Shown here in pieces: positions 1 through 64,000 of a DNA stretch of 64,000 nt; position 1 is the stretch's first letter, and every line of letters begins with the position of its first letter. The notes below the pieces were generated by a model. The model worked only from the letters and a program-made list of their open reading frames with translations, did no database searches and was not told where the DNA came from. The position numbers were made by a program, and so were the translations under genes. Source of the stretch: a virus. Taxonomy: Duplodnaviria; Heunggongvirae; Uroviricota; Caudoviricetes. Where the stretch lies: the IMG/VR virus record IMGVR_UViG_3300027917_000030; one strand, given 5' to 3'.

Positions 1-360
1 CAAGTTCTCTGGTTTGATATCAAGATGAATAATTCCTGAATCATGGACAGTGCCGACTCCATAGCAGGCATGTTTAAACAACTTAAGGCCAATATCTCTC
101 CTAGTTTCGAGATCTCTTTCATTTTGTTTAAGCCAATTTCTAAAAGTAACCTTACGCTTAACATCCTTCATGTCATAAGCGTTATAGCACTCCTGGATAA
201 TATCAACCGCATGACTTCCTAACTTATTAGAAATTTCTTTAGGAAGTCCGCCATAATCTGGATAATCAAAATAGAAGTTTGGGTCCTCTAATTGTTTTTT
301 ATTTTCCCAAAGAACATCTACAAGTTCTTCAAACATTTTAACACCAAACTCATCTTTCAT
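1..360 (-). CDS. Protein-kinase-like protein, N-terminal part (3' end runs off the window edge)
   Basis: Minus-strand ORF starting with ATG at 358-360 and a GGAGAAG RBS upstream. Translation ends ...HDSGIIHLDIKPENL, which matches a Ser/Thr kinase catalytic loop (HxDxKPxN). The N-lobe motifs are not clearly visible. Confidence 0.4.
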   Translation of the reverse strand, partial: MKDEFGVKMFEELVDVLWENKKQLEDPNFYFDYPDYGGLPKEISNKLGSHAVDIIQECYNAYDMKDVKRKVTFRNWLKQNERDLETRRDIGLKLFKHACYGVGTVHDSGIIHLDIKPENL

Positions 361-412
361 AATCTTCTCCAATATTAAAAACCAGGAAAAGTTGCAAAAG
401 GCAGAAATACCC

Positions 413-460
413 GAAGGTTTAAGGGATTTGAACCCTTTAGTAATTTACATACAAAGTAAA
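413..460 (-). tRNA. Orphan tRNA 3' portion: anticodon arm (TGT, Thr-like) + variable loop + T-arm + acceptor 3' strand; no matching 5' half nearby
   Basis: Minus-strand RNA reads TTTAC-TTTGTAT-GTAAA-TTACT-AAGGG-TTCAAAT-CCCTT-AAACCTT-C. It has a perfect 5-bp anticodon stem with a U33/purine-37 loop and a canonical T-arm. No complementary acceptor 5' strand (AAGGTTT) or D-arm lies upstream. Motif A directly precedes it. Confidence 0.35.
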
Positions 461-468
461 AACATTAT

Positions 469-493
469 CCGAAGTAGCCTTTTACCGGACCTT
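469..493 (-). repeat. Copy A of the 24-30 nt motif (minus-strand consensus yCAwGGTCCAG-N5-GGmTACTTCAAA)
   Basis: Plus strand CCGAAGTAGCCTTTTACCGGACCTTGG. It lies between the tRNA-Tyr 3' end and the orphan tRNA 3' portion. It is the most diverged copy (CCGG instead of CCAG, TTCGG instead of TTCAA). Confidence 0.5.
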
Positions 494-497
494 GGTT

Positions 498-584
498 TGG
501 TGGGTGCGGGAGGAATCGAACCTCCAAAGCCCGAAGGCCACAGGGTTACAGCCTGCCAAGCTCACCACACTGCTCAACGCACCC
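498..584 (-). tRNA. tRNA-Tyr (anticodon GTA), class II long variable arm, CCA encoded
   Basis: Minus-strand read: GGGTGCG-TT-GAGC-AGTGTGGTGA-GCTT-G-GCAGG-CTGTAAC-CCTGT-GGCCTTCGGGCTT-GGAGG-TTCGATT-CCTCC-CGCACCC-A-CCA. The acceptor stem is 7 bp, the D-stem 4 bp, the anticodon stem 5 bp with loop CTGTAAC (U33, GUA, A37), and the T-arm GGAGG/CCTCC. Confidence 0.85.
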
Positions 585-896
585 TTATCCGATTATATTA
601 CAAAAAGGCCACGATTCTCCTATTTTAGGTTTCTTAAATCTTCTCTGACAATACTCTTTATGATACCTTTCTAACGTCTCTTCATCATTACATATTACTT
701 CGGGAAGATCTGGCCCAACCCATTTTTTAAGATGTAGCCAAAAACCAAAAGTATCCAGTGCTTCACGGGACGCTGGACTACCAGCTTCATTATCATTAAT
801 TCTTACTGTGTCCGTTTCAGTTCTTCCATCCCTATGATCTATTAAAGTAAACTCTATTACATTGCGGGTTTTATCTTTAAAATGTATTTCTATCAT
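585..896 (-). CDS. Hypothetical protein (103 aa)
   Basis: ORF in the minus-strand gene series. No recognisable motif. Confidence 0.35.
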   Translation of the reverse strand: MIEIHFKDKTRNVIEFTLIDHRDGRTETDTVRINDNEAGSPASREALDTFGFWLHLKKWVGPDLPEVICNDEETLERYHKEYCQRRFKKPKIGESWPFCNIIG

Positions 897-905
897 AAAA
901 AGCCC

Positions 906-1181
906 CTAATCATCAAAGAACCTAATATTCGTTACCTTCAGTTCTCCTGTTTCTGGATCCAAAATTTCCTGATTAATGTTGGAAATTCTTGCTACGTCTC
1001 CAGAATAAACATTACAAACTCCCATGTTCGCCCATCGAACCATTGGACCGCCACCATCGCTGTAATGATTGGCTCGCTCAAACACCACACCGAAGGTTCC
1101 CTTGCGAACATTAGCACCGTTGGGATCCAAATGCCTAACAGCGATAACCATATCGCCACGTTCTAAGTCTAATTGCCTCAT
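906..1181 (-). CDS. Hypothetical protein (91 aa)
   Basis: ORF, no recognisable motif. Confidence 0.35.
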   Translation of the reverse strand: MRQLDLERGDMVIAVRHLDPNGANVRKGTFGVVFERANHYSDGGGPMVRWANMGVCNVYSGDVARISNINQEILDPETGELKVTNIRFFDD

Positions 1182-1184
1182 GAT

Positions 1185-1391
1185 TTATATCCTTTTAAAA
1201 CTAACTACACCCTCTTTATTTGTAGTACCTATGCAATCATAACCACCAACATGATATGGAGAATAGTCACCAAATGCACTTTTCAAAAACTCTGTGGCTA
1301 TTTCCACAGCATCATATTCGTCAGTCCCAATTTCGAATGAGAAAATTTCATATGGTGTTTCTAGTTGTACTTGATATAATCTCATAATCAA
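1185..1391 (-). CDS. Hypothetical protein (68 aa)
   Basis: ORF, no recognisable motif. Confidence 0.3.
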   Translation of the reverse strand: MIMRLYQVQLETPYEIFSFEIGTDEYDAVEIATEFLKSAFGDYSPYHVGGYDCIGTTNKEGVVSFKRI

Positions 1392-1684
1392 ATTTTTAAA
1401 ACAAAGACTAAAAATGCTTCCGCTACAAGAACATATACTATAAAAGTTATAAGAAGTGTTAATGCGACTAAACCTACGCCTCTAATTATTTTATTTCTAC
1501 GTTGATCAAGTATTTCATTAATCATCCTTCTTACTTCTTTTTCTTCCATAAAAACTCCAGGAAAATTCGCTTAGGGGTTTATCTGCACCGTGCCTCCCCA
1601 TAATGACCTTTGATGTGATCTCTGGTCAAATGACCATTTACAAATACCCAGTACGGCTCCGATTTTGTAAATGTCCGTATGTCG

Positions 1685-1732
1685 TGGGGAGCCCAGGACT
1701 CGAACCTGAGTGTCAAAAAGTAATCAGCCTTT
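1685..1732 (-). tRNA. Orphan tRNA 3' portion: anticodon arm (GAT, Ile-like, T at position 37) + variable loop + T-arm (TTCGAGT) + acceptor 3' strand GCTCCCC-A; no matching 5' half found
   Basis: Minus read: AAAGG-CTGATTA-CTTTT-TGACA(C)-TCAGG-TTCGAGT-CCTGG-GCTCCCC-A. The acceptor would need GGGGAGC, which is absent upstream. The adjacent 5' half (1808-1839) has CCACGGG and cannot pair with it. Motif B overlaps its 5' end. Confidence 0.35.
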
Positions 1733-1757
1733 GAAGTATCCCTTCGCTGGACCATGG
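1730..1757 (-). repeat. Copy B of the 24-30 nt motif
   Basis: Plus TTTGAAGTATCCCTTCGCTGGACCATGG (minus: CCATGGTCCAGCGAAGGGATACTTCAAA). Confidence 0.6.
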
Positions 1758-1807
1758 ATATATTTTACATACTAAAAGATCAGGAAAAAGTCGAATAGAG
1801 TATCTCT

Positions 1808-1839
1808 CTCGATGCTCTAACCATCTGAGCTACCCGTGG
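1808..1839 (-). tRNA. tRNA 5' half (acceptor 5' strand + D-arm + anticodon-stem 5' strand), apparently the partner of the 3' half at 1963-1997 (permuted order)
   Basis: Minus read CCACGGG-TA-GCTC-AGATGGTTA-GAGC-A-TCGAG. It has a canonical U8-A9, a 4-bp D-stem and a GG-containing 9-nt D-loop. The only complementary acceptor 3' strand (CCCGTGG) lies upstream in transcript orientation. Confidence 0.5.
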
Positions 1840-1962
1840 AATATTAAAAAGGAAGACATTTCACTTTCGGCAGCCATCCCAGTTTTGCCTTTCGCTTTGT
1901 CGGTTAGAGGTAATTTCATCTCTGGGAAGATAAACTACGTATCCTTTCAAAGTCTCCCTTAG

Positions 1963-1997
1963 TCCACGGGGTAGGATTCGAACCTACGACCCTCAAG
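1963..1997 (-). tRNA. tRNA 3' half (anticodon-stem 3' strand + variable loop + T-arm + acceptor 3' strand + discriminator A), partner of the 5' half at 1808-1839
   Basis: Minus read CTTGA-GGGTC-GTAGG-TTCGAAT-CCTAC-CCCGTGG-A. The acceptor is 7/7 complementary to CCACGGG. CTTGA pairs with TCGAG (one G.U). Confidence 0.5.
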
Positions 1998-2002
1998 TTT
2001 TA

Positions 2003-2026
2003 TTTGAAGTATCCCTAGTCTGGACC
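2003..2026 (-). repeat. Copy C of the 24-30 nt motif
   Basis: Plus TTTGAAGTATCCCTAGTCTGGACC (minus CAAGGTCCAGACTAGGGATACTTCAAA). It overlaps the stop codon of the 2015-2287 ORF and sits immediately 5' of the tRNA 3' half. Confidence 0.6.
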
Positions 2027-2287
2027 TTGATCTTCTAGTTCAATAAACCTGTCTATTGCTTTTTCTATTTCATCTAATTTAAAATTTTCAATAGGAACGG
2101 GAATCATTTCCTGTCTGCCCTCAAACTCTTCATAACAGTTTTCACAAACTGAATATCCTATGAGTTTCATGGGCTCATAAATCTTACCCCCATCCATCCA
2201 TAAAAGCATACCCTGTAAAGTATATTTATCACCATATACGATTTGTCTGCTTTTAAGTTTGGATAGTATCTTTTCTTTATCCATCAA
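2015..2287 (-). CDS. Hypothetical protein (90 aa)
   Basis: ORF. It contains a CENC Cys pair. Its C-terminal codons run into motif C. Confidence 0.35.
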   Translation of the reverse strand: MMDKEKILSKLKSRQIVYGDKYTLQGMLLWMDGGKIYEPMKLIGYSVCENCYEEFEGRQEMIPVPIENFKLDEIEKAIDRFIELEDQGPD

Positions 2288-3086
2288 TCAAGAAATGCCA
2301 TGTTTGTTGACCATGAAGCATTGCTCTCCGTATTAGGAATTACTCTATGCCAAAAGGTTAATTCAATAGTGGCGTGATCAGGGTGACTTACTTTTCCCCT
2401 GCAAAACACTGCCGCATCACGCCGCATAACAGTCCAATTCATGGCTTTAGCAGAAGGATCTTTCTTAATCAACTCTTTATATTTCTCTTCAGTGAGTCCA
2501 TCAGGATATTTCCAACACCTATGGACGGTAGTTCCTCCGGAACGAAAAACCTCTTCAACCATATGTGCCTTACCACGTCCGCGTCGAATAGGTTCGTTAC
2601 GGATTATCTTATCTTCACTAACTTCCATATTAGGATGTGGAATGAAGAACCATTCACCCTGGCGAACATAACCCTCGTTATGACGCTTATGCTTTTTCTG
2701 TTTCCTAACACCCTTACGCTCTTGGCTCTCACGAGCCTCGGGGGGTTTCAAGGCTTCCTTAGCCTCCCAGACCGTATTAGCTCCGCCAGGAACAGCAGCA
2801 ACAAACCAACTACGCTCATCGTGACCGCAGAGAAAGCGCTCCTTATTCCCATCAGAGTCCTTGAATAATACAACAAGGTGACGGTCAGCAGGATCTACAT
2901 TAATGATTAGCATCTCAGGATCATCTTCGGGATTATATCCAACGTCGAAGTATTCTCCTTTCTTATCGGTACGAACATCAAGTAGATGGCTGCGACTAGA
3001 GCCCCAGCGTCCAGCGCTCAAGTCACGAACTTTAACTCGTGCGCCCATCTTTGCAAAATGTTTCTCAATAGATTCCTTGTTAAACA
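2284..3086 (-). CDS. Hypothetical protein (about 267 aa; start trimmed to the internal ATG with a GGAG RBS)
   Basis: The ORF track gives 2284-3123 with a GTG-type start. An internal Met (MFNKESIEK...) preceded by GGAGATCTT is a more convincing start. No family recognised. Confidence 0.45.
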
Positions 3087-3105
3087 TAAGATCTCCTCTT
3101 AAAAA

Positions 3106-3125
3106 GAGGTGTTTTAAAAACACCC
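3106..3125 (-). other. Perfect 8-bp hairpin GGTGTTTT/AAAACACC
   Basis: Palindrome ggtgttttaaaaacacc immediately upstream of the 2284-3086 gene. It could be an operator or terminator. Confidence 0.3.
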
Positions 3126-3165
3126 AGGAATGAGTCGTAAAAGGGGTACGGAGTCAAATTAAATG

Positions 3166-3189
3166 TTTGAAGTAGCCTTTTACTGGACC
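3166..3189 (-). repeat. Copy D of the 24-30 nt motif
   Basis: Plus TTTGAAGTAGCCTTTTACTGGACC (minus CCATGGTCCAGTAAAAGGCTACTTCAAA). There is no tRNA part next to it. About 40 nt of the downstream sequence resembles that following copy E (..ATTTGAC..TCC..CTTTTACGA..TTCCTGgG). Confidence 0.6.
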
Positions 3190-3205
3190 ATGGGACTATA
3201 ACATT

Positions 3206-3477
3206 CTATAACGGAGTCACTAACGGTAATCTATCTAGTTCCTCCAAATCAATCTCAATGATTCTCTCCCAACCGCTGCTGTTAAAACCAGGTGCATCAA
3301 ATTGAATACCCACCATACCATTTTTCCATGGAGAGAAATTCAACCCGAACCAAACCTTTTTAAAACCACCAAAATACCATTCTCCAGCAATTTTCACCAA
3401 ATACTTTTTGTTTAAATCAACATCAGGATGGAAGTGTTTTTCAGCTTTGGATAAATCTAAAACTCTTAACATTTTAA
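3206..3477 (-). CDS. Hypothetical protein (about 90 aa; start trimmed so as not to overlap the tRNA)
   Basis: The ORF-track ORF 3206-3583 runs through the tRNA at 3490-3593. The internal Met (MLRVLDLSK...) gives a non-overlapping gene. Confidence 0.3.
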
Positions 3478-3489
3478 GATATCCTTTCT

Positions 3490-3593
3490 TAGCGGAGGTG
3501 GGAATTGAACCCACGTAGCCGAGGTCATGACCCTCGGTCGAGAAGCTTCCCGGCCTAATCCTAGACCGTTCGGCTACCAACACTCTCCCCGCT
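3490..3593 (-). tRNA. Atypical long tRNA (about 104 nt): clear T-arm (GTGGG-TTCAATT-CCCAC), acceptor AGCGGGG/CTCCGCT-A and a 6-bp variable-arm hairpin; the D/anticodon region cannot be folded canonically (possible intron or another split gene)
   Basis: Minus read ...AGCGGGGAGAGTGTTGGTAGCCGAACGGTCTAGGATTAGGCCGGGAAGCTTCTCGACCGAGGGTCATGACCTCGGCTACGTGGGTTCAATTCCCACCTCCGCTA. The acceptor pairs 7/7 with one G.U. The region between the acceptor and T-arm is too long for a class II tRNA. Confidence 0.35.
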
Positions 3594-3641
3594 CATAAAA
3601 AAGCTCAGGAAAAAATCGTAAGAGGAGTTGTCAAATCCCAT

Positions 3642-3665
3642 TTTGAAGTATCCCCTAACTGGACC
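3642..3665 (-). repeat. Copy E of the 24-30 nt motif
   Basis: Plus TTTGAAGTATCCCCTAACTGGACC (minus CAAGGTCCAGTTAGGGGATACTTCAAA). It lies about 50 nt 5' of the long tRNA. Confidence 0.6.
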
Positions 3666-3727
3666 TTGAGCACAGTAGTCAACCAGGAATAACCGCATGA
3701 AGTATAGTCTCGTTTTGAACCCAAATC

Positions 3728-3752
3728 AAATGAAGTAACTCCATACTGGACC
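3728..3752 (-). repeat. Copy F of the 24-30 nt motif
   Basis: Plus AAATGAAGTAACTCCATACTGGACC (minus CAAGGTCCAGTATGGAGTTACTTCATTT). Confidence 0.5.
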
Positions 3753-3864
3753 TTGACTAACCATTTCTAATTATAAGATCATAAACCCAAATATGTCGAC
3801 AATCTTTTTTAAATACTATAAAATTAAAGCGAAATTTCGGTGCGTCGAAAATAAGCGACCGAAA

Positions 3865-3893
3865 ATTTTTTTCGAAAATCACGCGCACGCGTT
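3865..3893. repeat. Copy 1 of a 30-nt motif ATTTTTTTCGAAAAyCACGCGCACG(c/a)(g/a)TT (palindrome TTTTCGAAAA + GC dyad ACGCG-CA-CGCGT)
   Basis: Sequence ATTTTTTTCGAAAATCACGCGCACGCGTT at the 3' end of pyrC. The same block recurs at 33105-33133 and 61737-61766. Confidence 0.6.
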
Positions 3894-4943
3894 CTTTATT
3901 CTCCACTTTAAATATCTACCACAGGAAAACGGGTATGGTATATCAGCAGAAAAGTGAAAATCATGTCGATGTTTCCTTATCATCATATACCATGAATCAT
4001 AGGTATCATCGCCAGAAGCATCATATAGAGTAAGTTGTTTTAATGTAGTCTCCCACCCATAAAATTTTGCGCCATAAATACTTGTAAAACCTTCCAGTCT
4101 ATCCAGTTTGTCCACAGAGTCAAACGCTTCAGCGTAATGCTCAATCGCTGCCGGTGCTGTAAAACAACCAGGAACACCCTGTTCTTCCTTTTTGGATCTT
4201 GGATGTGGTGCACTATCAGTACCCGCAAAAAACCTTGAATTGCCACTTGTGGCTGCTTCCAGTAACGCCTTTCTGTCTGACTCCTTTTTTGCAATGGGCA
4301 AACAAAAATAATGTGGATTAATCATGTTATTTGCAAAAATGGAATCTCTTGAAATTAACAAATGATGTGGTGTTATTGTAGCCCACAAATTCTGGATTAT
4401 GTTATTCTTGATTAAACTAGCAGCATATGCGGTAGTAATGTGTTCCAACACAACGCGTAACTTAGGGTAATCAGCACATAAATTAAACAAATAATTTCGA
4501 ATAAATGCCTCTTCTCGTTCGAATATTCCATATCTTGTATCTTCACCATGTATTAATAAGGGAATGTCTAATCTCTGCATGTGTGCTAATATCCATTTAA
4601 TTTTCTCTATGCTTGTTACTCCGTGCTTGCTATTTACTGTAGCCCCAACAGGATACAACTTGCAACCAGCAAAACATGGATCATTTGACAATGCCTCCAA
4701 GTCTTCTATATTGGTATCGTCTGTTAGATAAAGAGTCATCATGGGGGAAAAGGAAACGTTAAGATCTCTTAATTGTTGACTATAATCTATAACAAGATTC
4801 CGTGTAGTTAGGGGAGGAGTTGTGTTTGGCATTACCACAACCCTATTGAACTGGCGTTCTGAATATGGTACGACCATTCGCATCATCTCATCATTCCTAA
4901 GATGAGCATGACAATCATCTGGCATTTTAATTGTGAATTGCAT
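3879..4943 (-). CDS. pyrC: Dihydroorotase, class II (PyrC)
   Basis: MPDDCHAHLRNDEMMRMVVPYSERQFNRVVVMPNTTPP aligns with E. coli PyrC ([21 protein letters not shown]...AIVMPNLAPP). Full length is about 350 aa. Confidence 0.85.
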   Translation of the reverse strand: MQFTIKMPDDCHAHLRNDEMMRMVVPYSERQFNRVVVMPNTTPPLTTRNLVIDYSQQLRDLNVSFSPMMTLYLTDDTNIEDLEALSNDPCFAGCKLYPVGATVNSKHGVTSIEKIKWILAHMQRLDIPLLIHGEDTRYGIFEREEAFIRNYLFNLCADYPKLRVVLEHITTAYAASLIKNNIIQNLWATITPHHLLISRDSIFANNMINPHYFCLPIAKKESDRKALLEAATSGNSRFFAGTDSAPHPRSKKEEQGVPGCFTAPAAIEHYAEAFDSVDKLDRLEGFTSIYGAKFYGWETTLKQLTLYDASGDDTYDSWYMMIRKHRHDFHFSADIPYPFSCGRYLKWRIKNACA

Positions 4944-4949
4944 CTTGCC

Positions 4950-5480
4950 TCACAAATCTTTCAAAATTGTTTGCATAATTAAATCAATGCACGAATCTAT
5001 ATCATTTTTATCAGTTTCGAGAATAAGATCTGGATTAGACGGATTTTCGTACGGTGCATCTATACCCGTAAGCCCTTTCATTTTGCCGCTACGCTGTTTC
5101 ATATACAAACCTTTCGGATCTCTTTTTTCGCAAATTTCTATCGGGCATTTCACAAAAACCTCTTTAAACTTCGAACCTATTATCTGTCTGGCTGAATCTC
5201 TAGAACCTTGATATGGAGATATAAACGCACAGATAGTAATAATTCCCAGATCTGATATCAATTTCGCAACCTGTGTAACCCTACGTATATTTTCTTCTCT
5301 ATCCTCTTTTGAAAAAGATAGATCGGCATTTAATCCCGTACGCAGTTTGTCACCATCCAATATACAGGTTAAATATCCCAAACCTTTCAATTTAGATTCT
5401 AACGCCTGGGCTATCGTCGATTTTCCTGATCCGCTGAAACCAGTAAGCCAAATTACAGTTCCAGATTTAGCAAGTTTCAT
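4950..5480 (-). CDS. cysC: Adenylylsulfate (APS) kinase
   Basis: P-loop GFSGSGKSTIA, then LDGD, FSKEDREENIRRV and FISPY..R, matching E. coli CysC almost motif for motif. Length 176 aa. Confidence 0.8.
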   Translation of the reverse strand: MKLAKSGTVIWLTGFSGSGKSTIAQALESKLKGLGYLTCILDGDKLRTGLNADLSFSKEDREENIRRVTQVAKLISDLGIITICAFISPYQGSRDSARQIIGSKFKEVFVKCPIEICEKRDPKGLYMKQRSGKMKGLTGIDAPYENPSNPDLILETDKNDIDSCIDLIMQTILKDL

Positions 5481-5615
5481 TACTCGGCTGTTTTCTCCTT
5501 GAGTTTTCTATATCCATATTTGAGTAATTCCCAAGCAAACGGTCCGGCCACCAAGCCAATTGTTAATCCGAAAACAAAATCCATTTTGAAAATCACCTCC
5601 TAAAATAAAGTATAA

Positions 5616-6209
5616 TTATATAATTTTATTAGTAGTTTGCCTAAATTCTGATTTTCTAAATATAGACTTTACTGGAATTCCATATTTATTTTCAATAGTT
5701 TCTTTTCCACCTTCTTGCCTATCCACAAGCACTAAACATCCCGCAGCCTTAAGTCCAATATCAGCCAAACCATCAAGACATACGGCTAACGAACTGCCTG
5801 TGGTAAGCACATCATCTACGACAACCATGTTTGTTGTACCCTTGCTAAACCCAGCCGGCAACTCAACTTTTCTCTTTGTTCCATGTTCTTTTTTGGAATC
5901 ACGCACATGGATTATATGTCCTTGAGCAACCAACGCAGCGGCGCTGGCGATATAGGAACCACCAACTCCAGTTGCTACAAACTGTGCGGCTTCAAACTCA
6001 GCCCAGCATTTAGAAGCAAATATAAAACCCACATCCATGTGACCTTCTGGCGAAAGAATTACAGGTCTACAATCAATATAGAAATCTGATTTCTTTCCAG
6101 AGCGTAACGTAAACTCTCCAAACTTTACAGAATACTTTTCCAACAGAATTTTGATCGAAATACAATGTCCGTTGTATTTTATCTTATGGTCTCTTAATGT
6201 CTGCATCAA
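5616..6209 (-). CDS. pyrE: Orotate phosphoribosyltransferase (type I PRTase)
   Basis: KFGEFTLRSGKKSDFYIDCR (compare E. coli PyrE KFGEFTLKSGRKSPYFFN) and the PRPP-binding loop VVVDDVLTTGSS. Confidence 0.7.
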   Translation of the reverse strand: MMQTLRDHKIKYNGHCISIKILLEKYSVKFGEFTLRSGKKSDFYIDCRPVILSPEGHMDVGFIFASKCWAEFEAAQFVATGVGGSYIASAAALVAQGHIIHVRDSKKEHGTKRKVELPAGFSKGTTNMVVVDDVLTTGSSLAVCLDGLADIGLKAAGCLVLVDRQEGGKETIENKYGIPVKSIFRKSEFRQTTNKII

Positions 6210-6505
6210 CCTCTCCTACCACGCTTCTTAGTATCTCTTGAGCGCCGAGCCTTATGGATAACCCCAAACGGTTTTTTTCTAACCCATTTCAGATATTTAT
6301 AAAACTGTTTGTTGTTTTTAATTGCCTCGACAGTATTTAAAACTTCCGCCAGAATTTTGTTATCAAAAAGAGCATGAAGTTGTCGGTGGCAATCTTTGCA
6401 AACTTTAATTAATTTGTGGCCACCAAGACTGCGAGGTACTACATGATGATCAGTTATTTCAGGAACTATTCTTTCACATAAAGCACAAATATATTCTTCT
6501 TTCAT
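6206..6505 (-). CDS. HNH endonuclease
   Basis: CALCERIVPEITDHHVVPRSLGGHKLIKVCKDCHRQLH. It carries an HNH motif with Cys4 Zn ligands. Confidence 0.7.
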   Translation of the reverse strand: MKEEYICALCERIVPEITDHHVVPRSLGGHKLIKVCKDCHRQLHALFDNKILAEVLNTVEAIKNNKQFYKYLKWVRKKPFGVIHKARRSRDTKKRGRRG

Positions 6506-6597
6506 AATTTTAATTGGTTATGATTATTTCGCAAATTTTTGTTGACAAATTTGAAGTTCAATTTAAGTTAATTACTAAGAAACCGAGAAAAATATTC

Positions 6598-7263
6598 TTA
6601 TTTATAACCTCTTTCATATAACACCTTCTCAAACCCCTTATGCTGAGATCTTGCAAAAACAATCAAAAAGATAAATAAAACCAGCATCCACCACATACTA
6701 AACCACAAAGATACAAGTGCTCCAATACCTGATAATACATAAGAGGTTATCACTGCTATATTCATTGCTTTTTCAGGAGTGGCTTTAAAGGAAAGTAATG
6801 AATACAATACTCTGCCACCGTCAGATGGAAATAATGGTAATAAATTAAATATACAGAAGGCAACATTTATAATAAACAAATATGCAGTAAATGTACTCGG
6901 TAAAAGTATCCAGAAAATACTGCCGATAATTGCAAGAGCCAGTGATCCTCCTGGTCCAGCAAGAGCTACTTTAAGACCAGCCCGCCTGTCAAATAAAATC
7001 CTCTCAGAATCAATTAAAGCCCCTGCACCAAGCGCAAAAACCACAACCTTCTCTACATGCATTTTTTCAGAAATAGCCGCCCATACATGACAATATTCAT
7101 GAATAAGCAATGAAAACATAACCACCAAAAATAAAGCAATGCCCATTATACCTGCTTGTATAAGAAATAGAAACAATAGGATCAGTGCTGACCAATGAAA
7201 CTCGAGCGGAACCTGGAGAGCCCGTTTAAGACTTTTCACTTTTCTTTCCTTCCTCGTACCCAT
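6598..7263 (-). CDS. Membrane metalloprotease, M50 (site-2 protease) family
   Basis: Multi-TM protein with HEYCHVWAA (HExxH) in a TM helix and a downstream LLPLFPSDGG (LDG-like) motif. Confidence 0.6.
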   Translation of the reverse strand: MGTRKERKVKSLKRALQVPLEFHWSALILLFLFLIQAGIMGIALFLVVMFSLLIHEYCHVWAAISEKMHVEKVVVFALGAGALIDSERILFDRRAGLKVALAGPGGSLALAIIGSIFWILLPSTFTAYLFIINVAFCIFNLLPLFPSDGGRVLYSLLSFKATPEKAMNIAVITSYVLSGIGALVSLWFSMWWMLVLFIFLIVFARSQHKGFEKVLYERGYK

Positions 7264-8149
7264 CTACTTCTGGGACAGAAGATGGGGGTACATCTAATTG
7301 TTTAATGATAGCAAATAAAGTTGTTTTTTTACCACTTACATCAACGGCTGCGGCAAAATTGTGACCGCCACCGCCCATAACCTTAGCTAAGTCAGCCAAC
7401 TTGCCAGAATCAATAAGGTTTTGGTTGGATGTTCGTAACCTGGCTTTATTCATTCCATCTACCAAACATACATTTTCGTAATATCGAAATAACGTATCCA
7501 TTATTTCTGATACTACAATTTGATCCTGTTCGTCTACTTCCGCGATCATAAACCCATTACGACACTTATGAAGTTTAGCAGTTTTAAGTCCAAGTAATGC
7601 TTGGCTATATCTTATAGGTCTAATAGATGTTAAAATCTGTTGAGCCTTCTCATTGGTAATATTGAGTTTTCTTCCCACATCCATTATCTCATTCCACTCT
7701 CGCATAAAAAGAGTATCCGTATATAGCCCTACCAAAAGCACATCATCAATAATTCCAAAGTCTAGTGCTAAAATAGCAGCAGTAGAACATCTTTTTATAA
7801 CATAAATTTTCTTTCTGGGATTATGCTCATCAAGTCTGGTATCATGATGGTCTATACATATAAATGGTTCTTTAATTTCAAACCCAATTCTATCTTCCGA
7901 ATAACCTGAATCCAAAACAATTGTTTGTTCAATTTCAGGGATTTCTTTAGGTAAATCATCCTCAGATAAAATCCACGACAAGTGTTCAGGAATTGTACCC
8001 TCAACCTTCGCTACGGCAGTTTTACCATTTGAACGTAAGTGATTGAGAACTGCCTTAATTGAAGATAAAGAGTCCCCATCAGGATTCACATGTCCTACTA
8101 CCAATGAATCCTTCAGAGGTATTTTATATCTTGTCATAATTTCTCCCAA
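7226..8149 (-). CDS. DHH/DHHA1 phosphoesterase (NrnA-like nanoRNase/pAp phosphatase)
   Basis: GHVNPDGDSLSS, ICIDHHDT and the GGGGH DHHA1 motif. Confidence 0.7.
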   Translation of the reverse strand: MGEIMTRYKIPLKDSLVVGHVNPDGDSLSSIKAVLNHLRSNGKTAVAKVEGTIPEHLSWILSEDDLPKEIPEIEQTIVLDSGYSEDRIGFEIKEPFICIDHHDTRLDEHNPRKKIYVIKRCSTAAILALDFGIIDDVLLVGLYTDTLFMREWNEIMDVGRKLNITNEKAQQILTSIRPIRYSQALLGLKTAKLHKCRNGFMIAEVDEQDQIVVSEIMDTLFRYYENVCLVDGMNKARLRTSNQNLIDSGKLADLAKVMGGGGHNFAAAVDVSGKKTTLFAIIKQLDVPPSSVPEVDGYEEGKKSEKS

Positions 8150-8155
8150 AAAACT

Positions 8156-8422
8156 TTATCTTTCTAAGAGGAATCTTCTTACTTGCTCAGGATTAGCCCC
8201 TCCAGTAAGTCTATTAACAACTTCGTTTCCTCTTTTTAAAATAAGGGTAGGAATAGAACGGATACCGTACTCTCTGGCCATATCAGGATCTTCATCTACA
8301 TTTACCTCAACCAAATCTATATAATTTATATCTGACACTATATTTTTAATAATAGGTTCCATGGCTTTACAAGGAGCACACCACGGGGCCTTAAATGTCA
8401 TAAGAATCAGTTTTTCCATCAT
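8156..8422 (-). CDS. trxA: Thioredoxin
   Basis: 88 aa with WCAPCK active site (WCxxC) and a thioredoxin-like overall pattern. Confidence 0.85.
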   Translation of the reverse strand: MMEKLILMTFKAPWCAPCKAMEPIIKNIVSDINYIDLVEVNVDEDPDMAREYGIRSIPTLILKRGNEVVNRLTGGANPEQVRRFLLER

Positions 8423-8549
8423 TTGTTTTCGCTCTCTCCCAAAATTATATTTGTCTTAAGAACATTTTTGTACAGCATTATATTTACTTATTAATAGAAT
8501 TCAATTTGTTATTTTTCTTTAAATTTTAGGTATTTATATGACAGAAGTA

Positions 8550-8909
8550 TTATTTAGAAATGTATGTTTTTCCTATCTTTGGTATTGGTTCTTTATGTCT
8601 TTTTTCTACTTTAGGAACCTGTTTTTTAGGAGGTTTGTTTCTCTTTTTATCCTTAATTTTTACTCTACTATCACCTCGACACTTGCAGTCTGCACATGTA
8701 CCCATATCTCTTTGGTCTGGACCTATTGGACACTCTTTATATGCCATCCCATGATGCCATAAAATATAAGGTGATAGCGGACAAGAAAACTTTGGGGGTT
8801 TAGTAATATACTTAGGCATTCTTTCAGTTTCCACTATAACAGTTTCACCAGAAGAATACAATTGCTTCAACGATAAAGGATTCTTACTCATTTTTATCTC
8901 CCATGACAT
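8550..8909 (-). CDS. Hypothetical Cys-rich basic protein (119 aa)
   Basis: CP...C...CADCKCRG. It carries no signal peptide. Confidence 0.3.
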   Translation of the reverse strand: MSWEIKMSKNPLSLKQLYSSGETVIVETERMPKYITKPPKFSCPLSPYILWHHGMAYKECPIGPDQRDMGTCADCKCRGDSRVKIKDKKRNKPPKKQVPKVEKRHKEPIPKIGKTYISK

Positions 8910-9439
8910 TTCTTGAATTTTATGCGCTTACCATTAATAGTTTTTCCACAAGGGCAGGGATCATTTCTCCCAATCTTATTTTTACCTATAGCGCGGTCAG
9001 TAATTAAGATGCTATCTAAATGATCGCATTCGTGCTGCACCGCAATAGCCACCAACCCTGAAGCAACAAATCCAGCCGGATGAAGATCATCTTTTACGAA
9101 AACTTCTTTAAATCTATGTGTATTAAAACTTTCTCCAGGAAAACTTAAACACCCTTCATCAAAAAAGGTTGTTCCAAAACTCTGATCAATAATTTCAGGA
9201 TTCACTAAATCAACAAATTCTTTTGAATTTTCGTGAGAAATGCGAACTATTGCAACCCGCTTATGAATTCCTATTTGCGGGGCTGCAAGACCTATTCCCG
9301 GTTTATCAGAACTATCAAGAGCAGTTTCTAACTTATCTATAATACTCCGTGCCTCATATGGATCGATCCTGTCATTAGGCCTTCTCAACTCCTCAATATC
9401 AGTGATAATCTTCATAGGATTAGAAATTTTTTCAATCAT
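8894..9439 (-). CDS. def: Peptide deformylase with C-terminal SEC-C-like Zn motif
   Basis: GIGLAAPQIG, EGCLSFPGE and HECDHL are the three PDF motifs. The C-terminus NDPCPCGKTINGKRIKFKKCHGR resembles the SecA/YecA SEC-C metal-binding motif. Confidence 0.8.
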   Translation of the reverse strand: MIEKISNPMKIITDIEELRRPNDRIDPYEARSIIDKLETALDSSDKPGIGLAAPQIGIHKRVAIVRISHENSKEFVDLVNPEIIDQSFGTTFFDEGCLSFPGESFNTHRFKEVFVKDDLHPAGFVASGLVAIAVQHECDHLDSILITDRAIGKNKIGRNDPCPCGKTINGKRIKFKKCHGR

Positions 9440-9975
9440 TTCTTCTCCAAAGCAATGATCATAGTTATCGAGTTACCTTCAATGCGAGCGTTAGAATCTA
9501 TAACGAAAGGAACAGTCACCAGACTAATGAACTTCTCTAACATAGCCCTACCGGTATCCAGCATATGCTCTTGTTCCCTGCCACGAAAATAAACTGCCAA
9601 TTTAACCTTATCACCCTTTTCCATAAATTGCCCAGCACGCTTGGCTCTATACTTCAAATCATTATCGCCAGTTGTAGGTCGAAATTTTAGTTCTTTAATC
9701 TCCTGCCTATGGCTTTTGTTTTTCTTGTTCTTTTTTGATTGCTCATATTTCCATTTTCCCAAGTCCATAATGCGACAGACTGGAACTCCCTTAGAACCTG
9801 AACTAACTTCAACCAAATCTAAACCAACATTCTGAGCCTTATACAGGGCATCACTAATGTTAACATTACCAAAATTATTACCATTTTCATCAATAAGCAA
9901 CACGGTGCGTGCTCTAATCTTGTCATTTACATTATTATTCTGCATTGCTTGAAACTTCCTCCAACGCTTCCTCAA
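9436..9975 (-). CDS. infC: Translation initiation factor IF-3
   Basis: VLLIDENGNNFGNVNISDALYKAQNVGLDLVEVS...PVCRIMDLGKWKYE and a C-terminal domain typical of InfC. Confidence 0.85.
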   Translation of the reverse strand: MRKRWRKFQAMQNNNVNDKIRARTVLLIDENGNNFGNVNISDALYKAQNVGLDLVEVSSGSKGVPVCRIMDLGKWKYEQSKKNKKNKSHRQEIKELKFRPTTGDNDLKYRAKRAGQFMEKGDKVKLAVYFRGREQEHMLDTGRAMLEKFISLVTVPFVIDSNARIEGNSITMIIALEKK

Positions 9976-10621
9976 TCTGATCTACGATCTTTTTAGCCAC
10001 ATCTTCAGGATTAGGGGCTGTACGAATAGGTCTTCCAACTACAATTTTATCTGCTCCATCCAGAATCGCTTTTCTAGGAGTTATTATAACCCTTTGGTCG
10101 TGAACAGCATCTCCTTCTAATCTAATACCTGGCGTAATTAAAATAAAATTTTTCCCTACAACTTGCCTAACAGGCCGTAACATCGACCCTGGACAAATAG
10201 CCCCACTTGCTCCAGCATCTTTTGCGAGTAAAATATTATTCATAAAACGCGGCCGATCTCTTTCTGAAAATGCGGAACTCGTCAAGTGAGATACAGCCAG
10301 AATTTTTAGACTGGGCGTCACTTCTGTTGCTCGCCTAATAGCCTCGTCTGAATCAGCAAACACAGTTAAATATGAAGCACCAAATCCATTAACAACGGCT
10401 GCCGCATTTCCAACGGTATTTGGAATATCATGTAACTTGAGATCCAAAAATACCGGCACATAACCAGATAAAGATTTTACAATGTCGGAACCACACTTAA
10501 GAAACAATTCCAAACCGACTTTAAAAACGCCAACATATGGGTACAGTACTTGTACAAATCTACGAGCCTCACTTTTATCGTTAACATCCAACGCGAAAAT
10601 CAACCTATCTTTAGCCGACAT
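9935..10621 (-). CDS. pyrF: Orotidine 5'-phosphate decarboxylase
   Basis: LIFALDV, FKVGLELF and DLKLHDIPNTV. Confidence 0.8.
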   Translation of the reverse strand: MSAKDRLIFALDVNDKSEARRFVQVLYPYVGVFKVGLELFLKCGSDIVKSLSGYVPVFLDLKLHDIPNTVGNAAAVVNGFGASYLTVFADSDEAIRRATEVTPSLKILAVSHLTSSAFSERDRPRFMNNILLAKDAGASGAICPGSMLRPVRQVVGKNFILITPGIRLEGDAVHDQRVIITPRKAILDGADKIVVGRPIRTAPNPEDVAKKIVDQIEEALEEVSSNAE

Positions 10622-11535
10622 TTAAACCTCTCTACAGTGGTCTTTGTAATCGATGGTGGTGGCCAAACTATATTCCCTAAATCTTTCTTTTCAAATTGTC
10701 TGAAAAATGTTCGAAGAAATCTTTCAGGATCCTTACAAATGTTATTAGCCTTTTGAATATCTACGGGCATATCACCTGGCGGATTTATAAAAACGCTCCA
10801 CATTCCAAAAGTAAACGGACGATATAAAAATATTAAACTTCTATTTGGGTTTCTGCAATCAACTCTTGCTCTATGTAAAGTCTTGTAAGTTGTAGCATAA
10901 TTGTATTCATTTAAAAGCAAAAATCCAAGTTTAAATCTCTCGGCCTCTTGTGGTTGAGAAAACTTAATTACAGGCAAGAGAAAGAATATATCTCCCTTAC
11001 GAGTTTCATCAGGGTTTATATAAACCACTTCTTTTGTGGATAAATAATACCCAAAAAATTTAAATGGCGGTCTGATAGGTTGGACAACCAAACCGTCCTG
11101 TAAAAGGAAAAGTTGTGGTTCGACAAACTCTTTTTTTCCTATCAGAATAGAGGAAAGTTCTTCAATATCAGGCTGTTGGATCCTACCTATAACTTGCTTG
11201 ATATCTTCTATTTTATCTTCACAACAAACTCTCGCTGAGATATAATCTTTACCCAATGATAGAACAAGTGGTTTGCGGATAAATTCTACCGACTTAAGAA
11301 TTCCCGCTGGAATTCTTACTCGCCCCTTACTAACCTTGGTTTTACCAATAGTGAGATTTGATCTGCTTCCACATAGTGTAAGTACTCCAGGTTCTTTAGA
11401 AATAAACACCACCTGTCGTTTATCCCAACCAACAGCCTTAACAAGATTTTGAGGGACCTCTACCCTACCATCACGTTTGGGTTTTACCCTAATCCCATGT
11501 TCACTTGTCAAGAGGTTTACTAATATACTTTCCAT
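10600..11535 (-). CDS. Hypothetical protein with two N-terminal AbrB/SpoVT-like swapped-hairpin repeats (311 aa)
   Basis: GRVEVPQNLVKAVGWDKRQVVFISKEPGVLTL and GRVRIPAGILKSVEFIRKPLVLSLGKDYISARV resemble AbrB-N/MazE modules. The C-terminal two thirds are unknown. Confidence 0.35.
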   Translation of the reverse strand: MESILVNLLTSEHGIRVKPKRDGRVEVPQNLVKAVGWDKRQVVFISKEPGVLTLCGSRSNLTIGKTKVSKGRVRIPAGILKSVEFIRKPLVLSLGKDYISARVCCEDKIEDIKQVIGRIQQPDIEELSSILIGKKEFVEPQLFLLQDGLVVQPIRPPFKFFGYYLSTKEVVYINPDETRKGDIFFLLPVIKFSQPQEAERFKLGFLLLNEYNYATTYKTLHRARVDCRNPNRSLIFLYRPFTFGMWSVFINPPGDMPVDIQKANNICKDPERFLRTFFRQFEKKDLGNIVWPPPSITKTTVERFKCRLKIG

Positions 11536-11549
11536 ATCAATTCCTAAAC

Positions 11550-11580
11550 AAAAGGTCCCAGCATAAAACTGGGACCTTTT
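11550..11580 (-). terminator. Rho-independent terminator-like hairpin after groL
   Basis: AAAAGGTCCCAG-cataaaa-CTGGGACCTTTT, a perfect 12-bp stem flanked by A/T runs, between groL and the next gene. Confidence 0.5.
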
Positions 11581-11600
11581 CGTTAAAAAACAGAATCTTT

Positions 11601-13208
11601 TTATGCAGTTGGAGGATCATTAGATTCTGTTGGATCATCTGCAACCATTGCTTCTGTGGTAATTAACATCGAAGCGACACTTGCAGCATTCTGTAGTGCA
11701 CACCTAACAACCTTTTTGGGATCAATAATACCAGCCGCAACAAGATCTTCATATTTACCCTGTGCTGCATTATATCCAAATTCCAGCCTATCTACATCCA
11801 AAATAGTTTGTTCAACAACATCAGGCTTATCGCCAGCATTCTCTACAATTTTCCTCAAGGGCGCTTTTAAACTATTAAGAATTATTTTGGCCCCCTCGCG
11901 CTCTCCTTTATCAAGTGTTTCTAGTAAGTTAAACACATCCTTAGCACATCTTAACAGTGCTACCCCGCCACCAGGTACAATTCCTTCCTCAACGGCGGCA
12001 CGAGTCGCATGTACAGCATCTTCAACCCTATCTTTCTTTTCCTTCATTTCTGGTTCAGTTGGTGCTCCAACTCTAATAACCGCCACACCACCAATTAATT
12101 TAGCCAATCTATCTTTCAACATCTTCCTATCATATTCGGAATCACAATGTTCAAGGTCTGCACGGATCTGAGAAGCCCTTTCTAAGATTGCTTCTTTCTT
12201 ACCGCCACCACCTACAATAGTTGTATTAGCCCTGTTCACAACAACTTTCCTGGCTTCACCAAGGTGAGATAGTTCAGCACGATCAAATGTCATACCAATA
12301 TCTTTGGAGAAAAGAGTTGCTCCTGTAAGAACACTAAGATCCTTGAGCATTTCTTTCCGTCGCTCCCCAAATCCAGGAGCCTTAATTGGGCAATTAAATA
12401 ACGCCCCGCGTAACTTATTTTGTATTAAGGTTGCCAACACTTTCTGACTGTAATCTTCCGCTATAATAAGAATGGGTTTGCCACTTTTCGAAACCTCCTG
12501 TAAGAGTGGTACAAGAGTTTCAATTTCTTCAAGTCTACCGTCAACAACCAGTACAAATGTTTCCGGGAGTTCCACAATACTTCTATCACCATCTGTAATA
12601 AAGTATGGTGTAATATAGCCTCTGTCAAATTGCATGCCATCCGACAGTTCCAAATATGTCTTAAGTGTTTGAGATTCTTCAATAGTGATTACGCCTTCTT
12701 TTCCAACCTTCTCCATGCCCTCCGCAATAAGTTTCCCGATCTGTTCATCGTTGGCAGAAATTGTTCCTACCTGAGCAATCTCTTCTGGATCTTGTGTAAG
12801 TTTTGTCATGTTGTTTAGAGTTTCCACTACAACATTGACAGCCCTATCAATACCCCTTTTTAAATCCACAGGATTATAACCTGCAGTTAATAATTGAAGA
12901 CCCTCGTTATAAATAGCCTGGGCCAAAACCGTTGCAGTTGTAGTCCCATCGCCCGCTTCATCGCAGGTCTTGGAAGCAGCAGTTTTTACCATCTGCGCTC
13001 CCATATCTTCAAACTGATCCTGCAAGAAGATCTCTTTTGCAATCGTTACCCCATCTCGTGTTACATGTGGTGCTCCCCACGACCTACGTAGTAGAACATG
13101 CCTACCTTTTGGACCCAAAGTAACACATACCGCATTTGTAAGTTTATCAACACCAGATTTTATTAGGGTCCTGGCTTCCGTATTATACTTAACAATTTTA
13201 CTAATCAT
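11601..13208 (-). CDS. groL: Chaperonin GroEL (Hsp60)
   Basis: 535 aa. GPKGRHVLL..GAPHVTRDGVTIAKEI, the AAVEEGIVPGGGVALL equatorial motif, and GDGTTTATVLAQA. It lacks the C-terminal GGM repeats, as phage GroELs often do. Confidence 0.9.
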   Translation of the reverse strand: MISKIVKYNTEARTLIKSGVDKLTNAVCVTLGPKGRHVLLRRSWGAPHVTRDGVTIAKEIFLQDQFEDMGAQMVKTAASKTCDEAGDGTTTATVLAQAIYNEGLQLLTAGYNPVDLKRGIDRAVNVVVETLNNMTKLTQDPEEIAQVGTISANDEQIGKLIAEGMEKVGKEGVITIEESQTLKTYLELSDGMQFDRGYITPYFITDGDRSIVELPETFVLVVDGRLEEIETLVPLLQEVSKSGKPILIIAEDYSQKVLATLIQNKLRGALFNCPIKAPGFGERRKEMLKDLSVLTGATLFSKDIGMTFDRAELSHLGEARKVVVNRANTTIVGGGGKKEAILERASQIRADLEHCDSEYDRKMLKDRLAKLIGGVAVIRVGAPTEPEMKEKKDRVEDAVHATRAAVEEGIVPGGGVALLRCAKDVFNLLETLDKGEREGAKIILNSLKAPLRKIVENAGDKPDVVEQTILDVDRLEFGYNAAQGKYEDLVAAGIIDPKKVVRCALQNAASVASMLITTEAMVADDPTESNDPPTA

Positions 13209-13713
13209 TTAAACCTCCAACTTTTAAACAATCTGGTAGAATACCATCATCTAATTTAGAAGTTTCGGAGTCAAAAGTCAATACATATTTGAACCCTTCT
13301 TCCATTTCTGGCACTTCAAGCCTACCATACATACCTTTCATTACCATATCTGGAACTTTCCTTGAGGGCTCGCGCGATGCGTTGCGTCGTATAGCCTCAT
13401 TAAAAGAAACACGACAATATAAAGCCACCACTTCTGCCCCATATTTCTGAGCCATCCTGATATATTTGCTACGCTTTTTCCGGCCCACAAAGGTAGCATC
13501 AAACACTATTAAACCTTCTTTGTTTATAAGTGCCTCTTTCAATGCTCTATCCGACTCTCTCCAAGCATTGCGTGCTACCTGAGGGGTCCATGGATTTTCT
13601 TTTGTATATCCTATTAAATCGTCTGGGCAGATTAAGACATCTGAGCGAATTTTGCTTCTTAAAGTTGTTTTACCCGAGCCTGGTATTCCGATCATTAAAA
13701 CTAGTACCGACAT
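13201..13713 (-). CDS. P-loop kinase (polynucleotide-kinase/AAA_33-like)
   Basis: VLVLMIGIPGSGKTTL Walker A within a 170-aa protein, in the size and shape of T4 Pnk kinase domain or zeta-like kinases. Confidence 0.5.
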   Translation of the reverse strand: MSVLVLMIGIPGSGKTTLRSKIRSDVLICPDDLIGYTKENPWTPQVARNAWRESDRALKEALINKEGLIVFDATFVGRKKRSKYIRMAQKYGAEVVALYCRVSFNEAIRRNASREPSRKVPDMVMKGMYGRLEVPEMEEGFKYVLTFDSETSKLDDGILPDCLKVGGLND

Positions 13714-13742
13714 TAAACTCTCCTATTCTTTTTAAACCCTTA

Positions 13743-13778
13743 TGCATACACAGCAGAATAAAAACTGCTGTGCATGGT
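13743..13778 (-). terminator. Rho-independent terminator-like hairpin after the SPFH gene
   Basis: ATGCATACACAGCAG-aataaaaa-CTGCTGTGCATGG (12-bp stem, one mismatch) followed by a T-run on the minus strand. Confidence 0.5.
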
Positions 13779-13786
13779 ATAAAGGT

Positions 13787-15034
13787 TTATTTTTTAGTTA
13801 CACTGACACTAACCTCTTTAGCGGTCTTTGCTAAAAGCAGGCTAATCAAGTCTGTAGCAGCTGTCCCTTTTCCATTACTATTACCAATAACAGTCTGTGG
13901 GACAAGCGCACCGGGCTGGGCTTTAGCCAATGCCTGAGCATAATTCTTATGAATATTCTGAAGAGCTTTTAACTTGAGACTTAAAGCACCGTCAGCCTGC
14001 ATGATCAAACGCCTTTTTGCTGCTTCACCCTCACCACGAAGAATCTGAGCCTTCTTTTCCATAGCTGCTGCAGCAAGATCTAATTGAGCAACTTCCTTCT
14101 TCTTTTGTGCCTGAAGAACCGCCTCGGCTTTGTCGGCCTCAGCCTTTACAACACGCTTCGTTTTGGCAACCTCTTCAACAGCGCGAGTTTCAGCAATTTT
14201 CGCTTTCGCTTCAGCCTGAGCCTTTGAGGCGCGAGCTTCAGCCTGTTTAGCTTGAGCTTCCTGGGTAATAATATCCATACGCGCTTTTCTCTGAGTCTCA
14301 ATCTGATTTTTAACTGACTGAGAATATGTGATTTTGTCAATCACCAAGTTGGTAACACGAACTCCAAACTCGTGAAAAGCAGAAGGGTCGCGCCACAAAC
14401 CACCAATACAACTCTTATTATTTGAGGAACTACATCTCTTTTGTTCAAGAACCCAAACTTTCTTCATTTCGCCGGTAATAGGATCTGGCCGTGTTTCTTG
14501 CTTCTTTCGAACAAGAATAGTACCATTAACGAGCTGATCTTCTACCAAACTGGCAAACTCACCACGTCGAGCAGCATAACTTTCAGCAGCACTCATGTGT
14601 GGACCAGTAGTAAACAATGCCTTTCTTACAGCAGGAAGAACGAGTTTCTCTCTAACACCCCTAGCACTCTTAAACTTACGATGAAGTCTAATCAGATCTT
14701 CACAACTCGTGGGCAAAATAATCCGCACAGAACCAGACACTGATGCTGCTGCACCATCATTAAAACGAGTGGGAAGAGACTGATCACGCTTCTCTCCAGT
14801 TTCATGATCAGCGGTAAAAAAGAATGTGGTAGCCTCAGGGTATGTGTGAATATCCCCGAAAAACTGACCATACATACCAGGCTCAAGTCTACAAGTAAGA
14901 TTACCAGTAACAGCCGCCTGTTTTACCTGCAAATAACCAGCACTGTTAGTTTCAAAAAGTCCGCCCATACTCGCTATAAAAATCACCAAAAGTACAAAGG
15001 CAGCCGCCAGAGTAATAATGGTTTTAGTTTTCAT
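13787..15034 (-). CDS. SPFH/band-7 (HflK/C, prohibitin-like) membrane protein
   Basis: N-terminal TM, SPFH-like core, and a long Ala/Lys/Glu coiled coil (KAQAEAKAKIAETRAVEEVAK...). Confidence 0.65.
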   Translation of the reverse strand: MKTKTIITLAAAFVLLVIFIASMGGLFETNSAGYLQVKQAAVTGNLTCRLEPGMYGQFFGDIHTYPEATTFFFTADHETGEKRDQSLPTRFNDGAAASVSGSVRIILPTSCEDLIRLHRKFKSARGVREKLVLPAVRKALFTTGPHMSAAESYAARRGEFASLVEDQLVNGTILVRKKQETRPDPITGEMKKVWVLEQKRCSSSNNKSCIGGLWRDPSAFHEFGVRVTNLVIDKITYSQSVKNQIETQRKARMDIITQEAQAKQAEARASKAQAEAKAKIAETRAVEEVAKTKRVVKAEADKAEAVLQAQKKKEVAQLDLAAAAMEKKAQILRGEGEAAKRRLIMQADGALSLKLKALQNIHKNYAQALAKAQPGALVPQTVIGNSNGKGTAATDLISLLLAKTAKEVSVSVTKK

Positions 15035-15410
15035 TTTTTCTCTCCTGCAATTCCTGTTCTAAAAGTTTATATTCACCAAGTACCGAATCTTCACTGGAAT
15101 TTTGTAGTAGTCTTTTCAGTTCTATTACATCAACATTAGCATTTTCTAATTCAGCCCTAACAGATGGAGATTCCAAAATTCTTGCCGCCTGATCCCGTTC
15201 AATTAATTTTAATTGAATAGATCTCTCGCGATCCCTAATTTGCTTAACTCTTTCTTTTTGTTCAATCGAACCTACAGTCATGATATTACTAAGTAACTTC
15301 TCTCTCTCTTTCCTATCCTTGTCTTCTAAATATTGTCTATAAACTTTAGGGCCAACGATGGACCCAATAAATACTACAGAAAATAAAACAAACAAAACAA
15401 TCAATGTCAT
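15024..15410 (-). CDS. Membrane-anchored coiled-coil protein (128 aa)
   Basis: N-terminal TM helix followed by a charged helical segment. Confidence 0.35.
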   Translation of the reverse strand: MTLIVLFVLFSVVFIGSIVGPKVYRQYLEDKDRKEREKLLSNIMTVGSIEQKERVKQIRDRERSIQLKLIERDQAARILESPSVRAELENANVDVIELKRLLQNSSEDSVLGEYKLLEQELQERKNEN

Positions 15411-15880
15411 CGGAGCCTCCGTAAAATAAAACGATCCTTTTTCTTATGTTCGATGCTCCAATAAATAAAAAGATCCAGTATACTGTCAGCATTATATGAT
15501 ACAGTCTGCCTACCAGAATACAATTCTACCATCAAATAACAATCAAATGCTGAAATTCTTTCAATCTCCCTTGCCAGAAATTGCCGTTCTTTCAAATTCA
15601 TAAAACACAAAAGATAATTACAAAGAATAAAGTCAGCACTTTTATTCGGAAGTGGAATACCATTATAGGAAAGATCAACCTGAGTTCCGTAATCTCCTTT
15701 AAGATCAAAGGCTCTAATATTAGAAAATCCATTCTCCAGCATGAATTTGGAATTGCGACCATTGCCGCAACCCAAATCTACTATTCTGGAATCTTTAGGA
15801 AGGTTTAGTTTCAGTTTAGGCAGCCATTCTCTTAAATATGGTGAAGCCACTTTCCTATTACATCTTATTACTTTATGCAT
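15407..15880 (-). CDS. Class I SAM-dependent methyltransferase (157 aa)
   Basis: IVDLGCGNGRNSKFM motif I. Confidence 0.55.
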   Translation of the reverse strand: MHKVIRCNRKVASPYLREWLPKLKLNLPKDSRIVDLGCGNGRNSKFMLENGFSNIRAFDLKGDYGTQVDLSYNGIPLPNKSADFILCNYLLCFMNLKERQFLAREIERISAFDCYLMVELYSGRQTVSYNADSILDLFIYWSIEHKKKDRFILRRLR

Positions 15881-16754
15881 CCTTTACAATAATATGGTCA
15901 TTTCCCAAAACTACTTCATGATTAAGGCCACTGCCACTCTGGAAACCAGCCTTAACAAAAGCAGTTTTAGGTACTCTTAACCTACCATCAACAATCGTTG
16001 CAGTAGCAAGAACGGTGTCACTAACATCTACCTGATGTGAATTCTTTAAAACAATATCGTTTTCGTGTACGGCATAAATCGTAGATTCTTCAGCCCAACC
16101 CAAATGCCTAACCCAAGTTGCAGGAATTTCCAAACGACAATCACCCTTCTGCCTACGAACCTGCCTGTCGTTAGAACTATTCACAACCTGTACTGTACCG
16201 GCAGTTCTGGCACTACTTGGAATAACCATAGGTGTAGCACTCTGGCTGTCGCTTTGGGTATCCTGACTATCATCATTTTTTGCATCCTGGTCGCTTTGCG
16301 CTGGAGGAATCGCCACCTGAGATCGGCGATCATAGGCTGATGCTGAAACAGACTGATGGTGATATAGATATGCTTGTCTGGTATTACCACTTGAAACGGT
16401 AACATCAATCATAGACCGCTCAAAACCAAAGTCTTCCATGAGTCCTTCAACATACAGAATCCTTACAACATGAGCAATATCACGATGCCTTGTAGAAGCA
16501 AACCCTTGCTGCTTAACCTTATTACTTACATCAAGGCTCGTAAAAGATTGTAGTTTATCACAAAAATCTTCTACTACTTCAGTTACCTTGTCCTTAAGTT
16601 CCATCTTTTTCTCTCCTTTTTTGTTTGTTGTATCAGGCGGTACCAATATTGTTAGTACCGGCGCGAAACCATAACCGTCCAATGGTATGATATTTCGCAT
16701 AAAAACGATATCTCTCCAATCTGGTAAACTATAACCATCTTTATCTTTAGACAT
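15873..16754 (-). CDS. Hypothetical protein with C-terminal tandem AbrB/SpoVT-like repeats (293 aa)
   Basis: DCRLEIPATWVRHLGWAEESTIYAVHENDIVLK and GRLRVPKTAFVKAGFQSGSGLNHEVVLGNDHIIVK. Confidence 0.35.
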   Translation of the reverse strand: MSKDKDGYSLPDWRDIVFMRNIIPLDGYGFAPVLTILVPPDTTNKKGEKKMELKDKVTEVVEDFCDKLQSFTSLDVSNKVKQQGFASTRHRDIAHVVRILYVEGLMEDFGFERSMIDVTVSSGNTRQAYLYHHQSVSASAYDRRSQVAIPPAQSDQDAKNDDSQDTQSDSQSATPMVIPSSARTAGTVQVVNSSNDRQVRRQKGDCRLEIPATWVRHLGWAEESTIYAVHENDIVLKNSHQVDVSDTVLATATIVDGRLRVPKTAFVKAGFQSGSGLNHEVVLGNDHIIVKDA

Positions 16755-16762
16755 CTATTACC

Positions 16763-18241
16763 TCAACAGTTCGATTGAAATTCAACAATATACCTTAATC
16801 TATGTTGTTGTCCTGATCCAGAGCCTGCATAAGTCATATTTTCTGAGTTATAAAGACCACTACCTGGTATTGCATATACACTATGATAACCATGTGGAGG
16901 CTGTCTGAAAAATTGTGATCTGGTAACAACATGTGGTTTACCCACAACAACATCCTCTAAAAATAAAAAGGCCCTATTGCTCTTACTACCACCAGACCAA
17001 TATGCCCCACGGCAACCTGTATAATTCATTGATTTTGTTGAGTTTTCTGCATGGTACAGCGCGTCACCAAACATGGAGCCCGTATAAACTGCACCAGATG
17101 GGCGTATCAACAGGCCACGAGTAATGATACCAACCATATTTTGTGGACGCGTACCATGCCACAACGGCCAAACATTGGCAGTTGTGAAAACTTCTTTTTC
17201 ATCTTCACTCAAATCTGGGCGATTCAATTTAGTAAATTTTGGCTGATATTTAGTTCTTCCTTTCCCAATCTGCTTTGCAACTTTTTCTGCCGTAGCCATG
17301 AAATGGTCAGGCTCACCATTTCGAACAAGTTTGAAAATATTAAATATTTTAACACGCCCCAGAAAACTATGATTTCTTGCTCGAGTTTCGTGGGTTAACA
17401 TTTCAACCCATTTATAAATAGGATCAGAAGGATCAATCCAGTCCAACTCAGCATTTAACTTTCTATATTGTTCATCAACCGCCGTGCCTTTACCTAAAAC
17501 GGAAGCAACATTTTTAGCATCTAAAAAGGTATCCAACGTATCATGCTTTTCCATAACTCGATCAATATTATCGAGCCGCAAAGATGTTGGATCAATCTTA
17601 TGTGGCAAAACGTGTGGTATAAGACTGTAGAACTGTGATGTTAGATTATCATAAGCAGTTACATCTGACCTATTTGCCGAGATTAACTTTTTACATTCAT
17701 CTAAGACTGATCGCCCCTTGTCTATTTGTTCCCTGGTAAGTTGTCCCAGAGGACACTTGAGATTCATCTCGATAAAATGACCCGTAGAACCGAACCAACC
17801 AGACACCAAACGCTGGACTTCGGCATGTAGCACACTGATCCCCTTGCCAGCCTCAATGCCCGTCATAGGCTTTTTGATTTCTTTAGCACCAGCAGAACCA
17901 ACACTGGTGATTGCTAAATCAACTTCCCTATATGGATCCTTCTTGCGGTCTCGCTTCTTTTTAACCAGTGATTCATAATCCGACAAGCAAGCGTCTTCTG
18001 ATGAATAATATCTATATTCCTTCGCAGAAGTCTTACCAACTCTGCCGTACATCGTGAAAATTCTTGCTTTTCCATCGGATGCAACTTGAATCTCAGCATG
18101 ATAAAATTTATTTGAATTTTTTATCACGTCGGTGCAATTCCCTTCCCACCTTTTTGTCACCCTAAAGTCTGATGGAAACGGCGGCTGATTAGCATCACCA
18201 TCTTTCCAAACTTTCGCTTTCATACTTGCGCCCATACTCAC
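16763..18241 (-). CDS. Poly(ADP-ribose) polymerase-like protein: WGR domain + PARP catalytic domain
   Basis: N-terminal W..FY...GRVG (WGR). C-terminal LWHGTRPQNMVGIITRGLLIRP...GSMFGDALYHAENSTKSMNYTG...YIVEF aligns with PARP1 [23 protein letters not shown]...[21 protein letters not shown]...YNEYIVY. The H-Y-E triad is present. Confidence 0.8.
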   Translation of the reverse strand: MSMGASMKAKVWKDGDANQPPFPSDFRVTKRWEGNCTDVIKNSNKFYHAEIQVASDGKARIFTMYGRVGKTSAKEYRYYSSEDACLSDYESLVKKKRDRKKDPYREVDLAITSVGSAGAKEIKKPMTGIEAGKGISVLHAEVQRLVSGWFGSTGHFIEMNLKCPLGQLTREQIDKGRSVLDECKKLISANRSDVTAYDNLTSQFYSLIPHVLPHKIDPTSLRLDNIDRVMEKHDTLDTFLDAKNVASVLGKGTAVDEQYRKLNAELDWIDPSDPIYKWVEMLTHETRARNHSFLGRVKIFNIFKLVRNGEPDHFMATAEKVAKQIGKGRTKYQPKFTKLNRPDLSEDEKEVFTTANVWPLWHGTRPQNMVGIITRGLLIRPSGAVYTGSMFGDALYHAENSTKSMNYTGCRGAYWSGGSKSNRAFLFLEDVVVGKPHVVTRSQFFRQPPHGYHSVYAIPGSGLYNSENMTYAGSGSGQQHRLRYIVEFQSNC

Positions 18242-18498
18242 ACCTTTTCTTTTAGAGATTTAATGTGTACAAGAAGTGCTTTATGCCTCTTGCTATCTGG
18301 CATAATACCTTGTGTCTTGTCAATTTCAACCTTTTTATTCTTTTGTAATTTATAGCGCTTTTTATCCTGCTCGTGAAGTTTAAGAAGTTTCTCCATCTTC
18401 TTTTCACACTTTTTAATTTCTGCGTTAATGCGCCTCAATCTATTTGACTCCGTATTCCGTATTTTAATTTTATTGCTTTTTCCTTTACCCTTGGCCAT
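18238..18498 (-). CDS. Small basic coiled-coil protein (86 aa)
   Basis: Lys/Arg-rich helical ORF. Confidence 0.35.
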   Translation of the reverse strand: MAKGKGKSNKIKIRNTESNRLRRINAEIKKCEKKMEKLLKLHEQDKKRYKLQKNKKVEIDKTQGIMPDSKRHKALLVHIKSLKEKV

Positions 18499-18522
18499 TT
18501 TAAATCTCCCTGAAAATAAAAA

Positions 18523-18544
18523 AAGGGCACAAAAATGTGCCCTT
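18523..18544 (-). terminator. Rho-independent terminator after the serine protease gene
   Basis: AAGGGCACA-aaaa-TGTGCCCTT 9-bp stem followed, on the minus strand, by UUUUUUUAUUUU. Confidence 0.6.
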
Positions 18545-18567
18545 AGAATAATATTATAGTATATCTT

Positions 18568-19290
18568 TTATAAGAATTTTCTAATCATTTCCCAAGCAAT
18601 AGCATAATGTCCACCTGGCTCTATAAGAATACAATGAGCACTCACTCTCAAGAGATGGATAGCATGTAGCACCCCAACAAGTTGGCCTGCTTCATTAAAC
18701 ATTCCACCACCAGAGTTGCCAAAAAACACCTCGGCATCCGTACGATAGAGCAACTTACTTCCCGAAGAAACTTTGTTACTAACTATTCCACGGGTGACCG
18801 TTCGCTTCTCACCAAGTGGCGCACCAATAACCCAAATTCTTTCACCTATTTTTCCACCAACATTAGATACATCTGCATATGGTCCATCGTCCTTTTCTTT
18901 CTCGGTACCTATTAAAAGAGCCAGATCACTTTTAGCGTCATATTTATATATGACCATTTTGCGAATCTCTTTTTTTCTATATAAAATGTTAACTGGCTTA
19001 TCAAATTTTTGCCGATCGTCAACCACATGTGCTGCGGTTAAAACAATCATATAATCGTTACGCTGATTATGAATAATGGTACCAGCCCCCATGACACCGC
19101 CACGATCGTTTAAAACAGAAACGCTTGCAGCGTAAATGCCACGAATTTCTGGGGAAACATCCATGTACATAGATTTAACGCACCCTGTACAGAACAAAGC
19201 CAAAATAATCAGGACAAAAAACTTTTTCATATCCACCTCTCCTTTTTTAACCTGGAAAGCCAGCGAGAGGCGAAACGATTGGCATAGCAC
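18568..19290 (-). CDS. Trypsin-like serine protease (S1/DegP-like), membrane/secreted
   Basis: N-terminal hydrophobic segment, His in LTAAHVV, and the Ser motif GNSGGGMF. Confidence 0.7.
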   Translation of the reverse strand: MLCQSFRLSLAFQVKKGEVDMKKFFVLIILALFCTGCVKSMYMDVSPEIRGIYAASVSVLNDRGGVMGAGTIIHNQRNDYMIVLTAAHVVDDRQKFDKPVNILYRKKEIRKMVIYKYDAKSDLALLIGTEKEKDDGPYADVSNVGGKIGERIWVIGAPLGEKRTVTRGIVSNKVSSGSKLLYRTDAEVFFGNSGGGMFNEAGQLVGVLHAIHLLRVSAHCILIEPGGHYAIAWEMIRKFL

Positions 19291-19712
19291 TCTGCGTCTG
19301 TATAGACAGACCAGCGTTTGTCTTTTTCTCCATACTTATGAAGAGCGTAAAGGTGTCCAAGTTCATGTAAATAATACCAAACTATGCTCTCTCTGGGTTC
19401 CCTATTTAATTGAACTGATACATGAATTGTATCGTCTGAACCATCACAAAATGCAAAAGGAGGGTGCCCAGGATCACCAGGATCCTTCTCATCATCGCTC
19501 CAATAGTAATTGTAGAGTTCTGATAAACTGGAATGTACTACTAAACTTGGCTGAGGATAAGTGTTTGGAAGTCTTTCCAAAAGGTCTCTGTAGATTCTGC
19601 AAACTCCAGTGGACTTTTTCCTGCGAGGCCTCGTCATTCGGCGGCATTTCCTCCATACTTTATATTCGTATGAAAGAAAATTGGCAGAGAGAACAAGACC
19701 TCGCAGGATCAT
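19227..19712 (-). CDS. Putative zinc metallopeptidase (161 aa)
   Basis: YYLHELGHLYALHKYGE (HExxH...H). The start may be shorter than the ORF. Confidence 0.45.
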   Translation of the reverse strand: MILRGLVLSANFLSYEYKVWRKCRRMTRPRRKKSTGVCRIYRDLLERLPNTYPQPSLVVHSSLSELYNYYWSDDEKDPGDPGHPPFAFCDGSDDTIHVSVQLNREPRESIVWYYLHELGHLYALHKYGEKDKRWSVYTDAECYANRFASRWLSRLKKERWI

Positions 19713-19731
19713 TGTAAATAATTACAGCAGT

Positions 19732-20184
19732 TTACCCGCTTTTAATTTTTATTTGCTTCGGAATTTTTTCGGGCTTCTTGGGAATATTTATTGTAAGAAT
19801 TCCATCTTTATGGGTGGCTTCAATCTTTTCAACTTCAACCATAGACGGAAGTGTAAAGGATCTTACAAAAGTTCCTTCAGATCTTTCAACTCTAAAATAC
19901 TCCTTATTTTTATTTTCTTTAATGAGTTTCTTTTCACCCTTAATAGTTAATATCCCACTATCAACAGTGATATCAACATCTTCCTGTTTAACACCAGGCA
20001 GTTCGGCTTCCAGCGTAATCTTCTCCTTATCTTCATACACATCTACGGCTGGCCGCCAATTAGTAACATCAAAATCAAACAAACTTCTCATGTTTCTCTC
20101 AAACCGAGTTAACTCATTAAAAGGGCTCCATTTTACTAACATCTTAACACCTCCTGTTAGAAAAAAAAATTGAAGAACTAACAT
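19732..20184 (-). CDS. Small heat-shock protein Hsp20 (alpha-crystallin domain)
   Basis: WSPFNELTRFERNMRSLFD...WRPAVDVYEDKEKITLEAELPGVKQEDVDITVDSGILTIKGEK. Confidence 0.85.
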   Translation of the reverse strand: MLVLQFFFLTGGVKMLVKWSPFNELTRFERNMRSLFDFDVTNWRPAVDVYEDKEKITLEAELPGVKQEDVDITVDSGILTIKGEKKLIKENKNKEYFRVERSEGTFVRSFTLPSMVEVEKIEATHKDGILTINIPKKPEKIPKQIKIKSG

Positions 20185-20239
20185 GGTTGTAAGATAAACA
20201 TTGCCCGTTTGATGTCAATACTTTTTTCGCAAAAAATTT

Positions 20240-20806
20240 TTAACCGTTTGAGATTCTTGCATTTCTCCGTCGAGTTTCCCAAGCCTTAAGTGCTGCCTCC
20301 CGGCGTTTCGGATCGCGCTGTGGGGCAGCCAATCTGGTACGCATAACTGGATTCCTAATTGAGTCAGGCATATAGCGAGATTTCCTAAACAAAACAGTTT
20401 GCCTGGTCCAAGGAGGAAGGTGTCTTGCCTTCTGTAAATGACGCTCCAATACATTTTTAAGAACCAATGCGGGTTGCAGATCCTCCAATCCAGAGATGTT
20501 CATAACGCCACGCATATGACTTGCTGACGAGGATGATAGGTGCTCTCTTACCAAATTTCTCCCTACCCTCTTAGAAAAGTTATCACGAGGTGAACATAGG
20601 GCAACTGCATAATAGAAATATCTTCCAACACGCAAACCACCAATTGTAGCAAACCCACGATTTAGATTTCTCATCCTGTAGGTACTGAAAGAACTGGGCG
20701 CCGTATCACCACCAATTTGATAGTGTCCATATACAAAATTAGGATCGTGTACCAAAGAACTGTTATACCAGTTATCAAGATTCCAAGAAATTGTTGCTTC
20801 GTGCAT
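20240..20806 (-). CDS. Hypothetical protein (188 aa)
   Basis: ORF, no family recognised. Confidence 0.35.
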   Translation of the reverse strand: MHEATISWNLDNWYNSSLVHDPNFVYGHYQIGGDTAPSSFSTYRMRNLNRGFATIGGLRVGRYFYYAVALCSPRDNFSKRVGRNLVREHLSSSSASHMRGVMNISGLEDLQPALVLKNVLERHLQKARHLPPWTRQTVLFRKSRYMPDSIRNPVMRTRLAAPQRDPKRREAALKAWETRRRNARISNG

Positions 20807-20819
20807 AAGATACTCCTTT

Positions 20820-21347
20820 TCAAATATGGGTTAAAACAAACACTGTTCCAGCAATGTTACAAATTAGAAGATAGATTGTCCAACCAATAACGCTGCCCCT
20901 AATCAGTTTGGGTCTGATATTAGTATACGATTGGAATTTCCAAATATCGGATTCATTTGCAGATTTAAAGATCGCAAGTGCTCCTACAATAAAATCAACA
21001 AAGTTAAACCATGCGAATAGCAATATAACAATAGCGATACTGGGAATGCCTATACTTATGGTCGCCCAAATTTGGGCTTTTAAAACAAAAAGTATATTAG
21101 TAATTTTAGGCATTATAGCAACCAGCGCCATGCCTATCGCACTAATATCCTCCGATCCCTCAGCCTTCTCATATATCACATGAGCAAAAGTAAACCTACC
21201 TAACTTCTTAGATGGAAACGGATAAATAGAGAACTTCCATTTCCACCCAAGCCAGATGGTAAGACCATGTGATAACTCATGTATTACATTTTGCAAAAGC
21301 CATAGGGGGAATATTGCACACAATAGTACAATCCAATGAACTGCCAT
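20820..21347 (-). CDS. Polytopic membrane protein (175 aa), possible intramembrane metalloprotease
   Basis: IHELSHGLT (HExxH-like) in TM helix 1. Confidence 0.35.
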   Translation of the reverse strand: MAVHWIVLLCAIFPLWLLQNVIHELSHGLTIWLGWKWKFSIYPFPSKKLGRFTFAHVIYEKAEGSEDISAIGMALVAIMPKITNILFVLKAQIWATISIGIPSIAIVILLFAWFNFVDFIVGALAIFKSANESDIWKFQSYTNIRPKLIRGSVIGWTIYLLICNIAGTVFVLTHI

Positions 21348-21362
21348 CCTTCCTCCGAAATT

Positions 21363-22409
21363 CTAAAACTGTGGCCCAATACCTAAATTAACAGTCATAC
21401 CTCCACCAGTATCTAAACCCAGTTGGGGGGTTAAGTATAAATTCGTAAATAAAGGCAACGGTTTACCAAGATTAAAAGCAAATGGTGCAAAGGAAAAGTG
21501 CGCCGCTCTTCTCTCTGCATTGTAACCAGCGCCTATTCGGAAGAGTCTAAACCACGAGTCGGCTCGTGTTTCACCATATGATGACAAACTTAAGCCAATA
21601 TCCACACCAATTGAGATAATATTTCCTGGGTTGCCTGGGCCATTCACAAATTCGTATACTTTCCCACCTGCGAAAAAATTTAGGTCGAGGATTGGATTAA
21701 ACCAAAACATTTTACTTTTCAACGGAACCTGCATATAGTCTGAAGACATCAGATCAATTGAATACCATTTTTTTGAATCCTTACTGGGTATAGAATATTC
21801 CAATTTATGATGGAAAGTCAGTTGTCCACTCTCACGCTTGCCTACAACCGTAACTAATTTGTGATCCCTGCGATGTACATCATAACTCCAAGGTTTCCCT
21901 TTAGATGCATCAAATTTTACATCAGCAACTGGCGCTTCTTTAGAATCTTTAAGTTCCTTAATCTGTGGCCTTTTTGTGTATCCATGCACATCGATCAGGC
22001 GTCCATCATCACACTTCACAACTTTGGGGTTTTCTGGACCCTCACTGTCACTTTTCTCCAGACTTGCCACTTTGCGCTTGACAGAACCCATGGTTCTACC
22101 AACAGCGGTAAGCCTGGCATCAAGATCATCCAGATCGTTCTCTAATGCCTTGAAATCTTCCTTTGTTAAAAGATCTTTAGTCTGTGACTCGAGATCGCTT
22201 TTTGTAACCCACTTGTTGCTACTTCTAACCAGAGTTTCTGTTAATTGTTTAAACTCTGTAATTTGACTTTGTAGCCTGGCGTTTTCACTTGTAAGTTTTT
22301 TCCAACCAAAATATCCTACAACAATAAGACCCAATATCAATAATACTCCAACCATTGTCGTAATTGAGTTAAATCTACTGGGTGTTACGATAATTCGTTC
22401 CGTTGACAT
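21363..22409 (-). CDS. Membrane-anchored coiled-coil protein with C-terminal beta-rich domain ending in Phe (348 aa)
   Basis: N-terminal TM, Gln/Glu/Leu coiled coil, then alternating hydrophobic beta-pattern ...VNLGIGPQF-COOH, reminiscent of an OMP-type beta-barrel C-terminus. Confidence 0.35.
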   Translation of the reverse strand: MSTERIIVTPSRFNSITTMVGVLLILGLIVVGYFGWKKLTSENARLQSQITEFKQLTETLVRSSNKWVTKSDLESQTKDLLTKEDFKALENDLDDLDARLTAVGRTMGSVKRKVASLEKSDSEGPENPKVVKCDDGRLIDVHGYTKRPQIKELKDSKEAPVADVKFDASKGKPWSYDVHRRDHKLVTVVGKRESGQLTFHHKLEYSIPSKDSKKWYSIDLMSSDYMQVPLKSKMFWFNPILDLNFFAGGKVYEFVNGPGNPGNIISIGVDIGLSLSSYGETRADSWFRLFRIGAGYNAERRAAHFSFAPFAFNLGKPLPLFTNLYLTPQLGLDTGGGMTVNLGIGPQF

Positions 22410-22422
22410 TTTTCTACCTCTC

Positions 22423-23034
22423 CTAAAGCCTGATGGTTACCATCATATGCTTTGGTATGTATTCGAAGGTAACCCTTCGTATTGGTTTATTATTTTTCTC
22501 TTCCGCTTGATCTAACAACTCTTCAAATTTTTGTTGAGTAAAGAAGTGAACATGATCGGGATTATTATCTGGCTTGGATGGTACAGAAATAATAATGAAT
22601 CTTTTTGCCACCCTTACAATTTCCGAGACAGCCGCACCAGCATTAGGTATATGCTCAATAACTTCTAATGCAGAAACCACATCAAAACTATCATTATCAA
22701 ATAACGTTCCTTCGGAAATGTCTAAATGATGAGTAGTGATTCTATCAACCCCTCCTGCATGCACTGCATAAATTACTTCGTTCCTCCAATCTGATTTCTC
22801 AACACATGTGATTTTCATATCAGGCAAAGCGTTTGCTATAGCCCACAATGCCCTGCCACGTCCGGGACCTACATCCAATAAACTTTCTGGGCGGACACTC
22901 TTTAAAAACCCAATAGTCTTAACAACCCTCGGCAGTTCTTTAGTGTCATATCTCTTAAAATATTTCGCACAATCAATTGGAATGGCTCTAGCACATGCTT
23001 CAGCAAACTCTGTATAATATTTTTCGGAGTCCAT
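22423..23034 (-). CDS. Class I SAM-dependent methyltransferase (203 aa)
   Basis: LLDVGPGRGRALWAIAN motif I and an acidic motif II. Confidence 0.6.
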   Translation of the reverse strand: MDSEKYYTEFAEACARAIPIDCAKYFKRYDTKELPRVVKTIGFLKSVRPESLLDVGPGRGRALWAIANALPDMKITCVEKSDWRNEVIYAVHAGGVDRITTHHLDISEGTLFDNDSFDVVSALEVIEHIPNAGAAVSEIVRVAKRFIIISVPSKPDNNPDHVHFFTQQKFEELLDQAEEKNNKPIRRVTFEYIPKHMMVTIRL

Positions 23035-23187
23035 TTACATTCCTACAAAGTATTTAACGGCAGCATCGATACCTGAAAAGACCATCACTATGATGGTAGC
23101 AGTTGTAAATAAGAGTATACCAGTCCATACTACCGTTTTAGATAATCCCTTACGCCTTTCTTGTTTTAAAAAATCTTCAAATTCCAT
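23035..23187 (-). CDS. Small membrane protein (about 50 aa; trimmed from the 90-aa ORF that overlaps rpsU)
   Basis: MEFEDFLKQERRKGLSKTVVWTGILLFTTATIIVMVF... Confidence 0.25.
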   Translation of the reverse strand: MEFEDFLKQERRKGLSKTVVWTGILLFTTATIIVMVFSGIDAAVKYFVGM

Positions 23188-23188
23188 A

Positions 23189-23479
23189 TTACCCCTTAGG
23201 TTTCCTGGTACTTGCCTGCTGTCTGGCTTTACGACCTCTGGACTTTCGCATTTTCTTAATAGCCTCTCTGTGTTTGCGTCGCTTAACCTCTGAAGGTTTT
23301 TCAGCAAAGCGTCTCTTTTTCAACTCAGTAAGTACGCCTTCCCGTGACATTTTATTCTTAAGATCACGCAGCGCCTTCTCAATGTTGTTATCAAATACTT
23401 CTACTTCTAGTGGACCTACCCGATGCTCTTTCTTTTGCTTCCAGGCTGGACTTCGATTTTGATTATCCATTCTTGCCAT
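23189..23479 (-). CDS. rpsU: Ribosomal protein bS21
   Basis: Compare ...FDNNIEKALRDLKNKMSREGVLTELKKRRFAEKPSEVKRRKHREA with E. coli S21 ...[39 protein letters not shown]. It has a basic tail. Confidence 0.75.
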   Translation of the reverse strand: MARMDNQNRSPAWKQKKEHRVGPLEVEVFDNNIEKALRDLKNKMSREGVLTELKKRRFAEKPSEVKRRKHREAIKKMRKSRGRKARQQASTRKPKG

Positions 23480-23783
23480 TTTTCTGCTTCCTTATTGCTG
23501 AAATAACTAAATATGCGATTAGAAATCCCAAAAAATCACTAATAGAATCACCAACTATTTTATTAATAAATTCTTCTTTACCCGCAAATGGAAATGAGGG
23601 CATGTTGTTTACAACCCAATGTTCAAACATTTCCCAAATAAAAGCAACTGCAAGAGCCGCTGCCCAAACCTTTTTCTTAAATACAGGATAAAGAACAGTA
23701 GTGATTGCTATAAACCAAACTATATGATGTAAAGAGTAAAAATCAAATAAAGTTGTGCCTCCGCTTCCCCATATCCAATTCAT
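23463..23783 (-). CDS. Small polytopic membrane protein (106 aa)
   Basis: Three predicted TM helices. Confidence 0.35.
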   Translation of the reverse strand: MNWIWGSGGTTLFDFYSLHHIVWFIAITTVLYPVFKKKVWAAALAVAFIWEMFEHWVVNNMPSFPFAGKEEFINKIVGDSISDFLGFLIAYLVISAIRKQKNGKNG

Positions 23784-25098
23784 AATCTAAAACCGCCCTT
23801 TCAAATAAATCTTGTAGACTTTTGTGTGGAAAAACAGGTACGGATGTTTTACCACTTGGCACGAGCGAAGCGAGATTTGGGTGTAGAGATAATAAAGCAG
23901 CATTACAATATTTACGCACCACCTTTAAATCCACATCTTCACTCACAGATTCTCCATTATTGATATGGCAATCTAATAAAGGAGTTAGTTTCTCGGAGGG
24001 ATTTACAGCACCATCGACTGCCAATAAGTGCTGCCACTCTCCATCTCGCTGATCTAAAAATATCTGCTTTTTGCCAGGAACAGTCATTGATTGTGGTCTA
24101 ATTATCGGTTTGTCATTTGTATCGTCATAGACCATTTCATATGATATATCCAAGAGCGGAGCATCTCTGGAAGTCACCAAATCCGCACCCACTTCAAAAC
24201 AATCTATTGGCAGACCACAACGAGAGAGTTCATCAATAATATACTCGTTTAAATTCCCAAATACAGTAATGCTAGCATTGGTTTTACCAGCCGCATCTAA
24301 TGTTCTCCGAACATCAGACAATATCTTTGGATCTTTAAACTCAAGTCGCACACCATCCAATCGAGGGCTTTCGGTTGCCAATACCGCACCGTGAACAGGA
24401 TCGTATGTATCGATTAGCAAAACGGGATCCTTGAATGTCCGTTTTATAATCTCATACGCCTCTTGTTCCCTCTTATTAACCATTACCCATGTATGAGACA
24501 TGTCCCCAGTAACAGGGATGTTAAATCTTCTACTGGCTTCAACATTTGATGTAGCCGTGAATCCAGAAATGTATGCAGCACGAACAGCCCGTATCGCAGC
24601 CTCATGATGTGTTCGTTTCGTGCTAGATTCAATCACAGATTTTCCCCTGGCAGCCAAAACAATCCTGGCTGCCTTAGAAGCAATTTTTATATCATGAGAT
24701 AAAACAGACAACACAAAGGTTTCCGCCATATGAACTTCAGGTAATGTACCAGTGATTCTAATTAATGGCTCACCAGTGAAAACAATCTCCCCCTCAGCCA
24801 TCGACCAAAACTCTCCATTAAATTTAAAGTCTTCCAAGAATCTATCAAAATTAGACATATTCATAATACTTTTAAGTATCGGAATATCTTTAAGAAATTT
24901 GATATCATCTTTGGTAAATTTAAGATTTAACAGGAATTCTTTTATCTCTTCTGTTCCAGCCATAACCAAAAATCGACGCTCAGGGGGCAGTTTGTGCACG
25001 AAAGCCTCACATGTTACCACCCTTTTATGCAGCCCTTTATAAAATTGAACTGCCATCATAGCAATTTGGTGTAGGTCAACTTTCAGACTTTCGTGCAT
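23743..25098 (-). CDS. pncB: Nicotinate (or nicotinamide) phosphoribosyltransferase, NAPRTase family
   Basis: FTGEPLIRITGTLPEVHMAETFVLSVLSHDIKIASKAARIV, RAAYISGFTATSNV, IPVTGDMSHTWV, LLIDTYD and GVRLEFKDP track E. coli PncB (LLRIEGPL..ETPLLNLINFQTLIATKAARV; RAAYIGGADATSNV; IPVAGTMAHSFV; LLVDTYD; GVRIDSGD). Confidence 0.75.
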   Translation of the reverse strand: MHESLKVDLHQIAMMAVQFYKGLHKRVVTCEAFVHKLPPERRFLVMAGTEEIKEFLLNLKFTKDDIKFLKDIPILKSIMNMSNFDRFLEDFKFNGEFWSMAEGEIVFTGEPLIRITGTLPEVHMAETFVLSVLSHDIKIASKAARIVLAARGKSVIESSTKRTHHEAAIRAVRAAYISGFTATSNVEASRRFNIPVTGDMSHTWVMVNKREQEAYEIIKRTFKDPVLLIDTYDPVHGAVLATESPRLDGVRLEFKDPKILSDVRRTLDAAGKTNASITVFGNLNEYIIDELSRCGLPIDCFEVGADLVTSRDAPLLDISYEMVYDDTNDKPIIRPQSMTVPGKKQIFLDQRDGEWQHLLAVDGAVNPSEKLTPLLDCHINNGESVSEDVDLKVVRKYCNAALLSLHPNLASLVPSGKTSVPVFPHKSLQDLFERAVLDYELDMGKRRHNFI

Positions 25099-25107
25099 TA
25101 TGAACTC

Positions 25108-25542
25108 CTAAAAATACCAATCTGGATCAGTGTCTCTCTTTTCTCCAAGAATTAACTTCAACTTATCTCGCGAATGAAGAATTTCTTGAATGATTCGAAA
25201 GTATGTATCGCGCCGTCGGCGATAGTCTTCATCATTTTTCACAGGTTTGGGATTATATTCCCCTTCATCCTTGGAACATATGTGTGGTCTATGCGGCGGT
25301 AAATCGATAAACGAACCACCCTCTTTCGGATCAACAGGAGAAATAATTCCACGACGAATCAAATCCTCTCGTAAATTTTTGGAATTTTTCTCAGTAGACA
25401 TCACGGGGGACGCCCTCTTCTTTGAGATAATTCCAGTTTTGTTTGGTGTAATTACACCAAAGGCAATCAGCAGTCGCCGTCGGTTCCTACACTCCTTGTC
25501 TGTTGCAAATGCCAGGTCATTTGAATTAACGGTTTGAACCAT
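25108..25542 (-). CDS. Hypothetical protein (144 aa)
   Basis: ORF downstream of the E1-like gene. No motif recognised. It is not an obvious ubiquitin-like protein and has no C-terminal GG. Confidence 0.3.
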   Translation of the reverse strand: MVQTVNSNDLAFATDKECRNRRRLLIAFGVITPNKTGIISKKRASPVMSTEKNSKNLREDLIRRGIISPVDPKEGGSFIDLPPHRPHICSKDEGEYNPKPVKNDEDYRRRRDTYFRIIQEILHSRDKLKLILGEKRDTDPDWYF

Positions 25543-26377
25543 AGTTTTCCCTTTCTATTTTGCGATCTTGGTTTACAACACTTAAGTTTTCTTTTACATT
25601 AAGCCGTGTTGTAAAAGTGTTTCTAATACTAAACTCCACCCCATGAGATGCTAGGGGCATGCGTAGCAGGACATTTTGTGCATAATTCATAACTGCCGTT
25701 GCAGCCGTAGCGTTTGTCATCATATTCTGTGGAGCAGAAATTGCACGCTCAGCGCAACTCAACTCTGAGTTAAACTTTGATTTATCTGCAAGAATTTCTG
25801 GATAGACTTCGGTGACAACAGGAAGACTAAAGATTCCCTCGGTTTTATCAGAGTCCCGATGTATATTAATGGCTGGGCCATAGTATGTAAGCATTGGTGG
25901 TGCATAGCCACATATAACTTGTCCGTTACACTCTTCATTTCCAGAATCAATCCAAAAAACTGCCTGTGATTGTGGCTTGGTGAAGAATGTTTTATGGATT
26001 AATTTCCTGGACGCATTATTATCAACACATCCAATAATTAAAATAGATTCTCCAGAGAACTTTGGAAAGTCTGAGGCCTTTTCAATATTGTTTGTGATTG
26101 CCGAAACTGATAACCCGAAAGCCGCTGCATACCTTTCCGCCAAAACTTCAGCCTTATTTTTCCCAATATCTCGAGAAATGAAATTTTGTCTAATTAAATT
26201 CTTTTCTTCGACAACATCCCCATCGGCTATAGTAAGATCGGCGATATGCTTTGTGCTAAGAAACCTTGCCAGGTGCCCAATAACAAATGTACCAGTACCT
26301 CCGCAACCTAAAACGAGAACATTCCTTATTGTTGGGTAACCCTTAAGAGTAAAAATTCGTGGTAAACCTTTAATCAT
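25526..26377 (-). CDS. ThiF/MoeB/E1-like adenylyltransferase
   Basis: NVLVLGCGGTGTFVIGHLARF (Rossmann), DGDVVEEKNLIRQNF (the D..E.NL.RQ motif of E1/MoeB), IIGCVDNNASR, and candidate catalytic Cys in NEECNGQVICGY. Confidence 0.75.
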   Translation of the reverse strand: MIKGLPRIFTLKGYPTIRNVLVLGCGGTGTFVIGHLARFLSTKHIADLTIADGDVVEEKNLIRQNFISRDIGKNKAEVLAERYAAAFGLSVSAITNNIEKASDFPKFSGESILIIGCVDNNASRKLIHKTFFTKPQSQAVFWIDSGNEECNGQVICGYAPPMLTYYGPAINIHRDSDKTEGIFSLPVVTEVYPEILADKSKFNSELSCAERAISAPQNMMTNATAATAVMNYAQNVLLRMPLASHGVEFSIRNTFTTRLNVKENLSVVNQDRKIERENYGSNR

Positions 26378-26379
26378 GG

Positions 26380-27408
26380 TTAAAACCTTTTATCTCTCCA
26401 GTTGGTAGTACAGGAAAAATAATCATCACTATCGTCATCGTCATCATCGTCTGGCGTGTGATGATTGCCATCTTCATCTATATAGAACAACTTTTCTCCA
26501 TCCTGAATGAACCACTTTTTATCCCCTTCTTCGAGATAATATTCCCCCTCTTCTGGTACAAAAGCATCATTCGGATATAGATAATCACCACTCAGAAACT
26601 TAGCCACCTCAGAGGGATTTGGTTCCTCCAAGACATGCTGCATTTGTTTTTCAAATAAAGGAAGTTGAGAATGAAAGCGTGAACCAGGAAAAGCAGAGGA
26701 TTTAAATGTCCTAATCTTTTGTTTCTTAACTTTGCGCAACCATTCTTTTGGAAAATCATCACAAAGTTCATTTTCCACATCGAAGATTTCGTCTACATCA
26801 ACTTCGATCTTATGACCACCAATCGAAAGTCTCAACTTGATCTCAGGATAGAACTGTCCGATTTTCCCGACAACACCAAAGAATCTATCATCCTTCTCGT
26901 CGCCATCATCTGTTCCAGAAAAGAATGCTGACATGCCACCGTGGCTATGCATTTCCAGTACTAAGATTTTTTCCGGACTCTCAAAAGATCTGGTGTTTTC
27001 ATATGATACAGAACCCCCAGACACTTTTTGTTTTGGGCAGTTTAAAATATATTCTTCGGCCTTTGTATCATAAAAGAACTGGACATGTGCCTCGCTCTGG
27101 TGTTTCTTATAGATTGCTCTGAAAAATGAAAGTGTTGTCTTTAGTAAGCGTGATGGAACGAGCGGGACATCAAGTTCCCATCCCTCTTCCATGTTAGAAG
27201 GGAGTCCGGGAATTCTGGTTTCTGCCTGATGAATATAGAATGTGCCAATCTTGTTCTTCCTAATCTGCCAGACACCATCTCCCTGCATCAAATATAAAAC
27301 CTTCTTTTTAGAATCTTTTGGAAGTTCCCCAATGTGATGATCAACCAGCATTTTCTGTAACGCAAGTTCCGATACTTCACTTTTTTGCAACGCAAGTTTC
27401 TTACTCAT
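26380..27408 (-). CDS. JAB/JAMM-family metallopeptidase (deubiquitinase-like) with acidic C-terminal tail
   Basis: EMHSHGGMSAFFSGTDDGDE fits HxHx7Sx2D exactly. A conserved Glu lies upstream. The C-terminal tail is DDDDDDSDDYF. Confidence 0.75.
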   Translation of the reverse strand: MSKKLALQKSEVSELALQKMLVDHHIGELPKDSKKKVLYLMQGDGVWQIRKNKIGTFYIHQAETRIPGLPSNMEEGWELDVPLVPSRLLKTTLSFFRAIYKKHQSEAHVQFFYDTKAEEYILNCPKQKVSGGSVSYENTRSFESPEKILVLEMHSHGGMSAFFSGTDDGDEKDDRFFGVVGKIGQFYPEIKLRLSIGGHKIEVDVDEIFDVENELCDDFPKEWLRKVKKQKIRTFKSSAFPGSRFHSQLPLFEKQMQHVLEEPNPSEVAKFLSGDYLYPNDAFVPEEGEYYLEEGDKKWFIQDGEKLFYIDEDGNHHTPDDDDDDDSDDYFSCTTNWRDKRF

Positions 27409-27409
27409 T

Positions 27410-28087
27410 TTAACGCCTCATTTCATTAAGAATTGTTTTGCCGGTTGCCGACAATGCTTCAGGAGGAAACTTTTCCACATCCTTTAAAGCCTTAACAAGA
27501 CTGCGAAATCCTCTGTGTGGTAGGTCCAGAAAATCAAAATCAACGGTGTTTGACTCAAACAAATCACCATTATATGTAGAGTCAAGAAATTGGCTGACCA
27601 ACATGGTAATAGCAAGTGGCGATTCAACTTTTTGTGGCTTCACATCACCCCAACAAACCCTGCCAGAACTACAGTTTGTATTCCCATAAGGGAATGTATA
27701 TAACGGATCCATCTCACCAAAAATTGGTCTTTTGAGAGCATGAACCGATGTGCTTATAACTTTCCTATCTTTCACTCTAAACACAAAAAGACAGGGCGGC
27801 AGAGGTAAATTATATTTTTCGGACTCATTTTTTGCATAATCATAAACCACACATACCTTCACCATAGATGGGGTCTCAACACCAACAAGATATTTTGAGG
27901 GTGTGCCGGTAAAAAACCTTGTGCCGCGAGGCAATATGCCAGTAGAAAATTGATAGGAGTTGGCCAAAGTTGATGTGAGGTCATCTACTCCAACCACTTT
28001 TTTAGCAACAGCCCCATTTTTATTTTTAATGGACATGAGTATATCTGGATTACCAGTTGTAAGTTTAAGTGTTAACACATCACTCAT
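27410..28087 (-). CDS. Hypothetical protein, possible divergent E2-like (UBC-fold) component (225 aa; start trimmed to MSDVLTL with a GGAGGG RBS)
   Basis: By position it is the gene between the candidate Ubl and the JAB/E1 genes. FPYGNTNCSSGRVCWGDV loosely resembles the HPN...C...W core of E2s. This is weak. Confidence 0.3.
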   Translation of the reverse strand: MSDVLTLKLTTGNPDILMSIKNKNGAVAKKVVGVDDLTSTLANSYQFSTGILPRGTRFFTGTPSKYLVGVETPSMVKVCVVYDYAKNESEKYNLPLPPCLFVFRVKDRKVISTSVHALKRPIFGEMDPLYTFPYGNTNCSSGRVCWGDVKPQKVESPLAITMLVSQFLDSTYNGDLFESNTVDFDFLDLPHRGFRSLVKALKDVEKFPPEALSATGKTILNEMRR

Positions 28088-28709
28088 ATTGTAGCCCTCC
28101 CATTTGCTTTGCCAGTGCCTTGTCAAATGCTGCCTGTGTAGCACTCTTCTGTCTTTTTGTTTTAGGTTTCGATCTTGCCTGTTTATCTTTCTCCGTCATT
28201 TCTGTTAACCATGGAATCAGTACATCCCATTTTTGTTTAAATTCTATCGCCGCTTGAGCCGCCTCAAAAAATCTATGTGGAGTTCTACCAGAATATCTAT
28301 CATATCTATAATAATATGTGCGGCCCGTTGTGCTAATAGATATATGTTTATTATACGAGTAAAAATGTGTTTGTAAATAGTTGTTTGTGTTAGAGCACAT
28401 TTCGTCAAAAAGTTGTCTAATTTCCTTCCCTTTCTCTGCCATATTACACTTCTGAATGGCCCCACGCAGTAGGTTAGTATGTTTGTCACTGAAGGTTACA
28501 TGTACATTGGAACCTGAAACTGAAACGGTACCCTCTGGAAAAGTTTTTGTTAGAAAGGTTTTTAACAGGCGTTTGCAACAATCAATAGCCTGAGGTGTTA
28601 GAGCATATTCGTTAGGCATTTTGCGCTTTTTGTTAACATATCCCAATTGCCTACATAGTCTAAATAACCGCAGAAAATCAATATGCAAATATTGAATTGA
28701 TCTATTCAT
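28080..28709 (-). CDS. Hypothetical protein ending ...KQMGG-LQYE (candidate Ubl-type precursor with a GG + 4-aa tail)
   Basis: 209 aa, first gene of the E2?-JAB-E1 string. It has Gly-Gly four residues from the C-terminus, as in Ubl precursors trimmed by JAB peptidases. The beta-grasp fold is not evident by eye. Confidence 0.3.
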   Translation of the reverse strand: MNRSIQYLHIDFLRLFRLCRQLGYVNKKRKMPNEYALTPQAIDCCKRLLKTFLTKTFPEGTVSVSGSNVHVTFSDKHTNLLRGAIQKCNMAEKGKEIRQLFDEMCSNTNNYLQTHFYSYNKHISISTTGRTYYYRYDRYSGRTPHRFFEAAQAAIEFKQKWDVLIPWLTEMTEKDKQARSKPKTKRQKSATQAAFDKALAKQMGGLQYE

Positions 28710-28718
28710 AACTTCCCT

Positions 28719-29042
28719 CTAAATGAAAACGCGAGAGTTGCCCTTAACCGGCGGCAAAGAATTTAAAACGGAGCGAAAGGTTTTAAGTGCAGGAAACTTT
28801 ACATCCAGTCGTTCCATCTCAGTTATAAGATTGTCTAAGTCTTCTTCCGAAATGAAATCGTCTGTGAATTCCATAGGAGATGAGATGGCTAAGATTTTCT
28901 CTAATAGTTTTAAGCCTTCCTCGTTTGCTCCGTCGATTGCAGTACACTCTTCAAAAATCTTTTTAACATTCATTACCATCTCCTTTGCCCACCTAAAGTT
29001 TTTTATTAGGTGGGTTAAACAATTAGCCCTTTGTTCCAGCAC
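28719..29042 (-). CDS. Hypothetical acidic protein (107 aa)
   Basis: ORF, no family recognised. Confidence 0.3.
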   Translation of the reverse strand: MLEQRANCLTHLIKNFRWAKEMVMNVKKIFEECTAIDGANEEGLKLLEKILAISSPMEFTDDFISEEDLDNLITEMERLDVKFPALKTFRSVLNSLPPVKGNSRVFI

Positions 29043-29217
29043 GAACCATGAAGTTTACAGATCCGTCCTCTTGCTCTTCAGCAACTGCATTCTCCAGACC
29101 AGGAAAAACCTCCGCCCATGCTTGGCGAACAGCCTCAGGCGTCAGACTGGCAGGAGCCTCAATTTCTTCACCACCAAAACGATAGGTACGAGTATCAGTA
29201 TCCATTTGTATTCCTCC

Positions 29218-29520
29218 TTATAGGTTATTGAGTCGCTCAAGAAGAGCAACGGCACGATCAAAACCAAGTTCATCCAAGGTTGCCTTAAGCACTCTGGCGG
29301 CACCCTCAACATCTTCATCGCTGTCCTCATAGTTCAGCACAGCATTAATAGCCAGTTCAAGAGCCTCAATGGGATCGCGAGCAACCGCACCACGAGAAAC
29401 GCTGTCGGTCAACAACGTCACGCGAGCCGCATACAACGATTCCTCACCGTCATAAGACGAGCCCATTTCTACTCTCCACTCATCTGTTTCATTTAGTGTT
29501 CTCAAAAGATCTTCCATCAT
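29218..29520 (-). CDS. Hypothetical acidic protein (100 aa) in a locally GC-richer patch
   Basis: ORF. Together with the adjacent 60-aa ORF at 29023-29205 it is visibly GC-richer than the surroundings. Confidence 0.3.
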   Translation of the reverse strand: MMEDLLRTLNETDEWRVEMGSSYDGEESLYAARVTLLTDSVSRGAVARDPIEALELAINAVLNYEDSDEDVEGAARVLKATLDELGFDRAVALLERLNNL

Positions 29521-30916
29521 TTCCTCCTATTAGTTTTTTCCAGTTAAAAACTCTAACAAATACCTTTCTCCTCCATTTACGATGAGCCAACCTATAACGC
29601 TCCGCACACATAACAAATATTTCATCGTGTCTTCTATTACTTATATGTGCAACTTCATGGTATGCCACATCCTCAAGAACCTCTTTTAACTCCTTGAGTT
29701 TTTTTGACGATGTTATATCTTTACACAAAGGGTTGATCAAAATGGTAGGTAATTCTGGTTTACCCATACACAAACCACGGACTTTTTTATTGAATATAAA
29801 GCCAACACGGAAACTATATATGGGGATTTCATTTGCTACTACCACTTCAAAAATCAGGGAACTCCAGATTTTTGCTAATGATTCTGAGATCGGATCAGCC
29901 ATAAACTGTTTTATCACTTCTTTATCGAATGATTTTGACCTCCTTACTATAAACTCATACTTAAAGTTTGGAAAATTAAAAACCGATTTGTTTACATTTG
30001 CTCCCTGAATACCTCCATTAATTGGAACTTGTGAAACAGGAGTATCCCAAAGCATCAACAACGATTTGGGAACAAGAATTCTGTTGCCCCCAATTTCCTC
30101 CTGAATATCTTCATCGAAGTTTTCTGTAGCAGATATAGGGTTGATAGCCAACTCACTCAAAAATCCTTGGATCTCGCAGGAATATTTGTGATTAATGGTA
30201 TCTCTATTTGACACCAACACTTTGGTAGAATATCCATTAAGTTCTGCAATTATTTGATTTTTAAGCCTACTAGTCGTGTAACGCTTGTGCATTTCAAGAC
30301 CATTTACCCTGACACTTACATCTTTAGAAAAGGCATCACAAGTGTATATGGTGCCCCACTTAAACTGTCTCACCTTTTTTTTACTACCAAAAGCATATGA
30401 TACTTTTGATGAATTTAAGTAGATGTCAGCATCAACTTCGTTCCTTGGGAGATACTCTATGGCAGCAGTCAGGGCGGCATTAAACTCCTGCTCATTATAA
30501 AAATATATAACGCATCTAGTACCATTGTAGTATTGACTTACTTCTCTTACAGAGTACTCTGATCCTTCCCCCTCAACAAGCCAGCATTTTGTGTGAATTG
30601 CATAAGAATTCCACGCAAAGAATAATATTTCTTTCGCTTTTCCAAAGCCACCTACGGCACCTTGTTGTTTATGGGATCCTCCCAACGCCAGGAGTTTAGA
30701 TAGAATGATATCCTTATCCATTCCACAACCATCATCCTGGACTACCAACGATAGATGACTTCTACGGAACTTAAACTTAATTGTACTTGAACCCGCATCT
30801 ACAGAGTTTTGCAAAAACTCTCTTATCAATGCACGAGCCCAGAAAACATATTCACGCTTGGCTGTTTTGTTGAAGTAATCTTTAGGTATATTAACCTTTC
30901 CACGGATTATTTCCAC
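29489..30916 (-). CDS. GHKL-superfamily ATPase domain protein with C-terminal HExxH motif (475 aa)
   Basis: N-terminal EFLQNSVDAGSS (N-box) and VVQDDGCGMD (G1 box) as in histidine-kinase/Hsp90/MORC ATPases. The C-terminus has DVAYHEVAHISNRRHDE. Confidence 0.55.
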   Translation of the reverse strand: MEIIRGKVNIPKDYFNKTAKREYVFWARALIREFLQNSVDAGSSTIKFKFRRSHLSLVVQDDGCGMDKDIILSKLLALGGSHKQQGAVGGFGKAKEILFFAWNSYAIHTKCWLVEGEGSEYSVREVSQYYNGTRCVIYFYNEQEFNAALTAAIEYLPRNEVDADIYLNSSKVSYAFGSKKKVRQFKWGTIYTCDAFSKDVSVRVNGLEMHKRYTTSRLKNQIIAELNGYSTKVLVSNRDTINHKYSCEIQGFLSELAINPISATENFDEDIQEEIGGNRILVPKSLLMLWDTPVSQVPINGGIQGANVNKSVFNFPNFKYEFIVRRSKSFDKEVIKQFMADPISESLAKIWSSLIFEVVVANEIPIYSFRVGFIFNKKVRGLCMGKPELPTILINPLCKDITSSKKLKELKEVLEDVAYHEVAHISNRRHDEIFVMCAERYRLAHRKWRRKVFVRVFNWKKLIGGNDGRSFENTK

Positions 30917-30928
30917 GGAAACCTTATG

Positions 30929-31309
30929 TTACTTACCGCCCCTCGAACGACCAGGGGAGTTAGATGTGCCTTCTCTTCTTCTAATTGTTTCCCAATCAAT
31001 CCATTGTCCGGTAGATTCGTCAATAATAACAAGAGCCTGATCTCTGTTAATCCTGCGAACCGGACGACCGGTGAACCTACCACTGGCGGACCTGTTTGCT
31101 CCAGCATATTTCTTGTTATACCTCTTAAGGCTTTCTACTAAAATATGATCCCTATGAGCCTCAAGAATCTTACAACGCATAACCTGTTTGGTTTGATCGA
31201 ACTGAGATGTCTTTCTTGTTGCATAAATAATGTATGTGTGATTGCTTGTAACCACCGATTGATCAGCCATTCTCCCTCCTTTATAATTGATTTTCTTCTT
31301 CGGAAACAA
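30929..31309 (-). CDS. Hypothetical basic protein (126 aa)
   Basis: ORF, no family recognised. Confidence 0.35.
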   Translation of the reverse strand: MFPKKKINYKGGRMADQSVVTSNHTYIIYATRKTSQFDQTKQVMRCKILEAHRDHILVESLKRYNKKYAGANRSASGRFTGRPVRRINRDQALVIIDESTGQWIDWETIRRREGTSNSPGRSRGGK

Positions 31310-31583
31310 ATTTCCTTAATGTGTTAACAAACTTACCCTTTGGAATATCTTCGCGTGCGGCTATAGAAAGTTGATTATCAATGTGAAGCGCCTGCTCTTC
31401 TGTTATAACATCTAACGCCTGCATGGCAAACATCAACTTCTTAGCCGCATATACAAAACCTAGCAAAGCATTTAAGAATGTGTAATCTTCGTTACTGGGC
31501 GTATCTGTAAAACTTTTGAGGAATATTACAGTATACGCACTTGATATCTTTGATATCATTTCAGTATCTAACTTTAGTCTCAC
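31281..31583 (-). CDS. Hypothetical protein (100 aa)
   Basis: ORF, no family recognised. Confidence 0.3.
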   Translation of the reverse strand: MRLKLDTEMISKISSAYTVIFLKSFTDTPSNEDYTFLNALLGFVYAAKKLMFAMQALDVITEEQALHIDNQLSIAAREDIPKGKFVNTLRKFVSEEENQL

Positions 31584-32292
31584 GAGCCACCTCCGATGCC
31601 TTCCTGACCCTGAATCCGTGAGCTGGAAAGCCTACTATAAACTCTCTGTCCCTCCTCCAGCAAAGTGGTCCAGGATTCCCGCCACAACTAGAGCATGTTA
31701 CTTTCTCACTCAACACCGCTGGACAGATAATAATTCTCCTATCCTCAGGCGTTCGAATATCTTTTGTTGATAGATCTTCAGGCAAAGTAACAGACACTGG
31801 ACCAATTCCTAAAGAAAGGAGATAATCGGCATGAGTGGGATTATTAGCACTAAGATTAATAGTAACCCCATTATCATTACAATACCTGATAATATCTCTA
31901 TTCTCTTTCCTATCCATTGGTTTGTGCGTATAGCCAAATGGCATATCAAATGCCGATAAGGATTTTACAAGCCTTTTAACCTGTGCTGTATATATTTGCC
32001 TATTAGGTCCTGGCATATCACCGACCTGCCATAACCTAATTCTGTTTACACCACGCCTTTTAACTCTCTCAGCAACCTTTGGAATTCTTTCAACAAACTC
32101 TCTAAATGTTAGGGCACGATCATCATTGTGTGTGACCTTTTCCCAATGTAACCTTATCGGACCTCCATCTCCATAACAGCCATCATCTTTGAATGGACAA
32201 GTATCAGAACATGTCTTTCTTGAACTGGTGACAACAGGGATGGGTCCTGTCTTCTTATTAGAAGACTTCTCTGTAATGTGGTAATAGATCAT
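31561..32292 (-). CDS. Cys-rich hypothetical protein (243 aa)
   Basis: CSDTCPFKDDGCYGDGG at the N-terminus and CSSCGGNPGPLCW near the C-terminus. These are possible metal-binding clusters. Confidence 0.35.
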   Translation of the reverse strand: MIYYHITEKSSNKKTGPIPVVTSSRKTCSDTCPFKDDGCYGDGGPIRLHWEKVTHNDDRALTFREFVERIPKVAERVKRRGVNRIRLWQVGDMPGPNRQIYTAQVKRLVKSLSAFDMPFGYTHKPMDRKENRDIIRYCNDNGVTINLSANNPTHADYLLSLGIGPVSVTLPEDLSTKDIRTPEDRRIIICPAVLSEKVTCSSCGGNPGPLCWRRDREFIVGFPAHGFRVRKASEVARETKVRY

Positions 32293-32486
32293 TTCTCTCG
32301 TTTAATAAGGTAACCGCTGTTTATAATAATACCTACCAGCGACCAAGCCAATCCCAACAATGAGATATACGTTATCTCTATAGGACCAACTATAACAAAC
32401 ACAATCGCATTCATTGCGAATAATACTGCCAGGGCAATATAAGTTCTATATAAAAACGGCTGAATCTTAGAAAGGTAAGCGAGCAT
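32289..32486 (-). CDS. Small membrane protein (65 aa)
   Basis: Two hydrophobic helices. Confidence 0.3.
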   Translation of the reverse strand: MLAYLSKIQPFLYRTYIALAVLFAMNAIVFVIVGPIEITYISLLGLAWSLVGIIINSGYLIKREK

Positions 32487-32790
32487 TACATTCCATCAGA
32501 CCTTCTAATGATACTTCTTCAACACCAACATCGTCGGAAAAATTTCCTATGTTTTCCAACTTATTGAGAAATTTTTCTATTTCTCCAAGTGAATCTATAG
32601 TATGGAGGAGTTTGGTCATCCAATTTCGAGAGGTGGAAAGGTTTGAAACCTCGCCCCTCATTTCCCTAATTTGCAACAGTGCTTGCGATTCCATTTTGTG
32701 AACGCGTCGCATGTTCCTTGAAAGACCATTTTCAATTCTTTTTAGTTGTTCCTCCAATCGCTTCGTGACTACTACTAAATCATTAATCAT
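32467..32790 (-). CDS. Hypothetical helical protein (107 aa)
   Basis: ORF, no family recognised. Confidence 0.3.
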   Translation of the reverse strand: MINDLVVVTKRLEEQLKRIENGLSRNMRRVHKMESQALLQIREMRGEVSNLSTSRNWMTKLLHTIDSLGEIEKFLNKLENIGNFSDDVGVEEVSLEGLMECNARLPF

Positions 32791-32805
32791 TATTTCTTTC
32801 CTTCC

Positions 32806-33087
32806 CTAATAAAGTTTATCTGCGATAGAGGTGGGTACAACTGGTTCTGGTGGTGCAGGAAAACTGTGTTTCCAAACAGTTCTCCCACATTTTTTGTTTT
32901 TGCACTTCCATGATAGACCACCAGCAGCATCACCACACCCTCGTGCCCTCATTTCATATCCACAATACGGACAACGCTTGGCATGAACATTCATCTTCTT
33001 ACCTTCCCTTTTCTGAAATTCATTTCTCCTGGGCTTCAACTCACGCACTCTTTCCTTTCGTCTTCTGGACATATTTAAACCTTTCAA
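32806..33087 (-). CDS. Small basic zinc-ribbon protein (93 aa)
   Basis: CPYCGYEM...CGD...WKCKNKKCGR, a Cys4 ribbon. Confidence 0.45.
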   Translation of the reverse strand: MKGLNMSRRRKERVRELKPRRNEFQKREGKKMNVHAKRCPYCGYEMRARGCGDAAGGLSWKCKNKKCGRTVWKHSFPAPPEPVVPTSIADKLY

Positions 33088-33104
33088 ATCATAAGCGGCG
33101 CGGA

Positions 33105-33133
33105 ATTTTTTTCGAAAATCACGCGCACGAGTT
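33105..33133. repeat. Copy 2 of the 30-nt TTTTCGAAAA/GC-dyad motif
   Basis: ATTTTTTTCGAAAATCACGCGCACGAGTT overlapping the stop codon region of lon. Confidence 0.6.
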
Positions 33134-35452
33134 TTCTTTGTTCATTAGTAGATGGTTGCCACCACTGGAAGAAATGTCCCCTGCAGATTTCGGACTATCA
33201 TCTACCAGTAATAACTCTAATGCTTCATTAAGACTACCTACTGGTATAAATTTCATATCATCCTTTACATCAGATGGTATTTCTTCAATATCTGCAACAT
33301 TTTGTTTCGGATAAATAACCTCCTGGATACCAGCCCTATGGGCTGCCAACACCTTCTCCTTTAAACCTCCAATTGGTAAAACTCTACCACGAAGAGTAAT
33401 CTCTCCCGTCATGGCAATATTATTGCGCACAGGACGGTTGGTGAATAGGGAAAGCATCGCAGCCGCTACAGCAATGCCAGCACTTGGACCATCTTTCGGT
33501 GTTGCACCAGCAGGAAGGTGGACATGAACATCATTCTTTGATAATTGTTCCAGATCAACACCCAAATTATCTGCGTTTGATTTAATCCATGTGTGCGCAG
33601 CCTTCGCAGATTCCTGTAAGACTTTCCCCAGGTTACCAGTCAGAATAATCTCCCCTTTACCTGGAGTTAAGGATGCCTCGACAAACAATATTGAGCCACC
33701 ATTTCTGCTCCATGCTAGCCCAGCACTAAGTCCAACTTCTGGATTCTCAATAGCCCTCTCAGCATAAATCTTCGGAGCACCTAAGAACTTGGGCACCATA
33801 TCAACCTTAACAACCTTAGCAGGATCTTTACCAGATGCAGCCGTAACAGCCACTTTTCTCATAATTGTACCACATTGTCTTTCCAGGTTTCTTACTCCAG
33901 CCTCGCTCGTATATTCCTCCACTATTCTGGAAATGGCATTTGGAGAGATGGAAACTTCATAATCCTTAAGACCATACTGTTCCTTCTGCTTAGGAATAAG
34001 ATGTTTCTGAGCAATTTTTACCTTATCAAAAGGAGAGTATCCGGGTATTTCAATAATCTCCATCCTATCATACAAGGCTGGAGGAATTGGTGAAGTTTCA
34101 TTGGCGGTCATGATAAACATAACATCTGACAAATCAAATGCTGTGCCGAGAAAATTATCTGTAAACGAATTATTTTGTTCGGGATCCAATACCTCCAATA
34201 AGGCTGATGCCGGATCGCCCCGAAAGTCTTTACTAAGTTTATCGATCTCATCTAATACAAACACAGGATTACGAGAGCCAACTTTTCTAATGTTTTGGAT
34301 AATCTTGCCAGGAAGTGCTCCTACGTATGTGCGCCGATGCCCTCTAATTTCTGCCTCATCGTGTACGCCACCAAGCGATATCCGTACAAATTTTCGTCCA
34401 ACTGCTCTTGCAATACTACGGCAAATCGAGGTTTTTCCTACTCCAGGAGAACCGGTAAAACACAATATTGTTCCCATTTTTCCTGAAGAAAGTTTGCGAA
34501 CTGCCAGAAATTCAATAATGCGCTCTTTGACAGTTTTCAAACCAAAATGATCTTCGTCAAGACAAACCTGGGCTTTTTCTATATCAAGAGAGTCATCAGT
34601 CACAACATTCCACGGAAGTGATGCTAGCCATTCCACGTAATTTAGTGTAACATGAAATTCGGAACTGTGTGGAGACATCATCTTGAGTCGTCGCAGTTCC
34701 TGATTTGCCAAACTGAGGGCTTCGCTTGGAAGATTAGCACCCTCAATCATTTTTTGTAACCGCATCAACTCGCTCGCAATTGATCCATCAGAGCCCGATG
34801 GCTCAGCATCAATTGAAACTGGCGTTTGTTTTGTAAGTTCCGCCATTATAGTCAGAAGTTCTTCAAGCCTTTTGCGTGGATCTTTTATACGCAAAAGTTT
34901 CAATTTCTGTCTACCAACAATCGGAAGTTGAGAAGCAATGCTATCCAAAAAAGCAGATAAGCCCTCTGATGTTATAGGCGTGTTTTCATCGGGCGTAATT
35001 GGCGTATTTTCCGTAACCATTTCTTTTAGTTGACGGATGGAGTTACTAATATGGTCGTCAACACTAAAGGATGGCTCCTTGATAATATCGATTTCTCCAT
35101 ATAGATAGGAACTCTCGGACTCCGCATCTGTACCAACAACTTTAAGCCAGGCCCTACGAGTTCCCATAACATTCACCCGTGCCATGACAGAACCATCTTC
35201 GTTCTTCATTGGTGTGATATGTTTTATTTCTGCTTCGCTACAAATACTGTAGAAATCTTTTGCCTTGGGATCATCGACATTCTCATCCTTTTGCATAGCA
35301 ATGATAATCTTGTTACCATTGTTCTTAGCCCTTTCAATAGCCTTTAATGAGAAGGGTCGCCCTACATCAATCTCACCGAATTGATGTGGAAAGATAACAA
35401 TGTCAGGGTCCCGCATTGGAAGTAGGGGCAGCATAATTCTTTCTTGAGCCAT
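33119..35452 (-). CDS. lon: ATP-dependent Lon protease
   Basis: 777 aa. It has an N-terminal Lon substrate-binding domain, AAA+ Walker A GSPGVGKTS, a sensor/arginine finger region, and the S16 protease motif PKDGPSAGIAVAAAM with the downstream catalytic Lys. Confidence 0.9.
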   Translation of the reverse strand: MAQERIMLPLLPMRDPDIVIFPHQFGEIDVGRPFSLKAIERAKNNGNKIIIAMQKDENVDDPKAKDFYSICSEAEIKHITPMKNEDGSVMARVNVMGTRRAWLKVVGTDAESESSYLYGEIDIIKEPSFSVDDHISNSIRQLKEMVTENTPITPDENTPITSEGLSAFLDSIASQLPIVGRQKLKLLRIKDPRKRLEELLTIMAELTKQTPVSIDAEPSGSDGSIASELMRLQKMIEGANLPSEALSLANQELRRLKMMSPHSSEFHVTLNYVEWLASLPWNVVTDDSLDIEKAQVCLDEDHFGLKTVKERIIEFLAVRKLSSGKMGTILCFTGSPGVGKTSICRSIARAVGRKFVRISLGGVHDEAEIRGHRRTYVGALPGKIIQNIRKVGSRNPVFVLDEIDKLSKDFRGDPASALLEVLDPEQNNSFTDNFLGTAFDLSDVMFIMTANETSPIPPALYDRMEIIEIPGYSPFDKVKIAQKHLIPKQKEQYGLKDYEVSISPNAISRIVEEYTSEAGVRNLERQCGTIMRKVAVTAASGKDPAKVVKVDMVPKFLGAPKIYAERAIENPEVGLSAGLAWSRNGGSILFVEASLTPGKGEIILTGNLGKVLQESAKAAHTWIKSNADNLGVDLEQLSKNDVHVHLPAGATPKDGPSAGIAVAAAMLSLFTNRPVRNNIAMTGEITLRGRVLPIGGLKEKVLAAHRAGIQEVIYPKQNVADIEEIPSDVKDDMKFIPVGSLNEALELLLVDDSPKSAGDISSSGGNHLLMNKENSCA

Positions 35453-35461
35453 AAATCTCTC

Positions 35462-36640
35462 CTATTTTTTGCCCTTTAAAAGTATAAATTTTCTGGAAAG
35501 GGCATGCAATCGGTCATTTTTATCATCATATATACAAAACATAATAGTGCGAATTAAACCCTTTTGAGAACATGCAACTTTAGCAAACTCTTTCCTAACC
35601 GCCGGATCGGTACGATCAGCATCAGGGTGCTCAGTAAAGAACTCATTCGCAAGTATTGTCGCCGAACCCAACAACACAACCCATGCCTGGCAGAAGGAAA
35701 GGTACTGCTCATAAAATTCCTTCGCGGATTCAATAATCTCCCAATCATAATCGCAGGCCTGGAGTTCTGTAACTAGTTGTGACTCATTCTTGATATTCGC
35801 ACTCTCAACAAATTCCACTATTGTTGGATATCTCATCGAAAATTTCATTCGATGATTTGCTAAATAATGAGCGCTCTTTATCTTAACAAAGTTTTGATCT
35901 GGATTTCCCTTTTGATCCTCGCATCTTACAACCACCCCTTCATCCTTCCATACCTTCACCTCTTCTATTAGTTTTATGGGATCGCTGGGCAGTTCATGTA
36001 GCCTTACCAAATTGAGATTACCAACATCAGCAACCTCTTCCAACTCCTCCCATTCCCCAATTCTTAGATCATTGTGCATCACAAAGCCAAGAAAAATCAG
36101 ATCTTCTGATTTATATCTCACTACTATTGTATTACTTGGGGCTACATATTCGAATAACAGCGATCTGTCTGTCAGCCAAGTATTGTCCAATAGTTTTGGA
36201 TATTTTTGGGTGGCAACTAATTTAAATCTTTCTCCAAATGATGGCTCGTCATCGGTGGCTTCTCCGCCAAACATTGTGCCACGCGTTCGGAAGATCACCC
36301 GACCATCTATTATCGACCTAATTGCCAAACTTCCATCCTCTTTATGGCTGAATATCACTGGCCTATTACTTGCCAGGGCGTGATCCAAAGAAGATGTGTC
36401 CGTAACAAACTCTCCATAGTTACCAAACTTTTTCCAAGAACATGAGACAACAAACCCATTATTGTCTACGACCACAGATCGAAGCCACTTCTCGTCTTCT
36501 TCCCAATCCCAAAGATTCTTTTTAGGACAAACTAATGTTAGCCCATCTTGGGTAGCGATTTTGAAATCAGATCGTATCTTACTAATGTCTAACTTTACTC
36601 TATTATTCTCAGTTGTCCACATAGATCTTTCCCTATGCAT
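35462..36640 (-). CDS. ATP-dependent RNA ligase, T4 Rnl1 (RnlA) family
   Basis: Nucleotidyltransferase motif I IFSHKEDGSLAIRSIIDGRVIFRTRG matches T4 Rnl1 [25 protein letters not shown]. Length 392 aa against 374 aa for T4. Confidence 0.7.
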   Translation of the reverse strand: MHRERSMWTTENNRVKLDISKIRSDFKIATQDGLTLVCPKKNLWDWEEDEKWLRSVVVDNNGFVVSCSWKKFGNYGEFVTDTSSLDHALASNRPVIFSHKEDGSLAIRSIIDGRVIFRTRGTMFGGEATDDEPSFGERFKLVATQKYPKLLDNTWLTDRSLLFEYVAPSNTIVVRYKSEDLIFLGFVMHNDLRIGEWEELEEVADVGNLNLVRLHELPSDPIKLIEEVKVWKDEGVVVRCEDQKGNPDQNFVKIKSAHYLANHRMKFSMRYPTIVEFVESANIKNESQLVTELQACDYDWEIIESAKEFYEQYLSFCQAWVVLLGSATILANEFFTEHPDADRTDPAVRKEFAKVACSQKGLIRTIMFCIYDDKNDRLHALSRKFILLKGKK

Positions 36641-37119
36641 TTGTAGTTGATTCTTAGTTTTTGATACTTACGCTGTTTAATTATCTTAAACAGATATGTG
36701 TGACCTTCTAATGCTCTTTTAAGAGCCGCGCTAATCCAGAGTACTCTTAAATGATGAGTTTTGCTAAACCAATTATACCTACGCAACCAATGATGTTTAC
36801 CAGGATCTTTATTCTTAAACCGTGCAAGTTTCCTTGTCCCGGTCTTTATATTACATTTAATTTTAAATGGATTGCACCGATCTCTAATATACTTATAGTG
36901 TAATTGCATGAGCCCAATATCATTAGTTTTGCTTTTCAGTTTTGGTTTAAACCCTGACTCATGAGCAATTAGAGCCGTAACAAGAATTGGATCCAGTTCT
37001 CGCTTTTTGGAATAATAACATGTATGTTTAGCGATGGAGTTGATTGTGCGTTTATGATTATGAGGTGAATAGTGAACTTGATTAATTAAATATACAAGGG
37101 GGACAATACATAAATCCAT
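36595..37119 (-). CDS. Lytic transglycosylase (SLT domain)
   Basis: VTALIAHESGFKPK...NDIGLMQL is the SLT signature, with catalytic Glu in the ES motif. Confidence 0.65.
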   Translation of the reverse strand: MDLCIVPLVYLINQVHYSPHNHKRTINSIAKHTCYYSKKRELDPILVTALIAHESGFKPKLKSKTNDIGLMQLHYKYIRDRCNPFKIKCNIKTGTRKLARFKNKDPGKHHWLRRYNWFSKTHHLRVLWISAALKRALEGHTYLFKIIKQRKYQKLRINYKCIGKDLCGQLRIIE

Positions 37120-37128
37120 AATTTCCTT

Positions 37129-37422
37129 TCAATAAAATAAACAAATTATTACCACATGATAGGCGGCAATCAATCCATAGATAATCATCACAATGGTGCC
37201 TCCAATTTTTGCAATACGATATTTCTTCCAACCAATTGCAACAAGGCTACCTGCAATAAAGCCGATCAGGATTTTTGGAACCAGAAACCAGCCGCCCATT
37301 TTATAAATCAAGAAACTCATCAGAGGGTTGGTCTCAATTGAATCACCAGCCGCTAAAATGAAAAATGTTGCAACACCATCGAAAAGGTTTAGAAGAAAAA
37401 TAAGAAGCCCTACTACCATCAT
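37129..37422 (-). CDS. Small three-TM membrane protein (holin-like by position)
   Basis: 97 aa, three hydrophobic helices, immediately upstream of the transglycosylase. Confidence 0.3.
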   Translation of the reverse strand: MMVVGLLIFLLNLFDGVATFFILAAGDSIETNPLMSFLIYKMGGWFLVPKILIGFIAGSLVAIGWKKYRIAKIGGTIVMIIYGLIAAYHVVIICLFY

Positions 37423-37715
37423 TCATCATCCTTCAGTTCCTCGAGCATTGCTGCATACTCCAGCATTGCAATGCCTTGCTGTTCGGTAAAACCAGCCGAC
37501 AAAGCGGCGCTTTTATACCTCTCTCTCATTTCCGCAATAAGTGCATCTTCTAAAATCATTCCGTCGATCAAATACTTGGAGAGATCTTCTTTTACGGGAG
37601 GTTTGATCTTAGATACAGCCTTTAACAGTTTATTGTATCTTTGGCCGCCCATAGAAAACAAAACCTTGCCAATTTCAAATGCCTTTCTAACCGCGCCTTT
37701 TGTTTCCTCATACAT
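37419..37715 (-). CDS. Hypothetical helical protein (98 aa)
   Basis: ORF. Confidence 0.3.
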   Translation of the reverse strand: MYEETKGAVRKAFEIGKVLFSMGGQRYNKLLKAVSKIKPPVKEDLSKYLIDGMILEDALIAEMRERYKSAALSAGFTEQQGIAMLEYAAMLEELKDDE

Positions 37716-38523
37716 TTAGATCTCCTAAATCTTTATATATATCTGGAAACCTATATGCACTTTCTGCTGTCCATACTCTAAGGTTGGGGAGAATTTGTGC
37801 CTCACCACAACTGTGTGTATGGCCGCAAAGTACCAATAATTGTTTGTCGGGGTTCTTCTGCATTACATCAATAAGTACATCCCCAGATATCTTGGAAGTC
37901 ATAAATGGTTGCCAGATACTTTCGCATAACCTTCCCCTATGCCATGCTGCTTCCACAAAGGGCGGAACATGTGTAACCAAAACCGCCCTATCATGTTTCG
38001 CAAACGCAGCATTCAATGCATCCTCGAAATGCCTTGCTGATTTTTCTGCCTTTTCACGAAAAATATCAATCATTACTTGTTCCACACCGGTAAGATATCC
38101 CAATCTTATATCCTTTACGCTCAGAAAATCATTGAGTATTACATTACCAGTTCTCCCATAATAGCAATCGTACCACCCCTCATGACCAAGAATTGGGATA
38201 TCATTTATGGTGGTGTACTTATCTTTAAGACCGGAAAGCCATATTAGGTTGCGTTTCTTTTTGCAGAGGCATTTAACTATCCCATCCATCTCATCAAAGC
38301 CTCTGCCATAATAATCATGATTACCCAACACAAAATATACCATTGTGTTGCGCAGACTAGAACTTAGTTCGTCAAACCACTTCTTGACGCCATTTCCTAT
38401 ATCGCCACTAATAATGAGCGCCTCAGCCCCTTTGACTTTATTATAGAATTTCTTACGAGCTTCTGGCCCAGCACAATCCAGGTGAATATCGGTTGCCCAA
38501 AGTACTCTCATAGATCTTCCCAT
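37708..38523 (-). CDS. Calcineurin-like metallophosphoesterase
   Basis: LWATDIHLD, GDIGN and GNHDY are the metallophosphoesterase motifs I-III. Confidence 0.65.
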   Translation of the reverse strand: MGRSMRVLWATDIHLDCAGPEARKKFYNKVKGAEALIISGDIGNGVKKWFDELSSSLRNTMVYFVLGNHDYYGRGFDEMDGIVKCLCKKKRNLIWLSGLKDKYTTINDIPILGHEGWYDCYYGRTGNVILNDFLSVKDIRLGYLTGVEQVMIDIFREKAEKSARHFEDALNAAFAKHDRAVLVTHVPPFVEAAWHRGRLCESIWQPFMTSKISGDVLIDVMQKNPDKQLLVLCGHTHSCGEAQILPNLRVWTAESAYRFPDIYKDLGDLNV

Positions 38524-39197
38524 CCCTTACCCTCCTTCACATCAGCTCGCTTTTCTTCAAGTGGAACTGCTGGAGGAAGTTCATCAAATTCTGGCGACAA
38601 ACTGTCGTCGGGAAATTTAACATCATTGAGATTTATAACCTCATATCCCGCGCGACTATAAATCTTATCAGAAATTTTCTGAAATACATTTGCAAGTGCT
38701 TCATAGATATATCGCCATGGTTCATCAAGAATTGACCACATTACAGATAGTGGCCAGTAACACATCCAGGTAATTATTTTCCATTTACACTGACGTGCAG
38801 AAGGCTTAGCTGGTTGTTGGACTTGCCACCGCCTTTTCAGAGCTTTTGGAACTGTTGTGTCAGGATCAGCACTTAATCCTTCAGCTTTCAAAAACTGTTG
38901 CCTTTGCTCTTTATAACGTATGGCTTCTTTATTCACATAGAGAGCCCATTTGGCTATGCTCCAGCCAACTCCGATCACAACATATGCAGGAATCCCTATA
39001 TATAAAATCCACGGTGATTCTTTTATAAGCGTAGGAAATGAAGCATCTCCAAAGATATGAATAATTCCCAGATAAAGGCCAACGGTGATCAAGCCAGCAA
39101 TGGGTCGGTTCCAATGGATCTCCCAGAATAGAAACCCAACAACCACTATAGAGAGGATCCAAAACCAGATCCCGCCAATTATAAAAAACGCTTCCAT
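38508..39197 (-). CDS. Polytopic membrane protein (229 aa)
   Basis: Four N-terminal TM helices and a charged C-terminal domain. Confidence 0.35.
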   Translation of the reverse strand: MEAFFIIGGIWFWILSIVVVGFLFWEIHWNRPIAGLITVGLYLGIIHIFGDASFPTLIKESPWILYIGIPAYVVIGVGWSIAKWALYVNKEAIRYKEQRQQFLKAEGLSADPDTTVPKALKRRWQVQQPAKPSARQCKWKIITWMCYWPLSVMWSILDEPWRYIYEALANVFQKISDKIYSRAGYEVINLNDVKFPDDSLSPEFDELPPAVPLEEKRADVKEGKGWEDL

Positions 39198-39325
39198 TCT
39201 TTTCTCCTATCGAATGCACAAATAAAACGTTAACCCAAATATTACTGTAGTTAGAACTATTAAAATCTGAATTGGCAACATAGTTCGCCAATAAACATAT
39301 AATAATTCACGAAACTCTTTAAAAG

Positions 39326-40600
39326 TCATCTTATTACTTTTTCTACCACTTCCATGCATAACTGATTAATTTTATGATAGTCGGGCGTTCTAGGTAGCGG
39401 CGACAACTTTTCATCATAGATTTTATTAAGTTTTTCCTGCTGTTTATCAGCCCACTCTAACAGTTCGTCAAACTCCCAAGCTCCCTTTCTAATTGACAGT
39501 AATTCTTCAGCATCATGCCGATGAACATTCACAACCCCTTTAGAAAGGATCTCTTCCGCCATCCTCAGCAACCTGACAAGATGAGAGGCGTGCTTTCCAT
39601 CATATCCAAATTGAGCTTCCATCGCAGCACGCGCAGGATTTCTATTAGCTTTCCATTCCTGGTATTGTTTATAGTATTTAAGCGCTCCTTTATATCTGCG
39701 CTCCTTATCAAGTAATTCCAAGAAGTTAGTATTGTATCCTAGCACTCTGCCTGCCGCATTTGATAGTTCACTAACGTTGAAGTCATTAAAATCATCTAAC
39801 GGCGGAATAATCGGTTTGTACGATTCTCCGTCGCGGACATAACAATCCGCTGCTAGCCCTTCCCACATTTCTTTCAGGGCTGAGGCGGTGTTCCTTCTCA
39901 CGGACTCCAGAACCTCCCTGGGAAGCTCGTCCGGAAGTAGGATCCATTCCTCCACCTTCTTCTTGATAAGCCCTTCAGCAGCCTCTCTGTGATCCCTGGA
40001 TAGCAAGCTGCGTTCAGGAAGTCCAAAGTCTGCCCTGGTCGGCTTCGTTTTTGGTGGGTTGAGGAGCCAAGCTCGGTGGGTTTTGATGCGCTTCAGCTGA
40101 GAGAATGCATATCCACAGAATCTAAACTTTGCTTTCGTGGATAGAAATAGATCCCTTTTCTCAAGTATCCTTTTCCAGTGCTCAGAAGAAACAAGATGAT
40201 GCGCCTCATCTGTAAACAGCACCTCAATAATGTTGGGATTACAATCTGCAGCCAGCTTGAAAAACTTTCGGATATCATAGATTGTTGAGTCAATTTGTTC
40301 ATCGGGTGGTATAGAACGCCCGACCGTATCTTCTATTCTCTCAATGAAAGTTTTGTTTTTCCACGAAAGGAGGGGGGGTTGAGGGGAGACTGACCTTGAG
40401 ATAAACCCATCCTGTCCACGAAAATCTCTAGGGAATTGTCCCTCATATTGTTCAAATCGGTTAAAAAACCCATGAAAATATGACTTGGGTGGGACTGCCA
40501 CACCTTTTATATCTACGTCAGATTCTGGACCAGACATACCATAGGCGTGGCTTCCATGAAGAGTTACAAAAATAGTATGATCTTCGATCTTAAATTCCAT
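39326..40600 (-). CDS. Pol-beta-superfamily nucleotidyltransferase (424 aa)
   Basis: VTLHGSHAYGMSGPESDVDIKGV fits hG[GS]-x10-DhDh of minimal nucleotidyltransferases. The C-terminal helical domain is unknown. Confidence 0.5.
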   Translation of the reverse strand: MEFKIEDHTIFVTLHGSHAYGMSGPESDVDIKGVAVPPKSYFHGFFNRFEQYEGQFPRDFRGQDGFISRSVSPQPPLLSWKNKTFIERIEDTVGRSIPPDEQIDSTIYDIRKFFKLAADCNPNIIEVLFTDEAHHLVSSEHWKRILEKRDLFLSTKAKFRFCGYAFSQLKRIKTHRAWLLNPPKTKPTRADFGLPERSLLSRDHREAAEGLIKKKVEEWILLPDELPREVLESVRRNTASALKEMWEGLAADCYVRDGESYKPIIPPLDDFNDFNVSELSNAAGRVLGYNTNFLELLDKERRYKGALKYYKQYQEWKANRNPARAAMEAQFGYDGKHASHLVRLLRMAEEILSKGVVNVHRHDAEELLSIRKGAWEFDELLEWADKQQEKLNKIYDEKLSPLPRTPDYHKINQLCMEVVEKVIR

Positions 40601-40800
40601 TTTCTTTCCTACTCATCCAGAGCTTCCTCTAAAACCTTCTCAATCTCGGCCCACGTATGGGTGTTACAGGCGGAGTGAAATATTACAAGCAAATCGAGGA
40701 AATCATTTTTGTCCAAAAGTAAATCACCACGAACTTTTGACATAACATCCCTTACTATTTCTTTAATTCTAATGGAGTTATACTCCTTATCATCAAGCAC

Positions 40801-41067
40801 TTATTTCTCCTTGATAACAATTACACCCTCAAATACGCCCCACGAGGAACTCTCTTTAAAAGAATAAGTATCAGTAGTTTCACTACTCTTACGGTCGCGA
40901 TAAAGCAACCAGAGATTATCTTCTTTCCAGGTTGCTATAACCAATTTTTTACCAGCCGGAAGTTCAATGGTAGAGGAGCCCCCATATTTCTTGGCACGCT
41001 GCTGTGCTGTACACCCTATCATAATAATCATACAAAAGATTGTTAAGATTGCACGTACCTTCTTCAT
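40801..41067 (-). CDS. Lipoprotein (88 aa)
   Basis: Signal peptide with lipobox MIIMIGC. Confidence 0.45.
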   Translation of the reverse strand: MKKVRAILTIFCMIIMIGCTAQQRAKKYGGSSTIELPAGKKLVIATWKEDNLWLLYRDRKSSETTDTYSFKESSSWGVFEGVIVIKEK

Positions 41068-41245
41068 TCTTCGTCTCCATTTGATAAAGAACTGAGCGTT
41101 TTTCTATAATAGTGAACAGCAAGAATTACCACAGCTGCCAAAATCAAAATAACCACAGCAAGTGTGGGGGACAAGCCAAGAGCTATTAGCAATCTGTGCC
41201 CAAAAAATCCAATAACAAATGCTATCAGAAAAATCAAAAGGTTGG

Positions 41246-42034
41246 TCATCCTCCAAACCCTCCAATTGCAGTTTTGCTAAAGTTAACAGCGCTTTGGCTG
41301 GCCTGCACAGCAGACTGACTAAACACCTGAAATGCCCTGCGAATGTCGCTTTGATTGTTACCCGGAGTCAGAATCCACTCATCTCGCAAACCCATGGAAT
41401 TAAACACACCATTAAAATTGGTGTACCCATCGTCAATTCCCATGGCGGCAACGATATGATTTTCAGACATCAGCATATCGTTAACAATGGTAGAAACATT
41501 TTTTGGAGTAGACCTTCTAGATCCCTGATCACATCCGTCAGTAATAATAAGAGTTACCGTTCTAACCGGCACACCATTGTCAGCAAATTCCTTGGTTTTA
41601 GCTAACACCGTACCGAGTAACACTACTGACTGATCATAAAGTGGCGTGCCAAGATTGGGATTGTAGTTGGAACTATCCATACGCTCCGCCTGATCCAGAG
41701 CACAATATGGATACAAAACATGTCCATTCAGGTACCTACAATGTACAAGAATGTTGTCTTTCTGCTTGGAATCGGAAAGTGCATCCAACACCAGATTATG
41801 CCCATCACGCACTACCTGAGCATTGTTTCCAAACCTAATACTACCGGAGTCATCAGGCATTAAAGTAACGAGAACTACCTCGCTTGCCTGTACATCATCC
41901 ACATCAACTCCCAGTCCGTTCTGGATCTGGGCACCAATATCATGAACTGTTAGGGCCTGTGCAGACTCGGGAGAAATCATCCCCTCATCCTGCGCCTCTT
42001 CGAATAGTGCATTCAAGCTTGCATTATCACTCAT
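41246..42034 (-). CDS. von Willebrand factor A (vWA) domain protein
   Basis: MPDDSGSIRF MIDAS motif (DxSGS) plus downstream T and D MIDAS residues. Confidence 0.6.
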   Translation of the reverse strand: MSDNASLNALFEEAQDEGMISPESAQALTVHDIGAQIQNGLGVDVDDVQASEVVLVTLMPDDSGSIRFGNNAQVVRDGHNLVLDALSDSKQKDNILVHCRYLNGHVLYPYCALDQAERMDSSNYNPNLGTPLYDQSVVLLGTVLAKTKEFADNGVPVRTVTLIITDGCDQGSRRSTPKNVSTIVNDMLMSENHIVAAMGIDDGYTNFNGVFNSMGLRDEWILTPGNNQSDIRRAFQVFSQSAVQASQSAVNFSKTAIGGFGG

Positions 42035-42150
42035 TTTATTCCTCCAAACCTACATTTTGTTGAAGATCGCAACCAAAAAACCGAACCAAACAACTATCGG
42101 CGCGGCAATTAGTATGAGCATCAAAATGATGGTAAATATTTCCCAGTTTC

Positions 42151-43182
42151 TCATAATGTGATACCAGGCCAAGTGTCAACTGGATCAGTAGACTTTACGA
42201 TATGCATTCCAGCATCAGAGAACCGCTTGAATGCATCGTTTGCCTGATCAGTAAAATCGATCACATTTGGGACAACAACTGGTGAAGTGCAGTCTTCCAA
42301 TAGATAAACCTTCTTCGCCAACGTGGGATCTTTAGCAGTAATCTCAGTGAGAAGGTCATCAATAGTCCACGCCACACAATGGCTCTTAGCTTGTCCAGCA
42401 ATCACAACTGCATCAAACTTTAGCAGCCGTTCAATAAACCGAACATTCTTTTGAGCAATCGGCCTACCTTTAGAATCTTCAAGAACCTCCGGACGAAGTA
42501 CCGAATAATTCTCAGTAAGTGGATTCCCTCCCTTGATTTCGTGATTAGTCTGACTATGTCTCGCCATCGCATGGAAAAAGCAAGCCTCATCCACACAAGA
42601 GGCAAGGGCGTGTCCCACACCACCGAGCATTGCATGGTATGGCCAAATACATAGCAGGTACTTACCTTGGTCAGAAAGTGTCTTCACGTAATGCCGTGCA
42701 TACTTTTGGAGTGCAACATAATTGCCACCAACAACACTATGAGCGATTGCTGGATTTACTTTCCATGTTCCCTTATCCACATCGTCAAGAGATATCATGG
42801 TCATAGGTGCCGGACTCTCCCCATCATCGTTAATCCAAAAGATGGGGTGGAAGATCTGCATTGCTTGGTGCGTATCCATTGTGGGGGAAATTTCTGTAAT
42901 AACATGCAGGTTGCGATAGATAAATTCGCAGAGCCGCACGTTATCTTCTACTGCGCCCATACCCGATCGTCCACCAACAAACAGTTCGCCGGTCGGCAAG
43001 CAAAAAGTATTCTGACAATCGATTGCCATTAGGCAAATCTTAGTAGTATCTTTAGCAGCAGGCATAATGTTATGTCGTTTTGCCCAGCCCACTGCTTCTG
43101 CAGCACGATCCCCATATGAAACTTGCCAGATTTCTCCAGTTTTCTTTGAGTCAAAGTGCGATGGAATTGGAAGCTGATTCAT
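42151..43182 (-). CDS. pncA: Isochorismatase-family hydrolase, nicotinamidase (PncA)-like
   Basis: LMAIDCQNTFC (compare PncA LLVDLQNDFC), His-containing IFHPIFW, IWPYHAMLGG (compare FWPDHCVQNS), and catalytic Cys in VVIAGQAKSHCVAWTIDD (compare VMGLATDYCVKFTVLDA). It is larger than bacterial PncA (343 aa). Confidence 0.55.
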   Translation of the reverse strand: MNQLPIPSHFDSKKTGEIWQVSYGDRAAEAVGWAKRHNIMPAAKDTTKICLMAIDCQNTFCLPTGELFVGGRSGMGAVEDNVRLCEFIYRNLHVITEISPTMDTHQAMQIFHPIFWINDDGESPAPMTMISLDDVDKGTWKVNPAIAHSVVGGNYVALQKYARHYVKTLSDQGKYLLCIWPYHAMLGGVGHALASCVDEACFFHAMARHSQTNHEIKGGNPLTENYSVLRPEVLEDSKGRPIAQKNVRFIERLLKFDAVVIAGQAKSHCVAWTIDDLLTEITAKDPTLAKKVYLLEDCTSPVVVPNVIDFTDQANDAFKRFSDAGMHIVKSTDPVDTWPGITL

Positions 43183-43183
43183 T

Positions 43184-43450
43184 TTACTCCTCTACTTTCT
43201 GTTGAGGTGAAAGTTCGCGAACCTTCTGCTTTTGTTCTTCTTCCTCTATTAACTTCATGATTTTTCGAGACGTTTCGTCCTCCATTTTTGCAATCCTATA
43301 CGTGGTAATATTATGAAGTGCCACAAGCGCCCATCCCAGACCGCCAATGAAAGGCATTAAATGACCACTGAAACCCAAGTAGGCTACAAAGGATGCTACA
43401 ATAATCAAGCTAATATACATAATCTTACGCCACAAAGTTAAGTAAATCAT
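43184..43450 (-). CDS. Small two-TM membrane protein (88 aa)
   Basis: ORF with hydrophobic helices. Confidence 0.3.
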   Translation of the reverse strand: MIYLTLWRKIMYISLIIVASFVAYLGFSGHLMPFIGGLGWALVALHNITTYRIAKMEDETSRKIMKLIEEEEQKQKVRELSPQQKVEE

Positions 43451-43459
43451 ATACTCTCC

Positions 43460-45319
43460 TTAAGAAATCTGTAGTGTTTTAATTGTGTTTTTTGACACAA
43501 CATATAAACCACTGTTACCTGGGAAAAGATGACAACCTGAATCAACAAACGGTTCAGTGTCAGGAAATTCTTTAACAATCGAAATGGAATTGCCAGAGGG
43601 CTCTACCCGAACGATTCCCTCATCCGTCGCTGCCAGTAAGAAATTCCCAGCAGCACATTTGCCACGTATTGATCCGAGCCAAGTGCCATCCCCCTCCTTC
43701 GTTTCGGCTATAGCTTTAATTTCTCCTGTAGATTTCAATAGCATACATCTGTTGATAGTCTGCCCCTTTTCTCTTGTCGAGATTATTAACCATGCCCAGT
43801 TGCCAGCAAAGAAACATGTAGAATCAACAAGCTGTCCATGAATTGGCGGCAACTGTACCGAATCATTAATACCAGACGCCCCGTCAGAAAAAACAAAGCC
43901 CACGTTCAAATTGCCCGCACGATAAAATCCAACGCCGAATTTATCACCTACCCAAAATAACGTTTGGTTCTTTAACACATCACCAATATACTTTGAACCA
44001 TATAAATCACTTTTTTGTAATTTTCCATCGTAGATCCAATAATCAGCATGGCTATTACAGTCAAACATAGGGAGTGATCCAAGCCCATCTACCACAACCT
44101 TTTCTGGCTTTTCGCCAGGTGCCAATCTCACAAACTGATCGCGGTCACCTATAAGGGTATACTTTCTACGCAACCTAAATCGCATAGTAGGTTTAATTTG
44201 TCCCTTATAGTTACCTAAATTTTCATCACGTTTGAAATATCCATTTTCATAATATAGATATCGCAGTTTATCATTGTGAAGTGCGGCGTGTAAAATCATA
44301 CCAGAAGTTTGAAAAACTTTTGTACAAGTCACATTGCCCCTCACCGTTTCTGTCACTGCGGCTGGAGCATATTGTGCACAAGATGGGCACGCCTGTCTAG
44401 CATGTACTTTCCCACACTGCGTACACGTTGTCCATCTCATTTCCAGCAAATGCTCAGGAAACTCCAAACGCTTGTCTTCTTTAAACACAACATGAAAATG
44501 CTGCAATAAGCTATCTGGTAAGACACTGAAATGTTCTGCAGGCTTGGGGTATTTAACTTCCGGATCAAAAACCGTTATTCTTTTAAGTGGTCTGGTGGCA
44601 TGATTAACTCTTTTGTTTTTATCGGCCGGTTTATATACACCACCATATGGTCCCACATACAAAAGACTTTGCATCAATAGAATGTTAAATGCGTACCAAT
44701 CAGAATCAAATGTATATGGCCTAGATAGAATCGGCCTTACTGCTGCCGAATCGCTCAAAAGCGGGTCTACAAACTTTTCTGTATATACGCTACACAAGAA
44801 AGGTCCGAACTGAAAGCTATCTGCATCGATGAGGTATGCTTCACCATTGGCAACCATAATATTTAGATCATTGAAATCTCCAATGATAACACCGGCTCGG
44901 TGTACGGCAGAAACCGTCGATCTCAAATCCTTGAAGGTTCGAATGACCATGTCATTATTAACACCAGCCCGCCGAAAATTCCTATCCGAATATCTCAGCA
45001 GAACTTCAAACCCCTTTAGAAATCTCATAGAGTAGCCCAAGATTTTCTTACCAGCCTTGTTAGTGGCTAAGTGTTGTGGGGCAATGACTCTACTAGGCAG
45101 ATTTCTAGGGAATGCTGGAAGCTTCTTCTGATGTTCTAGAATGCGAGCTTCAGCAACCAGCTGATCTTGTTTAAATCCAGTGAAGTCTGGGTGATTCGGT
45201 TGTTTAAAAACCTTAAGCACAAGTCCCGCGCCAATATCGAAGATGTCCGCTTCCCCACCCTTGCCAATCGATTTGGTGGGATCAAGGTTAAGTTTTTTCC
45301 CCTGTAGATAAACTATCAT
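43460..45319 (-). CDS. Protein-kinase-like domain protein with a large C-terminal beta-rich domain (619 aa)
   Basis: Catalytic-loop-like HRAGVIIGDFNDLNIMV and a DFG-like LIDADSFQF. The C-terminal half is Gly/aromatic-rich and repeat-like. Confidence 0.5.
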   Translation of the reverse strand: MIVYLQGKKLNLDPTKSIGKGGEADIFDIGAGLVLKVFKQPNHPDFTGFKQDQLVAEARILEHQKKLPAFPRNLPSRVIAPQHLATNKAGKKILGYSMRFLKGFEVLLRYSDRNFRRAGVNNDMVIRTFKDLRSTVSAVHRAGVIIGDFNDLNIMVANGEAYLIDADSFQFGPFLCSVYTEKFVDPLLSDSAAVRPILSRPYTFDSDWYAFNILLMQSLLYVGPYGGVYKPADKNKRVNHATRPLKRITVFDPEVKYPKPAEHFSVLPDSLLQHFHVVFKEDKRLEFPEHLLEMRWTTCTQCGKVHARQACPSCAQYAPAAVTETVRGNVTCTKVFQTSGMILHAALHNDKLRYLYYENGYFKRDENLGNYKGQIKPTMRFRLRRKYTLIGDRDQFVRLAPGEKPEKVVVDGLGSLPMFDCNSHADYWIYDGKLQKSDLYGSKYIGDVLKNQTLFWVGDKFGVGFYRAGNLNVGFVFSDGASGINDSVQLPPIHGQLVDSTCFFAGNWAWLIISTREKGQTINRCMLLKSTGEIKAIAETKEGDGTWLGSIRGKCAAGNFLLAATDEGIVRVEPSGNSISIVKEFPDTEPFVDSGCHLFPGNSGLYVVSKNTIKTLQIS

Positions 45320-46163
45320 TGTTTTTCCGCCTAATCACAACCAGAGTTGTATCATCTTGCAACCAACCCACCTCACGTTGAATTTTTTGTGCTTTCCTAT
45401 CAAGACGCACGCTGGTTCTATTTACCAGGGCCAACTTTCGGTTAATTGCCTGTTGATTTGAAAAATACCGATCATCAGTCCAGAACTGACTGATTGGTCC
45501 GACCAACTCTTTTTTGCCGGGAATCGCTAGCTCATCAGCCCTTTCAAAATCATCAATGCCGTCAGTAGCAAGCATCAAACTATCAAGTTCATTAGTCGGA
45601 ATAATCCTAACCACTTTAAAATTCAAATCTTTTTCATTTACATTAACAATATATTTCTTTATTAAATTATATGCAATATAGGGCGGAGCATTATTTGCAT
45701 AGGGGCCTAACTTAATGATTTCCCCATTTACCACAACCGTGCCATCGCCTATAGAAATAACGAGAGTGTGCTCGTAACCAATAATGGCAACCAGGCACGT
45801 AAAAAGAAAATATTTCGTAATGCCATTAATTCCTTCAAAAGTGCTCCAGCTGGCTCCTTTTAAATCATTGAGGATTTGTTTTTTCTTATCCTCAAGCTCT
45901 AGATCTAAATCAATCAACCCGGTAGGGTCTATGAAAATATTTGGAGGATTGGAAAATCTTTTCGCAATAATACTTGATCCAAGCTGTGCGCCAACTTCAC
46001 TAAATTCTCCGCTGCCACAACCATCACATACTACCGCTACAATTTCGCCAGCACTCCCATATGCAATCTTAACTGCATCCTGGTTGTTTTTTCCGACATA
46101 CAAATGGTGCCTACCGATCGTAGAACCATGCGCAATTTCAAACAAATCTTTAACTGAAGTCAT
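45288..46163 (-). CDS. PP2C-family Ser/Thr phosphatase
   Basis: AVVCDGCGSGE and LMLATDGIDDF metal-binding aspartate motifs, SpoIIE/PP2C-like. Confidence 0.65.
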   Translation of the reverse strand: MTSVKDLFEIAHGSTIGRHHLYVGKNNQDAVKIAYGSAGEIVAVVCDGCGSGEFSEVGAQLGSSIIAKRFSNPPNIFIDPTGLIDLDLELEDKKKQILNDLKGASWSTFEGINGITKYFLFTCLVAIIGYEHTLVISIGDGTVVVNGEIIKLGPYANNAPPYIAYNLIKKYIVNVNEKDLNFKVVRIIPTNELDSLMLATDGIDDFERADELAIPGKKELVGPISQFWTDDRYFSNQQAINRKLALVNRTSVRLDRKAQKIQREVGWLQDDTTLVVIRRKNNDSLSTGEKT

Positions 46164-47062
46164 TGCACAACCTTTTCGCCGACCAAAGATTCTCTGCTAA
46201 GTGTTGGTGGAAGCTCAGCTTTATGTCTAGTAGCTTTCTCCATTTCACGAACTGCGGCGATTACTTTGCGCTCTTTCGCAGTGTAATCAAGATTGTGAAC
46301 TGGCTCAAATTCTAGCAGACCATCAATAATACCATGTTTATCATTTTCCCTAATCACCCATTCAATAGTTCCCATGGGCTCGTCCGGTCTAGTATACGTT
46401 AGTGGAACTCCGGTCAAATCTTTAAGTTCCTCTTCATCCTTATGGTCGTCACCTGCCCAAAGATCTGGTGTGGGTTCTGCGTCAATCACTTCCTGAGGCA
46501 CTCCGAGATATTTTGCTAGGCTCCACACTTCACTTTTGAACAACCCGGCGATCCAGTTACAATCTACCTCGCCGTCGCCACCCTTTTGATAGAAACGGAT
46601 AAGTTCATCTTCATCCCTGTTACCAGTACCTTGACGAATACCACCTCCAAAAACACGGTTTACAAATCTACCAACAGGAGCACGAAGACAGCTCTTAAAG
46701 CCACCTTCAATAGTCGGATGGTGACCTCTACTCTTGGTTGGTATTCCTAGTCTATCAAATTCTCTATGAACTTTACATATTATACTGTTAAATTCTCCAG
46801 TAAGATCAAGCTCAACCAGCCTAAACTTGAACGTCTCAGAAACAAGTCGTGCAAATTTTTTAGATTCGACTGAAGAATGAATGCAACTATAAACACCAAT
46901 TACATTATCTGGGCCAAATGCTTTACAAGCTAATGCAGCAACTACAGCGCTATCAACACCGCCCGAAATATCAACCTCCGCCTTATCAGTTCCGGCGACT
47001 ACAGCCTGTTCTCTCATTGCCTTAACAACAAGCCTTATAAGTTTCTTGTGATTAGTTATCAT
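46160..47062 (-). CDS. nadE: NH3-dependent NAD+ synthetase
   Basis: PP-loop DISGGVDSAVVAAL (SGGxDS) and C-terminal FYQKGGDGEVD...LTYT. It aligns to E. coli NadE. The start is probably MITNHKK rather than the upstream Met at 47107. Confidence 0.8.
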   Translation of the reverse strand: MITNHKKLIRLVVKAMREQAVVAGTDKAEVDISGGVDSAVVAALACKAFGPDNVIGVYSCIHSSVESKKFARLVSETFKFRLVELDLTGEFNSIICKVHREFDRLGIPTKSRGHHPTIEGGFKSCLRAPVGRFVNRVFGGGIRQGTGNRDEDELIRFYQKGGDGEVDCNWIAGLFKSEVWSLAKYLGVPQEVIDAEPTPDLWAGDDHKDEEELKDLTGVPLTYTRPDEPMGTIEWVIRENDKHGIIDGLLEFEPVHNLDYTAKERKVIAAVREMEKATRHKAELPPTLSRESLVGEKVVQ

Positions 47063-47366
47063 AATCTCTCCCAGACAATGTGCCCGAAACATCAACAGCA
47101 ATATCAATGCCTTTTTTTAATGCTAAAGTCTGGATTTCCTTTAAATCTTTTTCAGAAGTACCTTCAAGATTACTAACTATATAGAGTAATTGAATTCTGG
47201 TTGCTTCGGCTGCAGAATATCCCATGACCAGACCGTTCTTTAAATTTTTCATAATATGTCTGGCATACGTCTGAGCATACGGTTTAAATTCAACTTTGTC
47301 TTCATCTTGCCTATCAACAATATTGATAATTCTACGTTGGAATTCTTCCCACTCTGAAAAATTCAT
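47052..47366 (-). CDS. Hypothetical protein (104 aa)
   Basis: ORF. Confidence 0.3.
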   Translation of the reverse strand: MNFSEWEEFQRRIINIVDRQDEDKVEFKPYAQTYARHIMKNLKNGLVMGYSAAEATRIQLLYIVSNLEGTSEKDLKEIQTLALKKGIDIAVDVSGTLSGRDYDN

Positions 47367-47375
47367 TCGGAACTC

Positions 47376-47978
47376 CTAACTACTAATAATTTCCTGCGCC
47401 TTGTCAGGAAGCTTAGCTTTTACTTTATCAATCCACTGTTGTGTTTTTGCTTTGTACATTACTATCCTAGATTTTTGAATGTTCTTCCCAACAACACCCT
47501 CAAAGGTAACACCCGCAACCTCGTTTTGTCTAACCCTATCTATGAATCCAGGAGTCCAATTAAACTCACCAAGATATTCCGGTCCAAAATCTCCAAACAC
47601 TTTAAGGAACTCCCTTGGTGGCAAAATCCCCTTTCTGTGGATGGAAACATCAAAAACGGTAAGACGCTTTGGATCTCCATCAACATGATATCCAGCAAAA
47701 CTCTCTTTGCCCCAAAATTCTGCAAACACCACGACCTTTTCCCATCTGTTGTCCACGCATATCTTGGCAAGAGGCTCTGCCAACTCTCTGTGGAAAATAG
47801 GAATGGCTTCCCCAAACTGAGGATCAGTCTCGTCAAAGAGCCGGCGCCGGGTTCCAAACTTAAACCACCCGCGTTTCTTTGTCCACTCAAATCGTAAGTT
47901 TGATCCATCGAGTTTATCGAATGTATGAAGTTTTACCAATCCCTTAAGAAACTTAGGAATACTTGGATAGGATTTCAC
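47376..47978 (-). CDS. Rnl2-type RNA ligase adenylyltransferase domain (stand-alone, 200 aa)
   Basis: YPSIPKF (compare T4 Rnl2 YSSLENH), motif I DKLDGSNLRF (Rnl2 EKIHGTNFS), motif III FAEFWG (FGEFAG), VFDV (VFDI), motif IV EGVVGK (EGYVLK), and motif V VMYKAK (AIKCKN). Confidence 0.6.
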   Translation of the reverse strand: MKSYPSIPKFLKGLVKLHTFDKLDGSNLRFEWTKKRGWFKFGTRRRLFDETDPQFGEAIPIFHRELAEPLAKICVDNRWEKVVVFAEFWGKESFAGYHVDGDPKRLTVFDVSIHRKGILPPREFLKVFGDFGPEYLGEFNWTPGFIDRVRQNEVAGVTFEGVVGKNIQKSRIVMYKAKTQQWIDKVKAKLPDKAQEIISS

Positions 47979-48314
47979 CTACTCCTCCAGCAACTTGTCA
48001 AAACCATTCTCAATTTCAAAATCTGTTACCAACTGCTTTACTTTTCTATACTCTGAGAAAGTTTCAACCTTGGCTCCTTTTTTAATAAGTATTGATGGCC
48101 GAGCACCTGTTATTCTTTTGTTTTCAACATATCTTGAAATCACATTAGTGCATGCATAAATAACCAACCCAGGGAGAAAGATGGGCCAAAGTATAGTACT
48201 AAAAATTCTAGCCTCTTCATTCCAGTCAGTATGCTCATCAGCAAAAAACCAAGTAAGGCCAGCCAAGCCGCTATATAATATAAGGGAGCCTGCTATTATA
48301 AAACTAATCATCAT
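47979..48314 (-). CDS. Small membrane protein (111 aa)
   Basis: Two TM helices. Confidence 0.3.
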   Translation of the reverse strand: MMISFIIAGSLILYSGLAGLTWFFADEHTDWNEEARIFSTILWPIFLPGLVIYACTNVISRYVENKRITGARPSILIKKGAKVETFSEYRKVKQLVTDFEIENGFDKLLEE

Positions 48315-48871
48315 ATCTTCTTCTCCCGAACATCTTTCAGAAAATTATCAAACTCGTTTCGTTCTTTATTCTTGGGAAGATCATACACAATCACTCTATG
48401 ATAATCTCCGAGGATTGCCCCAATAATGGGCTCAACTACATCCCAATTACCTCCAGCCAAGCCGCAACCAATTCTTGGCATATGAATTGAGGCGTTTGGG
48501 AGATATGTTTTATCCATTCCCATCTTAACAGTATTAAGACTATCAATCCATTTCTTGAGGTCCGTTAAACAATGAACTAATGCCCCATAGTCAAGAGCGA
48601 CGGGATTGTCTTCAGAAACATACTTATGTTGCGCAGCCATATTGGCTACATATAATCTACCATGTTCATCCTTAACTGGCACCACTTGAACCTCACCAAG
48701 CGTAAGACCCCCCCACGCTCGATAATGGGCTTCTGGCTGTGGCCAGCGTTTAGATAGAGCAACTACAAAGCCCGATCCCCATCCGTGTTGATCATTTACT
48801 ATGTGTGCTATTACGCGTAACCCATCGGTTGCCGTTGGTTTAGTAGCATCACCTGTAACATAATCAATCAT
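48311..48871 (-). CDS. Macro domain protein (ADP-ribose binding/processing)
   Basis: VIAHIVNDQHGWGSGFVVAL and PRIGCGLAGGNWDVV match the macro-domain motifs (..VNCVG..GAGLA.. and ..PLIGAGLGGLDW..) of the DarG/TARG1-like branch. Confidence 0.55.
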   Translation of the reverse strand: MIDYVTGDATKPTATDGLRVIAHIVNDQHGWGSGFVVALSKRWPQPEAHYRAWGGLTLGEVQVVPVKDEHGRLYVANMAAQHKYVSEDNPVALDYGALVHCLTDLKKWIDSLNTVKMGMDKTYLPNASIHMPRIGCGLAGGNWDVVEPIIGAILGDYHRVIVYDLPKNKERNEFDNFLKDVREKKI

Positions 48872-49335
48872 GATTCTTTCCTCACTACCCGCGTCACCAC
48901 TCGACGCTCGTTTTTAATCTCAATGTACAACTCACGCATGGTTTCCTCTTCCTTGACAATTTGCTGCTCAAGGAATGGCTTGTAGCACTCAAGTTTCCGC
49001 TTGTTGCCACTTTCCTCCAACTCTTCAAGTTCTTGTCTCAAATCCTGAAGTTTGTTATTGTGGTAGGCAAATTGAGCCGCCCTGGGGGCGTCAGCAAACT
49101 CCCGCTGGAAATCCAATGATCGTTGCTCTTGCTCGCTTATATCACGAGGCGGGCAGTGTGCAAGTCTGTCTGCACGTGCTCCGCGTTTCATGAGTTGAAA
49201 CAGTCGCTCACTCGCACGGTTTTTGAGATCTGTGGTATCTACCTTTCTTGCTTTCGGCTTAACACTATACCGATACAATATGGCGCCGGGAAGTATTGCA
49301 TGACCCTTGGAATCTCTTTTGATGTTTTTGCTCAT
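48868..49335 (-). CDS. Hypothetical charged protein (155 aa)
   Basis: ORF. Confidence 0.3.
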   Translation of the reverse strand: MSKNIKRDSKGHAILPGAILYRYSVKPKARKVDTTDLKNRASERLFQLMKRGARADRLAHCPPRDISEQEQRSLDFQREFADAPRAAQFAYHNNKLQDLRQELEELEESGNKRKLECYKPFLEQQIVKEEETMRELYIEIKNERRVVTRVVRKES

Positions 49336-50066
49336 TTTTGTCCTATGTCTGGTTTGGAGTCGTCATAAACTCTGTGAGCCTTGACTTGAACAATTTCCAT
49401 TTCAGGATAGCGTAACGATGTTAAATGTCCACCAAAAACACAACCCGTGTCAATCCCGTAAGTTCCGTTTAAAATACGAGGCTCTCTGTACGGCTGATGC
49501 CCGTACACTATAATTGGTTCTGTTTCCTTCCTATCAATTACCCAATCAATACGATCAGGTAGCCCATTAGGTAAGGTCTTGCCTGTGGTAGGAGCATACA
49601 AGCACCATGACCTACACTTCTTATCGAAGGGATCTTTATCCTTTAAACCACTGTGCCAAGCCCCATGAACGGCGATTAACTTTCCTTCATCAAGTAGGTG
49701 GTACATAGGCATGTTACGCAAAAAATTGTAAACTTCCTGCTTGGAAGTAAACAACTTTATCTCTTCTACAGTTTTATCCAGCCCGTGATTTAGAACTACA
49801 TTGTTTCCCTTTGCCCAACGCATGAGCTTATCATCATGATTGCCGCGTGCTAGTAATGCAAAGTCTGCTCGCACCATATTTCTCACCGTACAGAACACAA
49901 CGCCAGATGCTCGCCCACGGTCAATTAAATCACCAAGGAAAACTGCCTTCCTACCTTTAGGGGGGTTATAAACCATGCCAAGTTTTGCTTGCTCATAACC
50001 AAGCTTTTCTAACAGCAAGTGAAGTTCATAAGCACATCCGTGAATATCTCCAATGATGTCATACAT
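49332..50066 (-). CDS. PPP-family metallophosphatase (lambda-phosphatase/ApaH-like)
   Basis: GDIHGCAYEL, FLGDLIDRG and RGNHD are the GDxHG/GDxxDRG/GNHE signature. Confidence 0.7.
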   Translation of the reverse strand: MYDIIGDIHGCAYELHLLLEKLGYEQAKLGMVYNPPKGRKAVFLGDLIDRGRASGVVFCTVRNMVRADFALLARGNHDDKLMRWAKGNNVVLNHGLDKTVEEIKLFTSKQEVYNFLRNMPMYHLLDEGKLIAVHGAWHSGLKDKDPFDKKCRSWCLYAPTTGKTLPNGLPDRIDWVIDRKETEPIIVYGHQPYREPRILNGTYGIDTGCVFGGHLTSLRYPEMEIVQVKAHRVYDDSKPDIGQK

Positions 50067-50234
50067 CTTTAGACTTATCCCAATATTTTGTCGCTTGTGT
50101 TAGGAAATAGAAAGACGCAATTATCCACCCGAGTCCATTTGTAAATGGGTAAGAGGCACTACTAAAACCAAGTACAGCATTAAGAAGTGCACAGATAAAT
50201 CCTATCACCATTGCAATAAACATTAATATCTCCC

Positions 50235-51314
50235 TTAGAAATTAAGCGGATCTTCACAATATTGTCCAGGCATCAATTGCGTTCTACGGATAATTTCCTC
50301 AGCATCAAGTTCATGCATACCTACAACACCAGCCCTAACAGTCTTTTCGTGGACCATAGTGGCTATGGCTGCTACAGTATATCCTGTTGCCTGCGACATC
50401 GCTGAGAATCCAGTGTCACCATCATACTCCCAATAGAACTCCCGTGAAGCCTGAGTATCAAACCCATAAAGACGCACACACAAAATAATCACATCTGGAT
50501 TATCCGGACCAACTTCTTCCAGCATACCATCTAATGTTGCTATCGGATCGGGCTGGCTGAGAATATACTTTTCCAAGTACTCCATATGTCCTGGATATCT
50601 TAAAGTTTTATAACTCAGATTCTTGAGTTTTAAATGTTCTGGTGCAACTGAAAGCCCGCCAGAAGTAACCACAGCCTCTAGTACGCCAAACCCTGGAATA
50701 AACAAAAGTTCCTTGTTACTACGGGCTGGAACATTTACAAGTTTACCATCTCGGATTTCTTGAGCCAATCCGCTAAATTCCTTGATAACTCCAGCAGGAT
50801 AAAACATCTTGCTATAACTTAAAGGGAGTTTGGGAAACTTAGGAATTCCCCCACAAAAGATTTCAATGGAGTCCCAACCCTCTCTCTGATAAAAGCCAGC
50901 CAAAGATGCAACAATGCCTGGAGCCAAACCACAATCTGGAATTATAGTAACCCTGCGCGTTAGAGCCTCAATCTCCTCCTGGAATTGTTGTTTCACTATA
51001 GAAGTAACGCCTCCCAAGTCAACCATATTCCAACCATTCGCTATACATGTTCTGGTAACAGAAAGATTGTATTCAGTCGGCAGGCAACTGATAAGAGTTA
51101 GATTACCAAACTTATCTAAAAGGTCCATTTCCCAACCAGGCCCATGCCAATACTCCAGACGGTCATAATCAGCCCTATGTTTATATTGGTTCGCAATTTT
51201 TTCAGGAAGTGATTTTTTCAGATCAACAATCGTAATATCTTCTTTAGTTTGTGTCATAAGATAGTGCAGAATAGCCTGCCCCTGGATGCCAAGACCACCT
51301 AAAATTAAATACAT
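50235..51314 (-). CDS. Saccharopine-dehydrogenase-like NAD(P)-binding oxidoreductase (possibly carboxynorspermidine/lysine dehydrogenase-like)
   Basis: N-terminal LILGGLGIQGQAIL Rossmann motif and PDCGLAPG. Confidence 0.4.
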   Translation of the reverse strand: MYLILGGLGIQGQAILHYLMTQTKEDITIVDLKKSLPEKIANQYKHRADYDRLEYWHGPGWEMDLLDKFGNLTLISCLPTEYNLSVTRTCIANGWNMVDLGGVTSIVKQQFQEEIEALTRRVTIIPDCGLAPGIVASLAGFYQREGWDSIEIFCGGIPKFPKLPLSYSKMFYPAGVIKEFSGLAQEIRDGKLVNVPARSNKELLFIPGFGVLEAVVTSGGLSVAPEHLKLKNLSYKTLRYPGHMEYLEKYILSQPDPIATLDGMLEEVGPDNPDVIILCVRLYGFDTQASREFYWEYDGDTGFSAMSQATGYTVAAIATMVHEKTVRAGVVGMHELDAEEIIRRTQLMPGQYCEDPLNF

Positions 51315-52666
51315 AACTCTTCTCCATATTCTGTTTCCAATTTGGAAAGCATTTCATCAATTGACATTTGAGTCGTGATTTGCCCATCCAATAACATCTG
51401 ATCCAGCCTATCCTTAATAATACCCACTTTTGGTCCAGGAGAAACCTCGAATCTTTTCATAATCCTCTCGCCAACACCCTTTGGTAATTTAGGGCGAAGA
51501 TCTTCTTCTCGCATATTTCCTAAGGCTTCCTTCAAAAGGCGTGCATGTGCCTGTTGCCTTTCCTGAATGCTCTTTTTCTTCGAGGAACAATCGGCTGCAA
51601 ACAGATCGATCAGATCGTCAATTGAACAATGCCTTTCTTCACAGTCCCTAACCAATCGGCGCAAAGCGTTCTTACTAACGGGCGGATCGTTTCTTCTGGT
51701 TACAATATCCCCAATCCGCTGATGTAAAGCAACAAGACCAATAATTGCACTGGATTGTTCATTGGACATTTTCAACCGTCTCGTTAACCCTTGGACGATT
51801 TCCGCCCCCAAATATTCGTGCTGAAAAAAATGAACTTCCCTTTTATCTTCAAATCGAGTTTGTGGCTTTGCAACATCGTGTAGCAAAGCAGCCCAGCGTA
51901 GATTCAACCTGGAAGAAGTGCCTCCAACCACCTTTTTAGTGTGTAGCCAAAGATCTTTACTGGGTAAATTGCCGTCACTTTTTAGTGTAATTGGAAATAG
52001 TTCTGGCAAAATATAACCAAGCAGTCTGGTTTGATATAACAGTTCCAGACCTTTGACAGCATGTTGCCCAAGCAAGAGTTTATTCATTTCCTCCAACCAC
52101 CGCTCACGACTTACCGACATTATTGCATGTGCGAAGGAACAAAGGATAGACTTGGTGTGCTTGTGCAGATTAAATCCCAACTGAGAAACAAACCTTACAG
52201 CACGCAGCATTCTGAGCGGGTCCTCTCCAAAGCGACTTGCTGGAGAGCCCGTAGTTTTGATCAGCCTATTAGCCAAATCTTTAGCACCATTAAACGGATC
52301 GATAAGGCTGCCCTTCTCATCCATGGCAATACTATTTATCGTGAAGTCGCGTCGCTCCAAATCTGTTTTTAAATTTGTAGTAAAGGAAACCTCTGGATGC
52401 CGACCTGCAGTCATATCCTTACGATGGGTGGTGATCTCTACTTCCATACCGTCTACAAAGGCCGCTATCGTCCCAAATTTTTCTCCTAATGGCCAGTGTT
52501 TAAAGCCATTGGTTTCTAGAATTCTTTGCGTATCTTGTGGCAAAGCATCGGTCGTAAAATCATAATCTTTAGGCTCTCTGCCCAAAAGTACATCTCTGAC
52601 AGATCCACCAACATGGTATAGTTTTTTATTATTTTTACGGAAGGCTTCGAATAATCCCTCAAACAT
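51305..52666 (-). CDS. cca: CCA-adding enzyme / tRNA nucleotidyltransferase with HD domain
   Basis: GGSVRDVLLGREPKDYDFTTDA (head domain), RDFTINSIA, and a C-terminal HD motif (ALLHDVAKP). The start was trimmed to MFEGLFEAF to avoid overlap with the CYTH gene. Confidence 0.8.
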   Translation of the reverse strand: MFEGLFEAFRKNNKKLYHVGGSVRDVLLGREPKDYDFTTDALPQDTQRILETNGFKHWPLGEKFGTIAAFVDGMEVEITTHRKDMTAGRHPEVSFTTNLKTDLERRDFTINSIAMDEKGSLIDPFNGAKDLANRLIKTTGSPASRFGEDPLRMLRAVRFVSQLGFNLHKHTKSILCSFAHAIMSVSRERWLEEMNKLLLGQHAVKGLELLYQTRLLGYILPELFPITLKSDGNLPSKDLWLHTKKVVGGTSSRLNLRWAALLHDVAKPQTRFEDKREVHFFQHEYLGAEIVQGLTRRLKMSNEQSSAIIGLVALHQRIGDIVTRRNDPPVSKNALRRLVRDCEERHCSIDDLIDLFAADCSSKKKSIQERQQAHARLLKEALGNMREEDLRPKLPKGVGERIMKRFEVSPGPKVGIIKDRLDQMLLDGQITTQMSIDEMLSKLETEYGEELCI

Positions 52667-52667
52667 T

Positions 52668-53171
52668 TTACTCTCCAATAAGACCTCCAACATATTTGAG
52701 GCCATCCCGTGCCAGACTATAATTGGAAAATCCTTCATGCTCTGTAACCTCTGCCCCAAGCCAAGATGGAATAAGAAAGGCGTCATCCTCGTGAAATAGT
52801 TCTATCTCCGCCATAATCAATCCATCCAGAGGTCCTTGAAACACATCAACTTCCCATCTATTCCCAACATCACAGGATGATTCGCTTAAATCTATGGTAT
52901 ATCGTATTTTGTGGAGTTCAAATGCACAAACATCGCGCATTAAAATTAGAGCCTCCTCCGTTTTAATTGGAACATTGATCTCCAATCTTTTTCGCATATT
53001 TTTATCAAGAGGCTTACTCTTAATGGTAAGTTCGGCTCCGCGTGAAATCCTAACACGAACGCAAGCATTTTCCGCAGGAATATACCCTTGCGAAATTGGC
53101 TCTACGTGAAGAGGTGGTATGGATCTCCATCCGTCGGAAGCAACCAAAAATTTTCTTTCAATTTCGTACAT
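52668..53171 (-). CDS. CYTH-domain protein (triphosphate tunnel metalloenzyme)
   Basis: N-terminal EIERKFLV signature and downstream acidic EIELF-type motifs. Confidence 0.6.
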   Translation of the reverse strand: MYEIERKFLVASDGWRSIPPLHVEPISQGYIPAENACVRVRISRGAELTIKSKPLDKNMRKRLEINVPIKTEEALILMRDVCAFELHKIRYTIDLSESSCDVGNRWEVDVFQGPLDGLIMAEIELFHEDDAFLIPSWLGAEVTEHEGFSNYSLARDGLKYVGGLIGE

Positions 53172-53172
53172 A

Positions 53173-53613
53173 CTAATCCTTTAAATATCTTTTAACCACC
53201 CGTTTATCACGAATGGTATCGGTTCCATTACTAAAGACTCTTTCTGCCGATTTAGCAGTCTTATGAAGTTCATATGGAGTATGATAACAGGGAGTTAATC
53301 GCCCGCCCCAACGGTTAAGTTTGTCTCCATAACTAAGTTTTCTGACAAAGATCTTCTCTGGTACCCCAAATTGGGTCGCAGTAACATCTATAATTCTACC
53401 ATTATAGACATTAAACATATGACCTTCGCCCTCTGCCATAACAACTTTAATACCTTTTCTTCTACAGGCTAAATAAAGTTGAACAGATGCGCGACCACAA
53501 TATCCGCCAAGATCTCCTGGAACATCCCCATACGAACCTTCCTTTTTCTCGATCTCTTCAAACGCCTTACGGATTTTACGAGCAATTGATTTTACTTCTC
53601 TGAGACTCATCAT
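53173..53613 (-). CDS. Hypothetical protein (146 aa)
   Basis: ORF. Confidence 0.3.
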   Translation of the reverse strand: MMSLREVKSIARKIRKAFEEIEKKEGSYGDVPGDLGGYCGRASVQLYLACRRKGIKVVMAEGEGHMFNVYNGRIIDVTATQFGVPEKIFVRKLSYGDKLNRWGGRLTPCYHTPYELHKTAKSAERVFSNGTDTIRDKRVVKRYLKD

Positions 53614-53838
53614 TATCCCCTTAGTCCCCTGGTTCTACTCACATAAAACCAGGGGGTTAAATTTTACAGACCCAGAGCAGCATAAAGCCGACGAGTCTCC
53701 CAAGCCTTCAGTGCGGCTTGACGACGCTTTCGAGCCTTGGCACGACGAGTGCGCCATGCCTTGCGGGCTGCCTCGCTTCGTACATCCCGTTGTACAGATC
53801 TACTCATGCTTTCCTCCTTTCATCAGATTTGGAGCATA

Positions 53839-54156
53839 TCACTCCAGTTCAAAAGTTTCCTTGAGGATATTACAGATCTTCTGCGCTTCCTCCTTGCTTT
53901 TAATATTAAAATAAGAGAATCTGCTATACATTCCACCAAAGTTTTTAAAACTTGCCAGCATTACCTTCGACGAACTAAATTCATCCTCCTTATCCTGAAA
54001 GACAAACCCCAGAGAAACCCAAGGGCCGCCGCGAGAGATTACATGTTTAAATACCTCGCGACGATGTTGGACCCCCAACTTTTCGTAATTGGCGGATAAT
54101 TCGTCAACTGTTTTTGCCCTCATATGCGTGGTCTTTTTTATAATTGAATCTTTCAT
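53839..54156 (-). CDS. Hypothetical protein (105 aa)
   Basis: ORF. Confidence 0.3.
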   Translation of the reverse strand: MKDSIIKKTTHMRAKTVDELSANYEKLGVQHRREVFKHVISRGGPWVSLGFVFQDKEDEFSSSKVMLASFKNFGGMYSRFSYFNIKSKEEAQKICNILKETFELE

Positions 54157-54355
54157 ACCTTCTCTGGAAAGTCTATTCCAAGTTGACTATTGCTGATGGA
54201 GCGAACGAATAATACCTTTGGCTTGTGACTATTATCGGTCACCCGTAATCGAATCCCACTTTTTGTCCTGGAGACATACAACATATGAATTTTATCCAAC
54301 TTATATATAACCATATCTGGATTAGTCGACGAGATGCTCCAATGACCTTTAGACA

Positions 54356-54637
54356 TTAGTCCCCTTCTTCTGTAATAACTCCATGAATATCTTCAACATC
54401 TACTAAGACGAGATCTTTAGAAAGCCCCAATCCAACTACTTTCCCCAACTCTGTTGGGAAAACTACAATGTGTCCAAGATAACTTTCCATCACGATATCT
54501 GGATCACACTCTACTACTGACCCTTTTGAGTAGTAAGGCTTGTCATCTTCGACTACCATAAATCCGCCAGTGTCTTTTTCTTTCTCACCTTGTACCAACT
54601 TCACAAGGATTTTCGAACCAACAGGTGAAAGTTTCAT
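54356..54637 (-). CDS. groS: Co-chaperonin GroES (Hsp10)
   Basis: 93 aa, MKLSPVGSKILVKL...GEKEKDTGGFMV...GSVVECD, a typical GroES pattern. Confidence 0.8.
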   Translation of the reverse strand: MKLSPVGSKILVKLVQGEKEKDTGGFMVVEDDKPYYSKGSVVECDPDIVMESYLGHIVVFPTELGKVVGLGLSKDLVLVDVEDIHGVITEEGD

Positions 54638-54646
54638 ATAACCTCC

Positions 54647-56200
54647 TTAAAAAGTTCTAAAAGCAGTTCGAATCTGTTCGTATAATAGATCTGAACTTGT
54701 TGTAATATCAAGTGGGATCATTTCCTCAGAGAAAGATGAGGCACCCATCTTCCCGTCAACCAGATCCATATACATGCTAAAAGCACCCTCTTCTTTGTGA
54801 ACGAATATATCCTTCACTCCCTCCGCAGCCAATTCGGTTTCAAAATTATTAGCAAGTGGCGTATCAATTGAAATGTTTGGACACCTATTCCGTTCTCTCA
54901 ATTCCACAATCCTATCAATCCAATCGCTATAATCTCCCTTAGAACGATGGCGCCCTCTGCCAGTTTGCTTGTAATCTAACAGCACGATATCCATCCCATG
55001 ATGATAGGCAGTCTCCAACATTCTCGTGAAGTTATAGTAGGCTACTCCCATCACATAATGTATAACGGGACGCCTGATGCGATTTCCACAATAGACCTTC
55101 AAATAAGCAGCAAGTTCATCTACATCACGCGGACATTCGGTCGAATAAGCAAATGTACCAATGCTATCCAGGATTCTCTCACGCTTTTTATCATCCTTAA
55201 GCCACGAAAGATTCCTGGTAGAAAAATTGGGAGTAATTCCGCTTCTTTTTAGGTCTTCCAAAAATTCGATAAAGTTGGGGTGTTGGGTTGGCTCGCCACC
55301 ACCAATCGCCACCTCAAACACCTTAAGTCTACTCAAAGCATTTGATAGTGCCCATATGTTTCCAGAAGAAAGATCAGCATGTTCTCCCTTCTCGGAAGAT
55401 CCCTGATAGCAAAACGAACATCCTCTTTCACAGTAATCCGTTATCTTTATATCAATGAGGTCTGGCGTAGTAGAGTACTCTGGGTGTAGCACACCTGCTG
55501 TTATTTGACCACTCCACCTCTTCTCAACATCCTTGAGATTTTTCGGAAAAGTCATACGAAGTTTGCCGCCAGTGTTTTTGTTAAATAGTGTCCAGAAACC
55601 CTGCGGATCCTTCTTTGCAATCCAGTTTTTACTAACTCCATCTATATCTATATTCAATACAAAAGCGGTACCATTATCCAAAGGATGTTTTTCACCATCG
55701 TTATCATTACCGCCCAAGATTACAAGATTCCTATTAAGCATAAATTCGCTAAATTCTTTGACAAACTCGTAATCCAACCCATTACCATGCCAGTTATATG
55801 GCAGAGCGTAAACGCTTTGGTGGTCAATATATCCTTCTTTAGACCAGTTCCATGATTTAGTGCCACAGCGTTTGCCAACTAATTGCTGTGTAACGATTGC
55901 TGCTGTTTCCTTATCTACATGTTCTTCAAGAGCAACACCTATGACACTCGCTATATAGGCACGCTTTGTTGAGTCAGAAGCAGCAACAAAGTGATCCCAT
56001 CCAAACTCCAAGTCTTCAACACCTTCATCTTTTTCGTTATACAAAAATATTAAGGAATGGGTTGAACTACTATTAGTTGCAAATCCCAGTCTTATGTTGT
56101 GAATCCTCATCCCTTTTTTCCTTCTTATCGGTGGTCGTGGAAACCTTCTTAGCCTCCTCACGCTTTTTTTGTAATTCTCTTTCATCCACCATTTCACCAC
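54647..56200 (-). CDS. Radical SAM protein with a large unknown N-terminal domain
   Basis: CERGCSFC (CxxxCxxC) about 250 aa in, followed by the GGE motif AIGGGEPT. There is no SPASM-type Cys cluster. The true start may be the internal MRIHN. Confidence 0.6.
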   Translation of the reverse strand: MVKWWMKENYKKSVRRLRRFPRPPIRRKKGMRIHNIRLGFATNSSSTHSLIFLYNEKDEGVEDLEFGWDHFVAASDSTKRAYIASVIGVALEEHVDKETAAIVTQQLVGKRCGTKSWNWSKEGYIDHQSVYALPYNWHGNGLDYEFVKEFSEFMLNRNLVILGGNDNDGEKHPLDNGTAFVLNIDIDGVSKNWIAKKDPQGFWTLFNKNTGGKLRMTFPKNLKDVEKRWSGQITAGVLHPEYSTTPDLIDIKITDYCERGCSFCYQGSSEKGEHADLSSGNIWALSNALSRLKVFEVAIGGGEPTQHPNFIEFLEDLKRSGITPNFSTRNLSWLKDDKKRERILDSIGTFAYSTECPRDVDELAAYLKVYCGNRIRRPVIHYVMGVAYYNFTRMLETAYHHGMDIVLLDYKQTGRGRHRSKGDYSDWIDRIVELRERNRCPNISIDTPLANNFETELAAEGVKDIFVHKEEGAFSMYMDLVDGKMGASSFSEEMIPLDITTSSDLLYEQIRTAFRTF

Positions 56201-56273
56201 AGGCTAAACAAGACCACTCACCTTTATAGTTTAAGAAAAGTGCACCATGTAAACCATTGTTACATTTCATTAT

Positions 56274-56597
56274 TCACTCGCATACGGTGGCTGTTAGAAT
56301 GTCACAATTCTCATCTCTTGTGTCCAGAAAGAAACATTGCTTTACAACATCCTTTCCGCTCGCACAATAGGGGTTCTCTCTCTGAAAACCAATTTCCATT
56401 TCAGGATCACCACCCCAACATTGGCATGGTAATACCATAGACTTACTTACCATTGGTCCTGGAGGCGGAGGAAAACTTTCACACTTTTCTTTCCAGCAAA
56501 AACCAAATAAACCTTCGCAATCCGAGTTGTAAATACACTCTGGATCGCTACCACACGATACAAAAATAATAGCGAATAAAACCAACAGTTTACTCAT
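56274..56597 (-). CDS. Secreted Cys-rich small protein (107 aa), paralog 1
   Basis: Signal peptide, then 12 Cys with the spacing CIYNSDC..G.C..(K)C...P..C.CWGGD...C.SG.D.V..C. Confidence 0.5.
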   Translation of the reverse strand: MSKLLVLFAIIFVSCGSDPECIYNSDCEGLFGFCWKEKCESFPPPPGPMVSKSMVLPCQCWGGDPEMEIGFQRENPYCASGKDVVKQCFFLDTRDENCDILTATVCE

Positions 56598-56710
56598 TTT
56601 CCTCTTCCTCCTCTAACTCTTCCAAGTAATCTTGGGTTCTGAGTTTTCGTTGCCTCTTATCTTTGCGATCTTTATGAGGTCCAGCCTTACCATACTGGTT
56701 GTTTTCTTTT

Positions 56711-57586
56711 CTACTCTGTCGCTTTAGGGCTTTGATCTTGTCGAACTTCTTGTCTTTCTTCATCTTTACACTCGGGCATAAGAATTTGGGACAACCAATC
56801 TCTACCATATTCGCTGGTAAAAATTGGTGCAGCACTATCTTCCCATCGCCGACGCTCCGCCGTCCCATTTTCCGTGGTTACAGTAATCCAATTACGGTAT
56901 GCTACAATTCCTCTTTTAAACTCGGCGGGATAATTGTTCCAATTAACACCAGCCTCAGAAAATAACAACTCTTGTTGCTGATCTTGATTCTTCTTATGCA
57001 TCATCTTTCTGGCGGTACCTTTGCCCACAATCCTACCAACCTCATAATAACAAGCACTACTAATAGAATTCTTAACACAATCTCTCTGTCTCCAGATCAA
57101 ATTGTTCACTACTTCCATCATGCTGGGCATCGGCCAGACGCGACAATCAAAAAATGCTACTCCAGCCCTTTTTGGTTTGGAAAAATCATCAAGGATTACC
57201 TCACCATTTTCATCTTTAAGAACAGGGATAAAATGATTAAATGTGGCTGCCGCTACACTTGCTGCTACAGATACAATTTTTTGAACTCTATTATCAAACC
57301 AAGGGGTAGTTTCTTCGGTTTGATCAGATCTAATTGCAAATGTAATCTCATCTGACTGAGTATAAGCCAGCATACAACCCTGCATCTCACTTGCAACACG
57401 CTTGGCTGTTTCGGTCATCCAAGAAGAGAAACAAATATCATACGGTTTAGCAAGTTTCAATCTTTTTGTCAAGGTGCTAAAGGCTTTTCCATCGATGCGC
57501 ACCATGATCGGTGCACGAGGAATGATCTTAAAATTCGTTGATTCCTCGTATCGCTTCATCCTGTCGCCAAGTGATTCTTTATTCAT
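56711..57586 (-). CDS. Thg1-like protein (tRNA-His guanylyltransferase family, 3'-5' polymerase)
   Basis: IMVRIDGKAFSTLTKRL.LAKPYD and AYTQSDEITFA match the Thg1 signatures VVRLDGRNFHRF..KPND and AYGQSDEYSF. Confidence 0.7.
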   Translation of the reverse strand: MNKESLGDRMKRYEESTNFKIIPRAPIMVRIDGKAFSTLTKRLKLAKPYDICFSSWMTETAKRVASEMQGCMLAYTQSDEITFAIRSDQTEETTPWFDNRVQKIVSVAASVAAATFNHFIPVLKDENGEVILDDFSKPKRAGVAFFDCRVWPMPSMMEVVNNLIWRQRDCVKNSISSACYYEVGRIVGKGTARKMMHKKNQDQQQELLFSEAGVNWNNYPAEFKRGIVAYRNWITVTTENGTAERRRWEDSAAPIFTSEYGRDWLSQILMPECKDEERQEVRQDQSPKATE

Positions 57587-57930
57587 TTTTTCTCTGCCTT
57601 AGCCTCATCCACAAATGCTCTAATTTTGTCTACAGAACCACTTTTTTCCAAAAGTGCTATCCGACGCTCAGCGTCTTTGACTGCACGAGCCCGCATCTCG
57701 GCAACCTCTTCCTCGGACATCCTCTCGAGTTTCATTAAGTACATCGTCATCTCTTCTGCAGCCTGAAGTGCCGCCTGAGTTGACTCCCTTCCCTCAAGAC
57801 CAGCCTGAAGTCCCAGGGAAGAGGCATATATGGACAGTGCACTGGCCAGACCATCAATAACTTCTTCTTTTTTAGGTGGTTGCGTGTAATCCTCTACAAC
57901 TATTTTACCCATGACTTTCTTCCTTTTCAA
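57583..57930 (-). CDS. Hypothetical coiled-coil protein (115 aa)
   Basis: Ala/Glu/Leu-rich helical ORF. Confidence 0.3.
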   Translation of the reverse strand: MKRKKVMGKIVVEDYTQPPKKEEVIDGLASALSIYASSLGLQAGLEGRESTQAALQAAEEMTMYLMKLERMSEEEVAEMRARAVKDAERRIALLEKSGSVDKIRAFVDEAKAEKK

Positions 57931-58420
57931 AAAGAGATTCCAGATAACGCCACATCTTTATGATGCGTTTGTCTTTTTCCGTAGCATCATGTAGTTCTGC
58001 TTCAAATGTCGGCCACTCGCGCTCATACATTTTAACGAAGTTAGTGTTAGATCCCTTACTAAATTCTATATTAGCGATCCTATCAGCCAGTTTAATAATC
58101 AAACCAGGTCTGTTGGCTTTTATCTTTGGGTATGTTTTAGCATACCTTTCCTTTCTGTTACGCCCCATTTCGTTGGTTACGGCATAAACAACATCAGCTA
58201 CATTTTCGCCAAACCCGTGCTTCAATTTGTCGTAGGAAATGCCCGTATCTTCAATCACATCATGAAGCCAGGCAGCGATCTTAAGTTGTTCATCATGGAA
58301 CCCAAACCTATTGAGTACCATTTCCACTTGTTGCAAATGGTAAGTGTAACTGTGAGTTCCATATCTTTGGCCATAATGCACCAAAGCCGCAAATCTTTTA
58401 GCAAACTCATAATCTTCCAT
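57905..58420 (-). CDS. HD-domain hydrolase of the RelA/SpoT (ppGpp hydrolase, small alarmone hydrolase) type
   Basis: H..H early, then IAAWLHDVIEDT, the hallmark HD motif of SpoT/Mesh1 hydrolases, plus a downstream Asp. Length 171 aa. Confidence 0.65.
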   Translation of the reverse strand: MEDYEFAKRFAALVHYGQRYGTHSYTYHLQQVEMVLNRFGFHDEQLKIAAWLHDVIEDTGISYDKLKHGFGENVADVVYAVTNEMGRNRKERYAKTYPKIKANRPGLIIKLADRIANIEFSKGSNTNFVKMYEREWPTFEAELHDATEKDKRIIKMWRYLESLFEKEESHG

Positions 58421-59262
58421 TAGTATTCTCTCCTGGTACCGTCGAGTGCAAGAAACTCATATCTCATGGGAATTATTCGGTCATTGTAACCGCCAGAGAA
58501 TGAATCTATAACACCAACCCCATGTTGACTTAATTCCTCAATAAGTAGGTCGGGCATTATATCTTTGTACTCGCTATTAGTAATCCATCGCCCGACTGTT
58601 GTTGCAACATTAACAACAGCAGGTAAATCCATGGTCCGAGCAACAGTAGCCGCCAACCTTTCCAGTAACCCCTCGGTGTTGACCTGACACATCAGATCAA
58701 AATCAAACACAGAAAACAGTTCACGAGTAGTTTCCAGATATGAGAAGATATCATTCACAATAATCTGGGCGTGCGGCGGTCTGGAAAAATGTCTTTGAAG
58801 ATCTTTCATAAATCGTGCTGTTTGAATATTACGCTCGCAGGCAAACACATTATTTGCACCAAAATCTCTATTTACTAAAAGAATTTGGTTGGCGGGTAAT
58901 CCCACATATTTACCATCTGGATTCGCATAAAACCTACGCCATAGTTCAAACTGCTTGTACATCCCATCTTTTCCATAGCGAGATGAACAATTACCATTAA
59001 ACAACTCGCCGCTAAAACTGGGAGACGACACAGGATCTCGCGTTCCATTCCTGATCTGTGTTTTATAGGATTTCAGGACACCTTCTGATAGATCAATGTC
59101 ATACTCAAGAAGGCGCTGATGTGCTGCAGGCGTCCAGTTTCTTCGCTTGCTCCAAAGAGCACTTATAAACTCTTCATATATGACTTGGTTAATTATTCGA
59201 TGTCTCGTATTCGGACAAACTATCGTAACAGGAAGGTTTCTTGTAACCCTACTTCTTAACAT
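58420..59262 (-). CDS. Hypothetical protein (280 aa)
   Basis: ORF, no family recognised. Confidence 0.35.
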   Translation of the reverse strand: MLRSRVTRNLPVTIVCPNTRHRIINQVIYEEFISALWSKRRNWTPAAHQRLLEYDIDLSEGVLKSYKTQIRNGTRDPVSSPSFSGELFNGNCSSRYGKDGMYKQFELWRRFYANPDGKYVGLPANQILLVNRDFGANNVFACERNIQTARFMKDLQRHFSRPPHAQIIVNDIFSYLETTRELFSVFDFDLMCQVNTEGLLERLAATVARTMDLPAVVNVATTVGRWITNSEYKDIMPDLLIEELSQHGVGVIDSFSGGYNDRIIPMRYEFLALDGTRREY

Positions 59263-59273
59263 TTTTCACCAAC

Positions 59274-59603
59274 TCAAGTACAAAATCTCCCCAACATTGG
59301 CTCGACACATTGTCCACGCCAATACTCACAACACCCTACACACATCTCCACTATGTCCATTCCGCTCTCACATAGGTTGGTGATGCGAGTTTCCCCAATA
59401 AAAATATAGTAGTCTCCCCAGCATTGGCAATCTACGGTTGATTCTCCTGGAAGTAGCGGAATGAAATCGTAGGTACAAAACCCATCTAAACAAATATCAC
59501 CAGGCAGACAGTCTATATCATAGATACAATCTGGAAAAGGTTCTGGGGTAACTTCCACAAGACAGCCTAAAAAGATGGGTAGTAATAATAGTAGTTTTCT
59601 CAT
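59274..59603 (-). CDS. Secreted Cys-rich small protein (109 aa), paralog 2
   Basis: Signal peptide and the same Cys framework as 56274-56597 (CIYDIDC..GDIC.DGFC...P...DCQCWGD...C.SG.D.V..C). Confidence 0.5.
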   Translation of the reverse strand: MRKLLLLLPIFLGCLVEVTPEPFPDCIYDIDCLPGDICLDGFCTYDFIPLLPGESTVDCQCWGDYYIFIGETRITNLCESGMDIVEMCVGCCEYWRGQCVEPMLGRFCT

Positions 59604-59606
59604 TTT

Positions 59607-59867
59607 TCACCTACACAAATAATAAATTCCTGATCCGAATAAAAGCAAAAATCCATTGATTGTTAATGGAATGGTAAAAAGAAAAACAATCCCCAATCCC
59701 CCTGAAGTTCCTCCCTTACTTACAGCGCTTGCTGCTTTAATACTGAGTAAACCTAAAACAAGAGTAAGGGATCCAATAATCACGGCCGGAAGTGCTGTGC
59801 CGACGATGTAGCAGAGAATACCAGCAAAAATTGAAGGTATAAGGAATAGAAGAATACCTTGAAACAT
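59607..59867 (-). CDS. Small membrane protein (86 aa)
   Basis: Three hydrophobic helices. Confidence 0.3.
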   Translation of the reverse strand: MFQGILLFLIPSIFAGILCYIVGTALPAVIIGSLTLVLGLLSIKAASAVSKGGTSGGLGIVFLFTIPLTINGFLLLFGSGIYYLCR

Positions 59868-59880
59868 TATTCACCCCCTT

Positions 59881-59950
59881 GGCTCCTGCAATGGACTCGA
59901 ACCATTGATGTTCCAGAATACCTGGAACTTTACCGTTAAGTTACAGGAGC
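59881..59950 (-). tRNA. tRNA-like gene (70 nt) with perfect acceptor, D- and T-arms but a non-canonical anticodon arm (6-bp stem/5-nt loop or 7-nt loop GGTATTC lacking U33)
   Basis: Minus read GCTCCTG-TA-ACTT-AACGGTA-AAGT-T-TCCAG-GTATT-CTGGA-ACATC-AATGG-TTCGAGT-CCATT-G?-CAGGAGC-C. The acceptor is 7/7, the D-stem 4/4, and the T-loop TTCGAGT. The anticodon hairpin is TTCCAG-gtatt-CTGGAA, and the candidate anticodon is TAT if read as a 7-nt loop. Confidence 0.4.
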
Positions 59951-59973
59951 TGTGGCTTGTGTTTGAAGTTTAA

Positions 59974-60459
59974 TTAAAAATCAAACTCAGCGGACTCATC
60001 GTCGTCCGAGATGGGAGCATCGGTGACAGGAGTCACGCCCGCCTCACACCGCTTGACCAACTCTTCCTGCATCTCCTGACGCTTATCCTTCTTGATACGA
60101 CCCTTGCAGTACGCATCAAGCAGGGCAGAACGAACGACATCATCGTCACGAATATGCGACCAATGCTGGGTCATGAAGGTCTCGATCCGCTGTTGGCGGG
60201 TAGAAGGACCATCATTAGCAGAACCACGCATATCATTTGCAGTACTTAGTGCTGTCTTTACCTTGTCCTTAAGGGCAACGGGATCACTGAGATCTTCACC
60301 ATCAATTACCTCGGAAATCCTGCGAGCAGTAGCCTTGACACCCTCGGTCTCCAGAAGAACTCGCACACACTGAGCAACCTTACGAACCTGCTTCTCATCA
60401 GCCATTTTTTTCCTCCCTTTTCTTTTTGTAAACAACCCATGCTTCGTGAAGTTGGCCAT
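59974..60459 (-). CDS. Hypothetical acidic protein (161 aa) in a GC-rich patch
   Basis: ORF. Local GC is clearly higher than neighbouring genes. Confidence 0.35.
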   Translation of the reverse strand: MANFTKHGLFTKRKGRKKMADEKQVRKVAQCVRVLLETEGVKATARRISEVIDGEDLSDPVALKDKVKTALSTANDMRGSANDGPSTRQQRIETFMTQHWSHIRDDDVVRSALLDAYCKGRIKKDKRQEMQEELVKRCEAGVTPVTDAPISDDDESAEFDF

Positions 60460-60760
60460 TACAACTCAACTCACCTACAGCCAATTTATCCACTTCAGTA
60501 TTTTGTGGAAACCAATTTTCGCCCTCGCTAATATGAAACTCCTTATCTTCTGGGTGCGGATAAGGAACCAACAAAACCCTTGGGAAACCGAGGGAACCTC
60601 CGTCAAGGATATTCAAAATGCTAAACACAAGCCCTTCCAATTTATCTTTGTAATTTTCTTGTTCTATTCTTTCCCAGTATTTGATCATAACATATAACTG
60701 ACTAAAAAACTTTTCCTGAATTTCTTCAGCCGTATATTCCCTGATCGATTTCCCGATCAA
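60398..60760 (-). CDS. Hypothetical protein (120 aa)
   Basis: ORF. Confidence 0.3.
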   Translation of the reverse strand: MIGKSIREYTAEEIQEKFFSQLYVMIKYWERIEQENYKDKLEGLVFSILNILDGGSLGFPRVLLVPYPHPEDKEFHISEGENWFPQNTEVDKLAVGELSCNGQLHEAWVVYKKKREEKNG

Positions 60761-61008
60761 TTCACAACCTTCTTCCTTTTCTTTGGCTTATTAGACACTT
60801 TATCTGTTGGGACATCCCACACGCCCTTAACAAAATCCATAAATCCCTTCTCGCTGCCGCCAACATTAGTGTGGAGGTCAGCAGCAAGGGATATCAGCGC
60901 TACCATTACCTCAGAAAGATATTTCATGCCTTCACGAGCGGCACGCTCGTTTTTCATAAGAACATCTAAAACCTGTTTTCTTAAATCAAAAATAGGATCT
61001 TCTTTCAT
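60757..61008 (-). CDS. Hypothetical protein (83 aa)
   Basis: ORF. Confidence 0.3.
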   Translation of the reverse strand: MKEDPIFDLRKQVLDVLMKNERAAREGMKYLSEVMVALISLAADLHTNVGGSEKGFMDFVKGVWDVPTDKVSNKPKKRKKVVN

Positions 61009-61289
61009 CAGTTTAAAACCTTTCTGCCGGTGTTAATTACATTGCGTAACACCTTTACAAAACGAAATGACGCATAGGCGCCATCTGGCTGACCACGCCA
61101 AAATTTAGGATCTTTAACCCACTTAATCCAAACAAACTGCTTTGCATCCTTTGAGCCAATCTTTGAAAGTAACTTCTTGTATAAATTTGGAAAAGCACTC
61201 TGCCCGTCAACCACCTTGGCAAGTGCCCCAATATCAACCTGATTTTGAATTGGCGGCTTCACAAGCCTCACCAATGAGCCTGGTTTCAT
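61008..61289 (-). CDS. Hypothetical protein (93 aa)
   Basis: ORF. Confidence 0.3.
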   Translation of the reverse strand: MKPGSLVRLVKPPIQNQVDIGALAKVVDGQSAFPNLYKKLLSKIGSKDAKQFVWIKWVKDPKFWRGQPDGAYASFRFVKVLRNVINTGRKVLN

Positions 61290-61485
61290 CTTTCATCCTT
61301 TTATCCAAGATCAATTTACATTCCGTATCAGTCACACATCCGTGGGCTATACAAGATAGTTCCCGTATTAGATAACCCTTATCGACATAATGCCGCATTA
61401 TACCCTCAATGGCCCTACTAAACTCAAGGGAAACCTCAATGGCTTCACTAGTCCATTCTTCACTATCTGTGAACAGTTTCTCCAT
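61234..61485 (-). CDS. Hypothetical protein (83 aa)
   Basis: ORF. Confidence 0.3.
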   Translation of the reverse strand: MEKLFTDSEEWTSEAIEVSLEFSRAIEGIMRHYVDKGYLIRELSCIAHGCVTDTECKLILDKRMKDETRLIGEACEAANSKSG

Positions 61486-61736
61486 AACCCCTCCAAAAAA
61501 ACCCCTTCTTGTTTAGCCATGCAAGGGGTCAGCATGAGCGCTTTTGATAACCAGAGCAACGCCTAACTCGGGGAGCGGAGGAAGCCCCACGACTCGCACC
61601 TCCGCAGAGTCGCCCCCGTATGTTGTTGTCAGCCAAATGACATCTTCGCTGAAATATCAACAACATCCGAACCTAACCGTTGGCGAACTTTTGCCCGCCG
61701 CGACGACGCCCCATATACAAAATAGTATCGACGCAG

Positions 61737-61766
61737 AAATTTTTTCGAAAACCACGCGCACGAATT
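61737..61766. repeat. Copy 3 of the 30-nt TTTTCGAAAA/GC-dyad motif
   Basis: AAATTTTTTCGAAAACCACGCGCACGAATT immediately after the stop codon of the 61765-62169 gene. Confidence 0.6.
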
Positions 61767-62169
61767 ACTTTATCTCTTCTATCTGCTTTTCAACCTCGGC
61801 TATTTGAAGATCTATAATAGGCTCCCTTAACTTCCTTCTCATCACCATGCGCTTCTGCTCAGACCTGGAGTTGTTAACTCTTATATATAGGTCCGCTTTT
61901 GCTTTTCTTAACTTCCTAAGTCTTTCGGATAGGTGCTGTAATTGTTGCCTCTTTGATAGGGAATTGAACCAATTAAGTTCAGCAATATGCTCTCTTTCCC
62001 TATAATCCAGTTTTCGAGCAGGTGTGGCTAGCCTACAGCCATATCTTCCCTTTTCAATAAGATCAACAATCCTATCCGCTGCAGCATTTTTTCGTTCTGT
62101 AGATTTTGGAGCCCGCCTACCACCTTTCGGTCTGATCGGACATCGAATATACTCACCACCAGATGACAT
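61765..62169 (-). CDS. Hypothetical basic protein (134 aa)
   Basis: Arg/Lys-rich ORF. Confidence 0.35.
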   Translation of the reverse strand: MSSGGEYIRCPIRPKGGRRAPKSTERKNAAADRIVDLIEKGRYGCRLATPARKLDYREREHIAELNWFNSLSKRQQLQHLSERLRKLRKAKADLYIRVNNSRSEQKRMVMRRKLREPIIDLQIAEVEKQIEEIK

Positions 62170-62479
62170 TTGTACCTCGATCTGTGGCGTGTTTTGTTAA
62201 ATCCTCATACTTCTCTTTTTGAGAATCTGAAAGTGCTGAATAATGATCGGCCCTCATTATACTCCAGCCGCCTGGATTGGCATGATTTTTGTGGAGGTGA
62301 TCTTGAGCCATTTCTTCAGAACTAAAAGGACCATACGCATCAGCATAGTCAAGCCAATCCCATACACCTTTAGGAGATCCATATTGTTCCAAAATATAGT
62401 ACCACTCTCCCTCAGTTTTTTCCAGGAACATACATTCAAGACCTGTGCTCATGCTCCCATCATCCTTTCCATCATACAC
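62153..62479 (-). CDS. Hypothetical protein (108 aa)
   Basis: ORF. Confidence 0.3.
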   Translation of the reverse strand: MYDGKDDGSMSTGLECMFLEKTEGEWYYILEQYGSPKGVWDWLDYADAYGPFSSEEMAQDHLHKNHANPGGWSIMRADHYSALSDSQKEKYEDLTKHATDRGTNVIWW

Positions 62480-62937
62480 TCGTGAACATAAGCCGCCTCA
62501 TCCCTTGCATCATCATCGATGATCTTAATAAACTCCAGAACCTCTTTCGAAACTCTTGCCTCATCACGAATCAGTTCCGGCACAACATTCTCACCACCAC
62601 ATTCATAACAGACAACATCATATCCGCCACTCATGTACATTTCCTGATCCTCGTAACTCCAATCACGATCCCATTCTTCTGCCGAAATACCGTGAGCATC
62701 AATGCTGGGATTAACATGTTTTCCCTTACCCCTACACAATGTACATACCTCAAATTCGATTGGCAGATCAACACAACCCTCCTCGTCGATCATCTTATAG
62801 GCAGCATCACTAATATCGTGCCATTCCCTAATCTCACCTTCTGGATCAACTTCGACACGAGCAGTCATGTTGTTTCTGTTAATAGACTTATACCACCTTC
62901 TGGTATTGGCTGCTACATCTCGTGAGTCAAAATACAT
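62449..62937 (-). CDS. Hypothetical protein with Cys4 zinc-finger-like pairs (162 aa)
   Basis: CTLCRGKGKH ... CYECGGEN. Confidence 0.35.
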   Translation of the reverse strand: MYFDSRDVAANTRRWYKSINRNNMTARVEVDPEGEIREWHDISDAAYKMIDEEGCVDLPIEFEVCTLCRGKGKHVNPSIDAHGISAEEWDRDWSYEDQEMYMSGGYDVVCYECGGENVVPELIRDEARVSKEVLEFIKIIDDDARDEAAYVHECMMERMMGA

Positions 62938-62939
62938 TT

Positions 62940-63305
62940 TTAAATCTCCGGTCTTGCGTCAGGATCAAAATGATAGGTAACACCATTGTCGTCAATGCAA
63001 ACGAATGCGGGTGGGGGTGGACCATAAAAATCCGACATCGCTTTTAATTCTGCCTTAAAACCTTCTGACGTCGGGCAATAGCAAATGATTTCATCGCCTT
63101 CGGCGAATGTAACAATAAGTCGCTCCTGTAGGTTAACCCACACCCCAAAATACCAGGCATCTTGATCGGTATCATATTGGCTCCAACCTTCATTTGGTGA
63201 ACATAGGTTGAAATCATATTTGTATCGATCCCATGAAACAGAGGCATCGTATATATGATTCCCATGTTCGTTGATGCGGTCAGGAGGTCTATTCGGTATC
63301 TGCAT
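62940..63305 (-). CDS. Hypothetical protein (121 aa)
   Basis: ORF. Confidence 0.3.
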   Translation of the reverse strand: MQIPNRPPDRINEHGNHIYDASVSWDRYKYDFNLCSPNEGWSQYDTDQDAWYFGVWVNLQERLIVTFAEGDEIICYCPTSEGFKAELKAMSDFYGPPPPAFVCIDDNGVTYHFDPDARPEI

Positions 63306-63669
63306 CCTTTACTCCAAAAATAAGTTCGCCTTCTTCATCTAAAGGCTCGCCGTCTTCATTAATAGTACCACGTTCCAGAAAGGCATCCCACGCTTCTGGA
63401 TGTAGAGTAAGTTCGAGATCCCACGGTCCTTCACCTCTTATTTCGGTAACATCAATAACCTCACGCAGATCCCCCTTTGGATTTCTTGAATGGAAAACTG
63501 CACCCCATGAGTGAAGCGGATAGAAACAAATTGCATTATTCTGGAGAACAACTTCCGATTCAGCCTGCCGCACCCAAATCCCCTCTTGTTCTCCGTCAGC
63601 CCGCAGATTAATCTTAAGCAAAGGAAGATCTTCCAATTTATAAGTCTGGTCACCCTTAATGTATTTCAC
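63289..63669 (-). CDS. Hypothetical acidic protein (126 aa)
   Basis: ORF. Confidence 0.3.
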   Translation of the reverse strand: MKYIKGDQTYKLEDLPLLKINLRADGEQEGIWVRQAESEVVLQNNAICFYPLHSWGAVFHSRNPKGDLREVIDVTEIRGEGPWDLELTLHPEAWDAFLERGTINEDGEPLDEEGELIFGVKDADTE

Positions 63670-63998
63670 TTGTCTTTCTCCATATCTGCAATTCGCTTAG
63701 CCAATTTTGCTCGCTCCTTTGCTGCCCCTCGCCCCTCACCGAACATCTCATCCAAACGCTTTAGTTGTTCTTGAGGAGTTCTCTTGGCAGCAATCTCGGC
63801 TCGTTCTTTAGCTCGCTCGACGCGTTCTTGCTTGCCCTTAACTCTACTGCGTGTCATTCGTTTGCTCCGTTTCCTTGGCGCCTTCCAAACAAAATTTCCA
63901 ATAATTACAGTATCTAAAAATTGTTGAGCAAATGTATGGAGTAGTTTCTTAGATAAAGATTTTACTTTTTGGCTTAACATAATGTAGCCATGTGTCAC
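63666..63998 (-). CDS. Hypothetical basic protein (110 aa)
   Basis: Lys/Arg-rich ORF. Confidence 0.3.
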   Translation of the reverse strand: MTHGYIMLSQKVKSLSKKLLHTFAQQFLDTVIIGNFVWKAPRKRSKRMTRSRVKGKQERVERAKERAEIAAKRTPQEQLKRLDEMFGEGRGAAKERAKLAKRIADMEKDK

Positions 63999-64000
63999 TT

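Follow-up and report, generated by a model that had tools for sequence, protein, structure and literature searches.

The open reading frame (ORF) at 16763-18241 of a 64,000-nucleotide stretch of DNA, the whole of which is called the window here, encodes a PARP1-3-type enzyme with three domains, namely a WGR domain, a helical regulatory domain (HD) and an ADP-ribosyltransferase (ART) domain. The window is very probably part of a very large bacteriophage genome. We consider it fairly probable that the enzyme carries out reversible ADP-ribosylation activated by nucleic-acid breaks, and that this activity serves the maintenance of phage DNA.

The PARP gene and its domain architecture

The gene runs uninterrupted on the minus strand, and its place in the ORF list is exactly the one given by the first-pass annotation, an earlier reading of the sequence. 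The longest ORF begins at GTG 18241, which shares bases with the TGA of the upstream ORF (GTGA). The probable start codon is ATG 18235 rather than this GTG; an RBS-like AAGGTG lies 6-7 nt 5' of the ATG, and an identical database protein (P0001) has 490 aa, in agreement with a start at that position. The gene and its domains are as follows.

16763..18241, minus strand: PARP gene, longest ORF, uninterrupted, 492 aa from GTG 18241 (ORF list)
16763-18235, minus strand: probable PARP coding sequence, 490 aa from ATG 18235, which is M3 of the longest ORF
17945..18136, minus strand: WGR domain, residues 36-99 (Pfam PF05406, 45.2 bits, cut-off 22)
17474..17839, minus strand: PARP regulatory helical domain (HD), residues ~135-256 (Pfam PF02877 at residues 160-256, 48.4 bits, cut-off 26.8)
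16775..17416, minus strand: ADP-ribosyltransferase (PARP catalytic) domain, residues 276-489 (Pfam PF00644 at 276-457, 77.9 bits, cut-off 26.7)
17177..17299, minus strand: family-specific insertion, residues ~315-355, flanked by the HD side and the strand bearing H362, a gap in the PARP1 alignment

All three domains exceeded the Pfam gathering cut-offs. Judged from the sequence, the architecture is complete and PARP1/2-like, and the protein is predicted to be an enzyme that is probably active. In the HD, the hhalign alignment to human PARP1 began at residue 135, equivalent to PARP1 K662, and hhalign matched the ART domain to the PARP1 catalytic domain with a probability of 99.9 (E 6.5e-35). 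Human PARP1 WGR-CAT chains were the top PDB matches, both with the single sequence (E 2.7e-26) and with the family profile (5e-50). The AF2 model reached a pLDDT of 85.5 overall and about 90 over residues 11-100 (the WGR region), and residues 140-261, which correspond to the HD, are helical in it. Its best Foldseek matches were DNA-break-bound PARP1 (4dqy/4opx; TMq 0.68, TMt 0.73) and PARP2, and TMt values of 0.74-0.80 were obtained against PARP1 catalytic domains alone.

The first-pass annotation had classified the protein as a PARP with an N-terminal WGR domain, and both statements hold: the WGR domain is present (PF05406, 45.2 bits), and Pfam, PDB, hhalign and Foldseek agree on the PARP1-3 type. 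It had proposed profile comparison and structure prediction as checks, and PARP1 WGR-CAT was the best match in each (profile search of the PDB, AF2 with Foldseek). The contrary outcome that it had named was a mono-ART toxin without WGR and regulatory domains; the WGR domain, the HD and the H-Y-E triad are all there, and Pfam and PDB sequence and profile searches returned no toxin-family match. The regulatory domain, missing from the domains listed in that annotation, is present (PF02877).

The order WGR, HD, ART is that of human PARP1, PARP2 and PARP3, with which the phage protein shares ~22-25% identity. Zinc fingers and a BRCT domain, as found in PARP1, are absent, since the WGR domain is preceded by only ~35 residues and no further Pfam domain was detected, so the layout is a minimal, PARP2/3-like one. 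The WGR signature in the phage family reads Y65-G66-R67, with Tyr in place of the human Trp (Y65 in 154/156, G66 in 155/156 and R67 in 151/156 relatives). The insertion at ~315-355 holds the invariant R341 and D343 (motif RPD) and is modelled with helices at 310-325 and 346-354. According to published descriptions, Herpetosiphon aurantiacus HaPARP and Clostridioides difficile CdPARP likewise combine WGR, PARP_reg and PARP domains and possess the catalytic Glu; both produce PAR in vitro, HaPARP in a DNA-dependent manner, and cognate hydrolases reverse the products (PMC8120803). The phage family differs from them in its linked erasers, a macrodomain and NADAR in place of PARG.

Catalytic residues and the acceptor side

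Residues were assigned by profile alignment to human PARP1, whose sequence was verified, and conservation was counted over 156 relatives.

17156..17158, minus strand: codon of H362, PARP1 H862, conserved in 156/156
17054..17056, minus strand: codon of Y396, PARP1 Y896, conserved in 155/156
16841..16843, minus strand: codon of E467, PARP1 E988, the catalytic Glu, in the motif LYNSENMTY, conserved in 156/156
16781..16783, minus strand: codon of E487, in 'YIVEF' of the terminal beta-strand, invariant, opposite a Lys of PARP1

The H-Y-E triad reported earlier is therefore real (H362, Y396 and E467), but its glutamate had been misplaced. The Glu of 'YIVEF' is not catalytic: PARP1 E988 (LLYNEYIVY) stands opposite E467 in GLYNSENMTY, and 'LRYIVEF' aligns with the last PARP1 strand, 'LKYLLKLKF', where E487 faces a lysine. 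Among the motifs quoted in that reading, LWHG and YIVEF are present, at residues 360 and 484, and the pattern shared with PARP1 around GSMFGDALYHAENSTKSMNY holds approximately, with a difference from the quoted form at two positions.

The NAD+ donor site is intact, with phage H362/G363/Y396/K403/S404/Y407/E467 equivalent to PARP1 H862/G863/Y896/K903/S904/Y907/E988, and the D-loop has the PARP1/2 length. Triad and donor-site positions show essentially no variation among the 156 relatives, which implies purifying selection for catalysis. The acceptor side is unlike that of PARP1, with N465 for Y986, L378 for R878, ~28 residues gone before the catalytic Glu and a 30-aa insert before the H362 strand. 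An H-Y-E triad is needed for polymer synthesis, yet it is not sufficient. The triad of the phage PARP would be permissive for poly(ADP-ribose) synthesis, while the acceptor-side differences make polymer formation uncertain.

The partner gene and the local transcription unit

Three features adjoin the PARP gene.

15873..16754, minus strand: conserved partner gene, encoding 293 aa, with its start 8 nt beyond the PARP stop
18238..18498, minus strand: small ORF of 86 aa, rich in Lys, with a stop codon that overlaps the PARP GTG, conserved only in one related locus (L007)
18523..18544, minus strand: terminator-like hairpin with a T-run after its 9 bp stem, 3' of a trypsin-like protease gene

The partner consists of a winged-helix-like domain (51-135), an acidic, Ser-rich linker and an AbrB/MraZ-like beta domain (197-291). 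Its AF2 model has a pLDDT >90 in both domains and an H-E-H-H-E-E topology, and the Foldseek matches were weak (E >=0.017), to MraZ and to TFIIE/PadR/Fur winged helices. Searches of Pfam, PHROG and PADLOC returned no match to the protein, which from its model is a putative DNA-binding protein. In 32 loci, among them cellular ones of Kofleriaceae, the partner domain is encoded downstream of PARP, and at least 11 of 24 partner homologs are on contigs equal in size to PARP-homolog contigs. The partner adjoins PARP in 5/6 loci of the window's own clade; in the 45% clade it consists of the winged-helix domain only and lies 1-5 kb from PARP.

The hairpin at 18523..18544 is a possible 5' boundary of a unit made up of the small ORF, PARP and the partner, a suggestive reading only. 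It is the one convincing hairpin of the region, where terminator-like sites are not clearly above the shuffled expectation, and a promoter scan gave 18 matches against 19 expected from shuffled sequence.

Phage genome context

The genes of the window are tightly packed and all on one strand. They include GroEL, Hsp20, Lon, IF3, deformylase, RNA-repair genes and NAD+ synthesis genes. Viral contigs of 243-441 kb in IMG/VR show synteny with the window. The phage-like context proposed from the letters was right, as borne out by this synteny and by a gene set of the huge-phage kind. Host-manipulation or accessory genes include an E2/JAB/ThiF module, Lon, PP2C and translation factors, and an RNA-end repair set comprises Rnl1, RlaP, Thg1, a CCA-adding enzyme and phosphoesterases. 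ORF cluster 6 of the relatives was considered as Thg1 and rejected; it matches the window metallophosphoesterase at 37708-38523. Neither capsid, terminase nor tail hallmark genes were identified within the 64 kb, including in a PHROG scan of ten unannotated ORFs. A megablast search with 20 kb around the PARP gene gave no match among deposited phages, and tblastn with the phage Lon, aimed at the nearest cultured phage, gave scattered matches of 40-50% only, which were uninformative.

Three genes of the window bear on NAD+ and ADP-ribose.

23743..25098, minus strand: nicotinate phosphoribosyltransferase-like gene (Pfam NAPRTase_N, 81 bits)
46160..47107, minus strand: NAD synthase (NadE-like) gene (Pfam PF02540, 87 bits)
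48311..48871, minus strand: macrodomain protein, 186 aa, of the BT1257/SCO6735 subclass (PDB sequence search)

The NAPRTase-like gene is also found upstream of PARP in a related locus (L003). The macrodomain protein, encoded ~30 kb away from PARP, matched 2afc (3.5e-31), 5e3b, which is SCO6735 (5.3e-29), and the CHD1L macrodomain (7e-9) in the PDB, and it aligned with the PARP-linked macrodomain family of the relatives with an hhalign probability of 95%. These matches make it a candidate for erasing or reading ADP-ribosylation. SCO6735 strips Glu-linked mono-ADP-ribose and is DNA-damage inducible (PMC8120803). In a profile search of the window for the genes linked to PARP in the 45% clade, the macrodomain alone was found, with no LigA, endonuclease V or NADAR.

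Distribution of the family and linked genes

The first-pass annotation had overstated the rarity and novelty of such a protein. A large protein database holds 701 PARP homologs with the same architecture, and 39 loci of the family are found in IMG/VR, 17 of them on contigs >200 kb. The family matches PHROG 23333 (E 8e-34), phage PARPs have been annotated, and PARPs in jumbo phages were already listed in surveys of 2021-2024 (PMC7824862, PMC9503650, PMC11662467). The annotated examples are Xanthomonas phage XacN1 ORF414 (BBA65562.1), Xoo-sp13 and the uncultured huge phage LR756511, which are cited as jumbo-phage PARPs in PMC7824862. LR756511 and XacN1 cover 96% and 91% of the query, respectively, at an identity of only 28-29%, which places the window protein in a different subfamily; the XacN1 neighbourhood (a vWA protein and unknown ORFs) has nothing obvious in common with the window. 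Our literature searches found no experimentally assayed phage PARP. The window's subfamily is almost entirely on huge-phage contigs, and subfamily-specific patterns recovered only 5 loci among 185,579 species genomes. Outside the family, its nearest relatives are all metagenomic proteins.

Several genes recur near PARP across the family. NAD-dependent DNA ligase (LigA) lies within 6 kb in 26/44 loci, an endonuclease V-type gene follows PARP in 13 loci and is directly adjacent in several, and macrodomain and NADAR genes occur in 26 and 21 PARP loci, respectively. An ATP-dependent ligase is near PARP in two related loci (L003 and L006). As the linked loci mostly belong to one phage lineage, their synteny may reflect descent rather than function. 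Homologs are also labelled as Patescibacteria, Kofleriaceae, Berkiella and Omnitrophota MAGs. The contig labelled 'Berkiella' shows full synteny with the viral clade and is therefore probably mis-binned, and the high-GC Kofleriaceae loci alone look cellular. In these, PARP is directly flanked by LigA and the winged-helix partner, and the other neighbours are unrelated to those of the phage loci. Independent support for the gene links comes essentially from the Kofleriaceae loci.

Proposed function and alternative explanations

For the proposed break-activated function, homology with PARP1/2/3 and with the DNA-dependent Herpetosiphon PARP suggests that the WGR domain would bind a nucleic-acid break or end. 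By the same homology, binding would loosen the HD and open the NAD+ site, and the PARP would then ADP-ribosylate itself and proteins in its vicinity, and perhaps also the ends of DNA or RNA. The gene context suggests that this reaction would maintain the phage's own very large genome, in that nicks and breaks, which may arise from replication, UV or host nucleases, would be marked and managed. NAD+ would be supplied by the phage NAPRTase and NAD synthase, and the phage macrodomain would reverse or read the modification. The adjacent winged-helix/AbrB-like protein may be a partner, either as a target or as a recruiter. The links with LigA, endonuclease V, macrodomain and NADAR genes may be taken as contextual support for DNA maintenance. 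Points that weigh against it are the absence of LigA, endonuclease V and NADAR from the window, the distance between its macrodomain and PARP, the possible origin of the synteny by descent, the Tyr of the WGR signature and the weak fold matches of the partner. This explanation leaves room for host proteins as the chief targets.

A further reading, to which we give an appreciable chance although well short of even, is that the protein acts as a PARP3-like mono-ADP-ribosyltransferase, or modifies the ends of DNA or RNA, and so would cap or mark phosphorylated termini or single protein residues. It overlaps with break-activated DNA maintenance, and the product alone differs. An H-Y-E triad also occurs in PARP4, and 'Protein mono-ADP-ribosyltransferase PARP4' is among the PDB matches; moreover, the acceptor-side residues unlike PARP1 (N465, L378 and the deleted loop), the richness of the window in RNA-end repair enzymes, and linked erasers that are a SCO6735-type de-MARylase and NADAR, not a PARG, all fit such an activity. 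Nevertheless, in D-loop length and donor site the protein resembles PARP1/2, and the assayed bacterial PARPs of this architecture produce PAR (PMC8120803). Rather unlikely, in our judgement, is an effector of host takeover or counter-defence that modifies mainly host proteins (RNA polymerase, translation factors and defence nucleases), with the WGR domain only localizing it to nucleic acid. Such a role has been suggested for jumbo-phage PARPs (PMC7824862), phage ARTs are commonly takeover factors (PMC9503650), and the window is rich in host-manipulation genes. T4 Alt/ModA/ModB are likewise phage-encoded NAD+-dependent ADP-ribosyltransferases, which hit host RNA polymerase and the translation apparatus, but they are mono-ARTs of the R-S-E (cholera-toxin) clade (PMC8120803) and lack the WGR domain and HD, whereas the window protein has the H-Y-E PARP fold. 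The retained HD autoinhibition and WGR sensor point instead to conditional, break-triggered activity; the linked genes are DNA ligases, endonuclease V and erasers rather than head-packaging or early takeover genes; and the same gene trio is found in a cellular genome, where takeover is meaningless.

Two other explanations appear far less probable. AbrB/MazE-type domains are common in antitoxins and the partner is tightly adjacent to PARP, so a toxin or a module of abortive infection or superinfection exclusion was considered, in which an NAD+-consuming PARP is triggered by foreign DNA ends and the AbrB-like protein is its antitoxin or regulator. Pairs of an ART toxin and its antidote are known, e.g., DarT/DarG (PMC8120803). 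We regard this as very unlikely. Neither PARP nor partner has a PADLOC match, which gives a defence-system reading low weight, and the partner of the 45% clade, with its winged helix only and its distance of 1-5 kb from PARP, lowers the weight of a toxin-antitoxin reading. The conserved, housekeeping-like synteny around the system and the full WGR-HD regulation, typical of repair PARPs, argue against it as well. Scarcely credible is that the window is cellular DNA, e.g., of a small-genome bacterium, and its PARP an ordinary bacterial one. The missing capsid, terminase and tail hallmarks and the bacterial labels of some homologs would fit this. On the other hand, the genes share one strand and are tightly packed, the syntenic relatives are viral contigs of IMG/VR, published huge phages typically carry such an accessory set (S21-like, IF3, deformylase, GroEL and tRNA repair), and among the bacterial labels the 'Berkiella' contig is probably mis-binned and only the Kofleriaceae loci look cellular.

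Implications

PARP signalling is central to the eukaryotic DNA-damage response, and to our knowledge its relatives in prokaryotes and viruses have hardly been studied. Phage PARPs as such are already known from surveys, and the window protein adds another member. What is added here is the corrected catalytic residue, the family-specific differences of the acceptor site, the conserved partner and the associations with ligases and erasers. Selection on this compact WGR-HD-ART enzyme is strong in huge phages, and in the phage of the window it is accompanied by genes for NAD+ synthesis and a macrodomain. The phage PARP may offer a tractable system in which to study the coupling of break sensing to ADP-ribosylation and the benefit that phages draw from it. 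More speculatively, and in our estimate improbable, PARP, the winged-helix protein, DNA ligase and a macrodomain/NADAR eraser would form a conserved 'break-signalling' module of prokaryotes and phages, in which PARP modifies, or is recruited by, a DNA-bound partner at breaks in the phage genome, helping huge phages against host nucleases or in the replication of long genomes. If true, this module would amount to a minimal equivalent of the PARP-chromatin-ligase axis of eukaryotes.

Domain architecture of the window PARP

In the window PARP all parts of the WGR-HD-ART architecture are present and conserved, and the donor site is intact. Its gene lies in an uninterrupted minus-strand ORF at 16763..18241, encoding 492 aa when counted from the GTG at 18241, the numbering used here. 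This GTG shares bases with the TGA of an upstream 86-aa ORF, and an RBS-like AAGGTG precedes the ATG at 18235 by 6-7 nt. As a 490-aa database protein identical to the PARP begins with the Met of ATG 18235, the coding sequence is probably 16763-18235. Three Pfam domains scored above their curated cut-offs:

Residues 36-99, WGR, 45 bits
Residues 160-256, PARP_reg, 48 bits
Residues 276-457, PARP catalytic domain, 78 bits

The first-pass annotation had recognized the WGR and catalytic domains but missed the regulatory domain. With both WGR and PARP_reg present, the protein does not fall among mono-ART toxins devoid of these domains, the placement that the annotation had named as contrary to its reading.

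The top relatives among solved structures were human PARP1 WGR-CAT constructs (E 2.7e-26 for the sequence alone, 5e-50 for a profile of 37 family members), followed by PARP2, PARP3, PARP4, and tankyrases. In the AlphaFold2 model built from the family alignment (mean pLDDT 85.5, pTM 0.79), low confidence was confined to the WGR-HD linker and the D-loop. In Foldseek searches of this model against the PDB, the top matches were the DNA-break-bound PARP1 chains 4dqy_C and 4opx_C, with a TMq of 0.68 and a TMt of 0.73, together with PARP2 bound to a double-strand break.

Catalytic triad and family-specific residues

The family profile was aligned to the human PARP1 catalytic sequence (100% identical to the PDB) by hhalign over 307 columns (probability 99.9, E 6.5e-35). 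The E988-bearing PARP1 segment 'SLLYNEYIVY' was aligned to 'GLYNSENMTY' of the window PARP, and the catalytic glutamate is therefore assigned by sequence to E467. The first-pass annotation had placed it in 'YIVEF', which is incorrect: the PARP1 terminal strand 'LKYLLKLKF' lies opposite 'LRYIVEF', so that E487 faces a lysine, and a secondary HMMER alignment to PARP2 ('SPNQVRMRYLLKIQFN') concurs on this placement. Its classification of the protein as a PARP with a WGR and an H-Y-E catalytic domain nevertheless holds, given the Pfam domains, PARP1 as best relative, and a near-invariant triad (H362 in 156/156, Y396 in 155/156, and E467 in 156/156 aligned family members). K403, Y407, and N465 are likewise invariant in this alignment. 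From H362 to Y407, the numbering equals that of PARP1 minus exactly 500, and the donor site is PARP1-like, D-loop length included.

The family differs from PARP1 in several respects. The WGR tryptophan is replaced by tyrosine (Y-G-R in 154/156), an insertion of ~30 aa with invariant R341 and D343 occupies residues 315-355, and ~28 aa of the loop upstream of E988 are missing. In the window PARP, N465 replaces Y986 and L378 replaces R878. E487 (codon at 16781-16783 (-)) is invariant across relatives, and PARP1 has no counterpart of this residue or of the R341/D343 motif. The codons of that motif lie at 17213-17221 (-), and it is invariant in all relatives.

Distribution of the subfamily

Searches of a large protein database returned 701 PARP matches at E < 1e-5; the best 120 of these 701 share the three-domain Pfam architecture, many of them on contigs of 100-490 kb. 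Among 1.84 billion cluster representatives, searched exhaustively, there were 3108 PARP-like clusters (61 at E <= 1e-30). IMG/VR held 39 loci of the subfamily, 17 of them on contigs > 200 kb, and subfamily-specific search patterns found only five loci, all in MAGs, among 185,579 species genomes. A contig from a MAG labelled Candidatus Berkiella shows complete synteny with the huge-phage clade and is therefore probably mis-binned phage DNA; the same probably applies to a contig labelled Patescibacteria, whose PARP is near-identical to that of the huge-phage clade.

A PARP catalytic homologue was present in 16 deposited phage records, two of which (huge phage LR756511 and XacN1) covered >=80% of the query. 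XacN1 and Xoo-sp13 already carry the annotation 'poly (ADP-ribose) polymerase', PHROG family 23333 matches the PARP at 8e-34, and three-domain viral homologues are in BFVD. Iyer et al. 2021, with the XacN1 protein as their reference, noted PARPs 'in few jumbo phages' (PMC7824862), Iyer et al. 2022 counted PART/PARP among the ART families that occur most often in viruses (PMC9503650), and a 2024 study reported a PARP1-type gene in many NAD-jumbo phages (PMC11662467). Given these annotations, homologues, and surveys, the window PARP is one more enzyme of a known kind, and the rarity claimed in the first-pass annotation was overstated. Bacterial enzymes with WGR, PARP_reg, and PARP domains are active in vitro, and Herpetosiphon aurantiacus PARP requires DNA (PMC8120803). 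Our literature search turned up no phage PARP that had been studied experimentally.

Gene content and phage assignment of the window

The long ORFs of the window are tightly packed, and all of them are encoded by the minus strand. GC skew stays below zero in each 2 kb bin over 1-64000 (about -0.12 to -0.25), as would fit a single long co-oriented replication/transcription arm. The annotated genes, which also include PP2C and radical SAM, were as follows:

11601-13208 (-), GroEL (phage-encoded proteostasis set, with the next three)
19732-20184 (-), Hsp20
33119-35452 (-), full-length Lon
18568-19290 (-), secreted-type trypsin-like protease
8894-9975, 23189-23479, and 498-584 (-), translation-related: peptide deformylase, IF3, S21-like ORF, and tRNA-Tyr
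35462-36640 (-), Rnl1-type RNA ligase
39326-40600 (-), Rnl2-type RNA ligase
47376-47978 (-), RlaP nucleotidyltransferase
51305-52786 (-), CCA-adding enzyme
56711-57586 (-), Thg1
37708-38523 and 49332-50066 (-), two metallophosphoesterases
52668-53171 (-), CYTH
25526-28144 (-), Prok-E2_D/JAB/ThiF (E1-like) ubiquitin-like conjugation set
23743-25098 (-), NAPRTase-like, NAD+ synthesis
46160-47107 (-), NAD synthase, NAD+ synthesis
5616-6209 (-), phosphoribosyltransferase

The S21-like identity is inferred from BLAST clustering with a gene annotated PF01165 in L001, a related PARP locus. The trypsin-like protease gave weak PADLOC matches via its protease domain only. L001 and another related locus, L003, have likewise kept the Prok-E2/JAB/ThiF set upstream of their PARP regions. 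The dense RNA-repair and tRNA-maintenance set suggests defence against host tRNA/RNA nucleases. The NAD+ synthesis genes fit the published 'NAD-jumbo phages' that also have NAD-consuming enzymes.

Deposited phages gave no close DNA match to the window. The order Hsp20, protease, PARP, 290-aa protein, kinase, GroEL, IF3, deformylase is repeated on a 316 kb IMG/VR contig, and other IMG/VR contigs of 243-441 kb are syntenic with the PARP region. Because no capsid/terminase gene was identified within the 64-kb window, its assignment to a phage rests on synteny and gene content; that it is instead cellular DNA is extremely improbable.

Conserved neighbours of the PARP gene

In 46 loci, the ORFs lying up to 6 kb from the PARP gene were clustered. 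A 293-aa gene product (15873-16754 (-)), which begins 8 nt downstream of the PARP gene, matched nothing in Pfam, PHROG, or PADLOC. The domain formed by its residues 51-135 is encoded downstream of PARP in 32 loci: the partner adjoins PARP in 5/6 loci of the window's clade, the domain occurs as a ~165-aa protein 1-5 kb downstream in the phage clade at ~45% identity, and in high-GC Kofleriaceae MAG loci it directly follows PARP. Of the 24 database homologues of the partner, at least 11 are on contigs equal in length to those of PARP homologues. In its AlphaFold2 model, an N-terminal domain of H-E-H-H-E-E topology (winged-helix-like) is predicted with confidence, and a beta domain forms the C-terminal part. 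Foldseek matches are weak but coherent (E >= 0.017): winged helices of TFIIE, PadR, and Fur for the former and MraZ, an AbrB-type protein, for the latter. With moderate confidence, we interpret the protein as a DNA-binding partner of PARP.

In the ~45% clade, PARP belongs to a conserved block with an upstream NAD-dependent DNA ligase (26 loci), a downstream T4 endonuclease V-type gene (13 loci, directly adjoining in several), a 160-aa macrodomain protein (26 loci; profile search, BT1257 type, E 1.2e-5), and NADAR (21 loci), counts that are non-independent because most loci are related by descent. The macrodomain gene sits between the endonuclease V-like and NADAR genes (13472-13951 in locus L004, with equivalents in L010-L042). 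More independent support for the PARP-LigA-partner linkage comes from L044, a Kofleriaceae MAG locus (68% GC; 4013-8278), in which LigA is divergently adjacent to PARP and the partner directly downstream, amid cellular neighbours (ECF sigma factor, formylglutamate amidohydrolase, MATCAP, and Band 7). L045 and L046 are further cellular-looking Kofleriaceae loci of this kind. Such a bacterial locus may have given rise to the phage module or, conversely, derive from it.

In two loci of the window's clade, the ligase near PARP is ATP-dependent rather than NAD-dependent. Profile searches found LigA, endonuclease V, and NADAR absent from the 64-kb window. The window encodes a 186-aa macrodomain (48311-48871 (-)), missed by Pfam at E <= 1e-3, which matches 2afc (3.5e-31) and 5e3b (SCO6735; 5e-29), is strongly similar to BT1257, and matches the PAR-binding macrodomain of CHD1L/ALC1 more weakly (7e-9). 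SCO6735 is a DNA-damage-inducible enzyme that strips Glu-linked mono-ADP-ribose (PMC8120803).

Predicted function

The window PARP is very probably, as judged from its homology, an active and regulated PARP-family transferase. By analogy with its homologues, WGR would bind a nucleic-acid break, the break-bound WGR would relieve HD autoinhibition, and the enzyme would begin to use NAD+ to ADP-ribosylate itself as well as proteins or termini in its vicinity. Genomic context suggests that this modification may help maintain the large phage genome, that NAD+ may come from the phage NAPRTase and NAD synthase, that the phage macrodomain may reverse or read the mark, and that the winged-helix protein may be the partner of PARP.

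The family-specific differences, located by alignment on or near the acceptor side, are compatible with either chains or single units as products. A mono-ART or a modifier of nucleic-acid ends is a tentative alternative that deserves attention and overlaps with break-activated maintenance. The same transferase might serve as a host-takeover effector, which we consider unlikely, or as a toxin or abortive-infection module, for which the chances appear very slim. Doubtful as well, somewhat more so than host takeover, is a PARP-partner-ligase-eraser set forming a conserved break-signalling module common to huge phages and some bacteria. We favour, with some reserve, break-activated ADP-ribosylation that would maintain the phage genome, served by a phage NAD+ supply, a macrodomain, and a winged-helix partner.

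Follow-up and report, generated by a model that had tools for sequence, protein, structure and literature searches.

Does a run of minus-strand genes in a phage-like genome encode a complete ubiquitin-like conjugation pathway, and to which of the known bacterial systems would it belong? The window, that is, the whole stretch of 64,000 nucleotides analysed here, had been described in an earlier note as carrying an operon ordered ubiquitin-like protein (Ubl), E2, JAB and E1. All the open reading frames named in that note are present on the minus strand where it had placed them, and its core idea, a phage-borne E1/E2/JAB operon for ubiquitin-like conjugation and deconjugation, is supported. The order holds only in the form Ubl, p85, p209, E2, JAB, E1, because two genes (those of the Ubl and of p85) had been skipped and the Ubl had been assigned to the wrong gene. 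The four-part set of tag, activating enzyme, carrier enzyme and removing peptidase is complete but divergent, and is carried by a large phage. We consider it likely that this seven-gene operon belongs, as a divergent member, to the PRTRC cassettes, which are equivalent to operon type 6d (Iyer, Burroughs and Aravind 2006); its predicted activity, judged from homology, would be ubiquitin-like conjugation and deconjugation. The features are as follows.

29489-30916, minus strand: GHKL ATPase with a zincin-like HExxHx5H domain fused at its C-terminus, 475 aa (HATPase_c_3, E 4.5e-7)
29218-29520, minus strand: p100, 100-aa partner of the GHKL ATPase, overlapping its gene by 32 nt
29023..29205, minus strand: Ubl of the PRTRC_C / Prok_Ub type, 60 aa, the actual Ubl
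28988..29014, minus strand: 9-bp stem-loop, starting 9 nt past the Ubl stop codon
28719..28973, minus strand: p85, ~84 aa, encoded after the Ubl and before the F-position gene, ending ...SRVFI-stop
28080..28709, minus strand: p209, clade-specific protein at the PRTRC_F position, not a Ubl
27410..28087, minus strand: E2-like protein of the Prok-E2_D / PRTRC_B type, 225 aa, candidate catalytic C145
26380..27408, minus strand: JAB/JAMM metallopeptidase of the PRTRC_A type; JAB-N region at the N-terminus, acidic extension at the C-terminus
25526..26377, minus strand: E1-like ThiF-family adenylyltransferase of the PRTRC_ThiF type, a single ~280-aa domain, with Cys208 in S-C-A-E
25108..25542, minus strand: p144, conserved trailing gene, overlapping the E1 stop by 17 nt and ending ...DTDPDWYF

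The operon thus reads Ubl, p85, p209, E2, JAB, ThiF, p144. From p209 through p144 the genes abut or overlap, consistent with one operon.

The ubiquitin-like protein

The 60-aa Ubl, absent from the earlier account, aligns with PRTRC_C / Prok_Ub. Its predicted structure is a beta-grasp, and a Foldseek search with this model returned no significant matches. The terminus ...AGTKG-stop is shared by 13/13 close homologues, and since the reading ends at ...VRAGTKG-stop, the C-terminal Gly is exposed from the start. Precursor forms occur in relatives: the Ubl of locus L012 terminates in KGR, and tandem Ubl repeats were found in Edson (five), D69 (three) and IMG/VR loci (six and two). The stem-loop past the Ubl gene has an MFE of -17.8 kcal/mol (z -2.65). 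Stem-loops of different sequence occupy the same site in L001 (z -5.2) and L011 (z -6.2), and the L097 sequence, judged by eye, has there an inverted repeat that is G+C-rich and leads into a T-run; at the corresponding site of L012 no stem-loop was found. This element is likely an attenuator or a 3' stabiliser, whose effect would be more Ubl mRNA relative to that of the enzyme genes.

The tag had previously been sought in p209, read as a GG-tailed precursor that the JAB peptidase would cut after MGG. The protein of the window does terminate in ...KQMGGLQYE, but the GG is conserved in 0/38 aligned relatives, whose C-termini are variable, and 300 bp upstream there is a genuine Ubl gene. The proposed modelling check for a beta-grasp returned instead an alpha/beta domain together with a 60-residue helix, for which a beta-grasp match was sought and none found. 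On conservation and the predicted model, this reading is already refuted, and we give it virtually no credence. What relatives of p209 do share is an N-terminal motif, QYxxIDFLRLFRLC..LG.V.RKRKMP, preceding the alpha/beta core, and a C-terminal AQxxFNxAL, separated by a linker that is charged and variable, or by a long helix. We regard p209 as a candidate specificity factor or substrate.

The enzymes and their family

The region with a weak E2-like Cys noted earlier was confirmed: the E2-like protein scores above cutoff with PF14460 Prok-E2_D (31.4 bits, cutoff 25) and matches TIGR03737 (E 1.5e-6), and its UBC fold is predicted from this HMM match. C145, which sits in GRVCWG, is invariant together with P97, P133, N136 and G147 across 10 relatives, including canonical PRTRC_B. 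The segment following the Cys reads Y-N-G-D-L here versus S-H-P-N-H in the canonical protein; in 6d systems a His following the Cys is absolutely conserved, and the alignment with these 10 relatives shows that the window protein lacks it. The JAMM peptidase with its poly-Asp tail was likewise verified. Its motif, E106...H154-x-H156-x7-S164-x2-D167, is exact and all five residues are invariant in nine relatives, with matches to PF14464 (25.7 bits, cutoff 25) and TIGR03735 (E 9e-16). The E1-like adenylyltransferase also stands, with matches to PF00899 (E 2.3e-18) and to TIGR03736 PRTRC_ThiF (E 1.6e-36, 125.8 bits versus a cutoff of 144.75). It possesses the GCGGTG Rossmann motif, and R82, D119, R124, D144, N147, Q153 and C208 are invariant among relatives; its top PDB sequence match is MccB (E 2e-9).

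The string of genes recurs elsewhere, as the earlier note had suggested looking for: related cassettes were found on at least 97 IMG/VR contigs, some with poly-Ubl precursors. Among 80 IMG/VR loci collected with a JAB alignment, E2 lies directly upstream of JAB in 77 and ThiF directly downstream in 77. L012 and L097 retain all seven genes as a block, L001 and L011 part of that block.

A Gly-ending beta-grasp protein next to a single-domain ThiF-type adenylating enzyme also resembles ThiS-ThiF and MoaD-MoeB, and the pair could be a sulfur carrier, in which a thiocarboxylated Ubl would not be conjugated to proteins but would donate sulfur, for instance to a cofactor, tRNA or DNA. Grouping with MoeB/ThiF had been set beforehand as a test; the E1 groups instead with PRTRC_ThiF, and the ThiF and MoeB equivalogs score far below cutoff, covering the Rossmann half only. 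Further, no sulfur-pathway partner (ThiG, ThiH, MoaE, rhodanese or cysteine desulfurase) was found in the cassette, a JAMM peptidase and an E2, whose Cys is invariant, are fixed neighbours in 77/80 viral loci, and the poly-Ubl precursors of relatives suggest the logic of a protein modifier. We therefore find a sulfur carrier improbable and retain the conjugation cassette.

The catalytic residues of E2, JAB and E1 are thus invariant in the aligned relatives, and for each of E1, JAB, E2 and Ubl the top NCBIfam match is its PRTRC model. All four score below NCBI's curated PRTRC cutoffs, while the ThiF, Prok-JAB and Prok-E2_D Pfam matches exceed theirs. Neither PRTRC_E nor PRTRC_F has a detectable homologue in the cassette; the clade-specific p85, p209 and p144 fill the F slot and its surroundings. 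The identities of the four core proteins, their intact catalytic and ATP-binding residues, the free conserved Gly, the conserved gene order and the poly-Ubl precursors in related phages are established here.

Accessory genes, neighbours and host genome

The p85 gene, also overlooked earlier, has homologues at the same position in L001, L011, L012, L096 and L097 (E 8e-18 to 6e-3), all sharing an F-I terminus. Similar tails end its positional counterparts in Edson (..SDFI), D69 (..NDYV) and Arash (..RSFV), as well as in many IMG/VR loci (..DFI, ..DYI, ..DFV). The listed 107-aa GTG version of this frame overlaps the Ubl gene and is probably too long; an AAGGAG ribosome-binding site supports a start at ATG 28973. 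p85 may be a docking or adaptor subunit. At the other end, p144 has homologues immediately 3' of ThiF in L012 (E 8e-14) and L097 (E 2e-31), the latter with an identical DTDPDWYF terminus, and matches no family among the Pfam, NCBIfam and PADLOC models.

We infer the chemistry of each step, what the accessory proteins do and what the system is for as follows. The 60-aa beta-grasp Ubl would be produced with its C-terminal Gly already free, and the single-domain ThiF-type E1 would adenylate this Gly using ATP, possibly then holding the Ubl as a thioester on Cys208. The Ubl would move to Cys145 of the E2-like protein and on to lysines of target proteins, from which the JAMM peptidase would strip it; in relatives with C-terminally extended or tandem poly-Ubl, the peptidase would also mature the precursors. 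p85, p209 and p144 would be clade-specific accessories, in the slots that other accessory proteins occupy in canonical cassettes; most likely they determine which targets are chosen or belong among the targets. The cassette probably serves to modify host or phage proteins during infection.

The 475-aa GHKL ATPase with an HExxH was confirmed: H420, E421, H424, H430, the N-box and the G-boxes are invariant in 23/23 relatives, and the protein has at least 158 homologues. It could, with p100, be a working part of the Ubl system, as a sensor, an E3-like factor or a protease arm. The pair lies directly upstream of the cassette on the same strand, its two genes overlap, and it adjoins the cassette in L009-L012, an adjacency that persists in relatives down to 40% GHKL identity. 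Yet L097 lacks both genes despite an intact cassette and flanks (p126, Ubl, p85, p209, E2, JAB, ThiF, p144, NAPRT and S21 are all retained), distant GHKL homologues have no E1, E2 or JAB nearby, and a GHKL-family profile matched within 7 kb in 0/80 other viral cassettes. Moreover, Lon and NAPRT are syntenic to an equal degree, so the adjacency reflects genome colinearity. We conclude that a role in the Ubl system is unlikely and that the GHKL ATPase and its small partner are a separable module outside the core cassette, not an integral part of it.

The phage-like genome and the NAD-metabolism neighbour described earlier were both found. NAPRT adjoins the cassette (23743-25098), and the window also encodes GroEL, a CCA-adding enzyme, an RNA ligase, S21 and one tRNA, with nearly all large ORFs on one strand. 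The host element is a large phage, probably of the 'huge' class. It is rich in auxiliary genes.

A partition or maintenance unit is an alternative suggested by the full name of PRTRC, 'ParB-related, ThiF-related cassette', and by some genome papers; such cassettes on plasmids, ICEs and prophages have been called putative partitioning cassettes. However, no ParB domain was found in the ~40 ORFs scanned against Pfam, the enzymes encoded are protein-modification enzymes, and the element resembles a large phage with many auxiliary genes. A partitioning function is thus very improbable, and protein modification remains our preferred reading.

Comparison with known systems

The earlier likening to the anti-phage system BilABCD or, in type II CBASS, to the accessory module Cap2/Cap3 was not borne out, and we rate it as exceedingly improbable. 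Bil does share the Ubl, E2, JAB and E1 components and the inferred chemistry from E1-E2 thioester to Lys isopeptide. Its E1, however, is a tandem IAD-AAD with a Cys domain, whereas that of the window is a single ThiF domain; its Ubl is ISG15-like; and it is a host-encoded defence, whereas the element here is a phage and no defence island of a host. PADLOC defence models gave no match for JAB, E2 or Ubl, and PRTRC models were best for all four proteins, in PRTRC/6d order. In CBASS, the E1 adenylation domain is distantly similar and a JAB peptidase antagonises conjugation, but Cap2 joins E2 and E1 in one fused protein, what it conjugates is the CD-NTase itself and there is no free Ubl, and the window cassette has no CD-NTase or effector gene. 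Bub (6E/DUF6527) is likewise a bacterial Ubl-E1-E2 operon on mobile elements, and Citrobacter BubCD is the solved sequence nearest to the window JAB (E 0.024). It differs in that its intermediates are Ser/Tyr oxyesters and its protease is a serine protease (DUF6527), whereas here the Cys of E1 and that of E2 are invariant and the peptidase belongs to the JAMM class.

By contrast, in operon type 6d (Iyer, Burroughs and Aravind 2006, PMC1779556) the Ubl is small and its C-terminal Gly conserved, the accessory protein diverges rapidly, the E2 lacks the classical His and the JAB has a JAB-N region. The window cassette matches with a Ubl ending in G-x-K-G, an E2 with an invariant Cys but no classical HPN His, and an N-terminally extended JAB. 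The four core proteins are those of PRTRC (NCBIfam TIGR03735-03738, 03741, 03742), and the order Ubl, small protein, variable protein, E2, JAB, ThiF matches the canonical C, small protein, F, B, A, ThiF seen in one plasmid and in Ralstonia phage Dina, whose PRTRC annotation illustrates the occurrence of these cassettes on mobile elements, phages included. The differences are the scores below curated cutoffs, the unrelated p85, p209 and p144 at or beside the F slot in place of detectable E and F, the missing post-Cys His, and a huge-phage-like genome without a ParB among the ORFs scanned. The kind of cassette is therefore already known as PRTRC/6d, and the one described here is a divergent variant of it.

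A divergent PRTRC-type cassette

The minus-strand ORFs between 25108 and 30916 lie where the earlier note had placed them and are tightly packed. The E1, JAB, E2 and GHKL assignments made in that note were borne out by Pfam, as listed here together with the remaining cassette genes.

29489-30916, minus strand: protein with a GHKL ATPase domain (HATPase_c_3, E 4.5e-7)
29218-29520, minus strand: p100, the small partner of the GHKL protein
29023-29205, minus strand: 60-aa ORF, Ubl (not listed in the earlier note)
28719-28973, minus strand: p85, about 84 aa, between Ubl and p209; conserved in the related contigs L001, L011, L012, L096 and L097
28080-28709, minus strand: p209, 209 aa
27410-28087, minus strand: Prok-E2_D family E2-like protein (PF14460; 31.4 bits, cutoff 25)
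26380-27408, minus strand: JAB/JAMM peptidase (PF14464, slightly over cutoff)
25526-26377, minus strand: ThiF-family adenylyltransferase, E1 (PF00899, E 2.3e-18)
25108-25542, minus strand: p144, gene after E1; conserved in L012 and L097

Kinship with Bil and CBASS, as proposed in the earlier note, gave way to a different affiliation: the best or sole NCBIfam match of all four core proteins is the corresponding model of the PRTRC, the 'ParB-related, ThiF-related cassette'. The E1 matches PRTRC_ThiF (TIGR03736) over nearly its full length (E 1.6e-36, 125.8 bits against a cutoff of 144.75), by far its best NCBIfam match, and shares invariant ATP-binding motifs and Cys208 with canonical members; PRTRC_A (TIGR03735) is the sole match of the JAB protein (E 9e-16, 58 bits against a cutoff of 101.8). 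The E2 and the 60-aa ORF match PRTRC_B (E 1.5e-6) and PRTRC_C (E 6.7e-5), respectively, both under the curated cutoffs. Because all four scores fall under the NCBI curated cutoffs, we regard the cassette as a divergent PRTRC relative. Gene order agrees with this family. The canonical cassettes of a Sulfuricystis plasmid and of Ralstonia phage Dina read E, C, (small protein), F, B, A, ThiF, and the window reads Ubl (C), p85, p209, E2 (B), JAB (A), ThiF, p144, so that the common core order C, small protein, F slot, B, A, ThiF is retained.

The PRTRC corresponds to operon type 6d of Iyer, Burroughs and Aravind (2006), described as comprising a small beta-grasp protein whose C-terminal Gly is conserved, a fast-diverging, largely helical protein, an E2-like protein without the classical His, a JAB protein with an additional N-terminal domain and an E1-like protein (PMC1779556). 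The window shares with it a beta-grasp Ubl that is small, stands alone and has a conserved Gly at its C terminus (PRTRC_C/Prok_Ub), and an E2 that scores over the Prok-E2_D cutoff, but lacks the His downstream of the E2 Cys that is canonical in 6d, as well as any detectable PRTRC_E or PRTRC_F. Neither the window proteins nor 39 relatives of p209 gave an NCBIfam match to these two families, and phmmer comparison of the window proteins with canonical PRTRC_E, PRTRC_F and small proteins returned nothing significant. No ParB domain was found among the roughly 40 window ORFs, a part of the total, that were scanned against Pfam; ParB was also not seen in the examined regions of phage Dina and plasmid pSTJ1. 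The 100-aa p100, which occupies the E position, was considered as a PRTRC_E equivalent and dropped, since in L097 it goes with the GHKL gene and not with the cassette. We conclude that the cassette is a divergent example of a cassette already known from bioinformatics, and no new kind of system.

Ubl, enzymes and accessory proteins

The 60-aa ORF is preceded by a strong ribosome-binding site and aligns with canonical PRTRC_C, the C-terminal G-[TR]-K-G being common to both. Its 13 close homologues are 58-62 aa long and all end in KG-stop; two of them carry the JGI label 'PRTRC genetic system protein C'. An AlphaFold model (pLDDT 85) displays a bb-a-bb topology with a flexible tail. Alignment, homologues and model together identify this ORF as the true Ubl of the cassette, with its C-terminal Gly free. 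The earlier note had instead tentatively taken p209, which ends in a GG-containing tail, for the Ubl precursor. This was rejected: p209 has no family match in Pfam, NCBIfam, PHROGs or PADLOC, the window's MGG is retained in none of its relatives, and the extreme C-termini of these are variable.

In related cassettes, the Ubl also occurs as a precursor. The L012 Ubl ends in ...AGTKGR, and Bacillus phage Edson encodes five head-to-tail Ubl repeats (L003, 2839-3738), each with a VQAGTKG end, followed by a 15-aa tail. Three repeats are found in Vibrio phage D69 (L006, 5391-6182), and six and two in the IMG/VR contigs L021 (2718-3836) and L023 (4278-4655). In all four of these poly-Ubl proteins, the repeats have (A/T)GTKG ends and a short non-Ubl tail follows the final repeat. 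Such precursor forms require an endopeptidase cutting after KG, a role that the always-adjacent JAB protein fits. These phage proteins parallel the polyubiquitin genes of eukaryotes.

A stem-loop lies 3' of the Ubl stop codon in the window (28988-29014, minus strand), in L001 (about 57-92) and in L011 (about 3933-3977), its position being kept and its sequence not. In L097, an inverted repeat rich in G+C and then a T-run appear to be present at about 2360-2400, as judged by eye in the printed sequence. The element probably acts as an attenuator or stabilises the 3' end of the mRNA, and its location right after the Ubl stop hints that Ubl mRNA is intended to be more abundant than the enzyme mRNAs.

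Across phage and canonical sequences, invariant positions comprise the GCGGTG loop, D119, R124, D144, N147 and Cys208 (in S-C-A-E) of the E1, P97, P133, N136, C145 and G147 of the E2, and E106, H154, H156, S164 and D167 of the JAB protein. Candidate catalytic residues are E1 C208, E2 C145 and the JAMM residues E106, H154, H156 and D167, and, judged by these residues, all three enzymes look active. The His C-terminal to the E2 Cys is absolutely conserved in 6d (PMC1779556, Table 1, row 6d), and the S-H-P-N-H that follows the Cys in the Sulfuricystis plasmid and phage Dina has Y-N-G-D-L as its aligned counterpart in the window and N-x-D-L in most of the phage relatives; this family feature is missing here. 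In the N-terminal JAB-N region of the JAB protein, the Arg is mostly retained, but the Trp of the canonical R-P-W does not align in the phage clade.

PDB sequence searches with E2 and p209 profiles yielded no useful relative with a solved structure; the nearest solved sequences are Citrobacter BubCD for the JAB protein and MccB for the E1. The window E2 product was not on record in an exact look-up, and no PHROGs family was assigned to JAB, E2, Ubl, p85, p209, p100 or p144. The JAB protein (26380-27408) terminates in ...DDDDDDDSDDYFSCTTNWRDKRF, an acidic stretch followed by aromatic residues. A similar acidic stretch and aromatic end, ...DDDDDWY, is present in the p100 counterpart of L012 (9400-9744), and p144 ends in ...DTDPDWYF, identically in L097.

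In the record of Salmonella phage Arash (L005), the ThiF-like and E2-position proteins gp246c and gp248c are annotated as 'structural protein'. This listing was rejected as evidence of packaging, the virion preparation also containing ribonucleotide reductases, RNA polymerase and many metabolic enzymes; it indicates expression at most.

An exhaustive search for p209 relatives gave 52 cluster representatives, whose alignment displays a motif conserved at the N terminus (QYxxIDFLRLFRLC..LG.V.RKRKMP), a linker that varies but is rich in Lys, Glu and Arg, and a C-terminal AQxxFNxAL that is again conserved. Comparison with PRTRC_F by hhalign gave a probability of 0.14%. The gene is located directly upstream of E2 in every sufficiently long related contig (L001, L011, L012 and L097), and this constant position argues that p209 genuinely occupies the F slot and is specific to this clade. 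NCBIfam scans of cassette proteins from Edson, Arash and D69, those in the F position included, returned weak, sub-threshold and uninformative matches alone, namely the D69 E2 with PRTRC_B (E 0.006) and chance-level matches to RutB and capsid models.

The p85 proteins of the five related contigs always end in F-I, and the proteins found at the equivalent place in Edson, D69, Arash and many IMG/VR loci have D-F-I, D-Y-I, D-F-V or the like at their C-termini. A C-terminal [D/S/N]-[F/Y]-[I/V/L]-stop recurs in the small protein encoded after the Ubl, even among otherwise unrelated sequences, in a set covering the window, L001, L011, L012, L096, L097, L003, L005, L006, L016, L017, L020, L023 and L084. 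This motif looks like a docking tail.

Genomic surroundings and distribution

The window is phage-like, with nearly all large ORFs on one strand, and encodes a CCA-adding enzyme, an RNA ligase, NAPRT, NAD synthase and one tRNA, along with the following proteins.

11601-13208, minus strand: GroEL
23189-23479, minus strand: ribosomal protein S21
33119-35452, minus strand: full-length Lon protease
45288-46163, minus strand: PP2C phosphatase
56711-57586, minus strand: Thg1-like tRNA-His guanylyltransferase

The content listed here is typical of a huge phage. A PARP-like protein (16763-18241, minus strand) carries WGR, PARP regulatory and PARP catalytic domains and, together with NAPRT (23743-25098) and NAD synthase (46160-47107), makes up a second eukaryote-like protein-modification system with NAD salvage.

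L012 is syntenic with the window for Lon, the GHKL gene, the cassette, NAPRT and S21, and L097 has the same block minus GHKL. Synteny is all that would tie Lon to the Ubl system, an idea that was set aside. The GHKL family has at least 158 homologues, mostly on large phage-like contigs, and combines GHKL motifs with a C-terminal zincin-like HExxHx5H that is invariant in 23 of 23 relatives. A small gene downstream usually accompanies it; in the window, this partner (about 100 aa, minus strand) overlaps the GHKL gene. In relatives with at least 40% identity, GHKL and the overlapping gene of about 100 aa are found just upstream of the Ubl, where Lon and NAPRT are equally syntenic. L097 has neither GHKL nor partner and keeps DUF7227 and p126 on one side, and Ubl, p85, p209, E2, JAB, ThiF, p144, NAPRT and S21 on the other. 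No E1, E2 or JAB gene was found near distant GHKL homologues, and the GHKL-family profile had no match within 7 kb of any of 80 other viral cassettes. These three observations indicate that the GHKL-zincin protein and its partner form a module separate from, and independent of, the Ubl cassette.

Scanning IMG/VR with a single JAB protein found nothing, and scanning with a JAB alignment found at least 97 viral contigs, many in the size range of 100-264 kb; phages, huge phages included, thus commonly carry a PRTRC-type cassette. In the 80 loci that were fetched, E2 lies immediately upstream of JAB in 77 and ThiF immediately downstream in 77, and canonical PRTRC_F is present in 13. The region gave no blastn match against 50,697 phage records. 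Deposited phages with a related E1 include Bacillus phages Edson, WH1 and KLEB27-3, Salmonella phage Arash, Vibrio phage D69, Ralstonia phage Dina, in which the PRTRC is annotated, and Burkholderia phage BgVeeders33.

Proposed pathway and comparison with known systems

In the best-supported reading, the E1 would adenylate the 60-aa Ubl on its free C-terminal Gly, and the Ubl would then be passed on through Cys thioesters, possibly on E1 C208 and likely on E2 C145, and attached to lysines of target proteins. The JAMM peptidase would reverse the conjugation and, in relatives, mature the Ubl precursors. The parts and residues of this four-step E1-E2-JAMM scheme are observed, and from them we infer its chemistry, targets and biological role. 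The parts list is now defined, with a 60-aa Ubl with a free Gly and candidate catalytic residues; relatives encode polyubiquitin-like precursors. Ubl, E1, E2 and JAB constitute a compact, directly testable system.

A broader, tentative proposal, to which we give somewhat less than even credence, is that large phages own a complete Ubl pathway (Ubl, at times as a polyubiquitin-like precursor, E1, E2 and DUB) and, during infection, modify proteins of the host or of the phage with it, be it for host takeover, counter-defence, or assembly of virions or replication compartments, the fast-evolving F-slot proteins (p209, with p85 and p144) serving as swappable specificity modules or substrates. If so, PRTRC-type cassettes would be an offence or establishment system of mobile elements, and not host defence.

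Recent studies have demonstrated a role of type II CBASS and Bil in anti-phage immunity, and Bub is a biochemically dissected bacterial Ubl pathway. CBASS Cap2/Cap3, Bil and Bub are the characterised pathways in bacteria (PMC11601596). The PRTRC/6d cassette was predicted in 2006 (PMC1779556); no experimental work on it was found in the literature searched, and a 2026 paper states that its function 'has not been studied'.

The window system is not a member of Bil or CBASS. It differs from Bil, as described in PMC11601596, in its E1 of 283 aa with one ThiF domain and in its Ubl, a single 60-aa beta-grasp, and PADLOC gave no matches for JAB, E2 or Ubl. In type II CBASS, Cap2 is an E2-E1 fusion encoded beside a CD-NTase and an effector, whereas E2 and E1 are here separate genes with JAB in between, and no CD-NTase was found in the flanks of the cassette. 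The earlier note had named, among the findings that would count against its reading, an E1 grouping with MoeB/ThiF sulfur-carrier enzymes that lie next to MoaD/ThiS-type genes elsewhere. In contrast to the enzymes of ThiS/MoaD pathways, the E1 scores 25-53 bits against the ThiF/MoeB equivalogs, far under their cutoffs of 159-647, and the cassette contains no ThiG/ThiH, MoaE or sulfur-donor partner genes; by the tests available in this analysis, the system is not a sulfur-carrier pathway. If the phage Ubl is conjugated to host or phage proteins, the cassette would be a virus-side counterpart of the host-side Bil and CBASS.
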